Source of the DNA: a virus
Lineage: Duplodnaviria; Heunggongvirae; Uroviricota; Caudoviricetes
Length of the DNA stretch: 15,394 bases
Reading direction: 5' to 3' (one strand)
Virus record (IMG/VR): IMGVR_UViG_2526164633_000052
Part shown: in pieces, positions 1 through 15,394 of the stretch
How the letters are laid out: each line of letters begins with the position of its first letter
Numbering within the stretch: the first letter of the stretch is position 1
Program-made: the position numbers and the translations under genes
The notes under the pieces: generated by a model
What the model was told of the DNA's origin: nothing
The model's input: only the letters and a program-made list of their open reading frames with translations
Databases searched by the model: none

Positions 1-504
1 TTATTGATAGTGTTTTATGTTCAGATAATGCCCGATGACTTTGTCATGCAGCTCCACCGATTTTGAGAACGACAGCGACTTCCGTCCCAGCCGTGCCAGG
101 TGCTGCCTCAGATTCAGGTTATGCCGCTCAATTCGCTGCGTATATCGCTTGCTGATTACGTGCAGCTTTCCCTTCAGGCGGGATTCATACAGCGGCCAGC
201 CATCCGTCATCCATATCACCACGTCAAAGGGTGACAGCAGGCTCATAAGACGCCCCAGCGTCGCCATAGTGCGTTCACCGAATACGTGCGCAACAACCGT
301 CTTCCGGAGCCTGTCATACGCGTAAAACAGCCAGCGCTGGCGCGATTTAGCCCCGACATAGCCCCACTGTTCGTCCATTTCCGCGCAGACGATGACGTCA
401 CTGCCCGGCTGTATGCGCGAGGTTACCGACTGCGGCCTGAGTTTTTTAAGTGACGTAAAATCGTGTTGAGGCCAACGCCCATAATGCGGGCAGTTGCCCG
501 GCAT
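1..504 (-). CDS. insB: IS1 transposase InsB (B frame of the InsAB' frameshift transposase)
   Basis: 167-aa translation [16 protein letters not shown]...HYLNIKHYQ matches IS1 InsB as I remember it; overlaps insA in a different frame as in IS1. Confidence 0.85.
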
Positions 505-698
505 CCAACGCCATTCATGGCCATATCAATGATTTTCTGGTGCGTACCGGGTTGAGAAGCGGTGTAAGTGAACTGCAGTTGCCATGTTTTACGGCAGTGA
601 GAGCAGAGATAGCGCTGATGTCCGGCGATGCTTTTGCCGTTACGCACCACCCCGTCAGTAGCTGAACAGGAGGGACAGCTGATAGAAACAGAAGCCAC
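423..698 (-). CDS. insA: IS1 InsA (transposition inhibitor / N-terminal part of InsAB')
   Basis: 91-aa translation [23 protein letters not shown]...LKNSGRSR with zinc-finger CxxC...CxxC; canonical IS1 InsA size. Confidence 0.9.
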
Positions 699-753
699 TG
701 GAGCACCTCAAAAACACCATCATACACTAAATCAGTAAGTTGGCAGCATCACC

Positions 754-1367
754 TCGCGATTAATAGTATATGTAATCCTGGGGATAATAAAGATGCGACT
801 CCCATTGAACAATGTACTTTTGATGTAGAAACTAAGAATGGCCTTCCCTCCACGGTTCAGCTATTTTATGAGGAATCTAAGGATAATGAACCTTTAGCGA
901 ATATACATTTTCAAGCAATAGGTTCTGGTTTTTTAACGTTTGTTAATGCCTGCCAGGAACATGATGACAACAGCTTAAAATTATTTGCTTCGCTGTTAAT
1001 TTCACTTTCATATTCTAGTGCCTACGCAGATTTATCAGAAACAGTGTATATTAATGAAAATAATGAGAGCTACCTGAAAGCTCAGTTTGAAAAATTATCT
1101 CAACGTGATATGAAGAAGTACCTGGGAGAGATGAAGCGTCTGGCTGATGGGGGAGAAATGAATTTTGATGGCTATCTGGATAAGATGTCACATCTGGTGA
1201 ATGAAGGAACGCTCGATCCTGATATTTTAAGCAAAATGAGAGATGCTGCACCACAATTAATTAGCTTCGCGAAGTCGTTTGACCCAACCTCAAAGGAAGA
1301 GATTAAAATACTTACAGACACTTCTAAATTAATTTATGATTTGTTCGGGGTTAAATCGGAGAAATAA
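754..1367 (+). pseudogene. 3' remnant (about 204 codons) of an AT-rich ORF of unknown function, interrupted by the IS1 insertion
   Basis: Hand translation shows the frame of ORF 1044-1367 stays open without stops back to the IS1 junction at 754; strongly AT-rich by eye; no family recognised. Confidence 0.55.
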
Positions 1368-1404
1368 TATGTGAAGTTCTTCGATAGTATGGAAGGCATT
1401 ATAT

Positions 1405-1439
1405 AAAAGGACCCAATATTTATTGGGTTCTTTTTTCTC
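1405..1439 (+). terminator. Rho-independent terminator-like hairpin after the IS1-disrupted ORF
   Basis: Stem acccaat/attgggt (1411-1428) followed by tcttttttctc; A-run upstream makes it potentially bidirectional. Confidence 0.5.
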
Positions 1440-1954
1440 TATCAATGCTATTAGCAGGGAGATATATCACCAGAGTTTAATGTGTGATTTTTTATTTATC
1501 GTCGAACCTGGATTGTTTATCATTGGCCTTAACAAAGTTAACGGCTAATAAGATTATTTCCATCACTTCGTGAGAGCTTCATGCCTTGAGAGGATCTCAA
1601 TTTTCTTTTGCAATGAGACAGGCGCTTCCTGTTGTTATGGTATAGTACCCCGCTATTGAGCCTCCTGAATAGTGATGCTGAATAACATAACCCCATGATA
1701 TATCGATAAAATAATCTCTACATTTGAAAATGCACGGTAATTCTGAAATGCAAAAAATCAACCAAACCAGCGCAATGCCTGAAAAAACTGACGTTCACTG
1801 GAGTGGTCGGTTTAGCGTTGCACCAATGCTCGATAGGATGTACCGTTTTTGAAAAACAACTAGTTATACACTTTGTGGGAGCCTATTGGGAACCTGAAGT
1901 TTTGCTCTTTCTATTCATATCTATTCATAAAGCACCATTTGCTGCCTTATCTGA

Positions 1955-1983
1955 TTGACCAAAAACAACCGCGGTTATAGACT
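1955..1983 (+). promoter_or_regulatory. Candidate sigma70 promoter for the 2037-3027 cassette, followed by a short inverted repeat (ctaag...cttag, about 1997-2015) that could be an autoregulatory operator
   Basis: TTGACC, 17-bp spacer, TAGACT; GAGG ribosome-binding site 5 nt before ATG 2037. Confidence 0.3.
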
Positions 1984-2036
1984 TTGCTCCAAATAGCTAA
2001 GGCTATTGCTTAGTAAGTAAAACAGTTGAGGTTGCC

Positions 2037-2576
2037 ATGAATCCGTTTAACGCCATTACTTTTGCTGCATTGTGCGGGCCTCTGGCTTGTCCTGCTGCTA
2101 TGGCGCAGGAGTTCATCATCCAGCCAGCCCCTGTGATTGCTAAACCTTTTGAGTACTCTCCTTCTGTTGAGGAATTCTCACGCAAAATGGAAGAGGGTAA
2201 GGAGATCTTGCAAAAGTTAACAATTGCAGCAGATGACTACTATATCTGTTTGATTGATCTTAATAGCCAAGATGCTCGCGAGTTTGTTTCCAAAAACGGG
2301 ACAGATACGACAGAGGCATGCGAAATGTTCCTGCGTGCTTTTGAAGAAGAAGTGAAGCGTACAATTGAATCGCCTCTGCCTGAATTTATCAGGTCAGAAC
2401 TGAAGGTTTACTGGCGTCATATTGCTAAAGCTCGCTCATCTGTCACTCGCCTTAACAATTACATAAAGAGCATATTTAAAGAAACTGTTACTTTTAGCGG
2501 GCGCGCGGATCTTGCTGGAATTGCAGCACTAGCTAGTCACACATCAAATAAGCTAAAATCGATGCAATTTCACTAA
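2037..2576 (+). CDS. Hypothetical 179-aa protein, upstream partner of the YafO-like toxin (candidate non-canonical antitoxin); N-terminus hydrophobic and signal-peptide-like
   Basis: Good RBS (GAGG) before ATG 2037; 16-bp gap to downstream toxin ORF; no recognisable HTH/RHH or Phd/YefM features; alternative internal start at Met51 (2187). Confidence 0.5.
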   Translation: MNPFNAITFAALCGPLACPAAMAQEFIIQPAPVIAKPFEYSPSVEEFSRKMEEGKEILQKLTIAADDYYICLIDLNSQDAREFVSKNGTDTTEACEMFLRAFEEEVKRTIESPLPEFIRSELKVYWRHIAKARSSVTRLNNYIKSIFKETVTFSGRADLAGIAALASHTSNKLKSMQFH

Positions 2577-2592
2577 CCGATAGCGGACGACC

Positions 2593-3027
2593 ATGCATCT
2601 AGAAGTCTCTATTAATCCAGAAACTAGAGCTGAATTTTTTGATGAAGTTTTTCTCAAATTCCCGGAGCTAGAGTCTTCTATCATTGATGATTTCAAGAGA
2701 TACAAAGCAACCGGTGAGCTTCCGCATTATTTCGGTAGGGACGTTGCGTATACTCAGCCTTATGGTGCTTTTCGGGCTGGGTTGATGCATATCCATCTTT
2801 GTCTACCGCCAAACAAGTTTCCCGAGAAACTTCCACAACCGGATAGGGTCTGCAAGAAAGGTGATCCTGATAATGATGCTTGTCTTGTGTATGTCCAAGG
2901 TGAGCTTTATGAGAATAAATATTCACTCATTGCTATTATGTATCCCGATGCACATGAAAAAGCAAGAAAACATGATGTGATGAGCTATCTGGCGCGAATT
3001 GCCCAGAATTATAAAGATGAAAACTAA
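2593..3027 (+). CDS. YafO-family type II toxin (ribosome-dependent mRNA interferase family)
   Basis: By-eye alignment to E. coli YafO as recalled: YKxxGxLPxxFGRDxxY, HIHL, LVYxQG, LIAIxxPxxHxxAR motifs in the same order and spacing; 144 aa. Confidence 0.7.
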   Translation: MHLEVSINPETRAEFFDEVFLKFPELESSIIDDFKRYKATGELPHYFGRDVAYTQPYGAFRAGLMHIHLCLPPNKFPEKLPQPDRVCKKGDPDNDACLVYVQGELYENKYSLIAIMYPDAHEKARKHDVMSYLARIAQNYKDEN

Positions 3028-3048
3028 CCCGCCGAAGCGGGTTTTTTG
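3027..3048. terminator. Intrinsic terminator between the convergent toxin gene and the PrtN-like gene
   Basis: Stem acccgc/gcgggt with cgaa loop followed by tttttt on the plus strand; A/T-rich on the other side as well. Confidence 0.55.
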
Positions 3049-3053
3049 TGAGA

Positions 3054-3326
3054 TTAGTTATTTATTTTCCTATTTGTTCTTACCCTCTCCCATTCAATTC
3101 TGCCTTCTTCACGCCGTTTATCTATATATTCAGCAAGATCCTGAATGTTGATGCAGCGCTTTGCTTTCTGTGATGTACCAACACGATAAGTCGGGATCGG
3201 CAACTGGCATGCATTTGCTTTCGCTTCTGCTGTGTTAGGGCTCATACCGAAATACTTTTGGCATACAGCTGACAGCTCAATGTTTGGGGTATTGAATTCA
3301 GCCATCAGTAAAAACAAGGTGTTCAT
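3054..3326 (-). CDS. PrtN-family / excisionase-like small DNA-binding protein
   Basis: Translation from Met at 3326 (MNTLFLLMAEFNTPNIELSAVCQKYFG...) resembles the pyocin-activator PrtN family; GGAG RBS 6 nt upstream of that ATG; the ORF is open further upstream to GTG 3353. Confidence 0.65.
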   Translation of the reverse strand: MNTLFLLMAEFNTPNIELSAVCQKYFGMSPNTAEAKANACQLPIPTYRVGTSQKAKRCINIQDLAEYIDKRREEGRIEWERVRTNRKINN

Positions 3327-3362
3327 AATTTTCTCCATCAAAACCGGCTGCACCCGGGAAAA

Positions 3363-3935
3363 TCATAATTCTGTGCTGGTGGCAGGAATTAATTTCTGCC
3401 AGATAGCGGAAACATATTTTGCCTGATGACGGGCATCAGCCAGGGCGTTGTGCCGGTCGCCATCGAAAGGCATGTCCATTTTGGGGTCGAATCCGATGGA
3501 ACGCCCAAGCGTAACGATCGTGCGTACATCGTGGTCATTCCAGTACGCCCACGGGCAGATTTGTCCTGCTCGCTCGTAAGCTCCACGTAAAATTACGTTG
3601 TCGAAGGTGGCCCCGTTACCCCAGACTTTTAAATATTTCGTATTGTCTGCGTGCCGGTTAATGAAATGATTTAGTTCTGAGAGAGCATCGCTGATCGACA
3701 AAGTATCATCAATACAGATTGCAGCTCGTGCTTCAGGGCTTTGTTTCAACCACCACAGGATGGTATCGCCGTCAGGTGTAGCTCCTTGCCCCATAGCACT
3801 TTCCAGGCTAACAACCGTATAGAATTCTTGTCCGATGTCTCCGGTTTCTGGAGTGAAGAACACCGCGCCAATGGAAACGATCGGTGCATCCTTATTTTTC
3901 CCCATCGTCTCAAGGTCGATCATTAAGTTGTTCAT
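3363..3935 (-). CDS. DEDDh-type 3'-5' exonuclease (DnaQ-like fold)
   Basis: Motifs MIDLET (Exo I), WGNGATFDNV (Exo II), HNALADA (Exo III with His); AGGAGG RBS 7 nt before ATG 3935; the start overlaps the stop of the upstream gene. Confidence 0.8.
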   Translation of the reverse strand: MNNLMIDLETMGKNKDAPIVSIGAVFFTPETGDIGQEFYTVVSLESAMGQGATPDGDTILWWLKQSPEARAAICIDDTLSISDALSELNHFINRHADNTKYLKVWGNGATFDNVILRGAYERAGQICPWAYWNDHDVRTIVTLGRSIGFDPKMDMPFDGDRHNALADARHQAKYVSAIWQKLIPATSTEL

Positions 3936-4486
3936 CACTTCACCTCCTGCGGCGGTTCCGGTAGCGGCATCCAGTGAGTTGCTTGCTCAATACCATTACC
4001 CGGCTTAATCGTTGCATCTCCGCGCCGAAAGGTGCTTCCGGTATAGCGTGCGGAGCATATTAGCGGTTCAACCAGAGAGCTATCGAAATTCACCGAAATA
4101 AGCACGTTCTGGCCCTTTTCAGGCATTCGATCACTACAGATTATCCAACTATCCGGAGTTCCCGGAGAGTTGCCATTTACATCGAAGTTTGGCTCTGCGT
4201 CCTGAACCAGGAGGATGTAACCATTCTTGGCTGTATCAAGTTCTAACGCCTCGGTGACGGTGCCGAAATAGCGATTACCTAAATCAGCATCACAAGTGCT
4301 TACATCAATGGAAACTTCCATGCCTTCGATTAATTCTGGCAAGTTGTAAGTTTGGCTTATAGGCTCTGCTTCCAGCGATGCCAGTGCAATTTCATAAGCA
4401 CGGCGCTCAATATTGTCTCGAACGTCCAGGCCGCCTATGCGCTCTTTGATTTCTTTAATCAGTTCTTTGTCGGTAAAAGTGGTCAT
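3935..4486 (-). CDS. DUF551-domain phage protein
   Basis: C-terminal WIICSDRMPEKGQNVL...HWMPLPEPP is the typical DUF551 signature; translationally coupled (ATGA overlaps) to both neighbours. Confidence 0.7.
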   Translation of the reverse strand: MTTFTDKELIKEIKERIGGLDVRDNIERRAYEIALASLEAEPISQTYNLPELIEGMEVSIDVSTCDADLGNRYFGTVTEALELDTAKNGYILLVQDAEPNFDVNGNSPGTPDSWIICSDRMPEKGQNVLISVNFDSSLVEPLICSARYTGSTFRRGDATIKPGNGIEQATHWMPLPEPPQEVK

Positions 4487-4848
4487 GCTGTAGCCCCTTC
4501 TTGATATTTTTCAAACCAGAACACAACCGGGTCAGATTTCATTTCAACCAATCCCATACGAACCAGCGCCTTGCCTTTCCCGGACGCAAGGAATTCACGA
4601 CGACCATCACTGATAATTCGCCGATAATCTTCCAGGCTACTGCAATGCTTGTGCAGATTGCATGGGTGGCATGCCGGAACCATGTTGGATATATCGTCAC
4701 GTTCCTGGTGAAGCATATTTCCAGCAAAACGAATGACCGGTTTTACATGGTCTGCATGCCACTTTTCGCCAAGTTCGCAGCCGCAATAAGCGCAGCGACC
4801 ACCGAACTTCATGCGCAGTTCTGCACGTTGTTTTTTCGTCAGTGCCAT
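4483..4848 (-). CDS. HNH endonuclease
   Basis: CAYCGCEL...WHADHVKP...VPACHPCNLHK: two Cys pairs plus the H-N-H core; start taken at ATG 4848 (MALTKK...) rather than the ORF-track upstream Met. Confidence 0.75.
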   Translation of the reverse strand: MALTKKQRAELRMKFGGRCAYCGCELGEKWHADHVKPVIRFAGNMLHQERDDISNMVPACHPCNLHKHCSSLEDYRRIISDGRREFLASGKGKALVRMGLVEMKSDPVVFWFEKYQEGATA

Positions 4849-4849
4849 A

Positions 4850-5068
4850 TCAGCTTTCCTTATATGGATTAATTTTATTGTGCAGTGTGTTGAACGACGC
4901 CCATACCACGTCGTTATACAATTCAATAACTGGCTCAATTATTTTCCCGATTGCCCATACCAGAATTAACGGGGATATCGGTATCATCAACACGATAAAC
5001 AGAATGAGAAACAAAAATTCTGTCGCTCTACTTCTTCGCGGATATTCTTTTCTGAATAATGTCGGCAT
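4850..5068 (-). CDS. Small single-pass membrane protein (72 aa)
   Basis: GGAGAG RBS 4-5 nt before ATG 5068; one clear transmembrane segment FLFLILFIVLMIPISPLILVWAIG. Confidence 0.45.
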   Translation of the reverse strand: MPTLFRKEYPRRSRATEFLFLILFIVLMIPISPLILVWAIGKIIEPVIELYNDVVWASFNTLHNKINPYKES

Positions 5069-5069
5069 A

Positions 5070-5261
5070 TCACTCTCCTTTAGTGCGCAAGTGGTTTTCC
5101 CAGCGGTTTTGCGCCGCGCTGGGCTTATCTTTGACTCCCTCTCTGGCAATTCCAGAATATAAGTACAACACCACACGGCGATTGCTAACTCTCAACCACT
5201 GGCAGGGATAGCAACGTCTGTATACACGGGAAATAAGCATCTTTGCTTTACGGTTTTTCAT
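5070..5261 (-). CDS. Small basic protein (63 aa), paralog of the next ORF
   Basis: Starts MKNRKAK; its ATG overlaps the stop of the upstream paralog; shares N-terminus and a diverged KP(S/T)A(A/S)QNR segment with ORF 5258-5434. Confidence 0.4.
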   Translation of the reverse strand: MKNRKAKMLISRVYRRCYPCQWLRVSNRRVVLYLYSGIAREGVKDKPSAAQNRWENHLRTKGE

Positions 5262-5434
5262 CTTACTGCGTACCCTTTCTTTCGCCTGTTCTGTGACGCT
5301 GTAGGCTTACGCTTTGCGGCAAAAGCCACCTGACCAAATGGATGGAGTACTGCTATCTTATGGTTGCTGATAACCAGCTCCACCACACGCACAGGTCGCT
5401 GTAAAAAAAGTCGTTTTGCTTTACGGTTTTTCAT
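5258..5434 (-). CDS. Small basic protein (58 aa, below the ORF-track cutoff), paralog of 5070-5261
   Basis: Hand translation MKNRKAKRLFLQRPVRVVELVISNHKIAVLHPFGQVAFAAKRKPTASQNRRKKGYAVR; AGGAG RBS 9 nt upstream; the first 20 nt are identical to the start of the downstream paralog. Confidence 0.35.
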   Translation of the reverse strand: MKNRKAKRLFLQRPVRVVELVISNHKIAVLHPFGQVAFAAKRKPTASQNRRKKGYAVR

Positions 5435-5606
5435 CGTTTTGCTCTCCTGCGTTTCTTTGCTGCACGTCGTGCAGCTGCAATACCGGTATGGCGGTGCTTT
5501 GGTGCCGGGATGATGTTGTCAGCCATCAGGACATGTGGCTTTGCAATTAGCGCAGAAGCCCAAAAACGAGTCGGGTACGGTAACAAGTCGATACATGCCA
5601 CACGCA

Positions 5607-6236
5607 TTACTCACCTTCTTTGATGCGAATGCCAGCGGCGCGTGGCACATTAACTTCCACGATGCGCACAGTTGGTTTGTACATCTCAATCGCTGTCAGC
5701 CAGTCAGCGCCGGTCATATGCTTTTCTGCATCGCCATTAGTCCATTGAACCGGCACACCAATAGCTTTCATCGCAATTTCTATTTCCCCGGCAATGGCGC
5801 TTTTCCCGCAACCAGTAAAACCAGAGACAACGACAAGAACTTCGCCTTTGGCTGGTTTTATTTCCCGTGCTTCCAGTTCTGCTATGCGCTTCTCTGCGGC
5901 TTCCAGCTTGGCTTCTGCATCTTTGGCTCGCATCTGCCAGTTGATAGCGATGTCGATAACGCTGTTAGCACAACTGGACTCGTTCTCTTCGGCAGCTTTA
6001 GCTTCAGAAAGCTCATCAAGCAATCCAAGAACAACAGTTGGCGTGGCGAGCGTGATAAAACGCATATTGCTCATATGCTCTTCATCGCTGACCTCATCTC
6101 CAGCCTCGACCGCTGCCATGTGCTGAACATAGCCGCTATCACAGGTATTCCAGATTGCCCCTGCCTCGTAACCCCATTCACCATGTAGTGCTTTTTCTGC
6201 CGCCTCACGCAGTGCCTGGTAATTAATTTCGCTCAC
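5607..6236 (-). CDS. Coiled-coil early protein, probably an Ea22-like mosaic-family member (from memory, unverified)
   Basis: GTG start with AGGAGG RBS; N-terminus SEINYQALREAAEKA and central KRIAELE coiled coil; overlaps the stop of the upstream gene. Confidence 0.6.
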   Translation of the reverse strand: MSEINYQALREAAEKALHGEWGYEAGAIWNTCDSGYVQHMAAVEAGDEVSDEEHMSNMRFITLATPTVVLGLLDELSEAKAAEENESSCANSVIDIAINWQMRAKDAEAKLEAAEKRIAELEAREIKPAKGEVLVVVSGFTGCGKSAIAGEIEIAMKAIGVPVQWTNGDAEKHMTGADWLTAIEMYKPTVRIVEVNVPRAAGIRIKEGE

Positions 6237-6913
6237 TGACAGCCTCCTTTGCGAAGCTCTGCAGCGAAATATACAGCTGCGGAAACAATAGCTGCATGTC
6301 GGTATTCACCATCAGAAAAGAGAGAATCTCCCTTAAGTGCATTGACGATACTCTGATGATTTTTTGCCAGCATCTCCACACCCTGCGCCCGTACTTCAGC
6401 CAGGAAAGCATCTGTAGCCGGGGTTTGCGGCATACCTCCGTCTGTTGCGCAGATATACGCATCAGATAGTTCATCCTGCTCGCCATCAAACACGTAGCAA
6501 CTCTGTGCGATAAATTTATTTAGCCCCGCATTCTCCGCCGCCAGCGCCGCGCAATTACCCTCCAGCTCTGCAATGCGCTGTTTTGCAGCATCAAGTTCAA
6601 TCGATAATTTTTCCAACTGCTCTTTATGCTTCTTGTATTCCTGATATGCGTGCCAGGACTGACCTTTGCGCACACTATCAGTAATATCAGTAATCTGTTC
6701 TGGTGTTAGCGTGGTCAGTGGCTGTGCTGGGAAAATCAGCACTTTCCCGGAATCCCAATCAAAACCAGCGTGAATTGACTGAACCTCAACTGAGGGTGTT
6801 GAACCAATGCTGCCAGGCGAATGAACAACGATCGTTACATCCATATCGCGACGATGGCTGTGGTTGTTGGACAAAATACGATTCACCAACTCAGAAAATT
6901 TGGAGAATTTCAT
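6233..6913 (-). CDS. Mosaic coiled-coil phage protein; C-terminal half paralogous to ORF 7329-7907
   Basis: Start taken at ATG 6913 (GAGG RBS 6 nt upstream); contains the 134-bp segment that is repeated in 7594-7727. Confidence 0.6.
   Translation of the reverse strand: MKFSKFSELVNRILSNNHSHRRDMDVTIVVHSPGSIGSTPSVEVQSIHAGFDWDSGKVLIFPAQPLTTLTPEQITDITDSVRKGQSWHAYQEYKKHKEQLEKLSIELDAAKQRIAELEGNCAALAAENAGLNKFIAQSCYVFDGEQDELSDAYICATDGGMPQTPATDAFLAEVRAQGVEMLAKNHQSIVNALKGDSLFSDGEYRHAAIVSAAVYFAAELRKGGCQ
6420..6553. repeat. Copy A of an approximately 134-bp near-identical direct repeat (copy B at 7594-7727)
   Basis: Direct comparison of the two stretches: only a handful of mismatches over about 134 bp; both copies are inside coding sequence and encode ...CAALAAENAGLNKFIAQSCYVFDGEQDELSDAYICA... 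Confidence 0.8.
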
Positions 6914-6921
6914 GCGGAGCC

Positions 6922-7332
6922 TCAATATGCAAAATAGACCGTTGCCACGCCGTTATAGTGATCAAACGATACGGCGTTTACTTCATAGCTGGCAGGGAGC
7001 TTCGAGCCGAGAACATATCCGGGCCACGTTTTCCATGGAATTTCTCTACTCTCACTACCCCCATATACCGTACATCCAAGTGAACCTACAGCCTCGTCAG
7101 AACGTTTGCCGCATGTTATGAAACCTATATTTTTCTTGCTGGTCTTAATGGCGATTGGGTGAACACTGGCTGATGCATTGGCAGCACGCTGTGACTGTTG
7201 GTTTGCGATATTCGCAGAGTTCGCAGCAGCTACAGCAGCCATGGTCGCGGCGGTAGATGCCACAATAACTGCTGAAGCCTGCGCCTGTTGGGTAATGGTC
7301 AGCAATGCCGCCACAAAAATCATCTTCTTCAC
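6922..7332 (-). CDS. Secreted or periplasmic protein with N-terminal signal peptide (136 aa), function unknown
   Basis: GTG start with GGAG RBS 7 nt upstream; MKKMIFVAALLTITQQAQA has the n/h/c regions and an AxA cleavage motif of a Sec signal peptide; Ala/Ser/Asn-rich mature N-terminus. Confidence 0.6.
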   Translation of the reverse strand: MKKMIFVAALLTITQQAQASAVIVASTAATMAAVAAANSANIANQQSQRAANASASVHPIAIKTSKKNIGFITCGKRSDEAVGSLGCTVYGGSESREIPWKTWPGYVLGSKLPASYEVNAVSFDHYNGVATVYFAY

Positions 7333-7907
7333 TTGTCAGCTCCTTTGCGAATCTGTTCCGCCCATTCTTCAAGGGATTTCTCCGCATATTCACCGGACAG
7401 GCCATCAATCGGGTGCGGTTCATTAGCCAACTCTTCTTTCGCTGACAGAATCATGCGCGTAACGTCGAAAACTTCACGTAAAGACTTATTGATAAATCCG
7501 TGGTTGAAAGCAGCAGCAAGACGGCTTGCGGTATAGTTAATCCCCTCGTTGCGAGCCGCCGCACGAATTTCAGCCAAAAAAGCATCGGTGGCTGGGGTTT
7601 GCGGCATCTTTCCGTCTATTGCGCAGATATACGCATCAGATAGCTCATCCTGCTCGCCATCAAACACGTAGCAACTCTGTGCGATAAATTTATTTAGCCC
7701 CGCATTCTCCGCCGCCAGCGCCGCGCACTTGGCCTCAAGGTTATCAATCGTGATTCCAGCAGAACGGCACTCCCGCAACGCCGTTTCTAGTTTTGATTCA
7801 AGTTCACCGAACTTACGCACCAGGTATTCAGCATCCGTTTCATTCACTTTCAGATCTCGCGGTACACATTTCCCGAGAAGAAACCATTCCATTTCGAAAA
7901 CATTCAT
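7329..7907 (-). CDS. Hypothetical coiled-coil phage protein; shares a module with ORF 6233-6913
   Basis: ATG 7907 overlaps the stop of the YfdR-like gene (ATGA); contains repeat copy B. Confidence 0.6.
   Translation of the reverse strand: MNVFEMEWFLLGKCVPRDLKVNETDAEYLVRKFGELESKLETALRECRSAGITIDNLEAKCAALAAENAGLNKFIAQSCYVFDGEQDELSDAYICAIDGKMPQTPATDAFLAEIRAAARNEGINYTASRLAAAFNHGFINKSLREVFDVTRMILSAKEELANEPHPIDGLSGEYAEKSLEEWAEQIRKGADK
7594..7727. repeat. Copy B of the approximately 134-bp direct repeat
   Basis: See copy A; same orientation, 1174 bp apart. Confidence 0.8.
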
Positions 7908-8440
7908 GCGCATTTGCGTAACTCCGATAACTCGTTAAAACGTTCCATAAACATCCCGTAGGCATGGCCTGGTGACAGTGGAATAACTTTGAACATCTCT
8001 GTTGCTGGGATGCCTTCCAGTACAGGCCAGAAAGAGCCATCATCAAGCCCGAGATCGCGGCGTTCGGTTGCCAGCATAATGAGATCGGCATATTTCACTG
8101 GCGTGCTCATAACAGGAGGTAACCCGTATTTCTCACGGATTACGGCGTCTATTTTTTCTTCCATCCGTTTATAGTCAGGAAGAAGGCGTTTCAGTGGCGC
8201 GGGAATGTCCTGGCAATACGCTTCTGTTGCATCATGCATTAACGCTTCAAAAGCAAATTCCTGCGGTACCAGCTGGCTGCAAAGCACCGCATGTTGGGCG
8301 ACGCTGTAGAAGTGTGAAAGATGTCCTGCAAAGCGACAGATATTTGAAAGGGAAACCGCGATATCGTTAATAACGATGTCATCTTTATTTATCTTGTCAT
8401 AATAAAAATGTTTCCCGGAAAAAGTTTTAATAAATGACAT
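7904..8440 (-). CDS. yfdR: HD-domain phosphohydrolase, YfdR-like (5'-deoxynucleotidase family)
   Basis: 178 aa from ATG 8440 (GGAG RBS 7 nt upstream); HD-type motifs (HxxxV...HDAxE...D); size and gene order match the yfdP-yfdQ-yfdR cluster of E. coli CPS-53 as I recall it. Confidence 0.75.
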   Translation of the reverse strand: MSFIKTFSGKHFYYDKINKDDIVINDIAVSLSNICRFAGHLSHFYSVAQHAVLCSQLVPQEFAFEALMHDATEAYCQDIPAPLKRLLPDYKRMEEKIDAVIREKYGLPPVMSTPVKYADLIMLATERRDLGLDDGSFWPVLEGIPATEMFKVIPLSPGHAYGMFMERFNELSELRKCA

Positions 8441-8568
8441 TTCGTTCTCCACTTTATATGCGCTGCACCGCGTTGAATTCTGCTAAAAGGAAGCTCTCAC
8501 CATCCGGTGATTATTGAGTTAATTACGTTTCCATAAATGCCCCCGCAGGGGCATTAGCAGTAATGAAA

Positions 8569-9393
8569 TCAGGCGGTGAAAGTACCAATAAAGGTTTCTA
8601 CTTTGCTGTCTTTGAATTTCTCAACAAGCAGATCACGAAATTCGTTAGCCATTTCTTCCTGCACTGCTTCCAGCTGAATAATGCGCAGAACCAGTACAGG
8701 ACGATCGCCAGTGATAATGCTGAGGCGTAATTTAAACGGACGTTCTTTCAGACCTTCAAACGGAACGCATTTAAATTCAAATGCCACTGGCATAATATCT
8801 TTGGTCTTCGCTTCGACAGACTCCATCAGGGAGCGTTTTCCGCTGAAGTCATTATCTTCAAAATCAGCGGTCTGGTTTGCTTCAATCGTGATTTTACGGA
8901 CAGCCGCAGCCGCTTTTGTTGCCTGAATAGCGTCACCATTAGCATCAAAGCCCACAAGGTAGTCGGCCCAGTCTTCAATCCATTCTGCCAGTGACTTCTG
9001 GGAGTTACGCTCGCCATTAACAGACAACAGAGCAGAAAACGGTGCTGTCTTTTTTAGTTTGAGAGTGGCGGTGTTATCTGCGTGACCTGGTTCATCAATA
9101 GTACCCAGGTTAAGCACACTGACGGCGCGCATATTATCGGCATCGATAAAGCAGCGGGTGCCTTCATCTGCAAGATCTTTAGAATAACGGGTAAAGTCAT
9201 CGATGCTGGCAGTGGAAAGCGCACCACGGAAACGGAAGCGATTTAAATTAAATTTTTCCAGATCATGAATGCGGAAATTCTCAGGCAATGCCACAGCATC
9301 GGCACCAATCTTACTGATAATTTCATTAACACCCTGAGCAGAAATAAGGGCATGGATTTGATTAATTGCGGTTGCGTCTAAGTTCTGAGACAT
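8569..9393 (-). CDS. yfdQ: YfdQ-like DUF2303-family phage protein (274 aa)
   Basis: Length and position (between YfdP-like and YfdR-like genes) match YfdQ; GAGGA RBS upstream of ATG 9393. Confidence 0.7.
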
Positions 9394-9458
9394 AATAAGT
9401 CCTCACTATATAAAGATATTCAGTGATGAGATAAATAATCAGTTAATTAAGAACGATA

Positions 9459-9821
9459 TTAATGACCTGCTGCGCGGAGTTTTCCGTCAGGTTCACCGGC
9501 AAGAGTCAGTAATTGTCCCTGGTCTTCCTGCAGAATAGTCAGGCGACCACCGCGATTGACATACATCGGCGTTTCGGTGGTGTCTTCTTCGGAAATTTTC
9601 CCGCGGTTAGTTGGGCGAACATATGAGAGTTTGTGTTTGATTTTCACACGGTTCTCATCAAACGGTTCGATTTCCAGATTGAGTGAGACCTTCCCTTTGG
9701 TTTTCGTGTTCATCACACCGGAAGCGACTTCACTGAGAACTGCGCCGATTTTGGTTTCAAATACGCCGCCGTCCAGCTCCCCGATAAATGCCTGCACATC
9801 AGTACTGCGTTCGCTAGCCAT
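9459..9821 (-). CDS. YfdP-like small phage protein (120 aa); first gene of the leftward early operon
   Basis: Start set at ATG 9821 (MASERSTDVQ...) with GAGGAG RBS 7 nt upstream; the ORF-track extension to 10007 is Cys/Arg-rich and contains RNA hairpins, so it is unlikely to be coding. Confidence 0.6.
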   Translation of the reverse strand: MASERSTDVQAFIGELDGGVFETKIGAVLSEVASGVMNTKTKGKVSLNLEIEPFDENRVKIKHKLSYVRPTNRGKISEEDTTETPMYVNRGGRLTILQEDQGQLLTLAGEPDGKLRAAGH

Positions 9822-9956
9822 TTTGCTGCTCCTCATCATATCGACCCTGCAAGGTCGGTTGGTTTCTCCACAAAACAGAGAAGAACACCTGCGGTGGCAG
9901 CCGCCCGGATGGATTGGGTTATGAGCCCGTCGTCCGGTGATGCTCTTCTCTGTTTT

Positions 9957-10004
9957 GTAAAAAGAGCGGTACCAGCCGGAAGCAAGTGTACAAACTGGTA
10001 CCGC
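9957..10004 (-). terminator. Intrinsic terminator-like hairpin in the leftward (pL) leader
   Basis: Perfect 10-bp stem gcggtaccag/ctggtaccgc (9966-9975 and 9995-10004) with 19-nt loop, followed on the minus strand by TCTTTTT. Confidence 0.5.
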
Positions 10005-10435
10005 CAAAGCAGTGGCTGTTGTGGTGACCGGTGCTGATCTCCGGCTTGCGGTTATTTCAGACTCTCACGGGCGTTTAATTGCCCCGCCGAACAGCTCTTT
10101 TCCGCATTAGCTGCAATGTCTTTCGCGCATCAGCCTGCGCATTCACCACAACGCTGAGAGCACTTAGCCAGTTACGGCACCACACTTTGTCGCGGTTCCA
10201 TAAATGCCCTCATCGTTGCACCCTGGTCTCTTCCCAGGTGTCAAACCGAACCGCCACGCTGGTTAGGCGTCTTATCAGCATCATCATTGACTTGCACATT
10301 CCGGCTACCTGGTTTGTTTGCCCGAGCAAGGAGTGGATTGTCCCCTTTAACGTCCCCAGACCGCTAACGACGCATGTGCCATACGCCGTGTTACAACCAA
10401 ATTTTGTTTAATCTTGCCTGTGACATGTTTCTTTT

Positions 10436-10470
10436 AGATACATTATGTATCTCAAGGGTACATTGTCAAG
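10436..10470 (-). promoter_or_regulatory. Candidate pL promoter with overlapping operator palindrome
   Basis: On the minus strand: TTGACA (plus 10464-10469), 16-bp spacer, CATAAT (plus 10442-10447); perfect 17-bp palindrome agatacattatgtatct (10436-10452) overlaps the -10. Confidence 0.45.
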
Positions 10471-10496
10471 TATAAAAAAACCTGCCGAAGCAGGTT
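10471..10496 (-). terminator. Rho-independent terminator of the repressor gene
   Basis: Stem aacctgc/gcaggtt with cgaa loop (10479-10496); on the minus strand it is followed by a run of 7-8 T. Confidence 0.6.
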
Positions 10497-10507
10497 ATAA
10501 ATATTGA

Positions 10508-11182
10508 TTAGGCCTTTATTTTGTATCTTCTTGGTTTTCCTGAGAAAATTACTGTACCAATTATAGAGCAATTACCGTTGATCTTAATGTAAGGTTCAGG
10601 CCAGTTTGGGTTTAATGCTTTGAGGTAACGCTGTGTTCCATCTTCTATCAACCGCTTAAAGGTGGTTTCGCCTGTATCGTGCATCAATGCAATAACGTCG
10701 TCACCGTGGCAGGCAGGGACTTCAGGATCTACAAAAATCATGTCTCCCGGGCGGTACTCATCAATCATTGAATCACCAATCACCCGCAAGATATAAGTCA
10801 TTTCGCCACAGGGTACAGGGCAGGGATAAGTTTCTGCTGTGCTCAAATCAACCTCAGAATAGCCAACTTCTTTCCATGCTCCGGCCTGTACCCATGATAT
10901 GACAGGGACTAACGTTATTTGTTTGTTAGTAATTGAAACATCAGGTTTTTTTGTGATGTTTGTTGTCTGGTGTTCTTGATCAAGCCATCCGACAGGCAGG
11001 TCGAAACATTTTTCGATGTGCCGTGCCATGCTGTCACCGATATTTTTAGTAGCACCATCTCCCATAAACCTGCTGGTCTGGGTTGGCTCGCGATCAATCA
11101 TGGTGGCAAAGGAAGAATTCCCGCCAACACCATCTCTCAGTTTTCTGGCGTTAGACCGCCGGATGTCATGGACTGTTTTCAT
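10508..11182 (-). CDS. CI-like prophage repressor with C-terminal S24 (LexA-like) autopeptidase domain
   Basis: C-terminal VIGDSM...FKRL motifs (Ser/Lys dyad) typical of LexA/CI autocleavage domains; divergent from a Cro-like gene across an operator-containing intergenic region. Confidence 0.85.
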   Translation of the reverse strand: MKTVHDIRRSNARKLRDGVGGNSSFATMIDREPTQTSRFMGDGATKNIGDSMARHIEKCFDLPVGWLDQEHQTTNITKKPDVSITNKQITLVPVISWVQAGAWKEVGYSEVDLSTAETYPCPVPCGEMTYILRVIGDSMIDEYRPGDMIFVDPEVPACHGDDVIALMHDTGETTFKRLIEDGTQRYLKALNPNWPEPYIKINGNCSIIGTVIFSGKPRRYKIKA

Positions 11183-11198
11183 AACGAAATTAAAACCT

Positions 11199-11250
11199 TT
11201 GTACCGATAGGGTACAAGTATCTTGAAGGTTCATCTCAATCATGTAATAT
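11199..11250 (+). promoter_or_regulatory. OR/pR region: operator palindrome plus candidate rightward promoter
   Basis: Palindrome ttgtaccgatagggtacaa (11199-11217); TTGAAG (11223-11228), 16-bp spacer, TAATAT (11245-11250); GGAGG RBS at 11258-11262 before ATG 11273. Confidence 0.45.
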
Positions 11251-11272
11251 GTATATCGGAGGTACATATTGT

Positions 11273-11473
11273 ATGAAAGCGTATTGGGACTCTTTAACCA
11301 AAGAACAGCAGGGCGAGTTGGCCGGAAAAGTTGGCTCAACACCAGGCTACTTACGGCTGGTTTTCAATGGTTATAAAAAAGCCAGTTTTGTGCTGGCTAA
11401 AAAACTTGAGCAATGCACGTCAGGTGCAATTACGAAATATGACTTAAGACCGGATATCTATCCGAAAGATTAA
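11273..11473 (+). CDS. Cro-like (Cro/YdaS-type) small HTH regulator, 66 aa
   Basis: Position immediately right of the repressor and OR; HTH-like segment ELAGKVGSTPGYLRLVFNG; the ORF-track N-terminal extension overlaps the repressor gene and is rejected. Confidence 0.7.
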   Translation: MKAYWDSLTKEQQGELAGKVGSTPGYLRLVFNGYKKASFVLAKKLEQCTSGAITKYDLRPDIYPKD

Positions 11474-11504
11474 CAGAACACCTTCAATTTTTAACCACAG
11501 AACG

Positions 11505-12068
11505 ATGAGGCTAACCGTGGGTAAGCATCACTGGAAAGTAGAAAAACAGCCTGAGTGGTACGTGAAAGCTGTCAGAAAAACTATCGCGGCGTTGCCGGGG
11601 GGTTACGCTGAAGCTGCTGAGTGGCTGGATGTAACAGAGAACGCTTTATTCAACCGCCTTCGTGCAGATGGCGATCAGATTTTCCCGCTGGGATGGGCAA
11701 TGATTTTACAGCGCGCGGCTGGCACTCACTACATTGCGGATGCTGTCGCACAGTCTGCTGGTGGGGTGTTTGTATCGCTTCCTGAAATTGAGGAAGTAGA
11801 GAACGCCGATATAAACCAGCGCCTGCTGGAAGTCATCGAACAGATCGGGAGTTACTCAAAGCAGATTCGTTCGGCAATCGAAGATGGGGTAGTGGAGCCA
11901 CACGAGCAGACAGCAATTAATGATGAGTTGTATCTGTCAATTTCGAAGCTCCAGGAGCATGCAGCACTGGTCTACAAAATCTTTTGCGCTCCAGAAAAGA
12001 GTGACGCCCGCGAGTGTGCAGCTCCGGGCGTCGTGGCGTTTTGTGTCTGTGGAGAAACTAACGCATGA
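11505..12068 (+). CDS. CII-like / YdaT-like regulatory protein (assignment tentative)
   Basis: Second gene of the rightward operon, where CII or YdaT sits in lambdoid phages; HTH-like segment GYAEAAEWLDVTENALFNRLR; alternative GTG start at 11517 has a better RBS. Confidence 0.5.
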   Translation: MRLTVGKHHWKVEKQPEWYVKAVRKTIAALPGGYAEAAEWLDVTENALFNRLRADGDQIFPLGWAMILQRAAGTHYIADAVAQSAGGVFVSLPEIEEVENADINQRLLEVIEQIGSYSKQIRSAIEDGVVEPHEQTAINDELYLSISKLQEHAALVYKIFCAPEKSDARECAAPGVVAFCVCGETNA

Positions 12069-12901
12069 ACAGTTTAACGGCAAATAACCGTTTGTCGCAA
12101 CAGCTGGTGGTCAGCGTCGCTGAACACCTGTTGTTACGGCATGAATGCAGATTACCAAATCACCTGGCTGTAAGTAACCACAGAGAACTTTACCTGACTG
12201 TGGGGGGCGAGTTGTGCAGGAACTTAACCGCTGGTTTCGTGACGGAAGAGGACTTTATGTTCATGTTATTCGTTGGGAGCCAGAAACACAGCGCGTTATC
12301 TATCTTCGCAAAGACTACCCGCATGAGTGCTTTAGTCCTTTGTGGAAATTCAGGCGTGATTTTGTTGAGTGTGAAGGACCACCAGCACATTGATTCTGCC
12401 ATTCCGGGACGTTACACTGTTCAGGCACCTTATAAAGCGGGTGCCGGGATTGGCGTCCTGGAATTGATCAAGGCGATATATGACGCGCCAGCGTCTTTTT
12501 TATCGTCCGCATTTGCTCACATCAAAGTTATGGTGGGCTGGGCGGGGGCATCGAAAGATGCGCCGGTTTCCTTGATCACCGGTTACGCCAACCCCGTTCA
12601 GTTCACCACCAGCGAAATTGGCGTTTCCGGTGGTGGAAGTATTTCACCGATCAAGGAGGCTGCCATCATGGCTACTGTCCCAGCCCTCACTCGTCTGAAT
12701 GATGAAGACTTACATAAACTCAGTTATGTAACAACTGCACTACGTGCTCTGCGCAAGGTAACTCTTTCGGATCCCCAGGCGCATCAGGTTTTGGTAGAAA
12801 CCCTTCTTAACTTGCAGGCTGAACGTATTCGTCTGGCGGATAAGGCTAATTTTCATATTCACCGTCTCCTGAATATCAGCGGAGGGCATCGTCATGCTTA
12901 A
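12065..12901 (+). CDS. Hypothetical protein (278-aa ORF); gene structure uncertain
   Basis: Long open frame translationally coupled to both neighbours (ATGA at 12065; downstream ATG 12894 overlaps its end); no family recognised; 12178-12402 is open in three frames. Confidence 0.4.
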   Translation: MNSLTANNRLSQQLVVSVAEHLLLRHECRLPNHLAVSNHRELYLTVGGELCRNLTAGFVTEEDFMFMLFVGSQKHSALSIFAKTTRMSALVLCGNSGVILLSVKDHQHIDSAIPGRYTVQAPYKAGAGIGVLELIKAIYDAPASFLSSAFAHIKVMVGWAGASKDAPVSLITGYANPVQFTTSEIGVSGGGSISPIKEAAIMATVPALTRLNDEDLHKLSYVTTALRALRKVTLSDPQAHQVLVETLLNLQAERIRLADKANFHIHRLLNISGGHRHA

Positions 12902-13130
12902 TCCGTTGAGCCTCAATATTCGCCGTTTACTTCAGCGTAAAAAAACATCAATTCCTACAGTTGGGCAGTGGTACACCACGCCTGCAGGGCATGTTCTACG
13001 TGTTAGCCTGGTTGACCGTGAATGCCAGAAGGTGATTTGTGAACCGCTGGGCCGTAATTACCGCGTCAGTATGCCGCTTATAGCCTTTCGCTCCGGAAAA
13101 AACATGAAGCATCTCGGAGGTGCAGCATGA
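12894..13130 (+). CDS. Hypothetical small protein (78 aa)
   Basis: Strong GGAGG RBS 8 nt before ATG 12894; stop overlaps the start of the O-like gene (ATGA). Confidence 0.45.
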   Translation: MLNPLSLNIRRLLQRKKTSIPTVGQWYTTPAGHVLRVSLVDRECQKVICEPLGRNYRVSMPLIAFRSGKNMKHLGGAA

Positions 13131-13945
13131 GTATGGAGCTGATGGTTAAAGCGATGAAAATTCGAGTGGGTAATCCATTGCGAAAACTGGTTCTGATCAA
13201 GCTGGCTGATAATGCCAGCGATCAGGGTGAGTGCTGGCCCAGCTATCAGCATATCGCTGATCAGTGCGAGATTAGCAAACGTTCTGTGATGAATCATATT
13301 GCGGCCCTCTGTGAGTCCGGGCTGGTAAAAAAAGTCACCCGGAAAGGTGAAAAAGGTAACTCAAGTAATATCTATCTCCTTCATCTGGATGGTGCAGGAG
13401 ATTCACTAGGGGGTAGTGCAAATAATTCACTATCTGGTGCAGCAAATTCACCAGGTAGTGCAGGAGTTGCACCAGGGGGTAGTGCAGGAGATTCACCCAG
13501 AACCAGTCACTCTTTTGAACCAGTCAAAGAACCAGTCAATGAACCAATAGCTGTTGGTGCATCAGTTGATGAGTCCGTGCGAGTTCGTTCAAACCGACCG
13601 GAATACTCTCCGGAGTTTGAGCAGGCATGGCTGGCATATCCCAAACGTGCTGGTGGCAATTCAAAATCTGCAGCCTTCAAAGCCTGGAAAGCCCGTTTGA
13701 ACGAGGGGGTAAACCCCGAAACCATGCTGGAAGGTGTGAAACGCTACGCGGGCTGGGTATCTGCGATGGGTAACAGCGGCACACAATTTGTGAAACAGGC
13801 TGTCACGTTCTTTGGTCCGGATCGTCATTTCGAAGAATCCTGGGAAGTTCCTGCGATATCTGCAGCCAGACGCGAGGACCCGTACTTCAAAGCCAGTTAC
13901 GACAACGTGGACTACAGCCAGATCCCGGCAGGATTCAGGGGGTGA
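13127..13945 (+). CDS. Phage replication initiator (lambda O-like architecture): N-terminal winged-HTH domain, low-complexity linker, C-terminal domain
   Basis: N-terminus LRKLVLIKLADNASDQGECWPSYQHIADQCEISKRSVMNHIAAL resembles HTH-type phage replication proteins; iteron-like DNA repeats lie within the Gly/Ser/Ala-rich linker. Confidence 0.7.
   Translation: MSMELMVKAMKIRVGNPLRKLVLIKLADNASDQGECWPSYQHIADQCEISKRSVMNHIAALCESGLVKKVTRKGEKGNSSNIYLLHLDGAGDSLGGSANNSLSGAANSPGSAGVAPGGSAGDSPRTSHSFEPVKEPVNEPIAVGASVDESVRVRSNRPEYSPEFEQAWLAYPKRAGGNSKSAAFKAWKARLNEGVNPETMLEGVKRYAGWVSAMGNSGTQFVKQAVTFFGPDRHFEESWEVPAISAARREDPYFKASYDNVDYSQIPAGFRG
13391..13550. repeat. Iteron-like tandem repeats (candidate replication origin) inside the O-like gene
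   Basis: About five tandem 21-24-bp units sharing attcac...ggtagtgcagga (13391-13500), then three or four copies of gaaccagtca at 11-16-bp spacing (13501-13550). Confidence 0.55.
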
Positions 13946-14436
13946 TCATGAGTCTTTTGAATGAAGTTCAGAAATTCATTGAAGCCCATCCGGGGTGTAC
14001 TTCCGGAGACATTGCGGATGCTTTTGCAGGTTACTCACGGCAGCGCGTTCTGCAGTCAGCAAGCAAGTTACGTCAGAGTGGGCGTGTGGCTCACCGTTGT
14101 GAAGGAGATACACGCAGACATTTCCCACGCCTGACTGAGAGAGCGCAGGAGCCGGAACTACAACCAGTTCGTGAAACCAGACCTGTGCGCAATTTCTATG
14201 TCGGCACTAACGATCCCCGGGTGATTTTGTGCCTGACCCGCCAGGCGGAAGAACTGGAGTCCAGGGGCCTATACCGTCGTGCTGCAACGGTGTGGATGGC
14301 GGCATTCCGTGAAAGCCACTCCCAGCCAGAACGAAACAATTTTCTGGCGCGTCGTGAGCAGTGTTTACGGAAAAGCAGCAAGCGCGCTGTATCGGGTGAT
14401 GAGTGGTATCTGTCAGGGAATTACGTGGGGGCTTAA
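13942..14436 (+). CDS. PerC/ANR-like transcriptional regulator with N-terminal winged-helix-like region
   Basis: C-terminal LESRGLYRRAATVWMAAF...FLARREQCLRK resembles the PerC-family signature as I recall it. Confidence 0.5.
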   Translation: MIMSLLNEVQKFIEAHPGCTSGDIADAFAGYSRQRVLQSASKLRQSGRVAHRCEGDTRRHFPRLTERAQEPELQPVRETRPVRNFYVGTNDPRVILCLTRQAEELESRGLYRRAATVWMAAFRESHSQPERNNFLARREQCLRKSSKRAVSGDEWYLSGNYVGA

Positions 14437-15089
14437 TGAGTAATAAATATTGCCAGGAGCTGGTGGAACTGCGGAACAAACCAGCCCATGAACTGAAGGA
14501 AGTGGGTGATCAGTGGCGCACGCCGGACAACATTTTCTGGGGAATTAACACCCTGTTTGGCCCGTTTGTTCTGGATCTGTTCACTGACGGTGATAACGCC
14601 AAATGTGCCGCGTATTACACGGCGGAAGACAACGCGCTGGCGCATGACTGGTCAGAACGCCTTGTGGAGCTTAAAGGTGCTGCCTTTGGTAATCCTCCAT
14701 ACAGCCGCGCCAGTCAGCATGAGGGGCAATACATCACCGGCATGCGTTACATCATGAAACATGCCAGTGCCATGCGTGATAAGGGCGGGCGCTATGTTTT
14801 CCTGATCAAAGCTGCCACCAGCGAAGTGTGGTGGCCGGAAGATGCGGACCATATTGCTTTTATTCGCGGGCGTATTGGTTTTGAACTGCCTGCCTGGTTT
14901 ATCCCGAAGGATGAGAAGCAGGTGCCGACAGGCGCTTTCTTCGCTGGTGCTATTGCTGTTTTTGACAAGACCTGGAAGGGACCGGCAATCAGCTACATCG
15001 GGCGCGATGAACTTGAGGCATGTGGTGAGGCCTTTCTGGCGCAGGTTCGCCAGCAGGCAGAAAAACTGGTCAGGGAGATGGTGGCATGA
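14436..15089 (+). CDS. Phage-type DNA N6-adenine methyltransferase (Dam-like, orphan)
   Basis: Catalytic NPPY motif (AFGNPPYS) and overall size; start set at ATG 14436 overlapping the upstream stop rather than the ORF-track Met at 14403. Confidence 0.7.
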   Translation: MSNKYCQELVELRNKPAHELKEVGDQWRTPDNIFWGINTLFGPFVLDLFTDGDNAKCAAYYTAEDNALAHDWSERLVELKGAAFGNPPYSRASQHEGQYITGMRYIMKHASAMRDKGGRYVFLIKAATSEVWWPEDADHIAFIRGRIGFELPAWFIPKDEKQVPTGAFFAGAIAVFDKTWKGPAISYIGRDELEACGEAFLAQVRQQAEKLVREMVA

Positions 15090-15394
15090 AGCTGATCCTG
15101 CCTTTCCCGCCCAGCGTGAACACGTACTGGCGACACCCCAACAAAGGGGCATTTGCTGGTAAGAGCCTGATAAGCGCGGCGGGGCGCAAATTCCAGAGCG
15201 CGGCGTGTGCAGCAATAGTTGAGCAGTTACGTCGTCTGCCAAAACCAACGTCGGCACCTGCTTCAGTGGAGATCGTGTTGTTTCCTCCGGATAACCGGAT
15301 CCGCGATCTGGACAACTATAACAAGGCGCTGTTTGACGCCCTGACCCACGCGGGTGTGTGGGAAGACGACAGTCAGGTGAAAAGATGCTGGTTG
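15086..15394 (+). CDS. rusA: RusA-family Holliday-junction resolvase, 5' part (runs off the window)
   Basis: LPFPPSVNTYWRH...RDLDNYNKALFDALTHAGVWEDDSQV matches RusA conserved blocks; ATG 15086 overlaps the upstream stop. Confidence 0.8.
   Translation, partial: MKLILPFPPSVNTYWRHPNKGAFAGKSLISAAGRKFQSAACAAIVEQLRRLPKPTSAPASVEIVLFPPDNRIRDLDNYNKALFDALTHAGVWEDDSQVKRCWL

Follow-up and report, generated by a model that had tools for sequence, protein, structure and literature searches.

An IS1-truncated remnant of the chromosomal DUF2713 gene (yjbL/yjbM) beside a prophage in dusA of Escherichia coli

We analyzed a stretch of 15,394 nucleotides from a viral record (IMGVR_UViG_2526164633_000052), hereafter called the window. 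The analysis centers on an open reading frame at positions 754 to 1367, which lies directly next to an IS1 element and to the left of a prophage. The following features occur in this part of the window.

1-753, minus strand: IS1, complete except for the outermost 15 nt of the right inverted repeat, cut off by the start of the window
1-504, minus strand: insB, 167 aa; Pfam DDE_Tnp_IS1, 261 bits
423-698, minus strand: insA, 91 aa; Pfam Zn_ribbon_InsA and HTH_Tnp_IS1
731-753, minus strand: left terminal inverted repeat of IS1 (minus strand: GGTGATGCTGCCAACTTACTGAT); it meets yjbM at its last base, 753
754-762, no strand: predicted target site of IS1, TCGCGATTA; its repeat is expected beyond IS1, outside the window, judging from the duplications of 11 other copies
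754-1367, plus strand: 3' remnant of the DUF2713 gene (K-12 yjbM); Pfam match; aligned with the intact proteins P0010 and P0002; nucleotide sequence 100% identical to the locus of O103:H2 12009, ECC-1470 and FDAARGOS_1059
1405-1434, plus strand: intrinsic terminator of yjbM with a 13-bp stem, a 4-nt loop and a T-run; terminator scan and RNA fold
1730-1834, plus strand: first 35 codons of dusA, displaced; aligned to a locus without the prophage, and annotated in FDAARGOS_1059

The element at the left edge belongs to the IS1 family, since the InsA and InsB' frames and a terminal inverted repeat are all present; E. coli genomes contain matching copies under the annotation IS1 family transposase. 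The right inverted repeat is covered only in part, because the window begins 15 nt within it. The left inverted repeat, read directly from the sequence, ends in ...GGCAGCATCACC with its final base at 753, and the same terminus also borders the full 768-bp IS1 copies of the comparison loci described below. Transcription of insA and insB is directed away from the yjbM remnant.

The initial annotation of this DNA had described the frame ending at 1367 as open all the way back to the IS1 end at 753 and as the rest of a longer gene cut by IS1. Both statements hold. The frame from 756 to 1367 consists of 203 sense codons and a stop (1365-1367) without any internal stop, and it runs 29 codons further into IS1, up to a TGA at 663-665. 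The remnant matches the Pfam family DUF2713 (PF10897), a profile of 235 positions, from position 33 to the end (235) with 467.3 bits, compared with a cut-off of 27; the E-value of 1.3e-140 rules out a chance ORF. The first 32 positions of the profile are missing. Alignment shows that the remnant corresponds to residues 126-328 of the intact 328-aa protein P0010 and to residues 33-235 of YjbM. The IS1 junction is located at nucleotide 373 of the gene, within codon 125. What is left of the 328-aa ancestral ORF is the last 2 nt of this codon, codons 126-328 and the stop; being truncated at codon 125 of 328, it is not a complete translatable ORF. Neither ATG nor GTG nor TTG occurs in frame between 666 and 1043. 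The first start candidate is a GTG at 1044, and the remnant is without a start codon for 96 codons. The longer gene would have been called into question if homologs never coded upstream of 1044; the intact homologs, which have 328-340 aa, are coding throughout this region. Because an in-frame start is absent from 666-1043 and because insA and insB lie on the opposite strand, there is no evident route for expression of the remnant. Positions 754-1367 contain no Rfam family and no repeats, and the minus-strand ORFs in this interval are short and without any match.

The other two features noted at first sight, a high AT content and a clean terminator, were also corroborated. The prophage part has a GC content of 48.1%, while 754-1367 has 36.6%. 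The predicted terminator, a hairpin followed by a T-run, begins 38 nt past the yjbM stop; it folds with -15.2 kcal/mol (z = -4.9), and none of 200 shuffled sequences folded as well.

Of the 5426 complete E. coli genomes searched with 754-1500 by megablast, 3927 contain this DNA, in the presence or absence of a prophage, and 1963 records are at least 99% identical. In every annotated copy that we read, including those of O103:H2 12009, ECC-1470, FDAARGOS_1059 and K-12, the DUF2713 gene is located between zur and dusA. The annotation of K-12 MG1655 divides the region into two genes, yjbL (b4047, 84 aa) and yjbM (b4048, 235 aa, 'DUF2713 domain-containing protein YjbM'). The K-12 pair and the remnant represent the same gene at what is most likely the same zur-dusA locus, with the same terminator and the same downstream intergenic region. 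They differ in their lesions: K-12 has only a frameshift, caused by a run of seven instead of eight A's (A7 instead of A8), whereas the window has lost, by removal or displacement through IS1, all that precedes codon 125 of the ancestral ORF. In O103:H2 12009 the 3' part of the gene is 100% identical to the remnant, and the gene in its full length has ~99% nucleotide identity to the K-12-type copies. Downstream of the remnant the window itself contains the identical intergenic DNA and the 5' fragment of dusA; for the upstream side we infer yjbL and zur as neighbors from the 100% match to FDAARGOS_1059 over 14.6 kb.

The border between the chromosome and the prophage can be read from an alignment with the prophage-free locus of O103:H2 12009. 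The two sequences are identical up to position 1833 and unrelated beyond it. In FDAARGOS_1059 the 105 nt of the dusA fragment (1730-1834) are annotated as an incomplete tRNA-dihydrouridine synthase. The alignment places the attachment-site junction after base 1833, inside dusA, as the point at which the prophage starts. Elements that integrate in the 5' end of dusA are known to provide a new 5' end for the gene, while the old 5' end stays behind as a remnant (PMC4482086). The window resembles these prophages and islands (PMC4482086) in that the displaced 35-codon fragment of dusA at 1730-1834 is directly followed by lambdoid prophage DNA; it differs in that the element does not include the DUF2713 gene and that the integrase gene is not in the window.

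Several observations were made on the prophage itself, which is lambdoid and inserted in the 5' end of dusA. Its first genes encode a 179-aa ORF, a YafO-like protein, a PrtN-family protein and, on the minus strand, the early-left operon. No integrase gene was found at the dusA-fragment end of the prophage within the window; presumably the integrase is encoded at the far end, beside the rebuilt dusA. The YafO-family toxin gene at the attachment-site end (2593-3027, plus strand) matches Pfam YafO_toxin with E = 2e-21, and its NCBIfam match is below the cut-off. The 179-aa ORF just upstream of it (2037-2576, plus strand) has a signal-peptide-like N-terminus and no family match. From its sequence, the pair at 2037-3027 resembles a toxin-antitoxin type of accessory module in which the partner of the toxin has not been recognised. 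Two adjacent Rfam RNAs are located at 12425-12613 on the plus strand, both above their gathering thresholds: the isrK Hfq-binding RNA (12425-12501, 64 bits) and the C4 antisense RNA (12526-12613, 82 bits). The best matches among phage records are PhiR40_1 and PhiR55_1, with 59% of the query covered.

The location of the DUF2713 gene bears on its origin. The initial annotation had regarded the gene as horizontally acquired cargo. Its stop codon lies 466 bp to the left of the prophage junction at 1833, and the gene is also present in the prophage-free loci of O103:H2 12009, ECC-1470 and K-12; because it is outside the boundary and occurs in genomes without the prophage, it is not prophage cargo (a 'moron'). 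The low GC content is a property of a small islet between zur and dusA and not of the phage: yjbLM has 34.3% GC and the upstream intergenic region 36.3%, compared with 52.9% for zur and 53.2% for dusA. A region of 526 bp between zur and yjbL is one of the 78 promoter islands of K-12; it is listed as tied to predicted foreign genes and as H-NS-bound in all ChIP studies compared (PMC3661553, Table 1). The similarity with these H-NS-bound islands (PMC3661553) is direct in so far as zur/yjbL itself is in the K-12 list and the islet has 34-36% GC between flanks of ~53%; on the other hand, the listing covers the upstream region beyond the window, and the H-NS status is a report on K-12. The yjbL-yjbM operon has also been assigned to a young phylostratum, with unknown function (PMC12218254). 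An ancient foreign origin of the DUF2713 gene is likely, in line with the predicted foreign genes of PMC3661553, and this part of the earlier proposal can stand, while an assignment to the prophage cannot.

Next we consider the intact protein. The full-length form is a single protein. Examples include P0010 with 328 aa, which stands for a cluster of 2579 sequences, P0094 with 330 aa and P0078 with 340 aa. A phmmer search against 1.84 billion representatives returned only 51 proteins, which were mostly fragments. The remote homologs are few, come from gut metagenomes and have 21-26% identity in the alignment; in two of the contigs (L030 and L031) the remote homolog is downstream of a 171-aa gene, which has the same length as Zur. 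By these searches the family is nearly confined to Escherichia. Intact alleles have a dN/dS of 0.35-0.6; in the same genomes the value is ~0-0.05 for zur and dusA. The common alleles differ from each other by a synonymous divergence of 0.13, and from the allele of strain M172-1 by 0.63-0.70; for zur/dusA it is 0.06-0.09. Given a dN/dS of 0.35-0.6, the intact DUF2713 gene is a real but weakly constrained and fast-evolving coding gene.

The M172-1 allele (L019, 2421-3425) occupies the same zur-dusA slot. It has ~50% protein identity to the other alleles, and only an alignable part of it reaches ~77% nucleotide identity. This type of allele is found in about 225 genomes. The flanking zur and dusA genes of M172-1 are nearly identical to those of other strains. 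The comparison shows deep allelic divergence or replacement at one locus.

The initial annotation had further suggested that IS1 may have inactivated a costly accessory or defence gene; in its full form, the proposal would be that of a functional gene acquired horizontally as cargo of the adjacent prophage. An AT-rich gene with its own terminator and an adjoining prophage would fit this proposal, and the same is true for the repeated IS hits in the gene and for its fast evolution with deep allelic divergence. The database searches, however, speak against it. Neither P0010 nor the M172-1 allele had a match in PADLOC-DB at E <= 0.1, the NCBIfam search of the intact protein found nothing, and a profile search of the PDB sequences gave a best E-value of only 0.097. 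An AlphaFold2 model built from close homologs only had a pLDDT of 41.8 and was unusable. When the remote homologs were included, pLDDT rose to 59.8 with a pTM of 0.51; the model is largely helical with a short beta-hairpin and is confident only at the C-terminal helices. The best Foldseek hit of the PDB (E 0.17, TM ~0.16-0.2) is meaningless. No literature was found on 'DUF2713'; the E. coli literature lists yjbL/yjbM merely as unknown, and a search for 'yjbM' is dominated by the Bacillus subtilis YjbM and a journal with the same abbreviation. A defence gene was hence rejected on the grounds that PADLOC, NCBIfam, PDB sequences and folds all gave no match.

A further argument against inactivation by IS1 comes from the relatives of the window. 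Two complete genomes, FDAARGOS_1059 and O111:H2 12A, match 754-15394 in one piece at ~100%; FDAARGOS_1059 has 2 mismatches to the window in 6147 nt compared. Neither genome has an IS1 at the position found in the window. In O103:H2 12009, ECC-1470 and FDAARGOS_1059, which make up all the relatives read with 100% identity to the window over the remnant, RefSeq annotates the gene as a frameshifted pseudogene. The state of the A-run in the closest relatives was taken from FDAARGOS_1059 alone of the two 14.6-kb matches. Its lesion is A7 instead of A8 in ...GCACGTAAAAAAATGTG..., as in K-12, and one added A results in a single 328-aa ORF. The general context of the run is ...CATGCACGT(A)nTGTG..., with eight A's in the in-frame alleles, and it is located ~130 nt upstream of the IS1 site. 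Of the loci read, 19 have A7 and 6 have A8; A7 always leads to a stop within 94 codons or earlier, while A8 is in frame there. A7 is found on at least 3 allele backgrounds: with a 30-bp N-terminal repeat, without it, and in an allele of 95.7% identity.

The A-run can be inspected in O103:H2 12009 (L001, 3860-3880), and the same site occurs in L003 and L004; with its recurrence on several backgrounds, it may be a slippage hot spot. From the sequence, a -1 shift at the run would likewise restore the long frame. A different frameshift is present in E. coli SE11 (L012, ~9700-9712): here the A8 run is in frame, but the protein reads ...DRAIISRL... where intact alleles have ...DRAIFHFA.... This lesion is in a T-rich stretch near the IS1 position of the window, which is probably a coincidence.

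The A-run of the source strain lies beyond IS1. We infer from the relatives that this strain most likely had a K-12-like split into yjbL and yjbM (A7) before IS1 arrived. Because the closest relative examined is already A7-frameshifted, the IS1 is best seen as a second hit on an existing pseudogene; it was probably not the inactivating event that the initial annotation had taken it for. IS1 would still be the primary cause of inactivation if the source strain had A8, or if the 235-aa YjbM made from an A7 allele were functional and had been destroyed by IS1. Such a view gains from the annotation of K-12 yjbM as a gene of 235 aa in its own right, the length at which Pfam has modelled DUF2713, and from intact proteins that are near-identical to the remnant, namely P0010 and P0002 (the latter an A8 protein of 338 aa with one residue different from the remnant). 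A dN/dS below 1 also indicates some constraint on the intact alleles. Against this stand the A7 run of FDAARGOS_1059, which is identical over 14.6 kb, the RefSeq call of the A7 form as a frameshifted pseudogene, and the fact that no obvious Shine-Dalgarno sequence is seen by eye before the yjbM ATG. Primary inactivation by IS1 thus seems unlikely, even though it is the most serious competitor of a second hit on a gene that was already split.

IS1 has repeatedly and independently inserted at this locus. In 26 complete genomes an IS1 end in the same orientation is present within ~700 bp of this part of the gene. Both ends of the element were mapped for 11 loci, comprising 10 of the 26 genomes and one from a protein look-up. 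The 11 insertions are at 11 distinct gene coordinates (-256, -191, -155, -34, 21, 176, 205, 351, 394, 450 and 585), which span an AT-rich stretch of ~850 bp; position 373 of the window is a twelfth one. Except for one of 757 bp, these IS1 copies have a length of 768 bp, and all 11 have a direct duplication of 8-9 bp. The insertion in TUM1881 is just 22 bp upstream of the site in the window. The IS1-bearing strains (TUM1881, X14-3, T16R, R18 and GCA_977064715.1 among them) share with the window the element, its orientation and the AT-rich target, and their own insertions are simple, with 8-9-bp duplications; they differ in that each has its IS1 at its own nucleotide, and an insertion at 373 is absent from the 5426 complete genomes. 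Other forms of damage also occur. A DDE_Tnp_1-family transposase is inserted in the same gene in GCA_900449145.1 (locus L006). The 107-aa sub-ORF, which a gene caller would predict in the remnant, was found in 957 blocks of a contig collection that comprise many differently decayed loci, with the locus of the window not among them; these 957 records suggest many kinds of decay.

In YZ22PE244 (L026, 1641-2627) the IS1 is at gene coordinate 21 and RefSeq retains a 328-aa 'DUF2713 family protein' with its start inside the IS1 terminus. Judged from its sequence, this ORF would be a fusion of the IS1 end to the gene.

IS1 favors AT-rich target DNA. Four of the 11 sites (-256 to -34) are in the non-coding AT-rich leader, which argues for a target preference rather than for selection on the coding sequence. 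The recurrent landing of IS1 agrees better with such a preference than with selection acting against the gene. For ~14 IS1 copies in each genome, a target of 1.25 kb and a single orientation, a rough estimate, which ignores clonality and should be read with caution, gives ~9 of 5426 genomes expected by chance versus 26 observed. Insertions in non-coding DNA upstream of the gene are also at odds with the proposal of a costly prophage-borne accessory or defence gene. Considering in addition the position of the gene 466 bp outside the boundary, at the same locus in prophage-free genomes, the frameshift of the closest relative examined and the searches without matches in PADLOC, NCBIfam, PDB sequences and Foldseek, we regard this proposal as very improbable.

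A related view is that DUF2713 could be a contingency-type accessory gene, fast-evolving and with an upstream region reported as H-NS-bound; A7/A8 slippage might toggle its expression, and IS insertions might repeatedly remove it because it is costly or a target in a conflict, for example with phage or the host. The IS1 of the window would then be another case of selected loss. The dN/dS of 0.35-0.6, the high synonymous divergence, the 50%-identity allele, A7 on at least 3 backgrounds and at least 12 IS1 sites are compatible with it. The same observations are equally expected under neutral decay of a weakly constrained AT-rich orphan gene, and we give the contingency view only a slim chance.

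The remaining doubts concern the junction itself. An exact search with the 35-nt junction gave 0 matches in GTDB genome contigs (species representatives) and 0 in metagenome contigs, and megablast of 600-1000 against the 5426 complete E. coli genomes gave no single-piece match to a junction at position 373. In FDAARGOS_1059 the uninterrupted target site reads ...TTTTTCATT/TCGCGATTAATA. The far side of IS1 is predicted to be that of a simple insertion because all 11 comparison copies are simple insertions; most likely it reads ...CATT TCGCGATTA followed by IS1. A simple insertion would show ...TTTTTCATTTCGCGATTA joined to GGTAATGACTCC..., and the predicted far junction, with a 9-bp duplication, would be ...GGGCTATTTTTCATTTCGCGATTA/GGTAATGACTCCAAC....

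Alternatively, a deletion or inversion mediated by IS1, or a recombination event involving two copies of it, could have produced the junction; the gene's 5' part, possibly together with zur, would then be absent or elsewhere. The window does not include the far flank of IS1, and the exact junction has no counterpart in the collections searched, as such a rearrangement would allow; but neighboring sequence is intact at all 11 mapped IS1 copies, each a simple insertion with an 8-9-bp duplication, and zur is a conserved core gene, which is present in every locus examined. We consider a rearrangement improbable. Even less credible, to the point of being nearly negligible, is an artefact of assembly, by which a collapsed IS1 repeat was joined to the wrong flank. 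It is true that the window starts within IS1, as short-read contigs often do, and that its junction is unique among the collections searched. However, the join coincides exactly with the last base of the inverted repeat, where a chimera would rarely fall, and finished genomes commonly have a genuine IS1 in the same stretch.

Ends of IS1 can create hybrid promoters upon insertion. At 740-769 on the plus strand, weak promoter-like matches (TTGGCA at 740, a spacing of 16-18 nt, then AATAGT or TAGTAT) bridge the left end of IS1 and the first bases of the remnant; they are matches to the consensus only. The insertion may possibly have formed a hybrid outward promoter in this way, which would send a non-coding transcript into the remnant with no evident consequence.

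Taken together, these results favor the following reading, to which we assign a probability of about 0.8: positions 754-1367 are the 3' two-thirds of the chromosomal yjbL/yjbM (DUF2713) gene, which was cut by IS1 after it had, most likely, already been split by the A7 frameshift, with IS1 as a neutral second hit. In this sequence of events a contraction of the poly-A run from A8 to A7 would first have divided the ORF into yjbL and yjbM. IS1 would then have transposed into the DUF2713 gene at nucleotide 373, in codon 125, as a second and presumably neutral event on a decaying AT-rich gene. This would have cut the remnant off from the promoter and the ribosome-binding site as well as from the start codon and the first 125 codons. 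It would be a dead fragment, which has kept only its own terminator and most likely does nothing.

The finding thus concerns a known, uncharacterised E. coli gene in one more decayed state, and it is a case of ordinary gene decay. The appropriate label for the fragment is that of a DUF2713 pseudogene of the chromosomal backbone interrupted by IS1, and the boundary of the prophage belongs at the dusA fragment, at base 1833, and not further to the left. With its slippery poly-A run, unusually deep allelic divergence and repeated IS1 insertions, the zur-dusA islet is a handy small example of how an AT-rich orphan gene erodes.

Follow-up and report, generated by a model that had tools for sequence, protein, structure and literature searches.

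Why should a lambdoid prophage carry an excisionase-like gene (3054-3326) with low-GC DNA (754-3053), and no integrase, as its left neighbour? The window, by which we mean the whole 15,394-nt stretch of viral DNA analysed here, poses this question, and a sequence-only reading had offered two answers: either a moron or replacement region lies at the end of the prophage, or the prophage is cryptic and has lost its int. The window does lack an integrase, as that reading said. It also lacks a tRNA: a tRNA scan of the window found none, which excludes a tRNA att site. We are confident that the region is the attL of a lambdoid prophage inserted in the 5' end of dusA, together with a swappable toxin-antitoxin-like cassette, and that nothing has been lost. 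The arrangement is mostly ordinary and is already explained by a known family of dusA phages.

The junction between host and phage was located by alignment. The stretch 754-1833 is ordinary E. coli chromosome, identical to K-12 up to an 8-bp core, and its right end is an orphaned 5' end of dusA (1730-1834, plus strand; 35 codons, MHGNSEMQKINQTSAMPEKTDVHWSGRFSVAPMLD) that is identical to K-12 until the crossover. This assignment rests on the alignment with K-12 dusA, on the translation of the K-12 N-terminus and on the PGAP pseudogene call in an identical genome, where a partial dusA is annotated; the window parts from K-12 dusA at 1834. The att sites come from a five-way alignment of the window, K-12 attB, attR of strain FDAARGOS_1059 (NZ_CP066032.1, 100% identical to window 754-15394) and both ends of phage PhiR40_1. 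attL is a 21-bp imperfect repeat at 1817-1837 (GTTGCACCAATGCTCGATAGG), which matches attR of NZ_CP066032.1 (ATTGCTCCTATGCTCGACTGG) at 17 of the 21 positions. The exact core common to attL and attR, ATGCTCGA, is 8 bp long (1826-1833), and phage DNA begins at 1834. A conserved P' arm of attP follows (1834-1896), which a multi-class alignment shows to be common to dusA prophages with differing cargo; its first 61-70 nt are also found in about 300 E. coli genomes besides the 48 with the complete cassette. The arm closes with GGGAACC (1888-1894), which is a candidate for an arm-type integrase site and occurs only four times in the 42-kb PhiR40_1 genome, each time at attP. The interval 1368-2036, previously described as one long AT-rich non-coding stretch, is a composite of distinct host and phage parts, namely a yjbM terminator, a host spacer, the 35 dusA codons, attL, the attP arm and a promoter-like leader (1955-1983). 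DusA-associated integrases replace the 5' end of dusA, and their islands are flanked by 21-bp semi-conserved repeats (PMC4482086). Judged from the alignments, the phage studied here follows this known habit, having inserted into host dusA at its 5' end.

The excisionase-like gene (3054-3326, minus strand) encodes a PrtN-domain protein of 90 aa (Pfam PF11112, E 4e-24) that is probably a recombination directionality factor, RdfN. In the gene orders of mEp460 and PhiR40_1, a small PF11112 protein is likewise encoded across attP from int. The same holds for the dusA-specific Vibrio island IMEVchUSA3, where experiments have shown that excision depends on the RdfN homologue (Rivard et al., 2021, PMC8409611); the Vibrio gene differs in having an AcaCD-dependent promoter and a 76-aa product, whereas the gene here belongs to a lambdoid early-left operon. 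The rdfN-exo module is present in 741 of 5426 complete E. coli genomes (~14%). Outside the closest relatives, matches to the rdfN module mostly begin at query position 21-23, and conservation among relatives returns at ~3074-3075; the last ~7 codons of rdfN thus lie in the variable segment.

Comparison with related dusA prophages, which had been proposed as a check, gave the boundaries of the insertion: the true cargo extends from ~1897 to ~3074. For this interval the earlier suggestion of a moron, or of a replacement region, at the end of the prophage was borne out, as it holds one of five interchangeable cassette classes found in E. coli between the attP arm and rdfN. Counted by cassette sequence in E. 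coli genomes, the classes comprise 48, 357, 206, 79 and 46 members, summing to 736 against the 741 genomes with the rdfN-exo module. The YafO version carried by the window accounts for 48 of the 5426 complete genomes, and three of the five classes are Panacea antitoxin/toxin pairs. The same int-attP-slot-rdfN-exo module is present in PhiR40_1 and PhiR55_1 (both ECOR-derived), mEp460, Lys8385Vzw and phiSTEC1575-Stx2k. PhiR40_1 and PhiR55_1 have the identical cassette (100% over 1816-3400), and PhiR40.1 and PhiR55.1 have been used as plaque-forming temperate phages. The slots of the others differ: Panacea (SocA-like) antitoxin/toxin pairs are found in Lys8385Vzw and the Stx2k phage, and genes for 178-aa and 57-aa proteins in mEp460. 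The mEp460 178-aa protein was considered as a member of the family of the 179-aa protein encoded here and was rejected, the two falling into separate sequence clusters. The structural modules differ as well: PhiR40_1 has lambda-like tail genes (V, H, J), and the genome identical to the window has genes for a tail sheath, a tail tube and a baseplate. In P2 and P4 phage hotspots, conserved genes flank a fixed site that holds mutually exclusive small cassettes, many of them TA-like; the slot described here differs in that it is found in dusA lambdoid phages, with attP on one side and the excision-factor gene on the other. It gathers interchangeable YafO and Panacea TA modules at one defined position in phages, some of them Stx2-converting, and offers a compact test bed for two possible effects of such cassettes, lysogen stabilisation and the exclusion of competing phages.

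In the window, the slot of ~1.2 kb holds two plus-strand genes and appears to have its own promoter-like region and terminator. A consensus scan found a promoter-like site, TTGACC-17-TAGACT, at 1955-1983 (plus strand, 9 of 12 matches), the -35 element of which (TTGACC) is common to four cassette classes in the alignment. At the other end, a scan of both strands found a GC-rich hairpin with T-runs on both sides (3026-3043), a predicted bidirectional terminator, and alignment of the right boundary shows that each alternative cassette has its own version of the terminator between cassette and rdfN. The YafO gene (+) and the PrtN gene (-) face each other and share this hairpin, in agreement with the convergent toxin cassette recognised earlier. 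The first gene (2037-2576) has a conserved GAGGT ribosome-binding site and encodes a 179-aa protein that belongs to no known family and that, from the conserved gene pairing, we presume to be the antitoxin or partner of YafO. The second gene (2593-3027) encodes a YafO-family toxin of 144 aa (Pfam PF13957, E 2e-21). Its YafO_toxin domain scores 76.5 bits against a Pfam cut-off of 25, and the protein is 36% identical to K-12 YafO over 117 residues (BLASTP); it falls below the cut-off of the NCBIfam equivalog PRK09885 for K-12 YafO (75.8 bits vs 153). K-12 YafO is annotated as a ribosome-dependent mRNA interferase.

The cassette resembles K-12 yafN-yafO in the YafO_toxin domain and in gene order, with the partner gene first and the toxin gene second. 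It differs in being phage-borne rather than part of the dinB operon, and in a partner that is longer than YafN (179 vs 97 aa), has a hydrophobic N-terminus and lacks a Phd/YefM domain. This partner is not a cognate YafN: BLASTP found no similarity between the two (E 1.7). No match to the 179-aa protein was found in Pfam, NCBIfam or PADLOC, and no DNA-binding or known antitoxin domain was recognised in it. Its AF2 model (pLDDT 79) had no Foldseek match in the PDB at E <= 0.001, where only generic helical bundles (CorA, MukF) were hit, and a profile search of 1.84 billion representative proteins returned only 23 relatives, with no link to a known family. The homologues form 22 clusters, all full length, and the family is small and restricted to Enterobacterales. 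PADLOC found no defence-system match for the cassette, and nothing specific on YafO-based defence carried by phages turned up in a literature search.

The pairing of the two genes is conserved. The genes for the 179-aa protein and YafO adjoin in all eight contigs examined, which represent six homologues (five from organisms other than E. coli); the gap is 16 nt here and 2-16 nt in the eight relative contigs. Three of these pairs occupy dusA-prophage slots (Phytobacter/ENNIH3-type), two lie in phage tail regions (Serratia and an ENA contig), two are on Pantoea vagans contigs and one is at a non-phage chromosomal site in Ca. Pantoea multigeneris. This strict adjacency implies that the two genes are co-expressed and functionally coupled. 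We infer that the module is a toxin-antitoxin pair expressed in the lysogen, in which the YafO-family protein would be toxic and the 179-aa protein would neutralise it; its role would be prophage retention and/or abortive defence against other phages. According to consensus scans, the cassette may also be transcribed from the stranded host dusA promoter.

The most probable alternative, which we still consider unlikely, is that the cassette is not a classical TA pair: the 179-aa protein would be exported or membrane-anchored by way of its conserved hydrophobic N-terminal segment and act as a sensor, as an envelope exclusion factor or in a role other than YafO neutralisation. The protein consists of a conserved hydrophobic N-terminus (residues 1-26), a disordered linker and a helical bundle. 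The near-invariant N-terminus, MNPFNAITFAALCGPLA(C/Q)PAAMAQ, contains an AxA-like motif and resembles a signal peptide (AMA followed by Q), which is odd in a cytoplasmic antitoxin. It is under selection at the protein level, with 10 synonymous and 2 non-synonymous codon changes in L092, and the AF2 model predicts a separate N-terminal helix followed by the disordered linker. The protein is, moreover, unlike YafN or any antitoxin family. Against this alternative, the gene is strictly adjacent to yafO at the gaps given above and stands upstream of the toxin gene, the usual position of an antitoxin; sequence conservation is normally low in signal peptides, and no positively charged n-region is present in this one. 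A toxin-antitoxin pair is our preferred reading of the cassette. Two linked proposals can be put forward only tentatively. In one, the 179-aa/YafO pair would be an undescribed TA or defence family, and the conserved, signal-peptide-like N-terminus of the partner would couple an envelope or membrane cue to the release of a ribosome-dependent RNase. In the other, the attP-rdfN gap would be a dedicated TA/defence hotspot with five alleles, its cassettes being switched on specifically in the lysogen because integration sets them directly downstream of the stranded host dusA promoter. What is modestly interesting here is the slot with its five alleles and the uncharacterised partner of YafO.

The integrase itself was found in the relatives, at the opposite end of the prophage. 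In FDAARGOS_1059, the far end lies ~40 kb away and carries an intact 365-aa tyrosine integrase beside a re-formed dusA; the gene was assigned as int by its Pfam domain (PF00589, E 1e-20) and by its position next to dusA. There, dusA is full length (1038 nt), int is 88 bp off in divergent orientation, and a DinI-like gene comes next. The rebuilt N-terminus of DusA is identical to the native one at 25 of 35 positions. The 42.2-kb PhiR40_1 genome begins at window position 1816 and has int at its other end. In the linear genome of mEp460, the genes form one contiguous series: DinI and int point leftward, followed by the dusA-like 5' end with attP, by the cargo pointing rightward, and by PrtN and exo, again leftward. 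The lambda-type arrangement, in which int adjoins xis on the same side of attP, does not apply here, as attP and the cargo slot lie in between. The expectation of an integrase beside the xis-like gene does not suit this family, since dusA elements carry int and a PrtN-type directionality factor across attP from each other (mEp460 order; PMC8409611).

We explain the layout as follows. The tyrosine integrase of a dusA phage recombines a 21-bp semi-conserved site inside dusA, and the phage supplies a substitute dusA start and promoter beside int, leaving the native 35 codons stranded at 1730-1834. In the circular phage, attP lies between int and the PrtN-type excision factor. Integration then places int at the far end by the rebuilt dusA, and the excision factor ~1.2 kb inside the near end; int and rdfN are found at opposite prophage ends because attP separates them in the circular phage. 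The window stops at 15394, and the identical relatives suggest that the source strain has an intact int as well.

The dusA-specific elements described by Farrugia et al. [quoted passage not shown] We found each of the defining features here, that is, the 5' insertion with its remnant, repeats of ~21 bp and a dusA open reading frame restored by a tyrosine integrase, the last of these in the identical relative. No essential difference was seen; that paper gave prtN no role and described no variable slot between attL and prtN. A prtN homologue is carried by 64% of the islands with DusA-associated integrases (PMC4482086). Table S1 of the same paper has eight E. coli entries, and its rows for the phage lysogens E. 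coli 101-1 and 3003 place prtN two genes from the end opposite int.

Loss of int would mean a degraded cryptic prophage, in which an int originally next to the xis-like gene had been deleted or had given way to low-GC cargo. We regard this as very improbable. Decay would fit a window without an integrase, the nearby IS1 (IS elements promote deletions) and the stfP tail-fibre gene annotated as partial in the identical relative. However, attL is clean and lies at the canonical dusA site, with host DNA identical to K-12 up to the 8-bp core; the relatives, free phage genomes included, carry int across attP and not beside xis; and IS1 lies in host yjbM, 1 kb outside the prophage. The identical FDAARGOS_1059 prophage, with its intact int next to the re-formed dusA, also has intact lysis, terminase, head and tail genes, the partial stfP being its sole defect. 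A prophage inserted at dusA with its integrase at the far end accounts for the layout, and a xis-like gene without an adjoining integrase by low-GC DNA should not be taken as prophage decay. Separation of int and xis is the normal layout of dusA-specific phages, whose module is as widespread in E. coli as reported above.

The low GC content noted from the sequence was confirmed, at 0.398 for 754-3053 against 0.487 for 3054-15394. The phage part alone (1834-3053) has a GC content of 0.421, lower than that of any 1220-bp segment elsewhere in the prophage (lowest value 0.428). A single horizontally acquired low-GC island spanning 754-3053 beside the prophage is nonetheless hardly credible: GC is uniformly low across the region (0.36-0.44) and yjbLM is itself accessory, being absent from strain AH21I008, but 754-1833 is collinear with K-12 and accounts for almost all of the matches among complete E. 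coli genomes, most of them prophage-free, the cassette occurs without yjbLM and in genomes of induced phages beginning at the att site, and a recombination core divides the host and phage parts. We accordingly rejected one island as the unit, as the alignment of attB, attL and attR splits the region at 1826-1833, with K-12-like yjbM-dusA DNA to the left and prophage from 1834. The disrupted gene and most of the AT-rich stretch, both counted as cargo before, are host DNA, and prophage boundary callers that include yjbM or the dusA remnant would mis-assign host DNA as phage cargo. A query of 754-3400 finds a match in 4383 of 5426 complete E. coli genomes, almost all through the host part; most of these genomes lack the prophage, and 754-1833 is collinear with K-12 zur-yjbLM-dusA. 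In AH21I008, the dusA remnant and the same prophage come straight after zur.

Three pieces make up the host stretch: what IS1 has left of yjbM at its 3' end, the spacer between yjbM and dusA, and the initial 35 codons of dusA. As had been claimed, IS1 (1-753, minus strand) disrupts a gene. Of this gene, yjbM (yjbLM, DUF2713), the 3' 612 nt remain (754-1367, plus strand); the 203 codons at 756-1367 correspond to DUF2713 positions 33-235 of 235 (Pfam, E 1e-140). The annotation of the identical sequence in NZ_CP066032.1 and that of K-12 support the assignment, and the start of the gene lies another 372 nt upstream in the closest genome. A hairpin with a T-run at 1405-1434 (plus strand), found in a terminator scan, is likely the yjbM terminator of the host. 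The window starts within IS1, which encodes InsB (1-504; Pfam DDE_Tnp_IS1, E 2e-78) and InsA (423-698; domains with E 5e-31 and 7e-21), and whose sequence is present in tens of thousands of copies across E. coli genomes. We take ...GTTGGCAGCATCACC, ending at 753, to be the terminal sequence of IS1, with the left inverted repeat closing there and presumably the last 15 nt of the element missing from the window. To the left of IS1 we would expect the rest of yjbLM and then zur; the pattern of an integrase and att site immediately beyond IS1 and of one cargo common to all relatives was not found. The IS1 insertion in yjbM is unrelated to the neighbouring prophage junction. The exact IS1-yjbM junction is absent from the 5426 complete E. 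coli genomes, five of which carry IS1 elsewhere within yjbM.

We searched the region 754-3400 against 5426 complete E. coli genomes by megablast. It is matched in 4383 of them, only 34 over at least 80% of the query, and the annotations beneath the full-length matches are DUF2713, a partial tRNA-dihydrouridine synthase, a hypothetical protein, a YafO toxin and a PrtN protein. In K-12, the gene order is zur-yjbL-yjbM-dusA-pspG. We aligned the window with the K-12 dusA 5' region, both ends of phage PhiR40_1 and the far prophage end of the closest genome (FDAARGOS_1059, NZ_CP066032.1). Identity of the window to K-12 extends through ...GTTGCACCAATGCTCGA, which ends at 1833; from 1834 on, the two sequences are unrelated. 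The far end is reciprocal, with phage-type sequence as far as ATGCTCGA and K-12 sequence thereafter. This pattern at both ends indicates that 754-1833 is host DNA, consisting of the 3' part of yjbM, the yjbM terminator (1405-1434), a spacer and the orphaned dusA codons 1-35 (1730-1834). The crossover core ATGCTCGA is exact at 1826-1833, and attL is a 21-bp repeat at 1817-1837, of which 17 positions equal attR.

The sequence-only reading had taken 754-3053 as a single low-GC cargo island, which the change from K-12 identity to phage sequence at 1833/1834 rules out. The GC content is indeed low (0.398, compared to 0.487 for the rest of the window), and that of the phage cargo part (0.421) is below every equal-sized window in 3054-15394 (minimum 0.428). 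The picture was correctly observed and mis-assembled: the region is an IS1-struck host segment, a canonical dusA attL and a small variable toxin cassette. Window 1024-15392, with the 3' end of host yjbM and the remnant of dusA, is also present in a 55.6-kb record that bears the label of a plasmid from strain SX12 (NZ_CP142787.1, 29238-41695). This record may reflect mis-assembly, or else a segment, host DNA included, that was excised or transduced. The circular record of phage Lys8385Vzw has a tandem-duplicated 8-bp core (ATGCTCGAATGCTCGA, ~3100-3115 of locus L006), an artefact that was probably created when attR and attL were joined in silico.

The IS1 copy occupies 1-753 on the minus strand, with its inverted repeat ending at 753, and encodes InsB (1-504, minus strand; Pfam E 2e-78) and InsA (423-698, minus strand; E 5e-31). 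The window presumably starts 15 nt inside IS1, which suggests that the contig terminated within a repeat. The adjoining open frame (754-1367) has 203 codons corresponding to DUF2713 positions 33-235 of 235 (E 1e-140). The gene disrupted by IS1 is therefore real, but it is yjbM and not cargo, since the aligned boundary places it in the chromosome, ~1 kb outside the prophage. In K-12, the GC contents of yjbL and yjbM are 0.29 and 0.37, and both genes are missing from strain AH21I008 (NZ_CP196251.1; 4268-5204 of locus L097), where the dusA remnant and the same prophage come straight after zur; the low-GC yjbLM pair is thus itself accessory in E. coli. IS1 is found at other yjbM positions in at least five other complete genomes (H179-H183), suggesting that the AT-rich yjbM is a recurrent IS1 target.

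Neither an integrase nor a tRNA is present in the 15,394-nt window. The absence of the integrase had been noted before, and one of the two suggestions made was a degraded cryptic prophage that lost it, an explanation that the closest relatives do not support. Over window 754-15394, FDAARGOS_1059 and one O111:H2 strain show 100% identity, and neither has the IS1. The FDAARGOS_1059 prophage is ~40 kb long and terminates in a DinI-like gene and a 365-aa tyrosine recombinase (PF00589, E 1e-20), and a divergent full-length dusA lies 88 bp beyond the recombinase gene; residues 1-35 of this DusA are phage-supplied, 25 of the 35 being identical to native DusA. PhiR40_1 and PhiR55_1, both in use as plaque-forming temperate phages, match window 1816-3400 and 1832-3400, respectively, at 100% identity, and the PhiR40_1 record starts at window 1816 with int at its opposite end. 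The integrase gene had also been expected to abut the excisionase-like gene. In the linear, unintegrated mEp460 genome, the order is DinI and int (both leftward), the dusA-like 5' end with attP, two rightward cargo genes, and the leftward PrtN "excisionase" and exonuclease genes, and Lys8385Vzw has the same order (int, attP, cargo, PrtN, exonuclease). Thus attP lies between int and the excision-factor gene, integration parts them to opposite prophage ends, and a 15-kb window from one end is expected to lack int. Because the source strain is outside the complete-genome set and the exact IS1-yjbM junction has no match among those 5426 genomes, we infer its far end from the identical relatives, by which the integrase would not be missing but would belong at the other prophage end.

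The module of int, attP, cassette, rdfN (the PrtN-domain gene for the probable excision factor) and exonuclease is joined to different structural modules in FDAARGOS_1059 (tail-sheath, tail-tube, baseplate and HK97-type prohead protease) and PhiR40_1 (lambda-like tail proteins V, H and J), which is a mosaic exchange of the recombination arm. The first 61-70 nt past the core (1834 to ~1896-1903) are common to ~300 further genomes with different downstream sequences. The motif GGGAACC has only four copies in the 42-kb PhiR40_1 genome (73, 42078, 42094 and 42106), all clustered at attP within ~230 bp. Three of them lie in the int-dusA' spacer, and the fourth, equivalent to window 1888-1894, marks precisely where the conserved attP arm stops. 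These copies are candidate arm-type integrase-binding sites.

The prophage matches the DusA-associated integrase family in its insertion at the dusA 5' end, its 21-bp repeats and its prtN gene (PMC4482086). Members of this family enter the dusA 5' end, substitute their own sequence and are bounded by 21-bp semi-conserved repeats, and 64% of the islands have a prtN homologue (PMC4482086). Table S1 of that study has 8 E. coli entries, and its rows for the phage lysogens 101-1 and 3003 place prtN two genes in from the non-int end. For a dusA-specific element, Rivard et al. (PMC8409611) showed the recombination directionality factor to be encoded by the PrtN-domain gene rdfN. The architecture is therefore already known and its novelty is low; the YafO partner, which is uncharacterised, and the slot with its five alleles are modestly novel.

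The cassette consists of a 179-aa ORF (2037-2576, plus strand) and a 144-aa ORF with a YafO_toxin domain (2593-3027, plus strand; E 2e-21). As previously noted, the toxin gene is convergent with the excisionase-like gene rdfN (3054-3326, minus strand; PrtN domain, E 4e-24), and a GC-rich hairpin with T-runs on either side lies at 3026-3043. The toxin is 36% identical to K-12 YafO and scores under the NCBIfam equivalog threshold. No family was assigned to the 179-aa protein by Pfam, NCBIfam or PADLOC, and BLASTP found no relationship to YafN. Among 5.8 billion proteins, its homologues make up only 22 clusters; profile searching of 1.84 billion proteins recovered only 23 representatives, and all homologues with a named source organism are from Enterobacterales. 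In each of the eight contigs examined, which represent six homologues, a YafO_toxin gene lies immediately 3' of the 179-aa gene, separated from it by 2-16 nt. Three of these pairs occupy dusA-prophage slots of the Phytobacter/ENNIH3 type, two are in phage tail regions (one in Serratia, one on an ENA contig) and two are on contigs of Pantoea vagans; in Ca. Pantoea multigeneris, the pair is at a chromosomal site outside any phage. This constant adjacency indicates that the pair moves as a unit.

In the AlphaFold model of the 179-aa protein (pLDDT 79), a hydrophobic helix at the N-terminus (residues 6-24) is joined by a disordered linker to a helical bundle, and the model has no significant match in the PDB. 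Residues 1-26 (2037-2114) are nearly invariant and far more conserved than the remainder; they are under purifying selection at the protein level, with codon changes in L092 being 10 synonymous versus 2 non-synonymous. The gene is preceded, at a distance of 5 nt, by a conserved GAGGT ribosome-binding site. The N-terminus (MNPFNAITFAALCGPLACPAAMAQEF) is signal-peptide-like (AMA|Q), which is needless for a classical antitoxin and unexpected in that role. Judged from synteny and the toxin family, a toxin-antitoxin pair is the likeliest function, a reading we favor with moderate confidence; such a pair would act in prophage retention, abortive defence or both. A consensus scan found no plus-strand terminator between 1435 and 3025, so that in a lysogen transcription from the stranded dusA promoter of the host could continue across attL into the cassette.

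The rdfN-exonuclease module is present in 741 complete E. coli genomes, and outside the closest relatives most of its matches start at query position 21-23 (window ~3074-3076). By alignment, the left limit of variability is directly past GGGAACCTG (1896), while the -35-like TTGACC (1955-1960) is still common to four classes. The earlier suggestion of a moron or replacement region thus holds for ~1897-3074 but not for the host DNA at 754-1833. Clustering of the 80 closest rdfN loci from IMG/VR and reference phages divides this interval into five classes, with gene families assigned by Pfam and NCBIfam: 179-aa protein and YafO toxin (class 1, the window), 178-aa and 57-aa proteins (class 2, mEp460 type), Panacea/SocA antitoxin with 139-aa and 57-aa proteins (class 3, Lys8385Vzw), Panacea antitoxin with a 182-aa membrane-type protein (class 4, Stx2k phage), and Panacea antitoxin with a 156-aa protein (class 5). 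Every class has its own hairpin terminator abutting the rdfN 3' end. Classes 1-5 are found in 48, 357, 206, 79 and 46 complete E. coli genomes, respectively, counting matches at any genome location (sum 736, compared to 741 with the rdfN module), and the YafO version is a minority allele of the slot.

The commonest allele carries the 178-aa mEp460 gp23 (3255-3788 of locus L005; 357 genomes, including O157:H7 strains), which has no match in Pfam and whose C-terminal part looks acetyltransferase-like by eye. The 57-aa basic ORF (MKDQKATKPQVKFDT...), which has no family match and is absent from the window's class, is conserved between cargo and rdfN in two classes (L005, 3985-4158; L006, 4398-4571). 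Elsewhere in the window, three small ORFs of 63, 58 and 58 aa overlap one another on the minus strand (5070-5607). Two of them start with MKNRKAK, so tandem paralogy within the early-left operon is possible.

Follow-up and report, generated by a model that had tools for sequence, protein, structure and literature searches.

A two-gene cassette at the attL-proximal end of a temperate coliphage

Two neighboring genes lie on the + strand of the window, i.e., the whole 15,394-nt stretch of viral DNA that was analyzed (IMG/VR record IMGVR_UViG_2526164633_000052). The first (2037–2576; 179 aa, ATG start, PHROG 8416) encodes a protein referred to here as the partner, and the second (2593–3027; 144 aa, ATG start, PHROG 1651) encodes a YafO-family toxin. 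The genes are separated by 16 nt, and their positions, read from the sequence, agree with those given in an earlier sequence-only reading of this DNA. Upstream, a displaced 5′ fragment of dusA (1730–1834, + strand) marks the attL junction of a dusA-integrating lambdoid prophage; the RefSeq annotation of an identical locus describes this fragment as a partial tRNA-dihydrouridine synthase. The deposited genome of phage PhiR40_1 aligns from window position ~1816 onward, which corresponds to the phage genome end, and its positions 222–1212 comprise both cassette genes. The cassette is located 220 bp from attL, on the phage side, and belongs to the genome of a temperate coliphage. The sequence-only reading had described it as low-GC cargo situated between IS1 and the prophage. 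The low GC content was confirmed (0.41–0.45, compared to 0.49–0.51 for neighboring prophage genes), but the location has to be corrected: the cassette forms the attL-proximal terminus of the phage and is contained in the PhiR40_1 genome.

The cassette was found in prophages of Escherichia, Pantoea, Serratia, Yersinia, Photorhabdus, Gilliamella, and Pseudomonas. Phage HK639 carries it as gp17/gp18, and the family is also represented in PhiR40_1 and PhiR55_1, which like HK639 are active coliphages, and in Pseudomonas aeruginosa phages. Some of the enterobacteria whose prophages encode it are associated with insects or plants. Across phages, it is inserted at about seven different positions.

Control elements

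A consensus scan revealed a candidate sigma-70 promoter at 1955–1983 (+ strand; TTGACC-17-TAGACT, 9/12 matches), whose spacer contains the palindrome AACCGCGGTT at 1967–1976. The Phytobacter locus has identical hexamers and spacing, and similar promoter-like sites (TTGCTC/TTGCCC, 17–18 nt, TAAACT/TAGACT) precede the cassette in Enterobacter and Pantoea. Directly after the −10 hexamer follows an inverted repeat (AATAGC-taag-GCTATT, 1992–2007, + strand), which may be either an operator-like element or a 5′-terminal mRNA hairpin. The form ATA(G/A)C-N4-G(C/T)TAT occurs 42–49 nt before the partner ATG in E. coli, Phytobacter, Enterobacter, Pantoea, and Gilliamella, with a second copy in the Phytobacter promoter spacer; it is absent from the Serratia, Yersinia, and Photorhabdus loci. 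An att-site element was considered as the source of the promoter palindromes and rejected, because in Pantoea and Gilliamella the palindrome accompanies the cassette at loci remote from any att site. At the other end, an intrinsic-terminator-like hairpin (3026–3043; 7-bp stem with five G-C pairs and a 4-nt loop) is formed by AACCCGCCGAAGCGGGTT, followed by TTTTTGTG. Its T-run lies on the + strand, and the hairpin is common to a convergent PrtN-like gene.

The promoter, inverted repeat, and terminator proposed from the sequence alone could all be located. The promoter itself has to be read with caution, as the region contains two promoter-like matches where 3.6 are expected by chance, but the site at 1955–1983 keeps its position in related loci. 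With a promoter-like site, a terminator-like hairpin, atypical GC content, and a variable position, the pair resembles prophage morons, and we regard it as a conserved, apparently self-contained two-gene cargo cassette ("moron") carried by temperate phages.

The downstream gene encodes a member of the YafO family

The toxin matched the Pfam family YafO_toxin (PF13957) with 76.5 bits (cut-off 25; E = 1.9e-21) over profile positions 1–100 of 101. It shares 36% identity with K-12 YafO over 117 residues, and its score against the NCBIfam equivalog PRK09885 (75.8 bits) was under the cut-off of 153. Judged by these comparisons, it is a member of the YafO family from a distinct subfamily and not an ortholog of K-12 YafO. 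The motifs F47-G48-R49-D50, H66-I67-H68-L69, L98-V99-Y100-x-Q-G103, L112-I-A-I115, P118, and H121 occupy invariant or near-invariant family columns, and the family-invariant residues include His, Arg, and Tyr. The fold was that of RelE/HigB, placing the toxin in the RelE/ParE (BECR) superfamily. The YafO motif set that had been noticed by eye is thus present on conserved columns, and both the Pfam match and the fold agree with it. Strong purifying selection acts on the toxin, in which residues of the catalytic type are conserved. The protein is predicted to be a cytoplasmic RelE/HigB-fold endoribonuclease without a signal sequence. The defense models of PADLOC-DB v2 gave no match.

The partner represents a small, unannotated protein family

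The partner family comprises 49 representatives among 1.84 billion proteins. Sequence and profile searches against Pfam, NCBIfam, PADLOC, and the PDB did not reveal any relative; the sole match in PADLOC-DB v2 had a value of 0.017, which is at chance level. In the structural model, residues 44–174 form a predicted all-helical bundle that follows the signal-like segment and a disordered linker, and fold searches with this model returned generic helical-bundle matches only. None of the DNA-binding domains looked for (HTH, RHH, AbrB, Phd/YefM) was detected by Pfam and NCBIfam in 19 family members or in the model, which is a bundle of long helices. Furthermore, comparison with K-12 YafN by BLASTP yielded E = 1.7, and there was no PhdYeFM match in Pfam. 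The sequence-only reading was therefore right in that the partner has no recognizable HTH or RHH and is not of the YafN/Phd type.

Residues 116–179 are the best-conserved region across the whole family. The extreme C-terminus (S-G-x-F-H, followed by the stop) is conserved in several deep subfamilies and missing from the Pseudomonas-type and Gilliamella-type subfamilies. An alternative start at Met51 had also been suggested; we rejected it because this column is not conserved, being L, I, or V in most homologs, and because it lacks a Shine–Dalgarno sequence. The Shine–Dalgarno sequence of the full-length partner, GAGG(T), was read at 2028–2031 (+ strand), and GAGGT is conserved 5–6 nt ahead of this ATG in every enterobacterial locus that was inspected.

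A possible remote relative is a 205-aa protein of the Klebsiella phage-plasmid pJN2-26, encoded upstream of a YafO homolog with 31% identity. It contains an RGLEG motif, ends in FSFH, and lacks a signal-like N-terminus; its similarity to the partner comprises a BLAST match of 4e-4 on a 37-residue stretch and an hhalign probability of 10%. As for existing annotations, GenBank uses the label "YafM antitoxin", and the depositors of PhiR40_1 named the partner gene an antitoxin.

The partner N-terminus resembles a Sec-type signal peptide

The first codons of the partner gene (2037–2105, + strand) encode MNPFNAITFAALCGPLACPAAMA, a segment that resembles a signal peptide and has a predicted signal peptidase I site after residue 23, between A-M-A and Q-E. 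In the E. coli protein, the segment is laid out as MNPFN, AITFAALCGPLAC, and PAAMA, followed by QE. It comprises 24 uncharged residues; the best 10-residue window has a mean hydropathy of 1.9, and positions −3 and −1 are occupied by small residues. We applied a simple heuristic of our own to the sequences, which asks for a short N-region, a hydrophobic core of 10 or more residues without charge, a small residue at both −3 and −1, and a mature part that starts acidic or neutral. This test was passed by 74 of the 79 partner-family members, as compared to none of 43 toxins and 7 of 54 PhiR40_1 genes, mostly known envelope proteins. An N-in charge bias was present in 36 of 39 representatives.

The signal-like segments differ in sequence between subfamilies. 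In other subfamilies, many of them start with K/R, continue with 10–15 uncharged hydrophobic residues, and end in P-x-x-A-x-A or S-x-A. The E. coli partner has no Lys or Arg ahead of the hydrophobic core. In the HK639-type subgroup, the core is short and weakly hydrophobic, and three members fail the test. There is no canonical lipobox before Cys13 or Cys18, so the segment does not qualify as that of a lipoprotein, and no twin-arginine motif was found in the family, save in the probably over-extended N-terminus of one remote member. The Sec-signal-like, AxA-containing start described by the sequence-only reading thus appears both here and throughout most of the family, and we predict the partner N-terminus to be a Sec-type signal and a family-wide trait.

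Within the enterobacterial subfamily, residues 1–24 are the most conserved part of the partner and have the lowest pN. Constraint at the DNA level was rejected as the cause of the conserved N-terminus because synonymous changes abound in codons 1–33 (5–14 differences between loci; pS 0.59). Such strong conservation is not accounted for by a simple export signal. The segment might have a second, sequence-specific role, e.g., in toxin binding or as a short-lived signal-peptide fragment.

Partner and toxin genes always occur together

With the partner as query, the toxin gene was adjacent in all 57 loci with enough sequence (24 distinct pairs). Conversely, with the toxin as query, the partner was adjacent in all 41 loci with enough sequence (32 distinct upstream proteins). 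This adjacency extends to remote partner homologs and to the phages HK639 and YMC11/02/R656. In all loci examined, the partner gene comes first, with gaps of −4 to +35 nt. The two genes are thus adjacent, co-directional, and jointly conserved, as expected for a type II toxin–antitoxin (TA) system. That this module is conserved so widely, and that its signal-like segment is more constrained than the remainder of the partner, had escaped the sequence-only reading. The toxin start is often GTG with a weak Shine–Dalgarno sequence, and the partner evolves faster than the toxin (pN 0.32 and 0.19, respectively). Gene order, gaps, weak toxin start, and faster-evolving partner are all as in antitoxin–toxin operons. 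The DNA-binding domain with which type II antitoxins autoregulate was not found.

No third conserved gene flanks the pair in any context, so a gene for a SecB-like chaperone as in TAC systems is missing. Nor is there support for an RNA antitoxin or a known sRNA within or close to the cassette, since an Rfam scan of the region gave nothing at or above gathering score; the sole match was isrK (E = 0.22), on the terminator. The partner is the only candidate neutralizer, as no other conserved gene or known RNA was found there. The partner family is undescribed.

A possible toxin–antitoxin module with an exported neutralizer

The sequence-only reading had proposed either a new type of antitoxin for a YafO toxin or a role in phage exclusion, and the strict co-occurrence in prophage cargo positions would be consistent with both. 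The reading that we favor, at a probability of roughly 40%, is a non-canonical TA or abortive-infection module with a Sec-targeted neutralizer. Both proteins would be made from one mRNA, with translation of the toxin coupled to, and lower than, that of the partner. The partner, a helical protein of ~18 kDa, would be synthesized with its N-terminal Sec-type signal and, as a cytoplasmic precursor, would bind the toxin directly via its conserved C-terminal half and thereby neutralize it. The complex would have to form at the precursor stage, because the partner, once exported, could no longer hold a toxin that is located in the cytoplasm. Unbound partner would be cleared by Sec export, instead of or besides proteolysis by Lon/Clp, and we propose that, therefore, no cytoplasmic reserve of the neutralizer would build up. 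Once synthesis stops, e.g., upon phage-induced host shut-off or prophage loss, the RNase would be freed and translation arrested. Toxicity, neutralization, the binding region, export, and the trigger are elements of this model that we infer. Several observations stand against it: the partner has no DNA-binding domain that could account for the operator-like palindromes, the pJN2-26 protein, a possible relative, has no signal-like N-terminus, the E. coli partner has no positive charge ahead of its core, the core of the HK639-type subgroup is weak, and residues 1–24 are conserved more strongly than a simple export signal would require. The signal assignment itself comes from our own heuristic.

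More tentative, and in our view doubtful, is the specific notion that export or the state of the envelope, rather than proteolysis, sets the level of free antitoxin, with the neutralizer being a Sec substrate. Type II TA biology takes the antitoxin to be cytoplasmic and unstable through proteases, and to our knowledge, export from the cytoplasm is not a known behavior of toxin neutralizers. The literature that we searched contained no signal-peptide-bearing or periplasmic antitoxin, no TA system with an exported neutralizer, and nothing relevant on YafO in NetFlax or on the PhiR40_1 cassette. In a TA survey of Photorhabdus, YafO appears merely as a search family in the part available to us (PMC13617665).

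Comparison to known systems

The closest known system is the type II TA system YafN-YafO of E. coli K-12, which shares the PF13957 toxin, the motifs FGRD, HIHL, LVYxQG, and LIAI..P..H..AR, and the partner-then-toxin order with tight spacing. However, the partner described here is unrelated to YafN, about twice as long, lacks a DNA-binding domain, and carries a signal-like N-terminus. Moreover, YafN-YafO sits in the SOS-regulated dinB operon, whereas the present cassette is phage-borne. TAC systems join a RelE-superfamily TA pair of the HigB or MqsR type to protein export. There, the third gene encodes a SecB-like chaperone and the antitoxin is cytoplasmic, whereas our cassette has no third conserved gene.

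TAC systems are mentioned in the same work that describes the ToxM/ToxR modules, membrane-associated members of the RelE superfamily proposed to act as sensors of DNA passage or the envelope (Gerdes, mBio 2025, PMC11980606). With these, the cassette has in common a RelE-fold toxin module and one component predicted to reach the periplasm. In ToxM, however, it is the toxin that has a transmembrane segment and a periplasmic domain, with a small RHH or HTH protein of the cytoplasm as its antitoxin. In our cassette, a soluble toxin is paired with an upstream partner that carries the predicted export signal and lacks a DNA-binding domain.

The cassette further resembles prophage exclusion or abortive-infection cargo in that it is compact, has a terminator and a promoter of its own (candidates here), deviates in GC content, includes one envelope component (predicted here), and changes position between phages, lying close to att sites or within tail or lysis clusters. 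Such cargo includes lambda RexAB, P22 SieA/SieB, HK97 gp15, and phi80 Cor. These genes differ in that they have no sequence relation to the cassette, which also has no match to a PADLOC defense model.

Alternative explanations

A rather unlikely alternative is an envelope sensor, in which the partner is targeted to the inner membrane and is either periplasmic after cleavage or held by an uncleaved N-in signal anchor. Its periplasmic helical domain would sense a tail tip, DNA entry, or envelope damage, and the conserved N-terminal tail and helix would hold the toxin at the membrane until sensing. The helical domain is indeed predicted outside the cytoplasm, but only about five residues would remain in the cytoplasm, a short stretch for retaining a 16-kDa toxin. 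Similarly, the constrained residues 1–24 suit a helix with specific contacts better than a plain signal, yet most subfamilies have good A-x-A-type cleavage sites, and the N-terminal sequence varies between subfamilies though the toxins are at least 50% identical. Prophage cargo positions typical of exclusion genes would fit a sensor, and ToxM/ToxR, as proposed DNA-passage sensors, provide a precedent (PMC11980606).

Quite unlikely, in our estimation, is a new family of conventional type II antitoxins that stay in the cytoplasm and whose hydrophobic helix would serve in toxin binding, in oligomerization, or as a degradation tag. In known antitoxins, the toxin-binding helices are amphipathic and charged and do not consist of 20–24 uncharged residues. 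The partner segment is unlike these, no DNA-binding domain is present, and the other subfamilies show a textbook signal-peptide layout in unrelated sequences. The contrast in the signal test between partner family (74 of 79) and toxins (0 of 43) argues in the same direction. On the other hand, the arrangement of the operon and the rates at which its genes evolve are those of a classical TA pair, the usual positive charge is missing from the E. coli N-terminus, and the segment is conserved beyond normal signal peptides. A possible remote relative without such a segment lies beside the 31%-identical YafO homolog, and the PhiR40_1 depositors' antitoxin label would also agree. If the partner were such an ordinary antitoxin, it would still define a new YafO antitoxin family and correct the GenBank label "YafM antitoxin".

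We consider it improbable that two functionally separate genes merely travel together, i.e., a secreted periplasmic protein (e.g., a superinfection-exclusion or host-interaction factor) and an inactive, weak, or otherwise-controlled YafO-like protein. Independent genes would have come apart, whereas these remain adjacent in a fixed order in all loci, at partner identities below 20% and in at least seven contexts, and the toxin retains conserved catalytic-type residues under strong purifying selection. Different predicted compartments, the frequent GTG start of the toxin with its weak ribosome-binding site, and the lack of similarity between the partner and any antitoxin would be in line with separate functions. 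Least credible, and highly improbable, is a secretion monitor like SecM, VemP, or MifM, in which the export status of the partner would control a ribosome at the end of its ORF and a compromised Sec would switch on toxin translation: the export signal, very short gap, weak toxin start, and conserved S-G-x-F-H end would suit it, but the partner has no arrest motif known to us (SecM, VemP, RAPG/RAPP types), a folded, conserved helical domain of 130 residues would be unneeded, and the C-terminal motif is missing in the Pseudomonas-type and Gilliamella-type subfamilies.

It is still debated by which route toxins become free in the course of a phage infection. If the favored module with a Sec-targeted neutralizer, or else envelope sensing, held true, neutralizer removal by secretion or sensing at the envelope would be a new control principle, a TA or abortive-infection switch would be wired to the secretion machinery, and an unannotated protein family would be assigned a function. 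The cassette measures 1 kb, stems from cultivable E. coli phages, and is accessible to standard genetics.

A YafO-Family Toxin and a Partner without Annotation

The two open reading frames of the cassette were found where the sequence-only reading had placed them, with the partner at 2037–2576 (179 aa) and the toxin at 2593–3027 (144 aa), separated by a gap of 16 nt. Assignment of the downstream gene to the YafO family was confirmed by a match to the Pfam family YafO_toxin (E = 1.9e-21), and the motifs noted earlier fall on invariant or near-invariant family columns. These comprise F47, G48, D50, H66, I67, H68, L98, V99, Y100, G103, L112, A114, P118, and H121. The toxin is 36% identical to K-12 YafO and scores under the NCBIfam equivalog cut-off. 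Judged by its sequence, it is a YafO family member and not the K-12 YafO orthologue, and it looks catalytically intact and cytoplasmic.

The partner had no match in Pfam, NCBIfam, PADLOC, or PDB sequences, and fell only into an unannotated PHROG (8416). No relation to YafN was found, in agreement with the earlier view that the partner is not YafN-like. Its family is small: clustering at 90% identity gave 41 groups, and a set of 1.84 billion proteins yielded 49 representatives at the 50% level. Its members have 145–205 aa, mostly 163–196, except for a few fragments and two longer outliers. The AlphaFold model (pLDDT 78.9) consists of a lone N-terminal helix (residues 6–24), a disordered linker, and a five-helix bundle (44–174), three helices of which span 21–31 residues; fold searches with this model returned generic helical bundles only. 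Family-wide conservation lies in the C-terminal third, with motifs including AKAR..TRLN and F-E-S-x-I-D..L..LA.(Y/H)(T/S)T, and several deep branches have a terminal S-G-x-F-H.

Regarding the extreme C-terminus, S-G-x-F-H or x-x-F-H is kept across several deeply diverged subfamilies (partner homologues P0100–P0116; gp17 of phage HK639, L149:1920-2492). The window partner ends in MQFH-stop (2562–2576), with His179 unchanged throughout the enterobacterial group. The Klebsiella phage-plasmid pJN2-26 (L151:1374-1991) has an FSFH ending as well, on a protein of 205 aa encoded upstream of a distant YafO homologue (31% identity). This protein lacks a signal-like N-terminus and is a possible remote relative of the partner, although homology could not be established. 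In the phages PhiR40_1 and PhiR55_1, the partner is labelled ‘YafM antitoxin’ (GenBank PV340560.1, 222–761; L064). The label appears to be an unsupported naming guess, since K-12 YafM is an unrelated REP-associated transposase-like protein.

The Partner N-Terminus Is Signal-Like across the Family

The window partner begins with MNPFN, AITFAALCGPLAC, and PAAMA, with the predicted cleavage site before QEF. The uncharged stretch is 24 residues long, positions −3 and −1 are small, and the mature part would start acidic, but Lys and Arg are missing from the N-terminus. Other subfamilies have unrelated N-terminal sequences in a textbook signal-peptide layout, such as MNLSLRSCLAVVLFGGVLSVPSFSA followed by G in Photorhabdus, MANHSVINSAILAALFAFSSQA followed by DE in Gilliamella, and, in further examples, MKTTLSICAAALSMALSSPNVLA followed by RE and MKKQMKNQSKASGALMASLLALAMGMTASTLATVQA followed by S. 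We applied a heuristic of our own, i.e., an uncharged 10-residue window whose mean hydropathy is ≥ 1.6 and whose start falls in the first 35 residues, together with a −3/−1 site. It was passed by 74/79 partner family members versus 0/43 toxins. Seven of the 54 PhiR40_1 genes passed; the partner was one of them, and others encode true envelope proteins, namely a lipoprotein, the SAR endolysin, Rz, and Lom. Charge bias was N-in, C-out in 36 of 39 partner representatives. Given this pass rate, the control results, and the N-in bias, the Sec-signal-like hydrophobic N-terminus described in the sequence-only reading is predicted family-wide, and targeting to the membrane or periplasm is very probably conserved among its members.

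Within the enterobacterial subfamily, residues 1–24 (2037–2108) are the most conserved part of the partner. Mean pairwise non-synonymous difference was 0.14 in this segment, against 0.32–0.43 for the rest of the partner and 0.19 for the toxin; with synonymous sites near saturation, rate ratios are qualitative only. Because synonymous differences stay high in the region coding for residues 1–24, it is the peptide that is constrained, not the DNA. Fast evolution is the rule for ordinary signal peptides, and this opposite pattern therefore needs an additional explanation.

The Two Genes Are Paired in Varied Phage Contexts

Starting from the partner, a YafO-family gene followed directly in every locus with enough downstream sequence (57 loci, 24 distinct pairs), including remote partner homologues of <20% identity. 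Starting from the toxin, with identities down to about 50%, all 41 IMG/VR loci examined had an upstream ORF of ~180 aa that matched the partner profile and passed the signal test (32 distinct upstream proteins). Gaps in both searches were −4 to +35 nt, mostly ≤ 20 nt. The module adjoins attL and a PrtN-like gene in E. coli and Phytobacter, and lies between tail chaperone and tape measure in Serratia, Pantoea, and Klebsiella. In Yersinia it neighbours a ParDE pair within a myovirus tail cluster, in Photorhabdus it sits among baseplate genes, and in Gilliamella it lies between tail-fibre and lysis genes. It is further found between tape measure/lipoprotein and minor tail genes in HK639 (gp17/gp18), directly after a CI-like repressor on a metagenomic contig, and two genes downstream of one in Pseudomonas phage YMC11/02/R656. 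With these varied positions and the constant pairing, the module behaves like mobile cargo made of two interdependent genes. As is usual for antitoxins, evolution is faster in the partner than in the toxin.

The cassette of the Yersinia mollaretii prophage is directly preceded by a ParD-ParE pair plus one further ParD fragment (L060:2328-3176), in the same gap of the myovirus tail gene cluster. This suggests a hotspot collecting toxin-antitoxin or defence cargo.

A Candidate Module with a Sec-Targeted Neutraliser

Since the toxin has neither a further conserved gene nor a known RNA at its side, the partner is the sole candidate neutraliser, although its predicted destination lies outside the cytoplasm. 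We favour, with a probability of roughly 0.55, a toxin-antitoxin-like module with a Sec-targeted neutraliser. A specific mechanism can be put forward more tentatively: the partner precursor would bind the toxin via its conserved C-terminal half, export would clear unbound precursor, and the module would thus fire once synthesis stops.

A model of the partner as envelope sensor or membrane tether would explain the conserved N-terminal helix better and echoes the ToxM/ToxR proposal (PMC11980606); we consider it unlikely, and the cassette itself differs from ToxM/ToxR because its toxin is soluble. Less likely still is an ordinary antitoxin that stays in the cytoplasm and has a hydrophobic helix at its N-terminus. 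Two unrelated cargo genes are improbable, being hard to reconcile with the strict pairing, and a SecM-like secretion monitor seems very improbable. The pair resembles type II systems in operon organization and toxin family, but the partner lacks the DNA-binding domain of their antitoxins, and its cytoplasmic location is doubtful. The cassette differs from TAC, as it has no chaperone gene, and matches none of the PADLOC systems; a literature search found no description of the partner family or of an antitoxin with a signal peptide.

Phage Origin and Regulatory Signals of the Cassette

The window is E. coli chromosome. Complete genomes contain copies of 1700–3300 that are identical or 99.9% identical, flanked by zur-yjbM and a lambdoid prophage; there the partner is annotated as ‘hypothetical protein’ and the toxin as ‘type II toxin-antitoxin system YafO family toxin’. 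The cassette is present in 49 of 5,426 complete E. coli genomes. A dusA-integrating phage has its attL here, as shown by a displaced dusA 5′ fragment (about 1730–1834). Two induced temperate phages, PhiR40_1 (from ECOR13) and PhiR55_1, have deposited genomes that start at window position 1816, with both cassette genes at their left end and the integrase gene at the far right. The cassette thus belongs to the phage, 220 bp inward of attL, and is not cargo between IS1 and the prophage as previously supposed.

Over 1–770 and 1044–1367, an IS1 copy (insA and insB on the minus strand) disrupts the DUF2713 gene yjbM, whose remnant ORF retains only the C-terminal 107 residues (profile positions 129–235); other strains have a frameshift in yjbM in place of the IS1 interruption. 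A PrtN (pyocin activator) family gene (3054–3353, minus strand) converges with the toxin on the same hairpin terminator. It closes the leftward early operon of the phage, a position usually occupied by an excisionase; the integrase gene lies at the other end of the phage genome.

At attL, the orphaned dusA promoter and 5′ fragment (1730–1852) share the strand of the cassette and are directed into it, separated from it by nothing but an A+T-rich palindrome (GTTTTTGAAAAAC, about 1845–1857), so the host dusA promoter may contribute to cassette transcription in a lysogen. The stretch from the att core (about 1826) to the cassette promoter contains a perfect tandem direct repeat (TCTATTCATA twice, 1910–1929), a possible arm-type site for integrase binding, of which Phytobacter has a diverged form.

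The low GC content reported earlier was borne out (0.41–0.45 versus about 0.50 in adjacent genes), and the cassette's own candidate promoter (1955–1983, upstream of the partner), small inverted repeat (1992–2007, directly after the −10 hexamer), and terminator (a strong hairpin with T-run, 3026–3043) were all located. The proposed alternative start at Met51 did not hold, as it is not kept as a start in homologues; a GAGGT Shine-Dalgarno sequence before Met1 is conserved.

The repeat at 1992–2007 is an operator-like palindrome, ATA(G/A)C-N4-G(C/T)TAT, which recurs 42–49 nt upstream of the partner ATG (L006, L011, L016, L038, L046, L049) and is common to E. coli, Phytobacter, Enterobacter, Pantoea, and very distant Gilliamella loci; it was not present in the Serratia, Yersinia, and Photorhabdus loci. 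Neither cassette product is an evident DNA-binding protein. In Phytobacter, another copy lies within the promoter spacer (copies in L002 at about 5926–5939 and 5954–5967), and the window promoter spacer carries the palindrome AACCGCGGTT (1967–1976). Across the pair loci, the toxin often starts with GTG after a weak ribosome-binding site, which suggests coupled and lower toxin translation.

Follow-up and report, generated by a model that had tools for sequence, protein, structure and literature searches.

The window, a 15,394-nucleotide stretch of a virus of the Caudoviricetes (IMG/VR record IMGVR_UViG_2526164633_000052), carries on its minus strand three small overlapping genes, here called orfA, orfB and orfC, which lie between an ead/Ea22-like gene and a gene for a DUF4014 protein. 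The genes and sequence features of the locus are as follows, in order of position.

4483-4848, minus strand: HNH endonuclease gene, in the same operon after the DUF4014 gene (PF01844, E 1.5e-6; PGAP)
4850-5068, minus strand: DUF4014 gene, 72 aa with one hydrophobic segment (PF13198, E 1.4e-24; phrog_1832; PGAP)
5070-5261, minus strand: orfC, 63 aa, PHROG 1380 core type T1 (phrog_1380; WP_071783682.1)
5241-5305, minus strand: copy-to-copy junction module, made up of 48 nt from the end of orfB and 21 nt from the start of orfC, near-identical even in arrays with cores that are unrelated in nucleotide sequence
5258-5434, minus strand: orfB, 58 aa, PHROG 1380 core type T3, pI 12.0, net charge +15 (phrog_1380; WP_000797289.1)
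5263-5294, minus strand: protospacer of 32 nt with TC as its 5' flank, identical to a type I-F spacer of E. coli LF82
5431-5607, minus strand: orfA, 58 aa, pI 11.9, net charge +12 (phrog_13831; WP_001261528.1)
5434-5457, minus strand: degenerate third copy of the PHROG 1380 5' module, 18 of 24 nt matching (repeat search)
5459-5475, no strand assigned: palindrome of 17 nt (8+1+8) within Ala/Arg codons of the orfA tail (read directly)
5607-6236, minus strand: ead/Ea22-like gene, 209 aa (PF13935, E 3.8e-15; PGAP ead/Ea22-like family protein)

Genomic setting

The locus is part of an E. coli prophage and belongs to its early-left operon. Two complete E. coli chromosomes, those of FDAARGOS_1059 and O111:H2 12A, contain the 1 kb around orfA-orfC with 100% identity, and in the identical RefSeq prophage the genes of the minus strand run from a LexA-family repressor (ymfK) through yfdP, yfdQ, yfdR, two hypotheticals and the ead/Ea22-like gene to three small hypotheticals, DUF4014, the HNH endonuclease, DUF551, a 3'-5' exonuclease and a PrtN-family protein. 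The remainder of the window is the divergent right operon, with ymfT, ymfL and on to RusA. Both in the identical RefSeq prophage and in Stx phage 933W, the locus comes after ea22 and before the excision/integration genes, all on one strand; in 933W the homologous stretch falls between the ea22-like gene L0069 and xis. This corresponds to the variable part of the exo-xis region, which is transcribed early from pL and in which the number and kind of genes after ea22 vary, with full or partial duplications in Stx phages (PMC8614690). The orfA/orfB/orfC region was found in 1512 of 5426 complete E. coli genomes, about a quarter.

Positions 4300 to 7000 are free of terminator-like sites, and the one promoter-like site among them is not on the coding strand but on the opposite one; an Rfam scan gave no match in or near the orfA-orfC region. 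Elsewhere in the window (12425-12613, plus strand) Rfam places isrK (64 bits) beside a C4 antisense RNA (82 bits), in the part of the right operon where RefSeq calls ash-family and DUF4222 genes; the pair looks like a regulatory RNA module of the P1/P7 c4 type or the Gifsy isrK type. Next to the prophage end (about 1730-3030 of the window) the RefSeq annotation has a gene for a YafO-family toxin, a neighboring hypothetical gene and a tRNA-dihydrouridine synthase gene fragment of 105 nt. These adjoin a frameshifted DUF2713 pseudogene, followed by zur, an arrangement which suggests integration into a dus gene.

orfB and orfC in the PHROG 1380 family

It had been noted from the sequence of the window that orfB (5258-5434) and orfC (5070-5261), adjacent on the minus strand, both begin MKNRKAK, have 20 nucleotides in common, retain a diverged KPxAxQNR block and are linked by an ATGA stop/start overlap, and each of these observations is borne out. 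The 20-mer ATGAAAAACCGTAAAGCAAA is found at 5242-5261 and at 5415-5434 and nowhere else, against an expectation of 0 in 200 shuffles that stays 0 even with three mismatches allowed; the two proteins align by BLASTP with 41% identity (E 2e-7). They are paralogs, as was also suggested, and belong to one family, phrog_1380, the profile of which matches both over their full length (orfB, E 6.5e-23, residues 1-58 against positions 1-60 of 62; orfC, E 1.1e-33, residues 1-63 against positions 1-62 of 62). A BLASTP comparison of the cores only found nothing, the two cores being unalignable as a pair, so the similarity between orfB and orfC is carried entirely by the junction modules at their termini.

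The organization of the family was addressed with 80 related IMG/VR loci, fetched with the family alignment and then scanned with the profile, 83 sequences being scanned in all. There are 108 PHROG 1380 copies in 81 distinct loci, every one an intact open frame, and they stand as one, two or three copies per array (57, 25 and 1 of the 83 scanned sequences, respectively), always head-to-tail and with ATGA overlaps. The nearly invariant motifs are an M(K/N)NRKAK N-terminus, an SN(R/H) turn, a Gly and a C-terminal K-x-(S/T)-A-(A/S)-Q-N-R, while the cores of about 35 residues that lie between the conserved ends are of at least six very different types, T1 to T6. The combinations seen were T5, T1, T2, T3-T1, T6-T1, T2-T1, T4-T1, T3-T2-T1 and T3-T2, with the T1 core thus also occurring alone.

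The contrast between ends and cores is pronounced at the nucleotide level. Among non-last copies, identity between core types is 95% over the 5' 21 nt and 87% over the 3' 48 nt, against 43% over the core; for T2, T3 and T6 the 3' 48 nt reach 94%, with the cores of T2 and T3 at 33%. Resolved by codon, between-type identity is 0.92 at codons 1-7 (0.78 at third positions), 0.38-0.43 in the core and 0.72 at codons 46-54. The C-terminal tail is set by the position of a copy in its array and not by its core type: ..QNRRKKGYAVR is the ending of every non-last copy (26 of 26), with ..QNRWKNHLRTKGE or some other tail in each of the 82 last copies. T2 cores bear both tails within the scanned loci, and T4 and T6 cores with a last-copy tail are present in the protein database (P0059, P0062). 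In the window, orfB has the non-last form, ..QNRRKKGYAVR, and ATGA overlaps at both of its ends; orfC has the last-copy form, ..QNRWENHLRTKGE, the codons of which include AAGGAG, the ribosome-binding site for the gene that follows.

Given that the 5' end is about 95% identical across core types, the 20-nt identity of orfB and orfC is to be seen as a family-wide conserved junction, not as something left over from a recent duplication. orfC has its closest relatives among the T1 copies of other phages (87-94% amino acid identity), single-copy loci included, and orfB among T3 copies. The suggestion that the pair arose by tandem duplication and divergence at this site is accordingly not upheld, similarity being limited to the termini and the same cores being found alone or otherwise combined elsewhere. 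Because variable cores, near-identical junctions and a position-dependent tail recur across the 80 loci, the pair in the window, T3 followed by T1, is best read as two old alleles stacked by recombination.

Analysis of the surroundings shows that an orfA-type gene lies directly upstream of the array in 29 of the 54 non-T5 loci and in none of the 26 T5 loci, and that the gene downstream of the array differs among loci. Since the neighbors vary in this way, orfA, orfB and orfC are independent modules rather than one fixed system. A small Cys-rich gene (MAIAASYTMHLYCDC...) replaces DUF4014 after the array in 21 of the 54 non-T5 loci (L008, L014 and L015, for example; protein P0089); it is absent from the window.

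The family is a narrow one of enterobacterial phages: an exhaustive search of 1.84 billion representative proteins gave about 50 clusters, and a scan of species-representative genomes gave no confirmed locus. The copy-to-copy junction is present in 145-152 of the 5426 complete E. coli genomes, and two thirds of the places where it occurs in these genomes are on plasmids of about 90-100 kb. Members were also seen beyond the lambdoid prophages, in phage Av-05, the Salmonella phages Sasha and Sergei, phiV10, P1-like phage-plasmids and a Yersinia phage, the BFVD match A0A076G5Z6 being one such record. This occurrence outside lambdoid prophages suggests that the PHROG 1380 gene moves between unrelated phage types.

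A diversity-generating retroelement was considered as the source of the cores and rejected: there is no reverse transcriptase in the annotated prophage stretch, and the cores are discrete rather than point-variable. The protospacer at 5263-5294 lies in the conserved 3' tail module of orfB; the matching spacer, ACAGAACAGGCGAAAGAAAGGGTACGCAGTAA (also L084 701-732), comes from the type I-F CRISPR array of E. coli LF82, which has 21 copies of the repeat GTTCACTGCCGTACAGGCAGCTTAGAAA. The PAM expected for type I-F is CC, and the flank here is TC.

orfA and its Arg-rich tail

Immediately upstream of orfB, a separate Arg-rich frame of 31 codons (5431-5526) had been proposed. These are instead the last 31 codons of the 58-codon orfA: the 58-codon form alone matches the phrog_13831 profile end to end (positions 1-58 of 58, E about 3e-40), PGAP annotates the gene at this length, and the 933W homologue has an in-frame 21-nt deletion that drops the internal Met28 and keeps the long frame. 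In 19 distinct intact homologues of 177 nt, frame 0 is stop-free throughout and frames 1 and 2 carry stops, with dN/dS of 0.49 for codons 2-27 and 0.39 for codons 28-58. From these comparisons we conclude that orfA is protein-coding and 58 aa long. Its N-terminal half is variable and hydrophobic, and its Ala/Arg/Lys tail, TGIAAARRAAKKRRRAKR, is invariant; in distant relatives the N-terminal halves are about 55% identical and the tail is unchanged. The short Arg-rich segment AAARRAAKKRRRAKR of the tail is kept in all homologues through synonymous variation, and a role as an RNA-binding Arg-rich motif (ARM) is possible for it.

The last eight codons of orfA (KKRRRAKR, compared with MKNRKAKR) abut the genuine 5' module of orfB, and they constitute the degenerate third copy of that module at 5434-5457; besides the two genuine modules, no further stretch on either strand of the window matches it at 17 or more of the 24 positions. 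The degenerate copy contains the AGGAGA ribosome-binding site for orfB, and it may be what is left of a cassette start or of a tandem duplication of 23 nt.

The orfA tail also contains a palindrome, reported as a perfect 15-bp element at 5458-5472. The element, ctgcacgtcgtgcag, is real, but its true position is 5460-5474, or 5459-5475 when taken as 17 nt. Palindromes of the 7+1+7 form number three in the window against 1.1 expected, which is not above chance, and this one is exact in only one of the 19 distinct orfA homologues, synonymous changes in Ala/Arg codons breaking it in the others. We judge it a chance by-product. An operator or hairpin at this site was ruled out on the same grounds, chance-level occurrence and lack of conservation, together with an RNA fold z-score of -0.75.

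Coding status and annotation

Conservation of the three frames in related prophages had been put forward as a check on their being genes, and it is what we find: every relative keeps them intact, stops are present in the other frames, and dN/dS stays below 1. Within PHROG 1380 core types dN/dS ranges from 0.07 to 0.40; T5, the best-sampled divergent type, has pS of 0.53 and dN/dS of 0.12. Values of 0.3-0.5, as for T1, T2 and orfA, indicate moderate constraint only. On this evidence orfA, orfB and orfC are all concluded to be protein-coding.

The original prediction held that such genes are easily missed by annotation, and this is so in part. RefSeq lists all three as hypothetical proteins, and two complete E. 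coli genomes have annotated genes of identical sequence; older records, such as that of 933W (AF125520), miss two of them. The 933W record lacks the orfA homologue at 2536-2691 (51 aa, with an in-frame deletion of 7 codons) and the PHROG 1380 copy at 2688-2876. In the same record L0068 (2806-3093) is over-extended by 24 codons into the PHROG 1380 copy, its true start being likely the MAIAASY at 2878. Many database proteins of this family with 82-103 aa (P0001, P0003, P0014, P0027 and others) are likewise over-extended calls, and these are of two kinds: in one the 3' end of an upstream copy is read in another frame (..RVTEQAEERVRSK-MKNRKAK), and in the other a deletion has produced a fusion with the N-terminus of Ea22. 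What was already known, then, is the three genes as hypothetical proteins and as the families phrog_1380 and phrog_13831; the tandem-array organization, with its conserved junctions and variable cores, is the new descriptive point. Taken as a whole, the observation made in the window is partly confirmed and the interpretation placed on it partly supported. A full-text literature search found no paper on these three genes, and in the exo-xis literature they are neither named nor studied.

Translation signals

All of the gene starts in this part of the operon overlap or closely follow the end of the preceding gene. The stop of the Ea22-like gene overlaps the start of orfA (TAATG, with the ATG at 5607), which is preceded by the ribosome-binding site GGTGAG. 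For orfB, the sequence AGGAGA stands 8 nt upstream, inside Arg codons of the orfA tail, and is followed by the ATGA overlap; orfC has only a weak AAAGGG before its ATGA, and its translation probably depends on termination-reinitiation. The DUF4014 gene begins 1 nt past the orfC stop (TGATATG), its AAGGAG being contained in the orfC codons for ..TKGE. As the ribosome-binding sites of the next genes are embedded in the tails, part of the conservation of the tails at the nucleotide level has this origin. RNA structure at the gene junctions was ruled out, the fold z-scores of 0.83, -0.75 and -1.53 being those of unstructured sequence.

Charge, predicted fold and function searches

That the three products are small, very basic early proteins is correct (pI 10.8-12.0). 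The same property is found throughout PHROG 1380, whose members have about 60 aa, a net charge of +10 to +18 and a pI of 10.4-12, whatever the core. An AF2 model of orfC, built with a 32-sequence alignment and of moderate confidence (pLDDT 76.5, pTM 0.47), places a helix at residues 4-16, strands at 20-26, 29-34 and 39-44, and a helix at 49-61. In this model the conserved residues map to the start of helix 1, the turn between beta1 and beta2, and the start of helix 2. The order alpha-beta-beta-beta-alpha is that of the dsRBD/HicA fold, and the predicted protein agrees with it in element order and in size (about 60-70 residues), an agreement of secondary structure only. At the corresponding turn the E. 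coli HicA sequence reads GSNH (checked against 6hpb_A), and the turn histidine of SN(R/H) is Arg in T1, T2, T5 and T6, four of the six core types.

Pfam, NCBIfam and PADLOC gave no informative match to orfA, orfB or orfC, with no PADLOC defense-system family hit by any of the three; a profile made from the orfB/orfC family alignment matched nothing in the PDB; Pfam searches with the 32 aligned members gave scattered single matches only; and no structural similarity to solved dsRBD or HicA structures was found. Membership of the family in HicA/dsRBD was rejected, hhalign against E. coli HicA returning a probability of 0.08.

Discussion

The explanation that we consider rather probable is that orfA, orfB and orfC are translationally coupled early accessory genes, that the PHROG 1380 arrays are built by recombination, and that the cationic products would bind a polyanion. 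That lambdoid phages become mosaic through recombination at short conserved flanks is established (PMC2327257, PMC3233612), and the mosaic patterns described here make it most likely that co-infecting phages recombine homologously at the conserved junctions, by which the arrays would be built and reshuffled. The operon would be transcribed right after induction or infection, and ribosomes that finish one gene would move on to the next at the TAATG and ATGA overlaps. The proposal that the products bind a polyanion follows from charge being the property held across all cores; the most likely partner is nucleic acid, whether DNA or RNA and perhaps the ribosome, and proteins of such high positive charge could also bind membranes or acidic proteins. 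The bound products may then modulate a host or phage process as accessory modulators, with the conserved termini and the SN(R/H) turn making a common contact and the core giving any specificity.

The comparison with known systems places the arrays close to the boundary or linker sequences of mosaic phages (PMC3233612, PMC2327257), in that near-identical segments of 21 and 48 nt flank segments of background identity, a pattern to which the exchange of modules by homologous recombination has been ascribed. The PHROG 1380 segments differ in lying inside coding sequence, where they encode the N- and C-termini of one small protein family, and in also joining tandem copies, which gives variation in copy number in addition to exchange of alleles. 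Sequences identical to the three genes are already represented by phrog_1380, phrog_13831 and RefSeq WP_ entries, but those families come without a described function, structure or array organization. With other genes of the exo-xis or ea region they share small size, a non-essential character and a place on the early-left transcript after ea22 (PMC8614690); the exo-xis proteins that have been studied show no similarity to them in sequence or fold.

The other readings differ over how the array arose and what it is for. A recent tandem duplication in place, with rapid divergence, would make the 20 identical nucleotides a leftover of the duplicated unit; it would account for two adjacent genes of one family on one strand, joined by ATGA overlaps and sharing an identical 20-mer, and the family must at some time have arisen by duplication. 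Yet the copies within the array would then be each other's closest relatives, and the pattern observed is the opposite, orfC being nearest to T1 copies elsewhere and orfB to T3 copies, with cores that cannot be aligned and that are combined differently in other phages. The 5' identity on which this reading leans extends at about 95% over all six core types and for that reason reveals nothing of any recent event at this site. It is unlikely that the array originated in a recent local duplication, and we consider this reading as a whole to be improbable. Somewhat better, though still unlikely, is an arms-race locus in which the termini dock on a common partner, a hypervariable core sets specificity against host defense or competing phages, and stacking broadens the range. 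Very diverse cores between conserved ends, variable copy number, the stacking of different alleles, a place among early accessory genes and a spread over unrelated temperate phage types and P1-like phage-plasmids would all suit it. Against this, evolution within core types is purifying and not diversifying, neither PADLOC nor Pfam gives similarity to a known counter-defense or defense protein, the clusters are only some 50 in the 1.84 billion proteins, and multi-copy arrays occur in only about 150 of roughly 1500 carrier genomes. A related form, a specificity locus shuffled by recombination, in which invariant termini would dock a conserved partner, the cores would recognize variants of a host or rival-phage target, and stacking would widen the range, seems to us quite unlikely.

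As to the products, PHROG 1380 might be a diverged RNA binder of the dsRBD/HicA kind, possibly an RNase, with orfA a binder of the ARM kind typified by lambda N and Nun. The modeled element order in about 60 aa, the size and the basic nature of the proteins speak for the former, as do conserved residues at the helix starts and at the SN(R/H) turn, equivalent to GSNH of HicA; for the latter there is the Arg-rich tail, conserved through synonymous changes, a short Arg/Lys/Ala-rich segment like the ARMs of lambda N, HK022 Nun and HIV Tat/Rev. The PHROG 1380 proteins lack, however, profile similarity to HicA (the hhalign probability given above), a supporting Pfam match in 32 members, a structural match and a conserved catalytic His, the turn position being Arg in most core types. 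The ARM-like segment of orfA is C-terminal and not N-terminal as in those proteins, a boxB-like RNA partner is not known for it, and its last residues are in part fixed by the orfB ribosome-binding site embedded in the tail. We regard this combined reading as a long shot. It is least credible, to the point of being highly improbable, that the frames are non-functional, being either spurious or of use only for relaying ribosomes from ea22 into the genes that come after them. Such a view would fit their very short length, the lack of a known domain, the tight overlaps and the many mis-called and over-extended database entries; it is at odds with MKNRKAK, SN(R/H) and SAAQNR being invariant over cores of about 40% nucleotide identity, with dN/dS below 1, with conserved length and charge, and with 108 of 108 copies being intact.

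The result is a descriptive one. It corrects annotation, in that the 31-codon frame becomes a 58-aa gene, the 933W record gains two genes, and L0068 and many entries of 82-103 aa can be shortened. The exo-xis/ea region in which the genes lie is known to influence the lysis-lysogeny decision of Stx phages, and temperate phages have a great many small early genes with functions yet to be assigned. For these the locus provides a clean, testable example, combining translational coupling, interchangeable cores, conserved junctions and variable copy number.

Follow-up and report, generated by a model that had tools for sequence, protein, structure and literature searches.

The window analysed here (the whole stretch of DNA examined, 15,394 nt) carries a near-identical direct repeat that is, with good probability, formed by two copies (A and B) of one in-frame protein-coding module, named M (~45-63 codons). 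The copies lie in two genes of an E. coli prophage early-left operon that flank a signal-peptide gene. On balance of all the evidence, it is likely that the repeat was generated by mosaic recombination and that conversion or crossover between the copies followed.

Repeat, reading frames and operon

A 134-bp near-identical direct repeat shared by two genes, as the earlier note had claimed, was confirmed by self-comparison, the check proposed there: the two cores have the same orientation with a start-to-start spacing of 1174 bp and differ at 5 of 134 positions (6434-6436, 6444 and 6470; 96.3% identity), the longest perfect run being 83 bp. The base composition of the core is balanced (C43 T33 G30 A28) and the match is therefore not of low complexity. 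The repeat search reported an extended form of the repeat (189 nt, 89%) as one family. The arrangement is found in two independent complete genomes and in two IMG/VR contigs, and is thus not an assembly artefact. The flanks had been called unrelated, which holds insofar as identity at the 1174 offset drops to the random level (17-37%) within ~30 nt on both sides; however, towards lower coordinates ~72% similarity persists for ~34 nt past the core (the TPATDAFLAEVRA junction), and a short ...RKG... motif terminates both genes.

Table 1. Coordinates of the repeat copies, the genes that carry them and neighbouring features
Feature	Position	Strand	Remarks
Copy A of module M (core)	6420..6553	minus	residues 121-165 of the 226-aa protein (CAALAAENAGLNKFIAQSCYVFDGEQDELSDAYICATDGGMPQT...); extended 6386-6574
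Copy B of module M (core)	7594..7727	minus	residues 63-107 of the 194-aa protein (...AYICAIDGKMPQT...); extended 7560-7748
Putatively homogenised tract, copy A	6471..6553	minus	83 nt, no mismatch to 7645-7727; Leu CTA codon at 6521 is synonymous and specific to this lineage
Putatively homogenised tract, copy B	7645..7727	minus	contains 7695, 7722 and 7725, where B is unlike the plasmid ortholog and like copy A
Downstream M-bearing gene, 226 aa, WP_000672518 'hypothetical'	6233..6913	minus	N1 (~1-120) + M + C1 (~177-226)
Upstream M-bearing gene, 194 aa, intact ORF	7329..7913	minus	N2 (1-62) + M + C2 (119-194)
Signal-peptide protein gene, 136 aa, phrog_8805	6922..7332	minus	between the repeats
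Tract colinear with phage-plasmid pKOr024_2	6526..7728	minus	1203 bp, 5 mismatches, 99.6%
Ead_Ea22 gene, next downstream	5607..6236	minus	Pfam Ead_Ea22 E = 3.8e-15; GTG start overlaps the stop of the 226-aa gene
Gene-end junction motif ...ELRKGG.Q	6244..6265	minus	recurs at 7340-7361 and 5879-5900 (repeat family D4)
HNH endonuclease gene	4483-4848		nearby, in the minus-strand gene order

Both copies are in-frame within minus-strand ORFs (Table 1). When the two proteins are compared by BLASTP, residues 81-176 of the 226-aa protein align with residues 23-118 of the 194-aa protein (E = 4e-39) and nothing else is aligned. High nucleotide identity between otherwise unrelated genes would also suit a repeat that is conserved for the nucleic acid itself (a regulatory site, small RNA or structured RNA) instead of for the protein it encodes. 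We regard this as extremely improbable: no Rfam family was found in 5500-8600, the folding energy is no better than that of shuffled controls on both strands (z = +0.25 to -1.14), no promoter-like or terminator-like sites are present on the coding strand, and the repeat is in-frame in both genes with a pN/pS of 0.28 (16 nucleotide alleles). The idea of a structured RNA in particular was rejected by the Rfam and folding results. M is under coding constraint, given its pN/pS.

The genes on the minus strand are ordered as repressor, yfdP, yfdQ, yfdR, the 194-aa gene, the signal-peptide gene, the 226-aa gene, an Ea22-like gene, HNH, DUF551, 3'-5' exonuclease and PrtN. This is the early-left (exo-xis-equivalent) accessory region of a temperate phage, the setting of Ead/Ea22 genes. 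The start of the signal-peptide gene overlaps the upstream stop (GTGA), and the codons of the gene-end junction motif also provide the Shine-Dalgarno sequence AAAGGAGG and the GTGA overlap. The signal-peptide gene is 98-99.5% identical in phage-plasmids and in a sister prophage; a promoter and terminator scan found none of its own, by which its status as an autonomous moron was rejected.

Both repeat-bearing proteins match PHROG families piecewise. The 226-aa protein matches phrog_368 and phrog_6026 (the latter through N1), the 194-aa protein matches phrog_614 over its full length, N2 matches phrog_583 and phrog_614, and phrog_368 is matched piecewise by all three window proteins. An identical product of the 194-aa gene is annotated in the DEC12A/B assemblies; in RefSeq, PGAP marks only 7791-7913, as a pseudogene fragment, and the gene is wrongly cut in this way since annotation by family fails on its mosaic structure. 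A PDB sequence search with both repeat-bearing proteins gave no match below E = 0.1, and PADLOC gave no defence-system match among six operon proteins.

An AlphaFold2 (AF2) model of the 194-aa protein (monomer, 55-sequence alignment) predicts a helix at residues 25-84 (pLDDT 75-82) and a helical C-terminal domain that starts at residue 110 (110-163), with a linker of low confidence between them (~80-106). This is a model of modest confidence (mean pLDDT 62, pTM 0.30); a single-sequence run with a pLDDT of 41 was discarded. The predicted layout may correspond to the scheme of coiled coil, mobile segment and C-terminal domain of lambda Ea22 (PMC10834534).

Module exchange and kinship with Ea22-like proteins

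M has a variable middle that is bracketed by near-invariant motifs, ALAAENA upstream and TPATDAFLAE(V/I)RA downstream, and is flanked by unrelated N- and C-terminal modules that are freely recombined in other prophages, Stx phages and ~92-kb phage-plasmids. According to alignments and nucleotide mapping of the compared sequences, N1 is seen again in L002, L003, L007, L011 and L013, N2 in L004, L006, L009 and L010, C1 in L004, L005 and L006, and C2 in L002, L007, L010, L011 and L012. All four modules are thus also found in different arrangements, and M is part of many architectures, which bears out the module exchange read from the repeat in the earlier note. Among 5,426 E. coli genomes, 174 contain the M core, at 144 chromosomal and 51 plasmid places, and the genes concerned carry the names hypothetical, ead/Ea22-like or Eae. 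The 194-aa protein has more than 7,800 related protein clusters; when the 56-aa module was the sole protein query, the search yielded just 8 short fragments and was useless for a census of architectures.

The mosaic breakpoints fall at the edges of M. Identity to L007 (the 1203-bp tract shared with pKOr024_2) collapses at 6525, inside copy A, and at 7729, at the upstream edge of copy B; identity to L011 collapses at ~6393 and ~7600 and identity to L003 at ~6566 and ~7600 (window coordinates). A discrete mobile cassette with fixed ends is unlikely, as the ends of the high-identity tract differ in L003, L007, L008 and L011. A related reading, to which we give little credence, is that the N1 half-gene, the signal-peptide gene and the C2 half-gene together form a homology-guided cassette that enters an M-containing Ea22-like gene at M and leaves by recombination of the repeats. 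If so, the target gene would be split into two in-frame chimeras flanked by direct M repeats, and M would act as a portable attachment sequence that moves a secreted-protein gene between lambdoid prophages and P1-related phage-plasmids.

The assignment of both genes to the Ea22-like mosaic family stands in part. Neither the 226-aa nor the 194-aa protein matches PF13935 at E ≤ 0.1 (gathering score 27 bits) or any NCBIfam model, and the neighbour encoded at 5607-6236 is the only protein here that passes PF13935 (57.1 bits). Among 55 relatives of the 194-aa protein, only 7 contain PF13935. Kinship with Pfam-positive Ead_Ea22 members is nevertheless found through common modules: in ORF15 of Stx2a phage P13374, M and C2 come after an N-terminus that matches Pfam Ead_Ea22 (E = 2e-15). 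The term 'Ea22-like' thus holds for the two proteins at the level of shared modules only.

They resemble Ead/Ea22 proteins (PF13935 / IPR025153) in their location in a temperate prophage and in their construction from mosaic blocks (PMC10834534), and may resemble them in the succession of N-terminal segment, coiled coil, linker and variable C-terminal domain, which is predicted here by a model of modest confidence, and many of their relatives are named ead/Ea22-like by NCBI. Unlike Ead/Ea22 proteins, they stay below PF13935, differ in their N-terminal modules and are without the C-terminal domain of lambda Ea22. The ea22 genes have already been termed mosaic in published work, while pro-lysogenic activity and tetrameric assembly are reported only for lambda Ea22 and a few Stx phage proteins (PMC10834534).

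Probable exchange between the two copies

Over the upper 83 nt of the core, copies A and B show 0 differences from each other, against at least 2 for each of the 20 other copies. Site 6521/7695 is a T in both (Leu CTA, synonymous) and a C (CTG) in all 20 others. The exact full-length 83-mer occurs in 2 of 109 tract-bearing genomes, both with two copies. In addition, 3 of the 5 differences that separate copy B and its surroundings from L007 over 1203 positions fall in the interval 7695-7725, and at each of these three sites B has the base of copy A (binomial P ~0.003). The tract and the synonymous CTA codon common to both copies agree with the gene conversion suggested in the earlier note, and comparison of the alleles supports the view that the copies partly overwrote each other. 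Three or four informative sites in a single lineage carry this reading: every double-copy assembly (2 RefSeq genomes, L023/L024 and L032) represents the same prophage at 99.96% identity, giving no replication of the conversion in independent lineages.

Two readings dispense with such an interaction. In the first, the genes acquired M independently from donors that shared the same M allele, so that module exchange took place without intragenomic conversion. The lower 51 nt of copy A are the same as in L018 and L020, and those of copy B the same as in L007 and L022; since these halves match different alleles, the two genes have separate ancestries. The lower half of B together with C2 is identical to plasmid L007, and an unsampled donor with the same 83-mer could have seeded both copies separately. 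Yet the upper 83-mer is present in 0 of 20 other copies and in 0 of 107 other tract-bearing genomes, and copy B leaves its 99.6%-identical ortholog exactly where it matches copy A. Independent acquisition is therefore held to be unlikely, though it is the best placed of the rival readings.

The second invokes no recent exchange at all, M being an old domain that purifying selection on the protein has kept alike in ancient paralogues. The coding constraint on M and the near-invariance of its bracketing motifs across the family are in line with this; however, mean synonymous divergence among M alleles is 0.165, yet the copies show no difference over 83 nt and share a private synonymous variant, and nucleotide identity falls from 96-100% to random within ~30 nt although the neighbouring codons are also coding. 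Selection on protein alone is rejected because it cannot yield this synonymous-site pattern and the abrupt drop in identity, which leaves the old-domain reading a very small probability.

We therefore return to mosaic recombination followed by conversion or crossover, for which the following course can be proposed. M would be part of a mosaic Ea22-like accessory gene pool in the early-left operons of enterobacterial temperate phages, where it would connect the coiled-coil part at the N-terminus with a C-terminal domain that varies. Homologous recombination at short common motifs may couple unrelated N- and C-terminal modules in-frame; the enzyme could be RecA or a phage Rad52-like recombinase, the latter being the more efficient on short diverged DNA. 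Exchange with phage-plasmid-like DNA would then have set the N2-M-C2 and N1-M-C1 genes on either side of the conserved signal-peptide gene. In a later interaction of the copies, a short conversion tract or a crossover inside M may have rendered the upstream 83 nt identical, while the downstream 51 nt would have retained two different alleles. A part in stimulating the conversion is conceivable for the nearby HNH endonuclease gene. The repeat, its reading frame, the module map, the breakpoints at the edges of M and the derived tract common to both copies are direct observations, whereas the recombination enzymes and the order of these events are inferred, as would be any protein function; a recombinase was looked for in vain in the 15,394-nt window.

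Exchange of intragenic fragments of ~100 bp is common in temperate phages, and Rad52-like recombinases act on short diverged homology (PMC3945230). The present case resembles the mosaics of De Paepe et al. 2014 (PMC3945230), which are short segments (~100-1200 bp) of >90-99% identity that lie within genes, have short borders of partial homology and involve prophages; segment size and identity here are within their distribution (median 404 bp, 96%). It differs from those phages in that the same mosaic unit is present twice in one genome, which was called unusual there, and in that one partner is a P1-related phage-plasmid, whereas that study found no recent mosaics between lambda-like phages and P1, P2 or Mu except via defective prophages (PMC3945230). 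As in concerted evolution or gene conversion of bacterial paralogues, a tract is identical between paralogues and differs from all orthologues, a derived synonymous site is shared and a breakpoint lies inside the repeat. Unlike usual concerted evolution, the tract is at most 83 nt, and the pattern points to one event, confined to one lineage, that involved two genes with no other relationship.

Possible deletion between the repeats, and significance

The repeats had also been put forward as a substrate for RecA-dependent deletion of the intervening ~1.2 kb, offering a built-in route to phase-like variation. Physically they are adequate: they are direct, have an 83-bp perfect run (the minimum being ~25-30 bp) and are spaced by 1174 bp (thresholds from PMC7145654 and PMC3945230). 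Such a deletion of 1174 bp is physically plausible; it would take out the signal-peptide gene and leave N2-M-C1 as an in-frame fusion. Dependence on RecA is not the best expectation, as RecA-independent template switching is a prominent deletion route for direct repeats of <200 bp within a few kb (PMC7145654). The nearest experimental parallel is the deletion substrate pSTL74, with 101-bp direct repeats 1.4 kb apart (PMC7145654), which shares a repeat length of ~100 bp, a distance of ~1.2-1.4 kb, homology above the minimum and a proximity-sensitive range. Repeats of that type are engineered, perfect, multicopy and under selection (PMC7145654), whereas those described here are 96% identical, single-copy and chromosomal, with no deletion product observed.

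A query with the deletion junction against 5,426 complete E. coli genomes returned only parental loci at 75% cover and diverged N2-x-C1 genes (~82%). Gapped patterns of the deletion junction and the reciprocal junction each gave 0 matches in IMG/VR and in the metagenome set, where the parental arrangement itself is almost absent. The parental junctions, used as control, occur in ~4 assemblies of the same prophage and in 0 metagenome contigs, and because they are so confined the missing deletion junctions are weak evidence. Of the deletion claim, then, the suitability of the repeats stands, with no deletion junction found in a sample of ~4 parental assemblies.

The claim of phase-like variation is not upheld, because the deletion is irreversible; it would be an occasional accident and no switch. 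A built-in switch would require the repeats to recombine at a useful frequency, drop the signal-peptide gene and fuse the flanking genes, producing phase-like heterogeneity. Besides the geometry and the in-frame product, such a reading could appeal to the natural N2-x-C1 genes (L004, L006), to the copies having probably recombined with each other at least once and to the plasmid substrates that do delete (PMC7145654). We nevertheless judge it highly doubtful: no reciprocal junction was found in the collections searched, the arrangement is intact in 4 of 4 carrying assemblies, the repeats are without a site-specific recombinase or adjoining recombinase gene, an invertible segment or a simple-sequence tract, no alternative state was found, and the signal-peptide gene is translationally coupled in the operon and no separately regulated unit.

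Novelty is low, the locus being a well-documented case of known phage mosaicism that leaves the current understanding of phage evolution unchanged. It provides a clean example, at single-nucleotide resolution, of intragenic module shuffling with breakpoints at short conserved motifs at domain boundaries, and a rare case of the same module occurring twice in one prophage with copies that were probably altered by a short gene conversion. The 1.2-kb tract of 99.6% identity furthermore ties a chromosomal lambdoid-type prophage to ~92-kb phage-plasmids, which points to recent gene flow between them.

Repeat and shared protein module

A repeat search of the window found one family with two members, 6386-6574 and 7560-7748 (189 nt, 89% identity, direct, 1174 nt from start to start). 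Within its 134-bp core, copies A and B differ at five sites (6434-6436, 6444 and 6470), giving 96.3% identity and a longest perfect run of 83 bp (6471-6553 and 7645-7727). At the 1174 offset, identity is 97-100% in the core, 73-80% in the ~34 nt adjoining it at lower coordinates, and no better than random (17-37%) outside. A match of such quality cannot arise by chance in a 15-kb window. It is not of low complexity, since the base composition is balanced, nor an assembly artefact, since two independent complete genomes and two IMG/VR contigs show the same arrangement. The near-identical direct repeat described in the earlier note is thus confirmed, with 5 of 134 positions mismatched, identity not below 90% and both copies in the same orientation.

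Both copies are in frame and encode CAALAAENAGLNKFIAQSCYVFDGEQDELSDAYICA(T/I)DG(G/K)MPQTPATDAFLAE(V/I)RA, here called module M. As previously claimed, they lie within two different genes: BLASTP between the 226-aa and 194-aa proteins yields a sole alignment, residues 81-176 versus 23-118 (E = 4e-39). Relatives reveal the layout, in which M is flanked by N1 and C1 in the 226-aa protein and by N2 and C2 in the 194-aa protein. The motifs ALAAENA and TPATDAFLAE, which bracket the variable middle, are nearly invariant across the family, as is the terminal RKG motif. An AF2 model of modest quality (55 homologues, mean pLDDT 62) shows a long helix predicted with confidence (25-84); the middle of M (80-106) scores low, and a helical C-terminal domain begins at TPATDAFLAE. 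On this basis M is predicted to span the linker that joins the coiled coil to the C-terminal domain, the place at which a mobile segment has been reported in lambda Ea22, decoupling the C-terminal domain of that protein (PMC10834534). PDB sequence searches found no solved-structure relatives for the two M-bearing proteins.

Operon and prophage setting

The window is an E. coli prophage. In the regions queried it matches strain FDAARGOS_1059 at 100% identity and O111:H2 strain 12A at 99.8-100%; these are the only 2 of 5,426 complete E. coli genomes with the complete 5000-9500 arrangement. It adjoins a dusA fragment downstream of zur. Because this 105-nt piece of the tRNA-dihydrouridine synthase gene marks the left prophage end, together with comparison sequence L001 (1-2835), integration into dusA is suggested. 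The fragment follows dinF, yjbJ, zur and a frameshifted DUF2713 gene, and a YafO-family toxin gene lies immediately inside the prophage end.

All genes surrounding the repeat are on the minus strand in a densely packed early-left operon, ordered LexA-like repressor, yfdP, yfdQ, yfdR, 194-aa ORF, 136-aa signal-peptide protein, 226-aa protein, Ead/Ea22-like protein, three small ORFs, HNH, DUF551, 3'-5' exonuclease and PrtN. Neighbouring genes overlap by a GTGA stop/start, and the Shine-Dalgarno of each downstream gene lies within the final codons (...RKGG.Q) of the preceding one; in proteins of this gene pool the conserved C-terminal ...LRKGG.Q also encodes the Shine-Dalgarno AAAGGAG[G] and the GTGA of the following gene. 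Lying where genes meet, this third short conserved junction could direct the exchange of whole genes. The small ORFs (63, 58 and 58 aa) are consecutive with 4-nt overlaps and all very basic; two of the three start with MKNRKAK, a 39-nt repeat lies at two of the starts (families D3 and D6), and they look like tandem paralogues.

The 136-aa product, with a signal peptide, an Ala/Asn/Ser-rich segment and a two-Cys C-terminal domain (phrog_8805), is a predicted secreted accessory protein with zero matches in Pfam, NCBIfam and PADLOC. Between prophages and phage-plasmids its gene keeps 98-99.5% nucleotide identity, and a scan of the coding strand found no promoter-like or terminator-like site isolating it. 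The intact 194-aa ORF is coupled in translation to both yfdR and the signal-peptide gene and has full-length homologues (phrog_614); E. coli DEC12A/B carry an annotated product identical to it. In the RefSeq record of identical sequence, the PGAP annotation is restricted to 7791-7913, labelled a pseudogene fragment 'missing C-terminus', and the gene fares no better in O26:H11 and other relatives, apparently because annotation by family fails on its mosaic structure.

Further along, an isrK Hfq-binding RNA (64 bits, Rfam) stands immediately before a C4 antisense RNA (82 bits, Rfam), the P1/P7-type antirepressor-control RNA, located here within or upstream of a gene annotated 'ash family protein'. 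Three imperfect 39-nt repeats (62-82% identity, spacing 24 and 42) encode a low-complexity Gly/Ser/Ala-rich segment of a 272-aa ORF (RefSeq: helix-turn-helix domain protein). As to other readings of the 134-bp repeat, a structured RNA or regulatory element was rejected (no Rfam match in the region; folding z = +0.25 to -1.14, not better than shuffled), as was a defence system (zero PADLOC matches among six operon proteins).

Features of the window and identity breaks against related sequences
Feature	Position	Strand	Remark
dusA fragment	~1730-1834		left prophage end
YafO-family toxin gene	2593-3027		
Small ORFs	5070-5261, 5258-5434, 5431-5607	-	
Ead/Ea22-like protein gene	5607-6236	-	Pfam PF13935 match
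226-aa protein gene	6233-6913	-	N1 + M + C1
Copy A	6420-6553		in 226-aa gene
136-aa signal-peptide protein gene	6922-7332	-	between the repeats
194-aa ORF	7329-7913	-	N2 + M + C2
Copy B	7594-7727		in 194-aa gene
LRKGG.Q gene-end junction (family D4)	6244-6265, 7340-7361, 5879-5900	-	
isrK RNA	12425-12501	+	
C4 antisense RNA	12526-12613	+	
272-aa ORF	13127-13945		
39-nt imperfect repeats	13392-13496	+	inside 272-aa ORF
L007 (plasmid pKOr024_2) identity breaks	6525; 7729		inside copy A; edge of copy B
L011 (phage-plasmid) identity breaks	~6393; 7600		high break at other edge of copy B
L003 (strain 442/2) identity breaks	~6566; 7600		

Module exchange and the phage-plasmid link

The module exchange that had been proposed is borne out by relatives carrying N1, N2, C1 and C2 in other combinations, with breakpoints at the edges of M. 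N1 occurs with another tail in strain 442/2 (L003), O111:H8 (L002) and a Punavirus (L013), N2 with another middle and C1 in L004 and L006, and C2 with other N-termini in phage-plasmids L007 and L011; a 116-aa protein of L002 fuses the first ~36 residues of N2 straight to C2. Of 5,426 E. coli genomes, 174 carry the M core itself (93-100% identity), in 144 chromosomal and 51 plasmid locations.

Window positions 6526-7728 (1203 bp) are colinear with L007 2501-3703, on the ~92-kb plasmid pKOr024_2, with 5 mismatches (99.6%). Typed as non-mobilizable, this plasmid encodes phd/doc, ref, tail genes and ParM; the closest classified phage with these modules is a Punavirus. Given this identity and related tracts on 272 PLSDB plasmids (268 non-mobilizable) from Escherichia, Salmonella, Shigella and Klebsiella, the sequences point to genes having moved recently between lambdoid-type prophages and P1-related phage-plasmids.

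Judging by the break positions in L007, L011 and L003, the conserved unit is the N1 half-gene, the signal-peptide gene and the C2 half-gene, with M attached on one side (L011), the other (L007), neither (L003) or both (the window). The edges of M are where the breakpoints concentrate, at variable positions, as expected of homologous recombination at short shared stretches. That this unit moves as a homology-guided cassette with M as its portable attachment sequence is very improbable; the variable positions speak against it. For recombination at short shared stretches, De Paepe et al. gave a median mosaic of 404 bp with 96% identity, found that intragenic fragments of ~100 bp are often exchanged and assigned the predominant role to Rad52-like recombinases where homology is short or diverged (PMC3945230).

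The assignment of both genes to the Ea22-like family proved loosely right, holding at the module level but not strictly. Pfam Ead_Ea22 (PF13935) and the NCBIfam models gave no match for either M-bearing protein; of the three window proteins only the downstream neighbour matches PF13935, as do just 7 of 55 sampled relatives. However, all three match phrog_368 piecewise, and ORF15 of O104:H4 Stx2a phage P13374 joins a Pfam-positive Ead_Ea22 N-terminus to M and then C2. Related protein clusters number >7,800, under names such as ead/Ea22-like, DUF4752 domain-containing, Eae and hypothetical.

Probable conversion between the copies and possible deletion

Twenty-two distinct M copies were compared (A, B and 20 others). 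All five sites separating A from B fall in the lower 51 nt, where A equals L018 and L020 (identical, two IMG/VR copies) and B equals L007 and L022 (identical). The upper 83 nt are identical in A and B and differ from each of the 20 others at at least two sites; at 6521/7695 both have T (Leu CTA) where all 20 have C (CTG), a synonymous change. As pS is 0.165 and pN/pS 0.28 across M alleles, protein-level selection cannot account for the zero synonymous differences, and the synonymous-site pattern contradicts an ancient conserved domain without exchange. Three of the 5 sites separating copy B from its plasmid ortholog over 1203 bp lie within 7695-7725, all in the copy-A state (binomial P ~0.003). 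In the simplest reading, on few informative sites and one prophage, the shared 83 nt would stem from conversion over a short tract, or from a crossover within M, between A and B in this lineage. An unsampled donor allele is a less likely source of the tract. Among 109 tract-bearing E. coli genomes, the exact full-length 83-mer occurs in only the two double-copy genomes, twice each, and the next best full-length match is 97.6%. All double-copy assemblies represent one prophage. The gene conversion suggested earlier is supported by the 83-nt identity, the shared CTA and the departures of copy B towards A.

The repeat has the physical properties needed for deletion (direct, 83-bp perfect run, 1.2-kb spacing), and the predicted product would be an in-frame N2-M-C1 gene without the signal-peptide gene. 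The earlier note was right about this substrate, but its RecA dependence is not the best expectation, because RecA-independent template switching is described as a prominent source of deletions between direct repeats <200 bp that lie within a few kb, with pSTL74 (101-bp repeats, 1.4 kb apart) as a close analogue (PMC7145654). Neither the deletion junction nor the reciprocal junction was found in 5,426 E. coli genomes, IMG/VR or a metagenome collection, an effective sample of about four assemblies; this says little, since the parental junctions, used as controls, occur solely in contigs of the same prophage (0 metagenome contigs). The suggested phase-like variation is unsupported: a deletion would be irreversible and nothing like a switch mechanism is present.

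Mosaic ea22 genes in Stx phages have already been published (PMC10834534). The repeat is a well-resolved further example of known phage mosaicism.

Follow-up and report, generated by a model that had tools for sequence, protein, structure and literature searches.

What does a small, apparently exported protein do in the early-left operon of a lambdoid prophage? The question is raised by a 136-codon open reading frame (ORF) in the window, the whole stretch of 15,394 nucleotides of caudoviricete DNA analysed here, for which the initial annotation had proposed a Sec signal peptide, an Ala/Asn/Ser-rich mature N-terminus, translational coupling within an operon of otherwise cytoplasmic products, and a function in lysogenic conversion or superinfection exclusion. 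An uncharacterised exported protein is a common kind of finding in prophages. Phage proteins with a known site of action in the periplasm are few; among them are T4 Spackle, P1 Sim and the lipoproteins Llp and Cor, and each of these has brought a different stage of phage entry to light. The features discussed below are collected in Table 1.

Table 1 Features of the exported-protein gene and its surroundings, in window coordinates
Feature	Position	Strand	Remarks
Complete ORF	6922..7332	-	136 codons plus TGA, GTG start; RefSeq WP_000738193.1, PHROG 8805
Predicted Sec / signal peptidase I signal peptide, MKKMIFVAALLTITQQAQA	7276..7332 (codons 1-19)	-	Predicted cut AQA|SA
Ala/Ser/Asn/Val-rich spacer	7159..7275 (codons 20-58)	-	Low-confidence modelled helix; length varies in the family, shorter in T1-like phages
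Conserved globular domain	6925..7158 (codons 59-136)	-	Modelled as four strands, one helix, two strands; pLDDT 88.9; dN/dS 0.07-0.10
Cys74 codon	7111..7113	-	Family-invariant; first Cys of putative disulfide loop C-x11-12-C
Cys87 codon	7072..7074	-	Family-invariant; second Cys of putative disulfide loop
Shine-Dalgarno AAGGAG	7340..7345	-	7 nt 5' of the GTG, within the final codons of the 194-aa ORF
Upstream 194-aa ORF	7329..7913	-	PHROG 614, related to Ea22-like proteins; TGA overlaps the exported-protein GTG
Downstream 226-aa gene	6233..6913	-	PHROG 368; starts 8 nt past the ORF stop
Direct repeat, left copy	6386..6574		189 nt, 89% identical to the right copy; the repeat brackets the ORF
Direct repeat, right copy	7560..7748		189 nt
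pL-like promoter candidate	10442..10469	-	TTGACA-16-CATAAT, 11/12 matches, just past the cI-like repressor gene and a terminator; consensus match only

A catalogued gene family with the marks of purifying selection

The DNA around the ORF is identical to the Escherichia coli chromosome NZ_CP066032.1, where the locus belongs to a lambdoid prophage adjoining a dusA remnant and where RefSeq annotates the ORF as a 'hypothetical protein'. The match to PHROG 8805 (function unknown) runs end to end (E=3e-85), and pairwise Nei-Gojobori comparisons of prophage copies give a whole-gene dN/dS of about 0.15. Because the ORF is annotated in RefSeq, matches a PHROG over its full length and shows this ratio, we judge it to be a genuine gene under purifying selection. 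As it begins with GTG, its first residue is fMet. The antisense or overlapping ORFs at 6703-7083, 6864-7121 and 7178-7426 on the plus strand and at 7145-7423 on the minus strand gave no family matches, and no Rfam family overlaps the locus.

The start codon and the stop codon of the 194-aa ORF before it overlap in the tetranucleotide GTGA, and the downstream annotated gene has its ATG 8 nt past the stop. Taken with the Shine-Dalgarno sequence, these distances fit translational coupling; of the coupling proposed in the initial annotation it is the layout that is observed, and from it we infer the coupling itself. The 194-aa ORF is intact, matches PHROG 614 over its full length (E=7e-82) and has a homologue annotated on plasmid pKOr024_2; on the identical chromosome RefSeq/PGAP calls only a 41-aa 'incomplete' pseudogene fragment at 7329-7913, and the ORF is probably a gene missed by annotation.

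PHROG 8805, with WP_000738193, represents the protein's own family, for which no function, domain or structure is recorded. Searches of Pfam (E<=0.01), NCBIfam and PDB sequences returned no match for the ORF, PADLOC-DB none for the ORF or its neighbours (E<=0.1), and no homology to an annotated exclusion or defence family was found in PHROGs, PADLOC, Pfam or NCBIfam. A word-indexed search recovered 56 close clusters, all the named ones coming from Escherichia, Salmonella, Shigella or Citrobacter, and 17 more-divergent clusters were added by seeding it with a T1-like phage homologue. When the family profile was run exhaustively with HMMER against 1.84 billion representative proteins, only 18 matches reached E<=1e-3, about ten of them true family clusters (50%-identity clusters); long matches broken into several stretches probably reflect the low-complexity spacer. 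One UniRef label for the family reads 'Prophage exported protein', and no mention of this label, of the accession WP_000738193 or of the PHROG number was found in the literature. The family is already catalogued, without an assigned function or recognisable relatives.

A predicted signal peptide and a polar spacer

The predicted signal peptide consists of an n-region MKK (residues 1-3), an uncharged h-region of 10 residues, MIFVAALLTI, with a mean Kyte-Doolittle value of 2.84, and a c-region TQQAQA with Ala at -3 and -1, which places the cut A-Q-A|S after residue 19. All 35 family members examined have K or R within their first 7 residues, and the h-regions of the homologues are 8-15 residues long with Kyte-Doolittle means of 2.05-3.20. 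A home-made and crude test, requiring the n/h/c architecture and an AxA site, is passed by 34 of the 35 members, including ones only about 40% identical, the single exception failing only through an Asp in its c-region; as a control, 2 of the 65 window ORFs of at least 60 aa pass, the second being an out-of-frame ORF inside annotated genes. The n/h/c architecture and the AxA site are kept in those 34 homologues while the signal sequence itself diverges. The lipobox [LVI][ASTVI][GAS]C finds no match in the protein, whose only cysteines stand at positions 74 and 87, and a reading as lipoprotein is rejected on this ground.

The Ala/Asn/Ser-rich mature N-terminus described in the initial annotation is likewise present: residues 20-58 form a low-complexity segment with 15 Ala, 6 Ser, 4 Asn and 4 Val, evolving at a dN/dS of 0.2-0.6 (pairwise Nei-Gojobori, prophage copies). 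This segment bears on whether the protein is released at all, as it might instead remain in the inner membrane as an uncleaved signal-anchor, or form a hydrophobic hairpin with its C-terminal domain on the cytoplasmic side. Such retention would agree with a second hydrophobic stretch at residues 19-37 (mean Kyte-Doolittle 1.79 over 19 residues) and with the single long helix that AlphaFold draws through residues 3-54. However, that helix is of low confidence (pLDDT 55-76), and the Hessa-scale sum of residues 19-37, a simple and crude measure, is positive (+2.2 to +4.1 kcal/mol), so that the stretch should cross the translocon and not anchor. T1-like homologues, moreover, lack the stretch altogether and yet retain signal and domain, and the Ala-rich segment is rejected as a membrane anchor on account of both its Hessa-scale sum and this absence. 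With an AxA site following a short h-region throughout those 34 members and an invariant Cys pair, retention in the membrane is very unlikely. Export through a cleavable Sec signal, with cleavage by signal peptidase I, is well supported as a prediction from the conserved architecture, the missing lipobox, the invariant Cys pair and a spacer too polar to anchor, and to this extent the 136-aa exported product proposed at the outset is upheld.

Two smaller features were seen near the start of the mature chain. The spacer contains an N-A-S (N-x-S/T) motif that is nearly invariant within the prophage clade and not in the most distant members; a bacterial N-glycosylation-like motif was rejected because distant members do not keep it. 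Most members also open the mature chain, directly after AxA, with a hydrophobic x-V-[IV]-[IVA] tetrapeptide, which is not universal in the most distant ones.

A conserved domain with an invariant cysteine pair

The 78-residue domain is under strong purifying selection (dN/dS 0.07-0.10, Nei-Gojobori, prophage copies). Down to 37-45% identity the family keeps the signal architecture, both cysteines and the motifs GF[IV]TCG, GSLGC, WPGY-LG, LPASY and AT[VI]YF-Y, and a stabilising disulfide between the two cysteines is likely. The full-length AlphaFold2 model combines the low-confidence N-terminal helix with a folded part at residues 68-134 (pLDDT 81-89); modelled alone, the domain reaches a pLDDT of 88.9 and a pTM of 0.74, the five models spanning 85.9-88.9. 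Structure prediction of the mature domain, suggested earlier as a check, thus delivered a confident fold and no relatives: a search with the confident domain model found no significant structural neighbour, and in the BFVD viral fold search only a same-family member matched. The most variable columns of the domain are those of the Cys-Cys loop (residues 76-82) and of the next hairpin (residues 90-97), and in the model these variable loops on a fixed scaffold suggest a specificity surface.

At the other end of the chain, Y132, F133 and Y135 do not vary, and most members end in Tyr. The resulting C-terminus, ..YF-x-Y-COOH (residues 132-136, 6925-6939), is nearly invariant in the family and resembles the C-termini of outer-membrane proteins and PDZ ligands.

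Placement in a leftward early operon

The gene lies about 3.1 kb into a leftward, co-directional array that starts just left of a LexA/cI-like repressor gene and runs through yfdP, yfdQ, yfdR, the 194-aa ORF, the exported-protein gene, the 226-aa gene, an Ea22-like gene and small genes, with a DUF4014 gene, an HNH endonuclease, a DUF551 gene, a 3'-5' exonuclease and a PrtN-family gene making up the rest. A terminator and the TTGACA-16-CATAAT candidate together occupy 10442-10496, and the leftward transcript covering the ORF presumably originates at this candidate. A consensus-only scan of the minus strand between 10442 and the ORF found no other promoter-like site; as the scan was of this kind, some low-level expression in lysogens may occur. 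No terminator flanks the ORF, and its GC content (0.47-0.50) is the same as that of its neighbours. Moron status was rejected, given the missing promoter and flanking terminator, the ordinary GC content and a start that overlaps the stop of the upstream gene. The early operon of Mu is switched off in lysogens. In lambdoid phages pL drives the comparable exo-xis/ea22 region and is kept repressed by cI in the lysogenic state (PMC7093339).

The proposed placement within the early-left operon is supported by the pL-like candidate beside the cI-like repressor gene and by the absence of an intervening promoter-like site in that scan. The accompanying claim that the operon is otherwise all cytoplasmic does not hold: the DUF4014 gene (4850-5068, minus strand) encodes a 72-aa protein with a strong predicted transmembrane helix (Hessa-scale sum -2.4), which matches PHROG 1832, labelled 'released from the phage upon host infection', and which is, by prediction, a second envelope-directed product of the leftward operon.

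The 226-aa gene and the 194-aa ORF on either side have a 96-aa segment in common (64% identity), which accounts for the 189-nt direct repeat around the exported-protein gene. Recombination between the two copies would delete the ORF and may also explain how it travels from one Ea22-like region to another. The flanks of the ORF are matched by about 950 E. coli records, but the ORF itself is present in only about 100.

Elsewhere in the window, 12425-12501 and 12526-12613 on the plus strand match the Rfam isrK Hfq-binding RNA (64 bits) and C4 antisense RNA (82 bits) above gathering scores, overlapping a gene that RefSeq calls 'ash family protein'; judged by these matches, the rightward region of this lambdoid prophage contains an immunity (antirepressor-control) RNA module of the P1/P7 type. 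At the prophage edge beside the dusA remnant, a 179-aa gene (2037-2576, plus strand) is followed by a YafO-family toxin gene (2593-3027, plus strand), an assignment below the NCBIfam cut-off that RefSeq also makes. The pair is oriented against the early-left operon and may be toxin-antitoxin or defence cargo.

Occurrence in five phage backgrounds

The gene is present in 97 of 5,426 complete E. coli genomes (47 sites on chromosomes and 54 on plasmids) and in only 5 of 50,697 phage records; its 66 plasmid carriers are all typed as non-mobilizable. Five genomic contexts can be distinguished. Lambdoid prophages carry it in the leftward operon, as in the window. Chromosomal Mu-like prophages hold copies of 84-89% nucleotide identity in the early region between DUF3164/DUF2786 and GemA/Mor, and a metagenomic Mu-like contig shows the same arrangement upstream of GemA/Mor. 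P1-like phage-plasmids have it together with phd/doc, Hot-like Pol III theta, HumD-like peptidase and Icd-like genes. The surroundings of the gene in the lambdoid, Mu-like and P1-like elements are early or accessory genes. Virulent T1-like phages, for which no integrase or repressor is annotated, place it after a C5-cytosine methylase in a small-gene block ahead of the terminase, and the fifth context is the rV5-like myovirus Av-05. This occurrence in five unrelated phage backgrounds is, in our view, the most interesting feature of the family.

No neighbouring gene is common to all five contexts, and a universally conserved partner was rejected; PHROG 1380 co-occurs in only three of the five. 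In the window this small basic protein is encoded by tandem paralogues at 5070-5261 and 5258-5434 (minus strand; 58-63 aa, both starting MKNRKAK). Mu-like prophages encode a homologue immediately upstream of the exported-protein gene (loci L010-L012, about 2915-3103), and in Av-05 one is found two genes downstream of that gene (locus L002, 3754-3963). The PHROG 1380 protein could be a loosely linked partner or shared mosaic cargo.

Compared with the window copy, the Av-05 copy (L002, 2824-3234) has a dS of 0.20 and a dN/dS of 0.68 overall and 0.55 in the domain, with changes concentrated in the hairpin at residues 88-104, a pattern suggestive of a recent transfer after which selection was relaxed or diversifying. 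As the Av-05 gene came in a multi-gene block shared with prophages and at low dS, it is weak independent evidence of use to a virulent phage.

Comparison with known exported phage proteins

The phage-encoded exported lipoproteins T5 Llp and T1/phi80/N15 Cor stop superinfection by receptor blocking. The present family resembles them in being phage-encoded and, by prediction, exported, and some of its carriers are T1-like. Llp and Cor, however, have a lipobox Cys, whereas the family has an AxA signal peptidase I site; no PHROG cross-match links them, and in T1-like phages the exported-protein gene stands among the small genes ahead of the terminase and not beside tail or receptor-binding genes.

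A closer parallel is T4 Spackle, an early protein whose 97-aa precursor matures to a periplasmically active form of 75 aa with a disulfide (PMC7677548). Like the exported protein, it is a small early product of a phage that begins with a cleavable signal (predicted for the exported protein) and whose mature globular part of some 75 residues bears a single Cys pair. Spackle works by itself in the periplasm while lytic growth proceeds, and the exported protein is presumed to do so too. In contrast, Spackle is an alpha-helical bundle and the exported-protein domain is modelled as beta-rich with one helix, a 39-residue Ala-rich spacer exists only in the latter, and the carriers of the latter include siphoviruses and temperate phages that lack a gp5-type tail lysozyme. 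Neither a sequence nor a fold match to Spackle was found, and the comparison is one of analogy, not homology.

Discussion

The best explanation of these observations as a whole, which we hold tentatively, is an exported early periplasmic protein that protects the envelope during lytic growth. Its first steps would very probably follow the signals in the sequence: the precursor would pass through the Sec translocon, signal peptidase I would cleave it after AQA, and a soluble mature protein of about 12 kDa and pI about 9 would fold in the periplasm, where a disulfide made by DsbA between Cys74 and Cys87 would close the variable loop. Synthesis would probably begin once the repressor-controlled leftward early transcript switches on, that is, when the phage infects or the prophage is induced, but not in a stable lysogen. 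Since no partner is conserved across the five backgrounds, the protein probably acts alone, and its target would be something common to Enterobacterales envelopes or to incoming phages. It would bind a periplasmic or outer-membrane component, or the penetration apparatus of a superinfecting phage, through a specificity surface formed by the variable Cys-Cys loop and the adjacent hairpin, and would in this way shield the envelope of the infected cell in lytic development, by superinfection exclusion or by protection against lysis from without. This envelope-shielding mechanism, proposed by analogy with the logic of T4 Spackle, is the likeliest of those considered, though taken by itself still somewhat unlikely; as no sequence or fold tie to a known exclusion protein was found, the idea of exclusion draws on analogy and context only.

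Exported prophage proteins often act in lysogenic conversion, and the initial annotation had pointed in this direction: a factor made in the lysogen would alter the host surface, by receptor masking or envelope modification, to the benefit of host and prophage. The predominance of prophages and phage-plasmids over phage records among the carriers would agree with such a role. Against it stand the position of the gene deep in the repressor-controlled early operons of lambdoid and Mu-like elements, the lack of moron hallmarks (no promoter-like site of its own, GC not distinct, a start overlapping the stop of the upstream early gene), its carriage by virulent T1-like and rV5-like phages, and the silence of pL-driven exo-xis genes in lysogens (PMC7093339). 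Because the gene resides in repressor-controlled early operons of three temperate types and is also found in virulent carriers, a lytic role is favoured over lysogenic conversion, which we regard as quite improbable. A different possibility starts from host proteins. RcsF shares the DUF1471 (YhcN-BhsA-SrfN-YdgH) fold, and the exported protein might be a distant structural cousin of DUF1471 (BhsA/YhcN/SrfN/YdgH) or of the RcsF fold that modulates host-envelope physiology through outer-membrane permeability or stress signalling. All three sequence tests of DUF1471 membership failed: not one of the 26 domain sequences was matched by the Pfam model (PF07338) at E<=10, PDB sequences searched with the family profile at E<=10 yielded no DUF1471 chain, and an hhalign comparison with a mini-profile made from solved DUF1471 chains returned 2.8% probability over 11 columns. 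The DUF1471 fold, with its four-stranded sheet in the order 2-4-3-1, long helix between strands 2 and 3 and scarce cysteines, also seems to differ in strand count and order from the modelled exported-protein domain, and it offers no counterpart to the family's conserved putative disulfide pair (PMC4092069); DUF1471 is chromosomal, whereas the family is phage-borne. Given the failed tests together with the DUF1471 strand order and scarcity of cysteines, the resemblance is a sub-threshold echo and not membership, and a role of this kind is unlikely.

The protein could also serve as a periplasmic counter-defence factor or enzyme inhibitor, neutralising a host nuclease, protease, peptidoglycan hydrolase or defence effector of the periplasm that harms DNA entry or progeny. 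Early expression and spread over unrelated phages would be typical of anti-defence and host-takeover genes, the architecture of the family is that of a single gene, both the loops that vary on a conserved scaffold and the raised dN/dS in the Av-05 comparison would fit an evolving binding interface, and defences that act in the periplasm exist (PMC13128918); even so, we consider this an improbable explanation. More speculative is mimicry of an unassembled outer-membrane protein, whereby the aromatic C-terminus would engage the PDZ domains of DegS, DegP or Prc and tune sigma-E. The Y-x-F peptides at the C-termini of outer-membrane proteins activate DegS, and the invariant aromatic residues with their usually terminal Tyr recall them. 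The motif, however, is F-x-Y and not Y-x-F, some members extend beyond it (TEKK, R, W), and its residues form the last beta-strand of the sheet in the model, so that its conservation is probably structural; mimicry of this sort is the least credible of the explanations considered.

For the preferred reading, a periplasmic protein acting in lytic growth, the exchange of the gene among five unrelated lifestyles and morphotypes of phages infecting Enterobacteriaceae, its strong purifying selection and its lack of recognisable relatives point to a periplasmic or outer-membrane target of broad usefulness. It is conceivable, if rather doubtful, that the family constitutes a structurally unprecedented class of phage periplasmic effectors, in which a disulfide-locked mini-domain, secreted early by lambdoid, Mu-like, P1-like, T1-like and rV5-like phages alike, binds one conserved component of the Enterobacterales envelope. 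If true, such a class would provide a general block to superinfection, or a periplasmic anti-defence, by a mechanism not described so far. Identification of the target could reveal a new mechanism of exclusion or counter-defence, of relevance to phage-therapy cocktails against E. coli, Salmonella and Klebsiella.

Follow-up and report, generated by a model that had tools for sequence, protein, structure and literature searches.

Organization of the leader

The window, the whole stretch of phage DNA that was analyzed, comprises 15,394 nucleotides. Its positions 9822-10441, on the minus strand, form a leader located 3′ of a repressor-controlled pL-like promoter. This predicted sigma-70 promoter (10442..10469, minus strand, TTGACA-16-CATAAT) scores 11/12 in a promoter scan and lies directly past the terminator of an S24 repressor gene (10508-11182). 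An operator-like 20-nt palindrome at 10444-10463 overlaps the promoter, and three more copies of the 20-mer are found at 11198-11267, in the cI-cro gap on the repressor gene/cro side. This arrangement fits a repressor-controlled pL; a candidate pL had been placed at these positions in a preliminary description of the locus.

At the far end of the leader, the first leftward gene begins at an ATG (9821-9819, minus strand). It encodes 120 aa of phrog_204, the SfV orf32/ST64B sb37 family, and is followed by a DUF2303/YfdQ gene (8569-9393). A small variable hairpin (9859-9840, minus strand) sits beside the SD sequence GAGGAG (9834-9829), as had been noted previously for the ribosome-binding site.

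The ∼600-nt leader had been described as lacking a convincing ORF, and the ORF list agrees. On the transcribed strand there is no credible ORF; the longest free-standing frames are 49, 39, and 36 aa and have TTG or GTG starts. A 182-aa TTG ORF (9459-10007) is a mere in-frame upstream extension of the first gene (ATG 9821), and it crosses the regions termed T and C below, where relatives carry unequal-length insertions. Plus-strand ORFs of 110 and 122 aa over the leader are labeled as hypothetical proteins in other phage records, and neither matches a Pfam family. Small coding ORFs on either strand were rejected because they belong to no family and indels in relatives interrupt them. In some phage records, hypothetical proteins are annotated over what are RNA structures.

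The whole leader has a minimum free energy of −227 kcal/mol (z = −5.4 versus shuffles). Among 14 diverged relatives, compensatory changes are seen at 12 of 44 consensus pairs, including those of the terminator stem and the long hairpin. Folding and covariation, which the preliminary description had put forward as a check, agree that the hairpins are conserved.

Among the 5426 complete E. coli genomes searched, 2665, or about half, contain the leader at least in part, mostly at 95%-99% identity, and PGAP annotation over it is blank among the matches listed. In E. coli FDAARGOS_1059, the match is 100% identical across the full 620 bases. Searches of Rfam 15 gave nothing credible in positions 9750-10520 at E ≤ 10; the only gathering-score matches in the window are isrK and C4, at 12425-12613. 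Likewise, no Rfam family occurs at the positions of modules A or B in 34 other loci. A literature search on the core sequences and on tRNA-like prophage RNAs found no paper with these sequences, and a preprint on Pas sRNA was rejected as a prior description because it concerns other RNAs.

Absence of an N-like gene

Among the means of antitermination suggested for this operon was an unannotated small N-like protein. Neither the leader nor the ten early-left ORFs hold an N-like gene as judged by the ORF list and by PHROGs and Pfam scans. The ten ORFs scanned in this way fall only into unknown families, DUF2303/YfdQ, dNMP phosphatase, and Ead/Ea22. This result is in agreement with the gene content of SfII, SfV, and SfIV, which are reported to be without N, cII, and cIII (PMC3851460).

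We therefore regard an N-like protein encoded in the leader as highly improbable. Minus-strand ORFs of 36-49 aa do exist, one of which (10075-10185) ends in the basic sequence LMRKRAVRRGN, but their TTG or GTG starts are without SD sequences, and none has an Arg-rich N terminus. Furthermore, these ORFs overlie RNA cores and variable hairpins that differ by non-multiples of three in relatives, the leader has yielded no boxA or nut-like site, and this phage group is reported to have no N (PMC3851460).

Modules A and X

Different parts of the leader match different phages, and the leader is thus a mosaic of four to five independently conserved RNA modules, named A, X, B, T, and C. Module A is common to phages P1, P7, and SJ46, where it lies right after trnI and before ban, and to phiV10 and TL-2011b, where it is immediately upstream of a tRNA-Arg. 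Module B is common to T1-like, N4-like, Vi1-like, P1-like, and P22-like phages, and modules T and C to SfV, SfII, SfIV, and ST64B. Elsewhere, the modules occur in tRNA islands, late leaders, and stand-alone genes of other phages. The preliminary description had taken the long leader for one attenuation or antitermination element. It was right that the RNA is structured, but the separately conserved modules argue against a single element built around the terminator. All module copies were retrieved by exact core patterns, so that counts are lower bounds rather than population frequencies, and variation inside the cores is under-sampled among the matches listed.

Module A (10219..10389, minus strand) is a structured RNA of ∼190 nt that starts at ACGGCGUAUGGCACAUGCG and includes GGUAGCCGGAAUGUGCAAG. 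One of its hairpins has the 7-nt loop YUCACCA and another has the loop GAAGAGA. More than 180 distinct copies, a lower bound, were found, and these carry variable hairpins. An RNAalifold consensus of 29 diverse copies contains 34 pairs, 12 of which show compensatory changes. There is no Rfam match to this module. Some copies of A, and also of B, have a −10 box placed for transcription to start at the first base of the module.

The tail of module A, CAACGAUGAGGGCAUU (10218-10203), continues into module X (10156..10211, minus strand), a tRNA-like minihelix. The helix, which is present in the minimum free energy fold, pairs GAGGGCAUU (10211-10203) with AAGUGCUCUC (10165-10156) across a spacer of ∼37 nt. 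The spacer takes the form of a T-arm-like hairpin (GCGG-UUCGACU-CCGC) in many relatives. The helix covaries in relatives, whose paired strands include GAGCGCACU/AGUGCGCUC, AAUAGCACU/AGUGCUAUU, and AAAAGAGC/GCUCUUUU.

A conserved leader motif in relatives, AGUGCUCUUUCC, resembles the core of rrn boxA. Its version in the window, GUGCUCUC (10163-10156), is the 3′ strand of the X helix. This motif was rejected as a boxA because the leader has no match to boxA (UGCUCUUUAACAA or CGCUCUUA), including the 13-mer form, at ≤3 mismatches, and because the motif covaries as a strand of the X helix, which in relatives departs from the boxA sequence.

Architecture of module B

Module B (10018..10152, minus strand) is predicted to be a tRNA-shaped RNA composed of an acceptor-like stem P1, two hairpins with complementary loops, and a variable insert. 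Stem P1 pairs GUUGUGG (10152-10146) with CCACAAC (10024-10018) and is extended by UG (10145-10144) pairing with CA (10026-10025). After the extension come AAU and then hairpin 1, GCGCA-GGCUGA-UGCGC (10140-10125). The variable insert occupies 10124-10046, and hairpin 2, GCCGG-AGAUCAGCA-CCGGU (10045-10027), abuts P1. The loops of the two hairpins are complementary, GCUGA(U) with (A)UCAGC.

This module is widespread. Matches were found in 170 phage records from many families, in more than 120 IMG/VR contigs, and in genomes of at least 120 species across Proteobacteria. An exact 21-nt core is shared by representatives from Enterobacterales, Pseudomonas, Burkholderiales, Rhizobiales, and others. 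Among 176 distinct copies, stem P1 is formed by 64 distinct heptamers with 93%-98% pairing at positions 1-5. The number of paired cells (1062) far exceeds that seen in shuffles (734 ± 14), and pairing collapses once the register is shifted. Compensatory variants are also found in hairpin 1 (GCACA/UGUGC, GCCCA/UGGGC, and ACGUA/UACGU) and in hairpin 2 (GCAGG/CCUGC, GCUGG/CCAGC, and GUUGG/CCAAC). Loop 2 invariably retains CAG(C/U), complementary to loop 1, in the copies retrieved by exact core, and in one copy the loop-loop helix shows a compensatory change, to GCUAAU and AUUAGC. By these pairing patterns, module B is a real structured element.

Automated searches do not register B as a tRNA. The module has no Rfam match, and the Rfam tRNA model gives none at E ≤ 10. 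ARAGORN found nothing credible in the window, including in its intron and lowered-threshold modes. Low-threshold ARAGORN calls in the leaders were rejected since their registers are unrelated to the conserved stems. The T-like loop of B has 9 nt and is without the T-psi-C sequence, and CCA is not conserved, occurring at +1 or +2 past P1 in 28% of the copies listed. The likeness of B to tRNA thus lies in architecture and context rather than in homology.

In this architecture, the closing stem of 7-9 bp stacks directly on a 3′ hairpin of 5 bp, the 5′ hairpin comes 2-3 nt past the closing stem, and the two hairpins have a loop-loop contact. In phiV10, the same leader, AAGUGCUCUCAGCGUU, lies upstream of a genuine tRNA-Arg. 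At another locus (L364), the same leader and acceptor (UGUGGUU/AACCACA) surround D and T arms of canonical form, and this RNA scores 43.9 bits with the Rfam tRNA model. In Ayreon, the swap is confined to the interior enclosed by the P1 strands. A detectable tRNA lies within 1 kb of only 17 of 136 B copies, and in all 17 cases it is on the same strand; in a Massilia genome, B is directly between two tRNAs. The best reading of these data is that B is a tRNA-like RNA by architecture and context.

A terminator follows B in 18% of copies, versus a background of 2.3%, and both an own promoter and an own terminator are absent in ∼80%-90% of copies. In lambdoid prophages, B is found most often in the pL leader and in the late leader at Q/pR′. 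No conserved protein partner gene was found near B; only context genes recur (repressor, orf32/yfdQ, and lysis genes).

Other identities were considered for B. A hammerhead-like CUGAUG...GAAA was rejected because residues past hairpin 1 lack conservation. The terminal inverted repeat could suggest a MITE or another repeat acting at the DNA level, but this is less likely because B shares its strand with neighboring tRNAs, because of where promoters and terminators lie, and because the interior is asymmetric and conserved. The counts of G-U versus A-C in P1 (17 versus 9) are too weak alone to fix the strand.

It is also conceivable that the modules are decaying tRNA-gene or repeat remnants acquired via recombination, and that they are functionless junk between pL and the first gene. 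The region is mosaic, its slot has unrelated content in SfV (orf33), X resembles a degenerate tRNA, and ARAGORN sees no tRNA. We nevertheless judge this very unlikely. The 21-nt cores are identical across orders while the stems covary, which is not how pseudogenes behave, and part of the leader persists, mostly at 95%-99% identity, in the 2665 E. coli genomes noted above.

Terminator T and the recurring cassette

Module T (9959..10005, minus strand) is a predicted intrinsic terminator whose stem pairs GGCGGUACCAG (10005-9995) with CUGGUACCGCU (9975-9965). Its core is a perfect 10-bp stem formed by GCGGUACCAG (10004-9995) and CUGGUACCGC (9975-9966), the loop of 19 nt is atypically long, and UCUUUUU follows at 9965-9959. 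A simple terminator scan missed this hairpin because its loop limit is only 8 nt. The sequence has the attributes of an intrinsic terminator, namely a G+C-rich stem of 10-13 bp and a U-tract, with CUUUUU(U) kept in 14 relatives. In the same relatives, CUUUUUAC always follows the stem, and the stem covaries: UA and CG alternate in seven and six sequences, AU, GC, and UA are found at the second pair, and CG and UA at the third. T and C together fold with z = −7.3 versus shuffles. The terminator hairpin originally described at 9957-10004 is therefore conserved as well as present.

The preliminary description had concluded that the early-left operon must pass this terminator and hence must use antitermination. 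The terminator itself is real and conserved, but its context offers another reading. Many phages carry A-X-[slot]-T as a recurring unit. The leader and slot follow A in 122 of the 189 A copies listed, and a T-type terminator follows the slot in 115 of these 122 units. The slot holds a tRNA-Arg in 37 units, canonical B in 26, and other cassettes in 59. Occupants elsewhere include genuine tRNA-Arg(UCU), a tRNA-like RNA whose D and T arms are canonical, and other cassettes. Across these occupants, the upstream leader is the same and the closing stem is nearly the same. By comparison of these units, the slot used by B is interchangeable. Because a terminator ends 115 of 122 units, the best interpretation of T is that it naturally closes an inserted RNA operon, and T is not proof of a dedicated antitermination device. 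That functional phages (mEp460, cdtI, Ayreon, and Stx2c phages) have a terminator separating pL from a long operon could equally reflect an antitermination mechanism that escaped detection.

Another mechanism offered in the preliminary description was a cis-acting RNA similar to put of HK022. Under this hypothesis, A or the whole leader would be a processive antiterminator RNA that binds RNA polymerase, carries it through T and later terminators, and replaces N. Module A, the only candidate, is located just 3′ of pL, like putL (PMC9378689), and is a conserved, covarying structure. The phage group is without N and yet has a conserved leader terminator and another terminator after the yfdQ-like gene, and the preference of B for the pL and Q/pR′ leaders of lambdoid prophages could be taken in the same sense. 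However, no similarity to HK022 putL or putR was found when the whole leader was compared by blastn-short with HK022 27500-32500 (nun-cI-cro), the best match being 15 nt (E = 0.64). The put architecture is ∼70 nt with two adjacent stem-loops and no closing stem, whereas A and B have 135-190 nt and long-range closing helices; A itself is a ∼190-nt RNA rather than a 70-nt stem-loop pair. In phage P1, A is >2 kb from Pban, and in phiV10 it is upstream of a tRNA. B is also carried by virulent phages of the T1-, N4-, and Vi1-like groups, and it can stand alone as a gene that has a terminator of its own. Moreover, the terminator kept right after the cassette in those 115 of 122 A units would be pointless with a terminator-resistant polymerase. 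There is no positive evidence for a put-like RNA, and we consider it unlikely.

Module C and its initiator tRNA-like tip

Immediately past T is module C (9862..9958, minus strand), a long hairpin of 20-25 bp with arms at 9958-9936 and 9889-9870. RNAfold gives 25 contiguous pairs in its long stem, which matches the long imperfect inverted repeat reported in the first reading of this region. An apical stem pairs CCGGA (9937-9933) with UCCGG (9909-9905), a small variable hairpin is located at 9904-9891, and GGAGAAAC is at 9869-9862. Both the long and the apical stem show compensatory changes in 14 relatives, and at least 97 distinct copies were retrieved.

The tip of C copies the anticodon stem-loop of initiator tRNA. 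Three consecutive G-C pairs, GGG (9928-9926) with CCC (9918-9916), close the loop CUCAUAA (9925-9919). The identity with E. coli metZ tRNA-fMet extends over 14 nt, CGGGCUCAUAACCC. The GGG/CCC pairs are invariant in the 14 relatives, and one ST64B-type copy has CUCAUUA in place of CUCAUAA.

At one other locus (L518), C is directly 3′ of a promoter-like region without A-X-B-T, and in SfV the slot upstream of C holds an unrelated ORF (orf33) plus a terminator. On this comparative evidence, C is a separate conserved 5′ UTR hairpin of the first gene.

A model for the leader and its function

The best explanation for these findings is that the leader is a tRNA-island-type noncoding RNA operon, placed between a repressor-controlled pL and the older 5′ UTR of the orf32-yfdQ operon. 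We assign this reading a probability of roughly 0.6. Transcription would run from pL through A, X, and B and end at the operon's own predicted intrinsic terminator T, and C would then serve as a 5′ UTR hairpin. On loss of the repressor, pL transcripts would mostly make stable RNAs. Host tRNA-processing enzymes might excise these RNAs, with RNase P acting at the 5′ ends of X and B, and RNase E or exonucleases producing their 3′ ends. Most transcripts would stop at T, and the early-left genes would be expressed from the read-through fraction, in which case T would act as a fixed attenuator and not as the site on which an N-like or put-like switch works. From sequence we infer promoter use, where processing occurs, termination at T, and the extent of read-through.

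For B, A, and the tip of C, the likeliest kind of function is tRNA mimicry directed at a conserved host or defense factor. One version of this idea is that B, possibly with the tRNA-fMet-like tip of C, provides decoys or sensors for a conserved host factor or for a tRNA-directed nuclease or toxin of anti-phage defense. In that case, the leader would serve as an immediate-early counter-defense or translation-hijack module, a proposal that is about function and is compatible with the RNA-operon architecture. Phages of many bacterial orders share the exact 21-nt core and the 3′ core of B, whereas P1 and the insert are free to vary, suggesting binding to a conserved partner. B is accessory and mobile, occurring in moron or tRNA slots, and CAU anticodon-like loops recur in neighboring cassettes and in C. 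Toxins targeting initiator tRNA exist, namely VapC and AtaT, in Shigella, Salmonella, and E. coli (PMC7180214). Against this, no defense gene is consistently linked to B, the variable region is exactly where an anticodon nuclease would look, and the CUCAUUA variant departs from the initiator loop. We hold the decoy or sensor role to be possible but doubtful.

More speculatively, B might represent an undescribed class of phage tRNA mimic that, with the tip of C, forms an immediate-early decoy or sensor. The mimic could consist of a conserved acceptor/elbow scaffold with swappable cargo, and A-X-slot-T could be a mobile expression cassette. The target would be a conserved tRNA-binding factor of the host or of its defenses, such as an RNase, a toxin directed at tRNA like VapC or AtaT, or the machinery of translation initiation. 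This fuller picture is tentative, and we would not favor it at present. If B or the tRNA-fMet-like hairpin does act as a decoy for tRNA-directed defense or toxins, then a new principle of RNA-based counter-defense would be at hand.

At least three conserved structured-RNA families (A, B, and T+C) are absent from Rfam 15, and one of these combines an invariant core with an unusually wide range of hosts. For N-less lambdoid phages of the SfV/ST64B type, reading the leader terminator as the end of an inserted tRNA-type RNA cassette recasts the problem of early-left expression. The question becomes how much read-through the cassette allows and whether this is affected by A.

Comparison with known systems

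The put RNAs of HK022, a phage that carries Nun in the position of N, are ∼73 nt and form two stem-loops (PMC9378689). Like this leader, put is a structured RNA made immediately 3′ of pL by a lambdoid phage that has no N antiterminator. The leader modules differ in that they comprise 135-190 nt with closing stems, are also found in non-lambdoid and virulent phages, and are followed by a conserved terminator. The N/nut system of lambda occupies the same position, between pL and the early-left genes and upstream of terminators, whereas this leader is without an N ORF, boxA, or a boxB-like unit.

The C4 antisense RNA of P1 and P7 (RF01695) is, like B, a phage RNA in which a long closing stem encloses two hairpins. 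C4 RNA is excised from a longer transcript by RNase P owing to its resemblance to tRNA. A C4 homolog is present elsewhere in the window (12526-12613), but the Rfam C4 model does not match the leader, and the loops of B show complementarity to one another, not to a target mRNA.

Several RNAs, including tmRNA, the bacterial Y RNA YrlA, and the thrS operator, copy part of the tRNA shape (the acceptor/T-arm stack, the elbow, or the anticodon arm) to engage the tRNA-binding machinery. The tip of C is similar in copying the anticodon stem-loop of tRNA-fMet. Unlike tmRNA and YrlA, the leader has no match to the corresponding Rfam models and no reading frame for a tag peptide. ROOL and GOLLD are highly structured, unexplained phage RNAs that tend to adjoin tRNA genes in prophages. 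These RNAs of 500-800 nt come chiefly from Firmicutes and their relatives and are represented in Rfam, whereas A and B are 135-190 nt, proteobacterial, and absent from Rfam.

Relative to the tRNAs of phages, B is without an anticodon loop, a T-psi-C loop, and a conserved CCA, and tRNA finders are blind to it; modules A and C are without counterparts in ordinary tRNA operons. Nevertheless, in phage tRNA clusters such as the ban operon of phage P1 (tRNA-Asn, tRNA-Thr, and trnI) and the tRNA-Arg(UCU) locus of phiV10, the same modules adjoin real tRNAs on the same strand. In these clusters, a genuine tRNA-Arg can occupy exactly the slot of B, with the same leader before it and the same kind of terminator after it.

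Setting of the early-left leader

The window covers the immunity and early region of a lambdoid prophage of the SfV/cdtI/mEp460/Ayreon type. Positions 9700–10600 are 97–99% identical to phages of this type and to Stx2c phages, and an E. coli chromosome matches the leader with 100% identity across all 620 bases. The S24 repressor gene (10508–11182, minus strand) ends in a terminator (10496–10479, minus), 3′ of which lies a near-consensus promoter, the putative pL (10469–10442, minus). Four operator-like palindromes of ∼20 nt (TGTAYC-N6-GGTACA type) are arranged in the manner of OL/OR: one overlaps pL (10444–10463) and three lie in the repressor–cro gap (11198–11267). The first leftward gene (ATG at 9821, minus) is a phrog_204 member, like SfV orf32 and ST64B sb37, and is followed by DUF2303/YfdQ, dNMP phosphatase, Ead/Ea22-like and other genes. 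Family scans of the early-left genes revealed no antiterminator-like gene, and SfII, SfV, and SfIV are described as being without N, cII, and cIII (PMC3851460). An HNH endonuclease ORF (phrog_2118; 4483–4938, minus) adjoins exonuclease-like genes in the early-left region.

The preliminary description had proposed an RNA-based antitermination or attenuation element in the leader between pL and the first leftward gene (9822–10441, minus). The structures that it described are present. Positions 10004–9995 pair with 9975–9966 to form a perfect 10-bp terminator stem with a 19-nt loop, followed by UCUUUUU; a long inverted repeat has arms at 9958–9936 and 9889–9870; and a small hairpin (9859–9840) adjoins the SD. 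Folding gives z = −5.4 for the whole leader and z = −7.3 for its last 190 nt, and compensatory changes occur in 12 of 44 consensus pairs among 14 diverged copies of the terminator region and the hairpin behind it. The ORF list likewise bears out the absence of a credible ORF on the transcribed strand. Given this absence, and the negative family scans and boxA search, a hidden N protein in the leader is very unlikely.

The leader is a mosaic

Sensitive blastn splits the 620-nt leader into pieces with different relatives. The first ∼260 nt are 79% identical to P1, P7, and SJ46 and 82% identical to phiV10 and TL-2011b, the middle ∼150 nt have matches in a very wide range of phages, and the final ∼185 nt match SfV, SfII, SfIV, and ST64B. 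The first piece lies unannotated in the ban operon of phage P1 (trnI–ban interval), whereas in phiV10 it stops exactly where tRNA-Arg(UCU) begins. The second piece comes after tRNA-Asn and tRNA-Thr in the P1-like phage JL22. Among 5426 complete E. coli genomes, 2665 carry the leader in part and 800 carry at least 80% of it; 485 places are plasmid-borne and probably represent P1-like plasmid prophages.

The RNAs of this leader can be called undescribed in the following sense. They match no Rfam 15 family and were not found in the searchable literature; the 25 RefSeq records listed have no feature or a hypothetical protein under the matches (one plasmid also has tRNA-Ser/tRNA-Ile), and the phage records examined annotate only hypothetical-protein ORFs, a predicted promoter, and terminators. 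Two plus-strand hypothetical-protein ORFs (10079–10411 and 9556–9924; mEp460_036 and mEp460_037, also in Ayreon and cdtI) overlie the conserved RNA structures. They have no Pfam family and are probably annotation artefacts. Elsewhere in the window, isrK is followed directly by a C4 antisense RNA (12425–12613, plus; Rfam 64 bits and 82 bits). Both lie within a 278-aa ORF (12065–12901), the ‘immunity region’ of the Ayreon annotation. The locus resembles an RNA-controlled antirepressor module of the Gifsy/P1 type; the long ORF call may be partly spurious.

A mobile unit that ends in a terminator

From 5′ to 3′, the leader comprises modules A (10389–10219), X (10211–10156), B (10152–10018), T (10005–9959), and C (9958–9862). 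Relatives of every module were retrieved by exact core patterns, which under-sample variation inside the cores, and copy counts are lower bounds, not frequencies. The A family has >180 distinct copies, with blocks in the order ACGGCGUAUGGCACAUGCG, AGCGGUCC, GGUAGCCGGAAUGUGCAAGCC, a hairpin loop YUCACCA, and a hairpin loop GAAGAGA, and with variable hairpins between conserved blocks. RNAalifold analysis of 29 diverse copies yields 34 pairs, 12 with compensatory changes; A has no Rfam match. At its 3′ end, A carries a tail (CAAC..AAGAGCAUU; CAACGAUGAGGGCAUU in the window) that pairs with the leader motif preceding the slot that B occupies (AGUGCUCUU..GUUG). The resulting helix covaries, and its enclosed spacer is often a T-arm-like hairpin, giving minihelix X. 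This pairing accounts for the conservation of the motif and rules out its reading as a boxA.

T, the terminator, follows the slot in 115 of the 122 A-X-slot units retrieved, irrespective of the sequence beyond, and at one locus (L518) C is directly behind a promoter-like region. T and C are therefore separable. At least 97 distinct T–C copies were recovered. Three of the compensatory pairs belong to the terminator stem and several others to the long hairpin, and CUUUUU(U)AC is retained 3′ of the terminator stem in the 14 diverged copies. The tip of C (9916–9928, minus), at the end of the long 5′UTR hairpin, reads GGG-CUCAUAA-CCC. It is invariant across 14 diverged relatives (L472–L544), and alignment with E. 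coli metZ shows that a 14-mer, CGGGCUCAUAACCC, is shared with the initiator tRNA anticodon stem–loop. CAU anticodon-like loops also occur in neighboring tRNA-like cassettes (L364, L516, L533).

The terminator that had been described is real and conserved, but it need not imply an antitermination device: T is best read as closing a mobile RNA unit of the form A-X-[tRNA or tRNA-like]-T, which in this prophage is placed between pL and the older 5′UTR (C) of the orf32–yfdQ operon. The transcript of this unit would be processed in the manner of a tRNA operon, and most transcripts would be halted at T, leaving expression of the early-left genes to the fraction reading through. A put-like role for module A is unlikely: it has no similarity to put, it is also found far from promoters, and a terminator is kept directly behind units that contain it. 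It is very unlikely that the leader is non-functional debris, since its modules are conserved and covarying.

Module B and the contents of the slot

B was matched in >120 IMG/VR contigs and in at least 120 species genomes (Enterobacterales, Pseudomonas, Burkholderiales, Rhizobiales, Xanthomonadales, Halomonas, Geobacteraceae), by exact core patterns that under-sample variation inside the cores. A few MAGs assigned to other phyla also carry it, labels that we take with caution. In its relatives, conserved 5′ and 3′ cores flank a variable center, with the consensus [P1 5′ strand]-UG-AAU-GCGCA-GGCUGA-UGCGC-[20–200 nt]-GCCGG-AGAUCAGCA-CCGGC-CA-[P1 3′ strand]. The closing stem, helix P1, is wholly different in sequence among lineages yet paired (GUUGUGG/CCACAAC, UGCAGA/UCUGCA, GUGUGAUC/GAUCACAC, GAUUGGA/UCCAAUC). 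Among the 176 distinct copies retrieved there are 64 heptamers, and positions 1–5 are paired in 93–98%; 1062 paired cells were observed versus 734 ± 14 after shuffling, and a register shift abolishes the pairing. Compensatory variants occur in both hairpin stems, H1 and H2. Their loops are mutually complementary, with CAG(C/U) in loop 2 of every copy retrieved; one copy has GCUAAU with AUUAGC.

The commonest neighborhoods of B are 3′ of a cI-like repressor, 5′ of orf32/yfdQ, and the Q/pR′ leader, 5′ of the lysis genes. A −10 box is aimed at the first base of helix P1 in 10% of copies (3.9% background), and a terminator lies ≤90 nt downstream in 18% (2.3% background). All 17 tRNAs that lie no farther than 1 kb from B share its strand.

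The slot also holds other RNAs. In phiV10, a true tRNA-Arg stands behind the same leader as B, AAGUGCUCUCAGCGUU. At L364, the leader and acceptor of B enclose a 64-nt insert together with canonical D and T arms (Rfam tRNA model, 43.9 bits). In Ayreon (L001, 3380–3500), cdtI, and Stx2c phages, the flanks and closing stem of B (GUUGUGGU/ACCACAAC) surround an unrelated ∼100-nt interior (UAAUCCGCGAAAUGGCGCGG...), one of many more cassette types. The slot of SfV is taken up by an unrelated ORF with a terminator; in SfV and ST64B alike, a tRNA-like 3′ end is immediately 5′ of T. A second tRNA-like cassette type (L448, L404, L064, SfV L471 ∼1460–1485, ST64B L472) ends in CCGGG-AGGCA-CCCGG-CA-CCACAAC, with a covarying variant GGUGG-AGGCA-CCACC, and appears to be a family separate from B. 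In phage swi2 (L006, 1411–1785), ARAGORN calls a 375-nt ‘tmRNA’ that covers a B copy and the downstream tRNA-Met, probably a false positive from tRNA-like pieces.

B is recognized neither by tRNA finders nor by Rfam. Its shape and context indicate that it is tRNA-like, and the true tRNA and tRNA-like RNAs of the slot support this reading. The most attractive hypothesis for the function of these RNAs, drawn from resemblance, is a tRNA-mimic decoy or sensor. It is suggested by the invariant core of B with its freely varying stems and insert, by the recurrent CAU anticodon-like loops, and by the toxins targeting initiator tRNA that are known in these hosts (PMC7180214). In B, a 7–9-bp closing stem is stacked directly on a 5-bp 3′ hairpin and the 5′ hairpin begins 3 nt past the stem, and there is a loop–loop contact at the position where the D- and T-loops of a tRNA would meet.

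Follow-up and report, generated by a model that had tools for sequence, protein, structure and literature searches.

Within the window, that is, the whole 15,394-bp stretch of viral DNA analysed here, a CI-type repressor gene and a divergently oriented cro-like gene are separated by a 90-bp intergenic region carrying three 17-bp sites, whose fixed spacing is conserved in 18 distinct sequences. Two further sites lie at the leftward promoter. The features discussed below are as follows.

10426-10442, unstranded: OL-b, a weak or half operator (TGTTTC-TTTTA-GATACA; 3 mismatches to TGTACC-N5-GGTACA)
10436-10452, unstranded: the 17-bp palindrome (17-mer), reading as the OL-b right arm joined through TTA to the OL-a left arm
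10442-10469, minus strand: pL promoter, -35 TTGACA (10464-10469), 16-bp spacer, -10 CATAAT (10442-10447); 11/12 match to consensus
10446-10462, unstranded: OL-a, a candidate operator of the strong kind (TGTATC-TCAAG-GGTACA; 1 mismatch)
10471-10496, minus strand: predicted intrinsic terminator of the repressor gene, AACCTGCTTCGGCAGGTT then a T-run, from the terminator scan
10508-11182, minus strand: CI-type repressor, 224 aa, equivalent to e14 YmfK; N-terminal helix-turn-helix (predicted) and C-terminal S24 autopeptidase domain
11189-11217, minus strand: pRM, maintenance promoter of the repressor, -35 TTGTAC (11212-11217), 17-bp spacer, -10 TTTAAT (11189-11194), start 11182
11200-11216, unstranded: OR-a, candidate consensus operator (TGTACC-GATAG-GGTACA; 0 mismatches), spanning -18 to -34 of pRM
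11217-11233, unstranded: OR-mid, candidate operator (AGTATC-TTGAA-GGTTCA; 3 mismatches), abutting OR-a and with the pR -35 in its spacer
11223-11250, plus strand: putative pR promoter, -35 TTGAAG (11223-11228), 16-bp spacer, -10 TAATAT (11245-11250)
11250-11266, unstranded: OR-b, candidate operator (TGTATA-TCGGA-GGTACA; 2 mismatches), core of inverted repeat I3
11273-11473, plus strand: Cro-like protein, 66 aa, equivalent to e14 YmfT/CroE; YdaS-family helix-turn-helix

The repressor is identical to K-12 YmfK at 223 of its 224 residues and matches the Pfam family Peptidase_S24 (PF00717, E=1.5e-26). The Ala100-Gly101 cleavage site, Ser138 and Lys176 are all present, the Ser and Lys being nearly invariant in 39 homologues. 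The N-terminal 88 residues yield no Pfam match even at E<=10. In the AlphaFold model this part of the chain (pLDDT 83-91) contains helices at residues 3-18, 21-27, 32-39 and 49-58, and it is predicted to be a helix-turn-helix DNA-binding domain. The best structural match to the model is full-length lambda repressor (3BDN, E=3.6e-9), and Foldseek also matched the lambda CI C-terminal domain, UmuD and LexA. Matches of the Cro-like protein to the Pfam families YdaS_toxin and HTH_3 both lie under the curated cut-offs; an identical gene carries the RefSeq annotation ymfT. No binding, footprint or reporter data for a YmfK-type repressor or its Cro were found in the searchable literature.

Three promoters serve the locus. 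That for leftward transcription, pL, would start near 10435, and in 18 distinct homologous regions its -35 and -10 hexamers show little or no variation. The terminator at 10471-10496 is annotated at the same place in the SfV and Ayreon records; the OL sites carry no annotation in the SfV, cdtI or Ayreon records. The start of pRM at 11182 is the A of the repressor ATG, giving a leaderless mRNA, as taken from start mapping of K-12 ymfK, where transcription begins at the gene start with a leader length of 0 (Romero et al. 2014, PMC4681348, Table S3). From the ATG through the pRM -10 hexamer the window is identical to K-12, and one spacer base before OR-a (11198) differs. In almost every homologue a TAAT core stands at an unchanging distance from the ATG, the exceptions being GAAT in locus L015 and AAAT in locus L018. 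The rightward promoter pR, read from sequence and probably starting near 11257, scores 8/12, which is under the threshold of the promoter scanner. In homologues its -10 changes only to other -10-like hexamers (TAGAAT, CATAAT), and its -35 keeps TTG except for TTT in L015.

The initial annotation of this DNA had placed candidate operators on either side of the repressor gene, overlapping pL and pR, and this general proposal holds: a motif shared by both regions is enriched and is conserved across genera. The motif is a 17-bp site, TGTA(C/T)C-N5-GGTACA. Its core, TGTA-N9-TACA, occurs three times in the 15,394 bp against 0.12 expected, and all three occurrences lie beside the repressor gene, with both regulatory regions represented. 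Allowing up to 2 mismatches to TGTACC-N5-GGTACA again gives three matches in the window (0.33 expected); at up to 3 mismatches the sites at 10426 and 11217 are added, making five in total. The other sequence scanned in full, the 47-kb phage cdtI, contains the same three sites at up to 2 mismatches plus one match at chance level. In both sequences the sites, that one match apart, stand only beside the repressor gene. Phage mEp460, which shares the flanks and has another repressor, has no operator site at that threshold. We consider WTGTAyC-N5-GGTACAW to be the operator consensus with comparative support.

The sites were compared across 18 distinct immunity regions from about 15 genera, whose CI proteins are 73-100% identical, with 21 distinct sequences available at OL; site tables were drawn up with anchored regular expressions, which every locus matched. 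In the 18 distinct immunity regions the operator spacing is fixed at 17, 17, 16 and 17 bp in succession. Operator arms carry 1.8-1.95 bits per column, against about 0.5 bits in the spacers of OR-a and OL-a and 0.8 bits at third codon positions of cI. On this comparison the two spacers drift like third codon positions while the 6-bp arms hardly vary. Five repressors with no more than 42-60% identity (Providencia, Rosenbergiella, Salinicola, Morganella and Salinivibrio) are likewise accompanied by the OR-a / OR-mid / OR-b layout, with OR-mid 1 bp closer to OR-a in Salinicola and Salinivibrio and a weak OR-b in Morganella and Rosenbergiella. A Serratia locus (66% identical) keeps OR-a and OR-b and has a divergent OR-mid. 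All six of these more distant repressors retain the helix motif R-E-P-T-Q-x-S-R. Beyond them, the repressors of Comamonas, Variovorax and Giesbergeria (28-37% identity) are accompanied by other palindromes, for example TTAGCC-aag-GGCTAA, and are therefore uninformative on this operator.

At the left side, OL-a occupies the spacer between the pL -35 and -10. Of its 12 arm columns 11 are invariant, of its 5 spacer columns none, and the site is retained in repressor relatives down to 43% identity. OL-b, which belongs to inverted repeat I1, covers the start region of pL and the last base of the pL -10. Its right arm is GGTACA in 19 of the 21 distinct homologous sequences. Its left arm is poorly conserved (0.85 bits per column), and many of the TGTTTC or TGTTGC copies of that arm share flanking sequence by descent, so that OL-b may be a half-site only. 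One locus (L013) has a complete extra site overlapping the OL-b position.

At the right side, the 19-bp palindrome previously noted at 11199-11217 reads as one consensus operator, OR-a. Its coordinates stand, as does its position beside pR, its end lying 5 bp before the best pR -35; it is not perfect throughout, being TTGTACC-GATAG-GGTACAA, with perfect 7-bp arms around a 5-bp spacer that lacks self-complementarity. Invariance extends to 10 of the 12 arm columns of OR-a, against 0.48 bits per column in its spacer (0.8 at cI third codon positions), and the site is retained in repressor relatives of 42-66% identity. Since the ymfK mRNA is leaderless, pRM lies over OR-a, with its -35 inside the right end of the 19-mer, and OR-mid is centred at -43 from the pRM start (about -32 from that of pR). 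Although OR-a abuts pR, it probably acts mainly on the promoter of the repressor itself, pRM, whose -35 and spacer it covers.

The right arm of OR-mid, GGTTCA, is invariant in 18/18 distinct sequences despite its position in the pR spacer. Among the six more distant relatives, four (Providencia, Salinicola, Morganella, Salinivibrio) have GGTACA or GGTACT in its place, Rosenbergiella has GGAACT and Serratia TAACTA. An alternative middle operator, TTGA-N9-TCAA at 11223-11239, was dropped in favour of 11217-11233, since only in the latter register is the GGTTCA arm invariant and replaced by GGTACA or GGTACT in those four relatives. Both the region where pR would start and the ribosome-binding site of cro (GGAGG, 11258-11262) lie within OR-b. 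Its arms read TGTAyn on the left and GGTACA on the right in every one of the 18 distinct sequences, and it always lies 16 bp after OR-mid. Part of the conservation of OR-b and OR-mid has another cause, given that they overlap the cro ribosome-binding site and the pR -35, respectively.

Taken as a whole, the region is very probably the immunity switch of a lambdoid prophage of the e14/SfV type, built on one operator type in five copies. With the free 5-bp spacer between TGTA(C/T)C and GGTACA, the two GTAC cores face the same side of the helix at a distance of 11 bp, an arrangement fit for a helix-turn-helix dimer with two-fold symmetry. Of the five copies, two would serve pL (OL-a strong, OL-b weak) and three the region between cI and cro. 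A dimer of the YmfK-type CI on OL-a and OL-b would occlude the -35, -10 and start of pL, and CI on OR-b, over the start of pR and the ribosome-binding site of cro, and on OR-mid, over the pR -35, would turn pR off. From OR-mid, centred at -43 from the leaderless cI start, CI would correspond in position to lambda CI at OR2 and may be able to activate pRM. Occupation of OR-a, which covers the -35 and spacer of pRM, would repress that promoter, whether it is excess CI or the Cro-like YmfT that binds, in the manner of lambda OR3. DNA damage would lead to RecA-stimulated self-cleavage of CI at Ala100-Gly101 and so to release of both promoters. What the analysis establishes is the sites themselves, how they are conserved, how they lie relative to the promoters, and the folds of the proteins, with the leaderless cI start coming from the literature; the binding partner of each site, the order in which the sites fill, cooperativity and the activation of pRM are what we infer here.

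OR-a and OR-mid abut without a linker, their centres being 17 bp apart (16 bp in two distant relatives), in comparison with 23-24 bp in lambda; this may not allow both to be occupied at once. The OR-mid/OR-b and OL-a/OL-b separations, 33 and 20 bp, are roughly in helical phase, and the 17 bp between OR-a and OR-mid corresponds to about 1.6 helical turns. We think it improbable, though worth stating, that the logic is unlike that of lambda: OR-a and OR-mid would be mutually exclusive, and direct competition of two dimers, not graded affinity, would decide between activation of pRM (OR-mid) and its repression (OR-a). The Pfam-unassigned N-terminal domain, a distant relative of the 'noncanonical' SPC32H Rep, might then have an unusual binding mode, and the everted junction at pL could be an extra site specific to Cro.

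A related proposal concerns the other palindrome, 10436-10452, described earlier as perfect and as overlapping the pL -10. Both observations are confirmed: the sequence is AGATACAT-T-ATGTATCT, a true 8+1+8 palindrome, and the -10 lies inside it. It had been suggested that the two palindromes, being different in sequence, are bound by different proteins, the 17-mer then being a separate operator for Cro/YmfT or some other factor. This we regard as quite unlikely, for both palindromes use the same half-site, TGTAyC / GGTACA. The 17-mer appears not to be a unit; it is best read as the right half of OL-b and the left half of OL-a, everted, with the pL -10 (CATAAT) at the centre. Symmetry about the -10 and conservation of GGTACATTATGTAyC in 18/18 close homologues are what a separate operator would lead one to expect, and the GATACA/TGTATC pair in the window, cdtI and Ayreon can be read as one compensatory change. 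Against this, the -10 hexamer accounts for the invariant centre ATTAT, and the 17-mer is perfect in the window because the right arm of OL-b is GATACA here. Across homologous immunity regions it is the 6-bp arms that are nearly invariant, not the symmetry of the 17-mer, which is lost (GGTACA/TGTATC) in K-12 e14 and SfV (GGGTACATTATGTATCT) and in 7-8 of the 21 distinct sequences. Relatives of 43-60% identity (Providencia, Rosenbergiella, Morganella) lack the 17-mer and show TTTTATTATGTACC, without the left arm, yet keep OL-a. Nor is there a repeated everted type of site, since the corresponding junction at OR (GGTACA|AGTAyC) has a spacing of 0 bp as opposed to 3 bp at OL.

A palindrome of the size of the 17-mer is, besides, not rare. 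Two with arms of at least 8 bp and a spacer of 0-1 were seen in the window against 0.5 expected, and at least one occurs in 40% of shuffles; one with arms of at least 7 bp and a spacer of 5 was seen against 1.2 expected. Each palindrome taken singly is thus no rarer than chance, as would be the case if both were chance features of an AT-rich promoter region with no protein-binding role. We give that reading very little credence: the motif common to both shows about 25-fold enrichment and is found in the two regulatory regions alone, its arms stay invariant over about 15 genera as the spacers change at the neutral rate, and it is absent where the repressor allele has been replaced (mEp460). Equally improbable is that the 19-mer, rather than being a DNA operator, works upstream of cI as a hairpin or terminator in RNA of the leftward strand. 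It does figure in the terminator scan list, with a 7-bp stem and a 5-nt loop, then AGGTTTTAAT. Against this, cI transcription begins at the ATG, downstream of the hairpin, the stem is invariant without compensatory change, the same motif stands at OL-a and OR-b without a T-run, and the T-run is short; a terminator at this point would also cut cI off from any promoter farther upstream.

The alternative offered at the outset, that the true operator is the shared GGTACA-containing element, proves essentially right, both palindromes being built from the TGTAyC / GGTACA half-site. In the extended form proposed, GGTACAT(A)TTGT, the element is present at both positions (GGTACATTGTCAA, 10457-10469; GGTACATATTGTA, 11261-11273), but the TTGT extension cannot be counted as a feature common to the two: the one at OL is the -35 of pL, which reads TTGACA on the other strand, and the one at OR is not conserved, homologues having GGTACATATCATG or GGTACATATTATG. 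The GGTACC-bearing inverted repeats reported in the leftward leader (9969-10003) are likewise real, GCGGTACCAG (9966-9975) and CTGGTACCGC (9995-10004) being complementary at 10/10 positions, but they are not an operator of this repressor. The same hairpin occurs in phages with unrelated repressors (mEp460, SfII and Stx2a phages) and is therefore part of the leftward-operon module; it was rejected as a distal operator on this ground and also for the spacer of TGTACA-AACT-GGTACC, which is 4 bp and not 5 bp. A LexA (SOS) box was rejected on inspection of the five sites, none of which contains the CTGT...ACAG of CTGT-N8-ACAG. In the LexA consensus the spacing equivalent to TGTA-N9-TACA is N6. An Rfam scan of 9400-11600 at E<=1 returned a spurious miRNA match only.

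The practical value of these results is modest and the understanding of phage switches is unchanged by them. They map the candidate sites of the e14 repressor, e14 being a prophage of E. coli K-12 and of about a quarter of complete E. coli genomes (the cassette was found in 1324 of 5426), and so show which bases to mutate in reporter designs or immunity tests. The same immunity type is present in the serotype-converting phages SfV and SfIV and in cdt- and Stx2c-carrying phages. The annotation of YmfK is still that of a putative repressor only. A co-regulated set, the 'YmfT iModulon', is described as having its highest activity in strains without Fur or under stress from hydrogen peroxide (PMC10602906); a simpler reading is that pL and pR are released once DNA damage cleaves YmfK.

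The switch is an ordinary one and essentially known already. Both e14 (ymfK, ymfT/croE) and SfV (cI-cro) carry the same immunity cassette as the window, with the same repressor allele and the same operator region. The OR DNA of K-12 e14 is 97% identical, and the SfV GenBank record marks exactly the segment corresponding to 11199-11267, identical base for base, as a putative operator region. The e14 and SfV sequences differ from the window to the left of OL-b, where the window follows cdtI and Ayreon, and at the OL-b right arm, which is GATACA in the window. Binding sites for the e14 repressor and Cro were reportedly identified through comparison with SfV by Mehta, Casjens and Krishnaswamy in BMC Microbiol 2004 4:4.

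Among better characterised systems, lambda is similar in that its cI and cro genes diverge from a region holding three 17-bp operators of two-fold symmetry, with more operators at pL, that its repressor has helix-turn-helix and S24 domains, and that its cI mRNA from pRM is leaderless. Of the features of a lambdoid CI-type switch, the window has the S24 domain, the predicted N-terminal helix-turn-helix, a cI-cro gap with several candidate operators, a second cluster at pL and a leaderless cI. In both, the centre of the middle operator falls at about -42/-43 relative to pRM and about -32 relative to pR, and the promoter-distal operator overlaps pRM. The window differs from lambda in the half-site sequence, in operator spacing (17 and 33 bp, compared with 23 and 24 bp), in having only two recognisable OL sites, and in placing its best consensus site (OR-a) over pRM, the reverse of lambda's weak OR3. 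Its repressor N-terminal domain matches no Pfam family, and its Cro is of the YdaS type rather than of the lambda Cro fold. The 434 operator is ACAA-N6-TTGT. Phage 434 and P22 c2 resemble the window in the short conserved outer arms and the freely varying centre that is not contacted, and in a 434-like, all-helical helix-turn-helix N-terminal domain; they differ in sequence and in site length, which is 14 bp in 434 and 18 bp in P22, compared with 17 bp here. The only solved structure with detectable N-terminal sequence similarity, and that weak (residues 1-75, E=7e-4), is Rep of Salmonella phage SPC32H (PDB 5D50), which differs in lacking an S24 domain and in being inactivated by an antirepressor.

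A single motif, TGTACC-N5-GGTACA in its full form, joins the elements noted on either side of the repressor gene, in line with the alternative raised in the initial annotation that the common GGTACA-bearing element is the operator. Five proposed 17-bp sites lie to the left (OL) and right (OR) of the gene, as follows.

Proposed operators, promoters and genes of the immunity region (mismatches are to the full motif)
10426-10442, OL-b, TGTTTC-TTTTA-GATACA, 3 mismatches
10446-10462, OL-a, TGTATC-TCAAG-GGTACA, 1 mismatch
10469-10442, minus strand, leftward early promoter pL, TTGACA-16-CATAAT, 11/12 match
10508-11182, minus strand, CI repressor, 224 aa, C-terminal Peptidase_S24 domain
11182, minus strand, start of pRM, the repressor's own promoter, placed from the K-12 leaderless start and sequence identity; -10 TTTAAT 11189-11194, -35 TTGTAC 11212-11217
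11200-11216, OR-a, TGTACC-GATAG-GGTACA, 0 mismatches
11217-11233, OR-mid, AGTATC-TTGAA-GGTTCA, 3 mismatches
11223-11250, putative rightward early promoter pR, -35 TTGAAG 11223-11228, 16-bp spacer, -10 TAATAT 11245-11250, consensus 8/12
11250-11266, OR-b, TGTATA-TCGGA-GGTACA, 2 mismatches
11273-11473, plus strand, Cro-like, 66 aa, YdaS-like helix-turn-helix protein

In the 15,394-bp window the core TGTA-N9-TACA is found at just three positions (10446, 11200 and 11250), against 0.12 expected. With up to two mismatches allowed, the whole 47-kb phage cdtI yields the same three sites plus one in a tail gene (1.3 expected), and phage mEp460, which shares the flanking modules and has another repressor, yields none. 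Independently, a repeat finder returned OL-b versus OL-a as a 19-nt inverted repeat (10425-10443 / 10445-10463) and an extended palindrome around OR-b.

Taken singly, both palindromes to which attention was first drawn are unremarkable. That at 10436-10452 is indeed perfect over 17 bp (AGATACAT-T-ATGTATCT, 8+1+8); the window holds two palindromes with arms of at least 8 and a centre of 0-1 bp where 0.5 would be expected, and at least one turns up in 40% of shuffles. The window's only other perfect 8+1+8 palindrome, GCTGCACGTCGTGCAGC, lies at 5459-5475 within the leftward early gene region. The 19-bp palindrome at 11199-11217 has perfect 7-bp arms (TTGTACC-GATAG-GGTACAA) but its 5-bp centre is not self-complementary; for arms of at least 7 and a 5-bp spacer, one is observed in the window and 1.2 expected.

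Read from left to right, the 17-mer is the OL-b right arm (GATACA), TTA and the OL-a left arm (TGTATC); the two half-sites face outward, and the pL -10 hexamer (CATAAT, 10442-10447) straddles its centre. It is unlikely to be a unit, since its counterpart in K-12 e14 and SfV is imperfect (GGGTACATTATGTATCT), as it is in seven or eight of 21 distinct sequences, its left arm is lost (TTTTATTATGTACC) and OL-a retained in the Providencia, Rosenbergiella and Morganella relatives, and the corresponding OR junction is spaced otherwise (GGTACA directly followed by AGTAyC). On these sequence grounds, the everted palindrome is read as a by-product of two abutting predicted operators plus the -10 hexamer. 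The supposedly shared GGTACAT(A)TTGT string is present on both sides, but its TTGT part, which at OL is the pL -35, is not conserved at OR among homologues.

Scanning one genome per species gave 19 loci with repressors 73-100% identical, from Escherichia, Pseudocitrobacter, Klebsiella, Leclercia, Atlantibacter, Phytobacter, Enterobacter, Pantoea, Trabulsiella, Kluyvera, Limnobaculum, Rahnella, Edwardsiella, Entomohabitans and others. All 19 share the right-hand layout of OR-a, OR-mid, a 16-bp gap with the pR -10, and OR-b (each site 17 bp), and the left-hand layout of OL-b, TTA, OL-a and the pL -35. Over the 18 distinct sequences, the arms carry 1.95 (OR-a) and 1.92 (OL-a) bits per column, with 10/12 and 11/12 columns invariant; the corresponding spacers carry 0.48 and 0.50 bits, with 0/5 invariant in each, and cI third codon positions 0.8 bits (5/70). 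Fixed arms around a free centre are characteristic of dimeric helix-turn-helix operators, the role predicted for these sites. In the same 18 sequences OR-mid never departs from GGTTCA in its right arm, though this arm lies inside the pR -35/-10 spacer, where promoters do not demand any particular sequence.

Six more distant repressors (42-66% identical) came from Serratia, Providencia, Rosenbergiella, Salinicola, Morganella and Salinivibrio; all contain R-E-P-T-Q-x-S-R, a probable recognition-helix motif. The OR-a/OR-mid/OR-b order is kept in all but Serratia. Providencia, Salinicola, Morganella and Salinivibrio have GGTACA or GGTACT as the right arm of OR-mid, and Rosenbergiella has GGAACT; Morganella and Rosenbergiella have a weak OR-b. 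OR-a and OR-mid abut without a linker (11200-11233), their centres being 17 bp apart, or 16 bp in Salinicola and Salinivibrio, where OR-mid lies 1 bp nearer OR-a; OR-mid to OR-b is always 33 bp. The Serratia marcescens locus (66%-identical repressor) has a divergent OR-mid (TAACTA) and retained OR-a and OR-b-like sites; it lacks cro, with a Q-type antiterminator gene in its expected place, suggesting a rearranged or remnant prophage. Left-hand operators differ in count and spacing by lineage (loci L013, L030/L033): L013 has an additional complete site, TGTACC-AAGTT-GGTTCG, overlapping the OL-b position, and in Providencia and Morganella a putative second OL site is 29-31 bp from OL-a, versus 20 bp. 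Unlike these two, Rosenbergiella showed no second OL site-like sequence.

K-12 ymfK is one of five leaderless E. coli mRNAs mapped by Romero et al. 2014 (PMC4681348), its transcription start coinciding with the gene start (leader length 0; PMC4681348, Table S3). From the ATG through the -10 hexamer the window is identical to K-12, one spacer base before OR-a differing, which fixes the position of pRM. Its -35 lies within the right-hand end of the 19-mer that holds OR-a, and a TAAT core stands at constant distance from the cI ATG in nearly all homologues (exceptions GAAT in L015, AAAT in L018). On this placement OR-a occupies -18 to -34 of pRM, with the centre of OR-mid at -43; in lambda, the OR2 centre is near -42 of pRM and -32 of pR. 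Among homologues, TAGAAT and CATAAT are the sole variants of the pR -10. The pR -35 falls within OR-mid; OR-b overlies the start of pR together with the ribosome-binding site of cro. The repressor terminator is just upstream of pL.

The GGTACC inverted repeat noted in the leftward leader is present (9966-9975 / 9995-10004) but is part of that operon's leader and not an operator of this repressor. The 9966-10004 repeat also occurs in phages with unrelated repressors (mEp460, SfII, Stx2a phages). Its leftward RNA forms a strong hairpin, then CUCUUUUU, which together look like a terminator, then a second, longer hairpin one nucleotide away; the fold of this leader (9858-10004, minus strand) has dG -73 kcal/mol and z = -6. 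The second hairpin, found in ST64B and phiNP as well, has a stem of about 25 bp that shows compensatory changes and minus-strand-only G-U pairs (ST64B, phiNP, Kp4866-6, SfV). It accompanies the leftward operon across phages of several immunity types and has no Rfam match. A role as terminator, antitermination element or processing element is possible; the phages concerned reportedly lack N.

The cassette, in which a CII/CP76-like gene and then an Ash-family gene follow the cro-like gene, is found at 97-99% DNA identity in phages cdtI, SfV, SfIV, Ayreon, 2H10 and Stx2c phages, and in 1324 of 5426 complete E. coli genomes (RefSeq names ymfK, ymfT). CI matches YmfK of the K-12 cryptic prophage e14 at 223/224 residues, the cI-cro intergenic DNA being 97% identical, and has the S24 residues Ala100-Gly101, Ser138 and Lys176. 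Searched against Pfam at E<=10, its N-terminal 90 residues (10913-11182, minus strand) give no match; PF00717 is likewise the only family matched by about 90 homologues, as distant as 40% identity, whose DNA-binding domains give no match either. Modelled by AlphaFold (mean pLDDT 78.6; N-terminal domain 83-91), the repressor has four to five N-terminal helices, residues 21-27 and 32-39 forming a helix-turn-helix. The whole model's top structural match is full-length lambda repressor (3BDN, E=3.6e-9), and the only solved relative of the N-terminal domain detectable by sequence is Rep of phage SPC32H (5D50, E=7e-4).

The SfV GenBank record annotates a putative operator region at record positions 26377-26445; this stretch, TTGTACC...GGTACAT, corresponds precisely to window 11199-11267, extending one base beyond OR-a at one end and one base beyond OR-b at the other. 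The initial observation is thus correct but ordinary, the immunity region being already known. The e14 analysis of Mehta, Casjens and Krishnaswamy in 2004 reportedly described repressor and Cro binding sites; our literature search turned up no binding study for this repressor or its Cro, and YmfK remains listed as a 'putative repressor'. What is added is a sharper definition of the sites, comparative support and a new reading of the 17-bp palindrome. The 'YmfT iModulon', treated as an undiscovered regulon (PMC10602906), is probably pL and pR derepression after SOS-induced YmfK cleavage and not an oxidative-stress YmfT regulon.

From the sites and their geometry we infer binding by CI and Cro. 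CI dimers on OL-a and OL-b would block pL, and CI on OR-b and OR-mid would block pR, the OR-mid-bound CI being placed so as to activate the leaderless pRM. Were OR-a filled, whether by surplus CI or by Cro, pRM would be turned off, and RecA-stimulated CI cleavage would derepress both early promoters. Compared with lambda, operator centres here lie 17 and 33 bp apart in OR and 20 bp apart in OL, the site closest to consensus is that over pRM, and only two OL sites are recognisable; the OR-a/OR-mid/OR-b spacing, conserved from Escherichia to Salinivibrio, is unlike that of lambda, 434 or P22.

What the first reader, a model, noticed from the sequence alone, without database searches (positions are those of the whole stretch)
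12065..13130. Unknown 278-aa and 78-aa ORFs inserted between the CII-like and O-like genes, with ambiguous coding frames
Lambda has nothing between cII and O; here about 1.07 kb of translationally coupled unknown coding sequence occupies that slot, in the path of early-right transcription, which is a plausible site for an accessory, anti-defence or defence module. Gene structure is uncertain: 12178-12402 is open in all three forward/reverse frames involved. An alternative 59-codon frame starting at GTG 12214 (preceded by a G-rich SD-like run) translates to a protein-like sequence (VQELNRWFRDGRGLYVHVIRWEPETQRVIYLRKDYPHECFSPLWKFRRDFVECEGPPAH). The 278-aa ORF may therefore be a fusion of a short upstream gene and a downstream gene starting internally, or carry a frameshift.
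Basis: partly seen in the sequence, partly recalled or inferred. Interest (0 to 1): 0.55.

Follow-up and report, generated by a model that had tools for sequence, protein, structure and literature searches.

The report
RNA switch hidden inside a false gene
The "278-aa unknown gene" of this SfV/e14-like prophage is not one protein gene: it holds a short leader reading frame, a small conserved protein gene in another frame, two known regulatory RNA genes (IsrK-like and C4 antisense RNA) and a 77-aa gene whose ribosome-binding site the C4 RNA can cover, all just upstream of the phage replication gene.

Summary
The ORFs 12065-12901 and 12894-13130 and the 59-codon alternative frame at 12214-12393 are all present. 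The 278-aa ORF is not a conventional gene.

What the region holds, in order:
- 12065-12213: a ymfM-like leader ORF, coupled to the CII-like gene ymfL.
- 12214-12393: a real DUF4222 gene in the -1 frame (Pfam E 1e-13). Variation across 32 loci is mainly at its third codon positions.
- 12425-12501: an IsrK-like sRNA with a1/b1 sites and a terminator.
- 12526-12613: a C4 antisense RNA (Rfam 82 bits). All 270 pair cells are kept across 10 variants.
- 12668-12901: a 77-aa gene. Its Shine-Dalgarno lies in a 13-bp helix with the C4 loop, and this pairing co-varies across 8 specificity types.
- 12894-13130: a 78-aa distant DUF4222 relative, coupled to the O-like gene.

The Pfam "Ash" match is the conceptual translation of the two RNA genes. 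The obsolete phage P4 "cI protein" ORF gives the same match.

The 278-codon frame is stop-free in every homologue without showing amino-acid-level conservation. This suggests ribosome transit through it is selected.

By-product: the E. coli K-12 gene ymfM, assigned as the SfiC division inhibitor, contains an intact, unannotated DUF4222 gene.

This is a known kind of module (P1 immI / Gifsy-1 IsrK) in a new arrangement.

The parts
12065..12213 (+). ymfM-homologous leader ORF segment. It is the first 50 codons of the 278-codon frame. Its ATG overlaps the stop of the CII-like gene ymfL (gcATGA).
   Evidence: - It uses the same start as the K-12 e14 gene ymfM.
- In 32 loci an ORF starts at this ATGA overlap.
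- The roughly 55-aa N-terminal part shows coding periodicity in types A, B and C: 0.176/0.142/0.269, 0.244/0.272/0.417 and 0.172/0.228/0.333.
- In the window's own lineage, window vs L084 has 28 differences split 7/13/8 by codon position. That gives no sign of amino-acid selection.
12065..12901 (+). The 278-codon open frame (SfV orf37 as deposited). It is kept open but is not conserved as a protein over most of its length.
   Evidence: - There are no stops in this frame in 72 IMG/VR loci, 26 unique leaders and 5 cassette lengths. The other frames carry 1-7 and 0-5 stops.
- Stop-prone DUF4222 codons have a purine at the third base in 0 of 148 cases, against 51 of 148 at control codons.
- There is no codon periodicity over isrK and C4.
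- The most variable position over the DUF4222 overlap is codon position 2 of this frame.
12214..12393 (+). DUF4222 gene: 59 aa, GTG start, in the -1 frame relative to the 278-codon frame. The predicted product is a small SH3/Tudor-like beta-barrel.
   Evidence: - Pfam PF13973 at E 9.5e-14; phrog_1343 at E 1e-36.
- PGAP annotates it.
- 33 homologues were found, and 81 clusters at 50% identity.
- Nucleotide diversity at its codon positions 1/2/3 is 0.183/0.122/0.474.
12390..12418 (+). Candidate weak sigma-70 promoter of the RNA cassette: -35 TTGATT at 12390-12395, a 17-nt spacer, and -10 TACACT at 12413-12418. The predicted start is about 12425. The -35 overlaps the DUF4222 stop codon.
   Evidence: - It lies at the position homologous to the strong TTGAC(A/T/G)-18 nt-TATATT promoters upstream of isrK in Gifsy-1, PA8, PA28 and F039.
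- It matches only 8 of 12 consensus positions, so the consensus scan did not call it.
- Promoter function is inferred, not shown.
12425..12501 (+). IsrK-like sRNA and leader. It carries C4-target-like sites a1 (12450-12456, TTGGCGT) and b1 (12465-12473, TGATCAAGG). It also carries an intrinsic terminator: stem 12482-12495 followed by a T run.
   Evidence: - Rfam RF01394: 64.2 bits against a gathering score of 50, full length.
- A weak c4-a1b1 match (RF03163) at 12412-12464.
- The terminator scan calls the hairpin.
- b1 co-varies with the C4 loop across cassette types.
12526..12613 (+). C4-type antisense RNA. Loop b' is at 12565-12577 (GGUUUCCUUGAUC) and the single-stranded a' is at 12585-12591 (ACGCCAA).
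   Evidence: - Rfam RF01695: 82.3 bits against a gathering score of 45, E 3e-15, full length.
- On 10 distinct variants, 270 of 270 pair cells are standard pairs and 7 pairs change on both sides. Slid controls give 35-49% paired.
12618..12661 (+). C4 target sites on the mRNA: a2 (12618-12624, TTGGCGT) and b2 (12649-12661, GATCAAGGAGGCT). b2 contains the Shine-Dalgarno AAGGAGG at 12653-12659.
   Evidence: - b'-b2 forms a 13-bp uninterrupted helix and a'-a2 a 7-bp helix.
- There are 8 b specificity types and 2 a types, each with its matching partner.
- The layout matches the annotated P1 a2/b2 sites before icd.
12668..12901 (+). 77-aa gene (ORF77). It is the C4-controlled ORF, in the position that icd holds in P1. 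Its product is a predicted helical hairpin.
   Evidence: - The Shine-Dalgarno lies 8 nt upstream of the ATG.
- Its first 8 codons are shared with the Rha-type genes of sister cassettes, after which it diverges.
- Codon position 2 is almost invariant: summed diversity 1.95/0.13/2.06.
- Only close homologues exist; it matches phrog_4908.
- The AlphaFold2 model has pLDDT 84 and gives no informative fold match.
- There is no similarity to P1 Icd.
- An alternative in-frame AUG at 12530 sits at the position of the first orf45 AUG of Gifsy-1, at the C4 5' end. It would give a 123-aa form.
12894..13130 (+). 78-aa gene (ORF78). Its start overlaps the ORF77 stop by 8 nt. Its stop overlaps the ATG of the O-like replication gene at 13127. 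It is a distant DUF4222-like protein.
   Evidence: - phrog_1153 at E 8e-41.
- The 3' 168 nt are constant across cassette types, while the 5' 69 nt change with the cassette.
- A profile of 52 diverse DUF4222 proteins scores it 15.0 bits. It ranks second of 201 six-frame ORFs, and the next scores 1.8 bits.
- Weak concordant signals come from hhalign and PHROG.
- Diversity at codon positions 1/2/3 is 0.027/0.016/0.045.
12190..12402 (-). Reverse-strand 70-aa ORF. It is spurious.
   Evidence: It is the exact antisense of the DUF4222 codons, so it stays open only while TTA, CTA and TCA codons are absent. It is broken in 13 of 32 loci.
13127..13945 (+). O-like replication initiator (context). It is the last gene in the chain of overlapping start and stop codons.
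   Evidence: Pfam HTH_36 and DnaD_N. It is annotated as a replication protein in SfV.

Best explanation
The region 12065-13130 is a layered regulatory module, not two unknown protein genes.

Shown here:
- A ymfM-like reading frame starts on the stop codon of the CII-like gene.
- A conserved small protein gene (DUF4222) is embedded out of frame in it.
- Downstream lie an IsrK-like leader sRNA with a terminator and a C4-type antisense RNA.
- The two exposed segments of C4 are complementary to two sites on the mRNA. One of those sites is the Shine-Dalgarno of a 77-aa gene.
- That gene overlaps a 78-aa DUF4222-like gene, which overlaps the replication initiator gene.
- The C4 loop, the upstream b1 site and the Shine-Dalgarno site change together in at least 8 allelic types among E. 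coli prophages.

Inferred from P1/P7 immI, P4 and Gifsy-1:
- The cassette has its own weak promoter.
- C4 is cut out of read-through transcripts.
- C4 blocks ribosome loading at the 77-aa gene. Through translational coupling and polarity this limits expression of ORF78 and the replication gene.
- It acts in trans on a superinfecting phage of the same C4 type.
- The IsrK-like RNA, which carries a1/b1, competes for C4 and relieves the block.

Also inferred:
- The 278-codon frame is kept free of stops so that ribosomes arriving from the CII-like gene on PR-initiated transcripts can run through the embedded gene, the terminator and C4 into the coupled genes.
- This would distinguish lytic transcripts, which are translated through, from cassette-promoter transcripts, which are untranslated and C4-controlled.
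For: RNA genes
- Rfam isrK at 64.2 bits and C4 at 82.3 bits, both full length.
- Both are full length in 10 sister cassette loci (the nine IMG/VR variants and L084).
- C4 pairs are 100% conserved, with 7 double-sided changes.

Target pairing
- The b'-b2 helix is 13 bp and covers the Shine-Dalgarno. Cognate helices are 10-14 bp in 7 of the 8 types (7 bp in L056) and co-vary.
- The order a1, b1, c4, a2, b2, small ORF, overlapping next gene is the same as annotated in P1.

DUF4222
- Pfam, PHROG and PGAP all recognise it, and it shows codon periodicity.

"Ash" equals RNA
- The Pfam Ash match at aa 117-210 corresponds to nt 12413-12694, which covers isrK, C4 and the targets.
- The obsolete P4 "cI protein" ORF gives the same Pfam match and contains the Rfam C4 hit.
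- There is no codon periodicity in the Ash frame.

Module is an insertion
- e14-type loci lack it, and there DUF4222 is coupled directly to the replication gene.

Open frame
- The frame is open in 32 of 32 diverse loci, against a median 6% expected under synonymous reshuffling.
- 0 of 148 stop-prone codons have a purine at the third base, against 51 of 148 controls.
- There are no stops through the cassette in 26 unique leaders, and the length variants differ by 3 nt.
- The same holds in three other early-operon contexts: phiP27, Stx1_14040 and PhiR49_2.
- Stand-alone cassettes with strong promoters have closed frames.

Gifsy-1 precedent
- Translation through the C4-like region (orf45) is needed for the downstream gene, and IsrK activates it in trans (PMC4825925).
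Against: - No expression data exist for this locus. Promoter activity, C4 processing, repression and the direction of IsrK action are all taken from other phages.
- The window's cassette promoter is a poor consensus match (8 of 12) and was not called by the scan.
- The C4-controlled gene here is not an antirepressor, unlike every characterised case. The biological output is therefore unknown.
- If ribosomes do run through b2 from upstream, C4 could not block them. The two ideas fit together only if RNA processing or the promoter of origin separates the two populations of transcripts.
- The stop-avoidance statistics are not corrected for shared ancestry, and structured G+C-rich RNA is intrinsically poor in stop codons.
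- In the window's own lineage the leader peptide shows no amino-acid constraint. This rests on a comparison of two sequences.
Confidence: 0.7

Rival explanations
1. The 278-aa ORF encodes one genuine protein, an "Ash-family" or "immunity region" transcriptional regulator as deposited for SfV orf37. The RNA matches are incidental.
For: - The frame is open in all homologues.
- Pfam Phage_ASH scores 67.8 bits.
- SfV and phage 2H10 records annotate it as one CDS.
Against: - Over 12214-12393 the variable position is codon position 2 of this frame, and the other frame is the conserved protein.
- Over isrK and C4 there is no periodicity, while base pairs are 100% conserved with compensatory changes.
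- The Ash model also matches the P4 "cI" ORF. P4 immunity is known to be an RNA (own knowledge), and that ORF contains the Rfam C4 hit.
- e14-type relatives end this frame 20 nt before the DUF4222 stop.
Confidence: 0.05
2. The PGAP gene model is correct: DUF4222 (12214-12393), a 181-aa Ash-family protein from GTG 12356, and the 78-aa protein. The 12065-12213 segment is non-coding.
For: - The RefSeq annotation of the identical sequence uses this model.
- The window's leader segment has no family match and shows no amino-acid constraint against L084.
Against: - GTG 12356 has no Shine-Dalgarno, and the "Ash" part shows RNA-type conservation.
- A strong Shine-Dalgarno precedes ATG 12668 and is the C4 target.
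- The leader ORF starts on the ymfL stop in all 32 loci, and it is coding in types A, B and C.
Confidence: 0.1
3. The anatomy above is right, but the open 278-codon frame is a passive by-product of shared ancestry, conserved DUF4222 codons and stop-poor structured RNA. Nothing translates through the cassette. Control is purely by the C4/IsrK RNAs acting on the 12668 start.
For: - The sequences are related.
- A third frame is also stop-free in 4 of 26 leaders.
- G+C-rich stems disfavour TAA, TAG and TGA.
- The leader peptide is unconstrained in this lineage.
Against: - Synonymous variation at stop-prone codons is frequent but occurs only among safe codons: GTT/GTC 17:15, and CTT/CTC at two sites 17:4 and 11:12.
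- Random substitution at the observed divergence would close the frame in 63-92% of trials per type.
- The 274- and 277-nt leaders differ by exactly one codon.
- Three other early-operon contexts are open, while four stand-alone contexts are closed across the cassette.
Confidence: 0.25
4. The cassette works as in the Gifsy-1 model, not as a C4 repressor. The long transcript folds into an inactive structure. The short IsrK RNA, acting in trans, opens it and activates translation starting at the AUG in the C4 5' end (12530).
For: - This was shown experimentally for the homologous Gifsy-1 locus (PMC4825925).
- The AUG of UUAUGGUGGG is conserved at 12530.
Against: - It is not exclusive of C4 repression.
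- The perfect co-variation of the C4 loop with the Shine-Dalgarno of the downstream ATG is what the P1 model predicts.
- In the window the 12530 frame is fused in frame to ORF77. In Gifsy-1 the frame instead ends in an AUGA overlap.
Confidence: 0.35

Closest known systems
Phage P1/P7 immI operon (P51 promoters, a1 b1, c4 antisense RNA, a2 b2, icd, ant)
   Same: - The order of elements is the same: a1, b1, C4, a2, b2 over the ribosome-binding site, a small ORF of about 75 codons, then an overlapping next gene.
- It belongs to the same Rfam family.
- It has allelic specificity types, as P1 and P7 do (own knowledge for P1/P7).
   Different: - It is embedded in the early-right operon of a lambdoid prophage, between a cII-like gene and the replication gene.
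- An upstream reading frame runs through it.
- The small ORF is unrelated to Icd.
- The genes under control are a DUF4222-like protein and the replication initiator, not an antirepressor.
Gifsy-1 isrK-orf45-anrP locus (Hershko-Shalev et al. 2016, PMC4825925)
   Same: - The isrK and C4-like sequences are homologous.
- The AUG at the C4 5' end is the same.
- A translated frame runs through the C4 region and is coupled to the downstream gene.
- Conservation is at nucleotide level rather than amino-acid level, as that paper itself states.
   Different: - Gifsy-1 has a strong own promoter, sits between genes after Q, and controls an ORF6N antirepressor.
- There orf45 is in a different frame and ends in an AUGA overlap.
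- Here the frame is continuous from the cII-like gene to the end of ORF77.
Phage P4 immunity (CI RNA with seqA/seqC targets)
   Same: Rfam C4 and isrK both match the P4 immunity region. The obsolete P4 "cI protein" ORF matches Pfam Phage_ASH, just as the window ORF does.
   Different: P4 CI acts by premature transcription termination on the replication operon of a satellite phage (own knowledge). No such mechanism was tested here.
E. coli K-12 e14 ymfL-ymfM-oweE (ymfM, the proposed SfiC division inhibitor)
   Same: - The ymfL gene is the same and the ATGA-coupled start is the same.
- The embedded DUF4222 gene is the same.
- The window and e14 share the DUF4222 core and the start of the frame.
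   Different: - e14 has no RNA cassette, and its ymfM frame stops 20 nt before the DUF4222 stop, about 10 nt before the replication gene start.
- The window's leader peptide is a divergent, shorter version without the conserved PVPG motif.

Membership tests
C4 antisense RNA / P1 immI-type control (Rfam RF01695, clan CL00128) | Covariance-model score above the curated gathering score, full length | tested here: met
   82.3 bits against 45, model positions 1-87 of 87, E 3e-15.
C4 antisense RNA / P1 immI-type control (Rfam RF01695, clan CL00128) | Long closing stem plus two hairpins, maintained by compensatory changes | tested here: met
   270 of 270 cells are paired in 10 distinct sequences, and 7 pairs change on both sides. 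Slid controls give 35-49%.
C4 antisense RNA / P1 immI-type control (Rfam RF01695, clan CL00128) | Exposed a' and b' segments complementary to a2/b2 on the mRNA, with b2 over the ribosome-binding site of the next ORF | tested here: met
   The b'-b2 helix is 13 bp and covers AAGGAGG. The a'-a2 helix is 7 bp. Pairing co-varies in 8 b types and 2 a types.
C4 antisense RNA / P1 immI-type control (Rfam RF01695, clan CL00128) | Upstream a1/b1 copies of the target sites | tested here: met
   a1 at 12450-12456 and b1 at 12465-12473. b1 co-varies with b'.
C4 antisense RNA / P1 immI-type control (Rfam RF01695, clan CL00128) | The controlled operon encodes an antirepressor | tested here: not met
   ORF77 and ORF78 have no Ant, Rha, ORF6N or KilA-N match. 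Sister cassettes and other contexts do carry Rha, ORF6N or P22_AR_C genes.
C4 antisense RNA / P1 immI-type control (Rfam RF01695, clan CL00128) | C4 is excised by RNase P and represses in trans, with Rho-dependent polarity | not testable with these tools
   This needs RNA analysis and genetics. It is known for P1/P7 from the literature (own knowledge).
IsrK sRNA (Rfam RF01394) | Covariance-model score above the gathering score, with a terminator hairpin and U tail | tested here: met
   64.2 bits against 50, full length. The terminator is called at 12482-12495 plus a T run.
IsrK sRNA (Rfam RF01394) | Own promoter directly upstream | tested here: inconclusive
   The homologous position reads TTGATT-17 nt-TACACT (8 of 12), against TTGACA-18 nt-TATATT in Gifsy-1. 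The scan did not call it.
DUF4222 (Pfam PF13973) | Profile score above the cut-off over the whole domain | tested here: met
   51.1 bits against 27, profile positions 4-51 of 53.
DUF4222 (Pfam PF13973) | Evolves as a protein-coding gene with its own start | tested here: met
   Diversity is 0.183/0.122/0.474 by codon position. An ATG, GTG or TTG sits at the aligned start in all 32 loci, with an upstream stop in that frame at -54 or closer in 29 of 32 loci (-66 to -117 in L085, L091 and L111).
Phage_ASH "Ash protein family" (Pfam PF10554) | Profile score above the cut-off | tested here: met
   67.8 bits against 26 at aa 117-210 of the 278-aa ORF.
Phage_ASH "Ash protein family" (Pfam PF10554) | The matched stretch behaves as a protein-coding sequence | tested here: not met
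   There is no third-position excess: isrK 0.141/0.190/0.087 and C4 0.176/0.152/0.159. The stretch coincides with two Rfam RNAs. The P4 "cI" ORF behaves the same way.
YmfM (K-12 b1148, phrog_1170) | ORF starting on the ymfL stop codon | tested here: met
   gcATGAAC is identical in the window and e14.
YmfM (K-12 b1148, phrog_1170) | Conserved N-terminal domain of about 55 aa | tested here: inconclusive
   The window segment has no PHROG match. It aligns without gaps to type A, with about 10 of 25 identities in the core, but lacks the PVPG motif.
YmfM (K-12 b1148, phrog_1170) | Frame ends about 10 nt before the replication gene start | tested here: not met
   The stop at +157 is absent in the window and in L084, so the frame runs on to 12901.

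The most novel reading that the evidence does not exclude
The reading frame that starts on the stop codon of the cII-like gene would be a selected "ribosome conveyor". Its amino-acid sequence is largely irrelevant, but it must stay open. That lets ribosomes from PR transcripts pass through an out-of-frame gene, an intrinsic terminator and the C4 RNA, and deliver translation to the replication gene. Transcripts from the cassette's own promoter would stay untranslated and under C4 control.

A corollary concerns E. coli K-12. The filamentation assigned to the 112-aa YmfM (SfiC) could be due, wholly or partly, to the unannotated 59-aa DUF4222 protein encoded inside ymfM.
Probability: 0.25. Interest if true: 0.8.

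Novelty: new variant of a known kind. Interest (0 to 1): 0.6.

Why it matters
- It corrects a widespread annotation. "Ash family protein", "immunity region" and "transcriptional regulator" calls in hundreds of lambdoid and Stx phages and thousands of E. coli genomes overlie two RNA genes. The Pfam family PF10554 appears to model their translation.
- It shows an immI-type RNA immunity switch placed in front of a replication gene rather than an antirepressor. At least eight interchangeable specificity alleles circulate among E. coli prophages. This bears on superinfection exclusion and prophage cross-talk, including in Stx phages.
- It exposes a conserved pair of overlapping reading frames in which one frame is kept open without its protein sequence being conserved. 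That is an unusual constraint and can be tested.
- It makes the 40-year-old SfiC question sharper. The published ymfM clones and deletions also carry or remove an intact DUF4222 gene, so frame-specific mutants are needed.

Tried and rejected
- **Programmed -1 frameshift joining the leader domain to DUF4222.** Rejected. There is no X XXY YYZ site in most types. DUF4222 has its own ATG, GTG or TTG at the same aligned position. Its frame is closed 0-54 nt upstream in most loci, and only 0-3 nt upstream in L084, L112 and L114.
- **Homology of ORF77, DUF4222, ORF78 or the leader domain to P1 Icd.** None found by BLASTP or hhalign.
- **Function of ORF77.** Pfam and NCBIfam give nothing, and PHROGs give only the unnamed family phrog_4908 and a match to the C-terminal part of phrog_3960. 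PDB sequence search gives nothing significant. Fold search gives only generic helical hairpins and designed proteins, with no E <= 0.001. Only close homologues exist.
- **DUF4222 against PDB by sequence.** No hit. By fold there are only low-Z SH3/Tudor-like matches. The RNA-polymerase-binding Tudor domains among them are a lead, not a result.
- **The reverse 70-aa ORF.** Not conserved.
- **Sigma-70 promoter scan over 11200-13400.** No site at the tool's threshold.
- **ORF78-DUF4222 relation by hhalign.** Not significant on its own: E 0.0057 and E 0.13. It is accepted only as "distant, probable" after the broader profile test.
- **Structure prediction of alignment A2.** It was repeated with alignment A4.


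Full report
**Context**

The window is the immunity and replication region of an SfV/e14-type lambdoid prophage. It is 100% identical to E. coli FDAARGOS_1059 and 99.7% identical to Shigella phage SfV over 11400-13400. The gene order, is:
- a LexA-like repressor, ymfK, at 10508-11182 (-);
- a cro-like gene, ymfT, at 11273-11473;
- the CII-like gene ymfL at 11517-12068, matching Pfam Phage_CP76;
- the region of the finding;
- an O-like initiator at 13127-13945, matching HTH_36 and DnaD_N;
- a PerC-like gene and a Dam methylase.

**Observation**

The deposited annotations disagree with one another. SfV calls one 278-aa orf37 "immunity region". PGAP calls a DUF4222 protein (12214-12393), a 181-aa "ash family protein" from GTG 12356, and the 78-aa protein.

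**The alternative frame is a real gene**

- The 59-codon frame matches Pfam DUF4222 at E 9.5e-14 and phrog_1343 at E 1e-36.
- It has 33 homologues at 64-97% identity and 81 clusters at 50% identity in the representative library.
- I fetched 32 diverse loci, one genome per species, covering Citrobacter, Enterobacter, Kluyvera, Kosakonia and others.
- Across 32 distinct sequences, nucleotide diversity at DUF4222 codon positions 1/2/3 is 0.183/0.122/0.474. In the 278-aa frame the most variable position is therefore codon position 2.
- An AlphaFold2 model (pLDDT 85) is a five-stranded small beta-barrel with a short helix.

**The middle of the "278-aa ORF" is two RNA genes**

- Rfam finds a full-length C4 antisense RNA at 12526-12613 (82.3 bits against a gathering score of 45).
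- It finds a full-length isrK at 12425-12501 (64.2 bits against 50) and a weak c4-a1b1 match.
- The only Pfam match of the 278-aa ORF is Phage_ASH at aa 117-210. That is nt 12413-12694, which is exactly isrK, C4 and the target sites.
- In phage P4 the obsolete "cI gene product (137 aa)" ORF gives the same Pfam match (E 4e-16). It contains the Rfam C4 hit, with isrK just upstream.
- P4 immunity is known to be a processed RNA (own knowledge: Forti et al. 1995).
- In the Ash frame there is no codon periodicity over isrK (0.141/0.190/0.087) or C4 (0.176/0.152/0.159).
- On 10 distinct C4 variants all 270 pair cells are standard pairs and 7 pairs change on both sides. Slid controls give 35-49%.
- "Ash family protein" is therefore best read as the conceptual translation of RNA genes.

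**The switch**

Eighty IMG/VR loci share a nearly identical leader and DUF4222 but carry a mosaic cassette between DUF4222 and the replication gene. There are two forms:
- a 733-nt form, as in the window, with C4, ORF77 and ORF78;
- 1037-1052-nt forms in which C4 is followed by a Rha-family gene. That gene shares its first 8 codons with ORF77. It is followed by a 73-aa ORF with the same C-terminal 55 residues as ORF78.

Across the eight loop types compared (seven from these cassettes plus L084), the C4 loop b', the upstream b1 site and the b2 site change together:
- GATCAAGG with CCTTGATC in the window;
- GCATACGG with CCGTATGC;
- CAACATAG with CTATGTTG;
- CACCAAAG with CTTTGGTG;
- GACTACCG with CGGTAGTC;
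- GTTATCGG with CCGATAAC;
- GCTACC with GGTAGC;
- CGCACATG with CATGTGCG.

The a site has two types. In the window b'-b2 is a 13-bp helix (12565-12577 with 12649-12661). It covers the Shine-Dalgarno AAGGAGG (12653-12659) of ATG 12668. The a'-a2 helix is 7 bp.

The P1 record annotates the same order: promoters, a1, b1, c4, a2, b2, icd (73 aa), then overlapping ant1. The architecture is therefore immI-like.

The homologous Gifsy-1 locus has been studied as isrK-orf45-anrP. There the AUG of orf45 lies in the C4 5' end. Translation through the C4 region is needed for the downstream gene. The short IsrK RNA activates in trans. Conservation is at nucleotide level, not amino-acid level (PMC4825925; sequence).

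**The protein genes after the switch**

*ORF77 (12668-12901)*
- It has a good Shine-Dalgarno and an almost invariant second codon position.
- It has only close relatives, in SfV, 2H10, Ayreon and Stx2c phages.
- It has no Pfam, NCBIfam or PDB match and no similarity to P1 Icd.
- Its predicted structure is a helical hairpin, which is uninformative.

*ORF78 (12894-13130)*
- It matches phrog_1153.
- A profile built from 52 diverse DUF4222 proteins ranks it second of 201 six-frame ORFs of the window. It scores 15.0 bits, against 99.8 for DUF4222 itself and 1.8 for the next ORF.
- The hhalign and PHROG cross-matches are weak but use the same register.
- I take ORF78 as a distant DUF4222 relative. 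The cassette is then bracketed by two DUF4222-like genes, and the right recombination boundary lies inside ORF78.

In other genomic contexts the C4-controlled gene is antirepressor-like: ORF6N, Rha or P22_AR_C. The window is unusual in this respect. What lies under control here is ORF77, ORF78 and, through overlapping start and stop codons, the replication initiator.

**The leader and K-12 ymfM**

- The ATG at 12065 is the start of the K-12 e14 gene ymfM, annotated in NC_000913.3 as "cell division inhibitor YmfM".
- e14 lacks the RNA cassette. Its DUF4222 homologue has 59 codons, a TTG start and an AAGGAGA Shine-Dalgarno. It lies inside ymfM in the other frame and overlaps the start of the replication-gene remnant oweE.
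- In all 32 diverse loci an ORF starts on the stop of the cII-like gene and is open to +157/+160 relative to the DUF4222 start.
- Its non-overlapping part of about 55 aa shows coding periodicity in three sequence types. It is therefore a real coding region.
- Its tail across DUF4222 is not conserved as protein.
- The next gene, a replication initiator of several types, starts at +169 to +181 in most cassette-less loci. That is about 10 nt after the ymfM-frame stop and overlaps the DUF4222 stop.

**The frame is kept open**

- With the DUF4222 protein held fixed and synonymous codons drawn from local usage, the ymfM frame stays open in a median of 6% of trials and at most 17%. It is open in 32 of 32 loci.
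- At Val, Leu and Ile codons followed by A or G, a purine at the third base would create a stop in the ymfM frame. The third base is a purine in 0 of 148 cases, against 51 of 148 at control codons. Synonymous change is frequent, but only among safe codons. This test is not corrected for phylogeny.
- In the window and in L084 the +157 stop is lost, and the frame runs on.
- In all 72 cassette loci (26 unique leaders, 5 cassette lengths) the frame has no stop from the DUF4222 stop to the end of the C4-controlled gene. The other frames have 1-7 and 0-5 stops. The 274- and 277-nt leaders differ by one codon.
- Three other early-operon contexts (phiP27, Stx1_14040, PhiR49_2) also have a CDS that starts near the end of the upstream gene (overlapping its stop in phiP27, 3 nt after it in Stx1_14040, about 109 nt after it in PhiR49_2) and reads through isrK and C4 in frame with the controlled gene.
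- Stand-alone cassettes in Gifsy-1, PA8 and PA28 have strong TTGACa-18 nt-TATATT promoters, and the frame in phase with the gene ATG closes 24-27 nt upstream. In F039 that frame stays open for 213 nt, through C4 and most of isrK, but closes 30 nt into isrK.
- In the window's lineage the leader peptide itself shows no amino-acid constraint: 7/13/8 differences by codon position against L084, compared with 1/2/25 in ymfL.

My inference is that what is selected is passage of ribosomes, not the peptide.

**Mechanism proposed**

Only the anatomy and the co-variation are shown here. The rest is inferred from P1/P7, P4 and Gifsy-1.
- A weak cassette promoter (TTGATT 12390-12395, TACACT 12413-12418) makes the IsrK-like RNA and, by read-through, C4.
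- C4 covers the ORF77 Shine-Dalgarno on transcripts that carry no upstream ribosomes. It would do the same in trans on a superinfecting phage of the same type. This limits ORF77, ORF78 and the replication gene.
- The a1/b1-bearing RNA competes for C4.
- On PR transcripts, ribosomes coming from ymfL run through the whole frame.

Weak points of this proposal:
- There are no expression data for this locus.
- The promoter is a poor consensus match.
- The function of ORF77 is unknown.
- How C4 repression and through-translation coexist is unclear.

**Known or new**

- The RNA families, DUF4222 and ymfM are all known objects.
- One Stx phage record already annotates isrK and C4 as ncRNAs.
- The cassette is present in 306 phage records.
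- I found no paper noting the following, within the limits of the library searched:
  - the ymfM/DUF4222 overlap;
  - the stop-free frame;
  - the identity of the Ash match with the RNA genes;
  - a C4 switch in front of a replication gene.

I file it as a new variant of a known kind.

**K-12 consequence**

- Ansari et al. cloned the whole ymfM ORF in pBAD24 and deleted ymfM. They made no frame-specific mutants. Their clone therefore carries all but the last 20 nt of the DUF4222 ORF (stop-less, lacking its last six codons) together with its own Shine-Dalgarno.
- PGAP annotates DUF4222 and not ymfM at this locus in about 2000 E. coli genomes, including other MG1655 assemblies. The curated K-12 record annotates only ymfM.
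- Which product causes filamentation is therefore open.

Noticed in passing
L003 (NC_000913.3) 3502-3681, inside ymfM 3323-3661: E. coli K-12 e14 carries an intact, unannotated 59-codon DUF4222 ORF inside ymfM in another frame. It has a TTG start and an AAGGAGA Shine-Dalgarno. PGAP annotates DUF4222 and not ymfM at this locus in about 2000 genomes. The published filamentation clone (the ymfM ORF) carries all but the last 20 nt of it, and the ymfM deletion removes it.
   Followed up: partly
L116 (phage P4) 8168-8584 (-); window 12413-12694: Pfam PF10554 (Phage_ASH) matches conceptual translations of the isrK/C4 (P4 CI RNA) locus. The family, and the "ash family protein" names derived from it, appear to describe RNA genes.
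   Followed up: yes
L004-L083, cassette between the DUF4222 stop and the O-like start: At least 8 C4 specificity alleles (b') and 2 a' alleles circulate among otherwise nearly identical E. coli prophages. They are combined with either ORF77 or a Rha-family gene. Mosaic boundaries lie about 24 nt into the controlled gene and inside ORF78.
   Followed up: yes
L075 (SfV itself), a2 site equivalent to window 12618-12624: SfV reads TTGCCGT where the window and the other cassettes read TTGGCGT. This is a single change that breaks the 7-bp a'-a2 helix. It could be an immunity-relevant mutation or a sequencing error.
   Followed up: no
L096 (Phytobacter sp. V91) 2501-2680: DUF4222 carries an in-frame stop at codon 7 (W to stop), while the overlapping ymfM-type frame stays open.
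   Followed up: no
P0044 (123 aa, representative library): This is a gene call in which the distal half of a type-C leader domain is fused in frame to DUF4222. That implies indels near the junction in the source sequence. It may be a natural fusion or an assembly error.
   Followed up: no
L105 (Vagococcus sp. WN89Y contig) and L113 (Geobacteraceae MAG contig): Enterobacterial-type ymfL/ymfM/DUF4222 prophage sequence appears in genomes labelled Vagococcus and Geobacteraceae. Contamination or mis-binning is likely.
   Followed up: no
L084-L115, +169 to +181 after the DUF4222 start: DUF4222 is always immediately upstream of, and overlapping, a replication-initiator gene. That gene belongs to at least three different N-terminal types, which suggests a functional link between DUF4222 and replication initiation. 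The fold resembles RNA-polymerase-binding Tudor domains at low Z.
   Followed up: partly
window 13942-14436 and 14436-15089: A PerC-family gene (Pfam E 1e-9) and a Dam-type methylase follow the O-like gene, with overlapping start and stop codons. The early-right operon is therefore a long chain of coupled ORFs.
   Followed up: no
L123 (Stx1a phage Stx1_14040) 1588-2610: The annotated 340-aa "antirepressor Ant" begins with a peptide resembling the out-of-frame ymfM tail across DUF4222, then reads through isrK and C4. This is another composite ORF of the same kind.
   Followed up: partly
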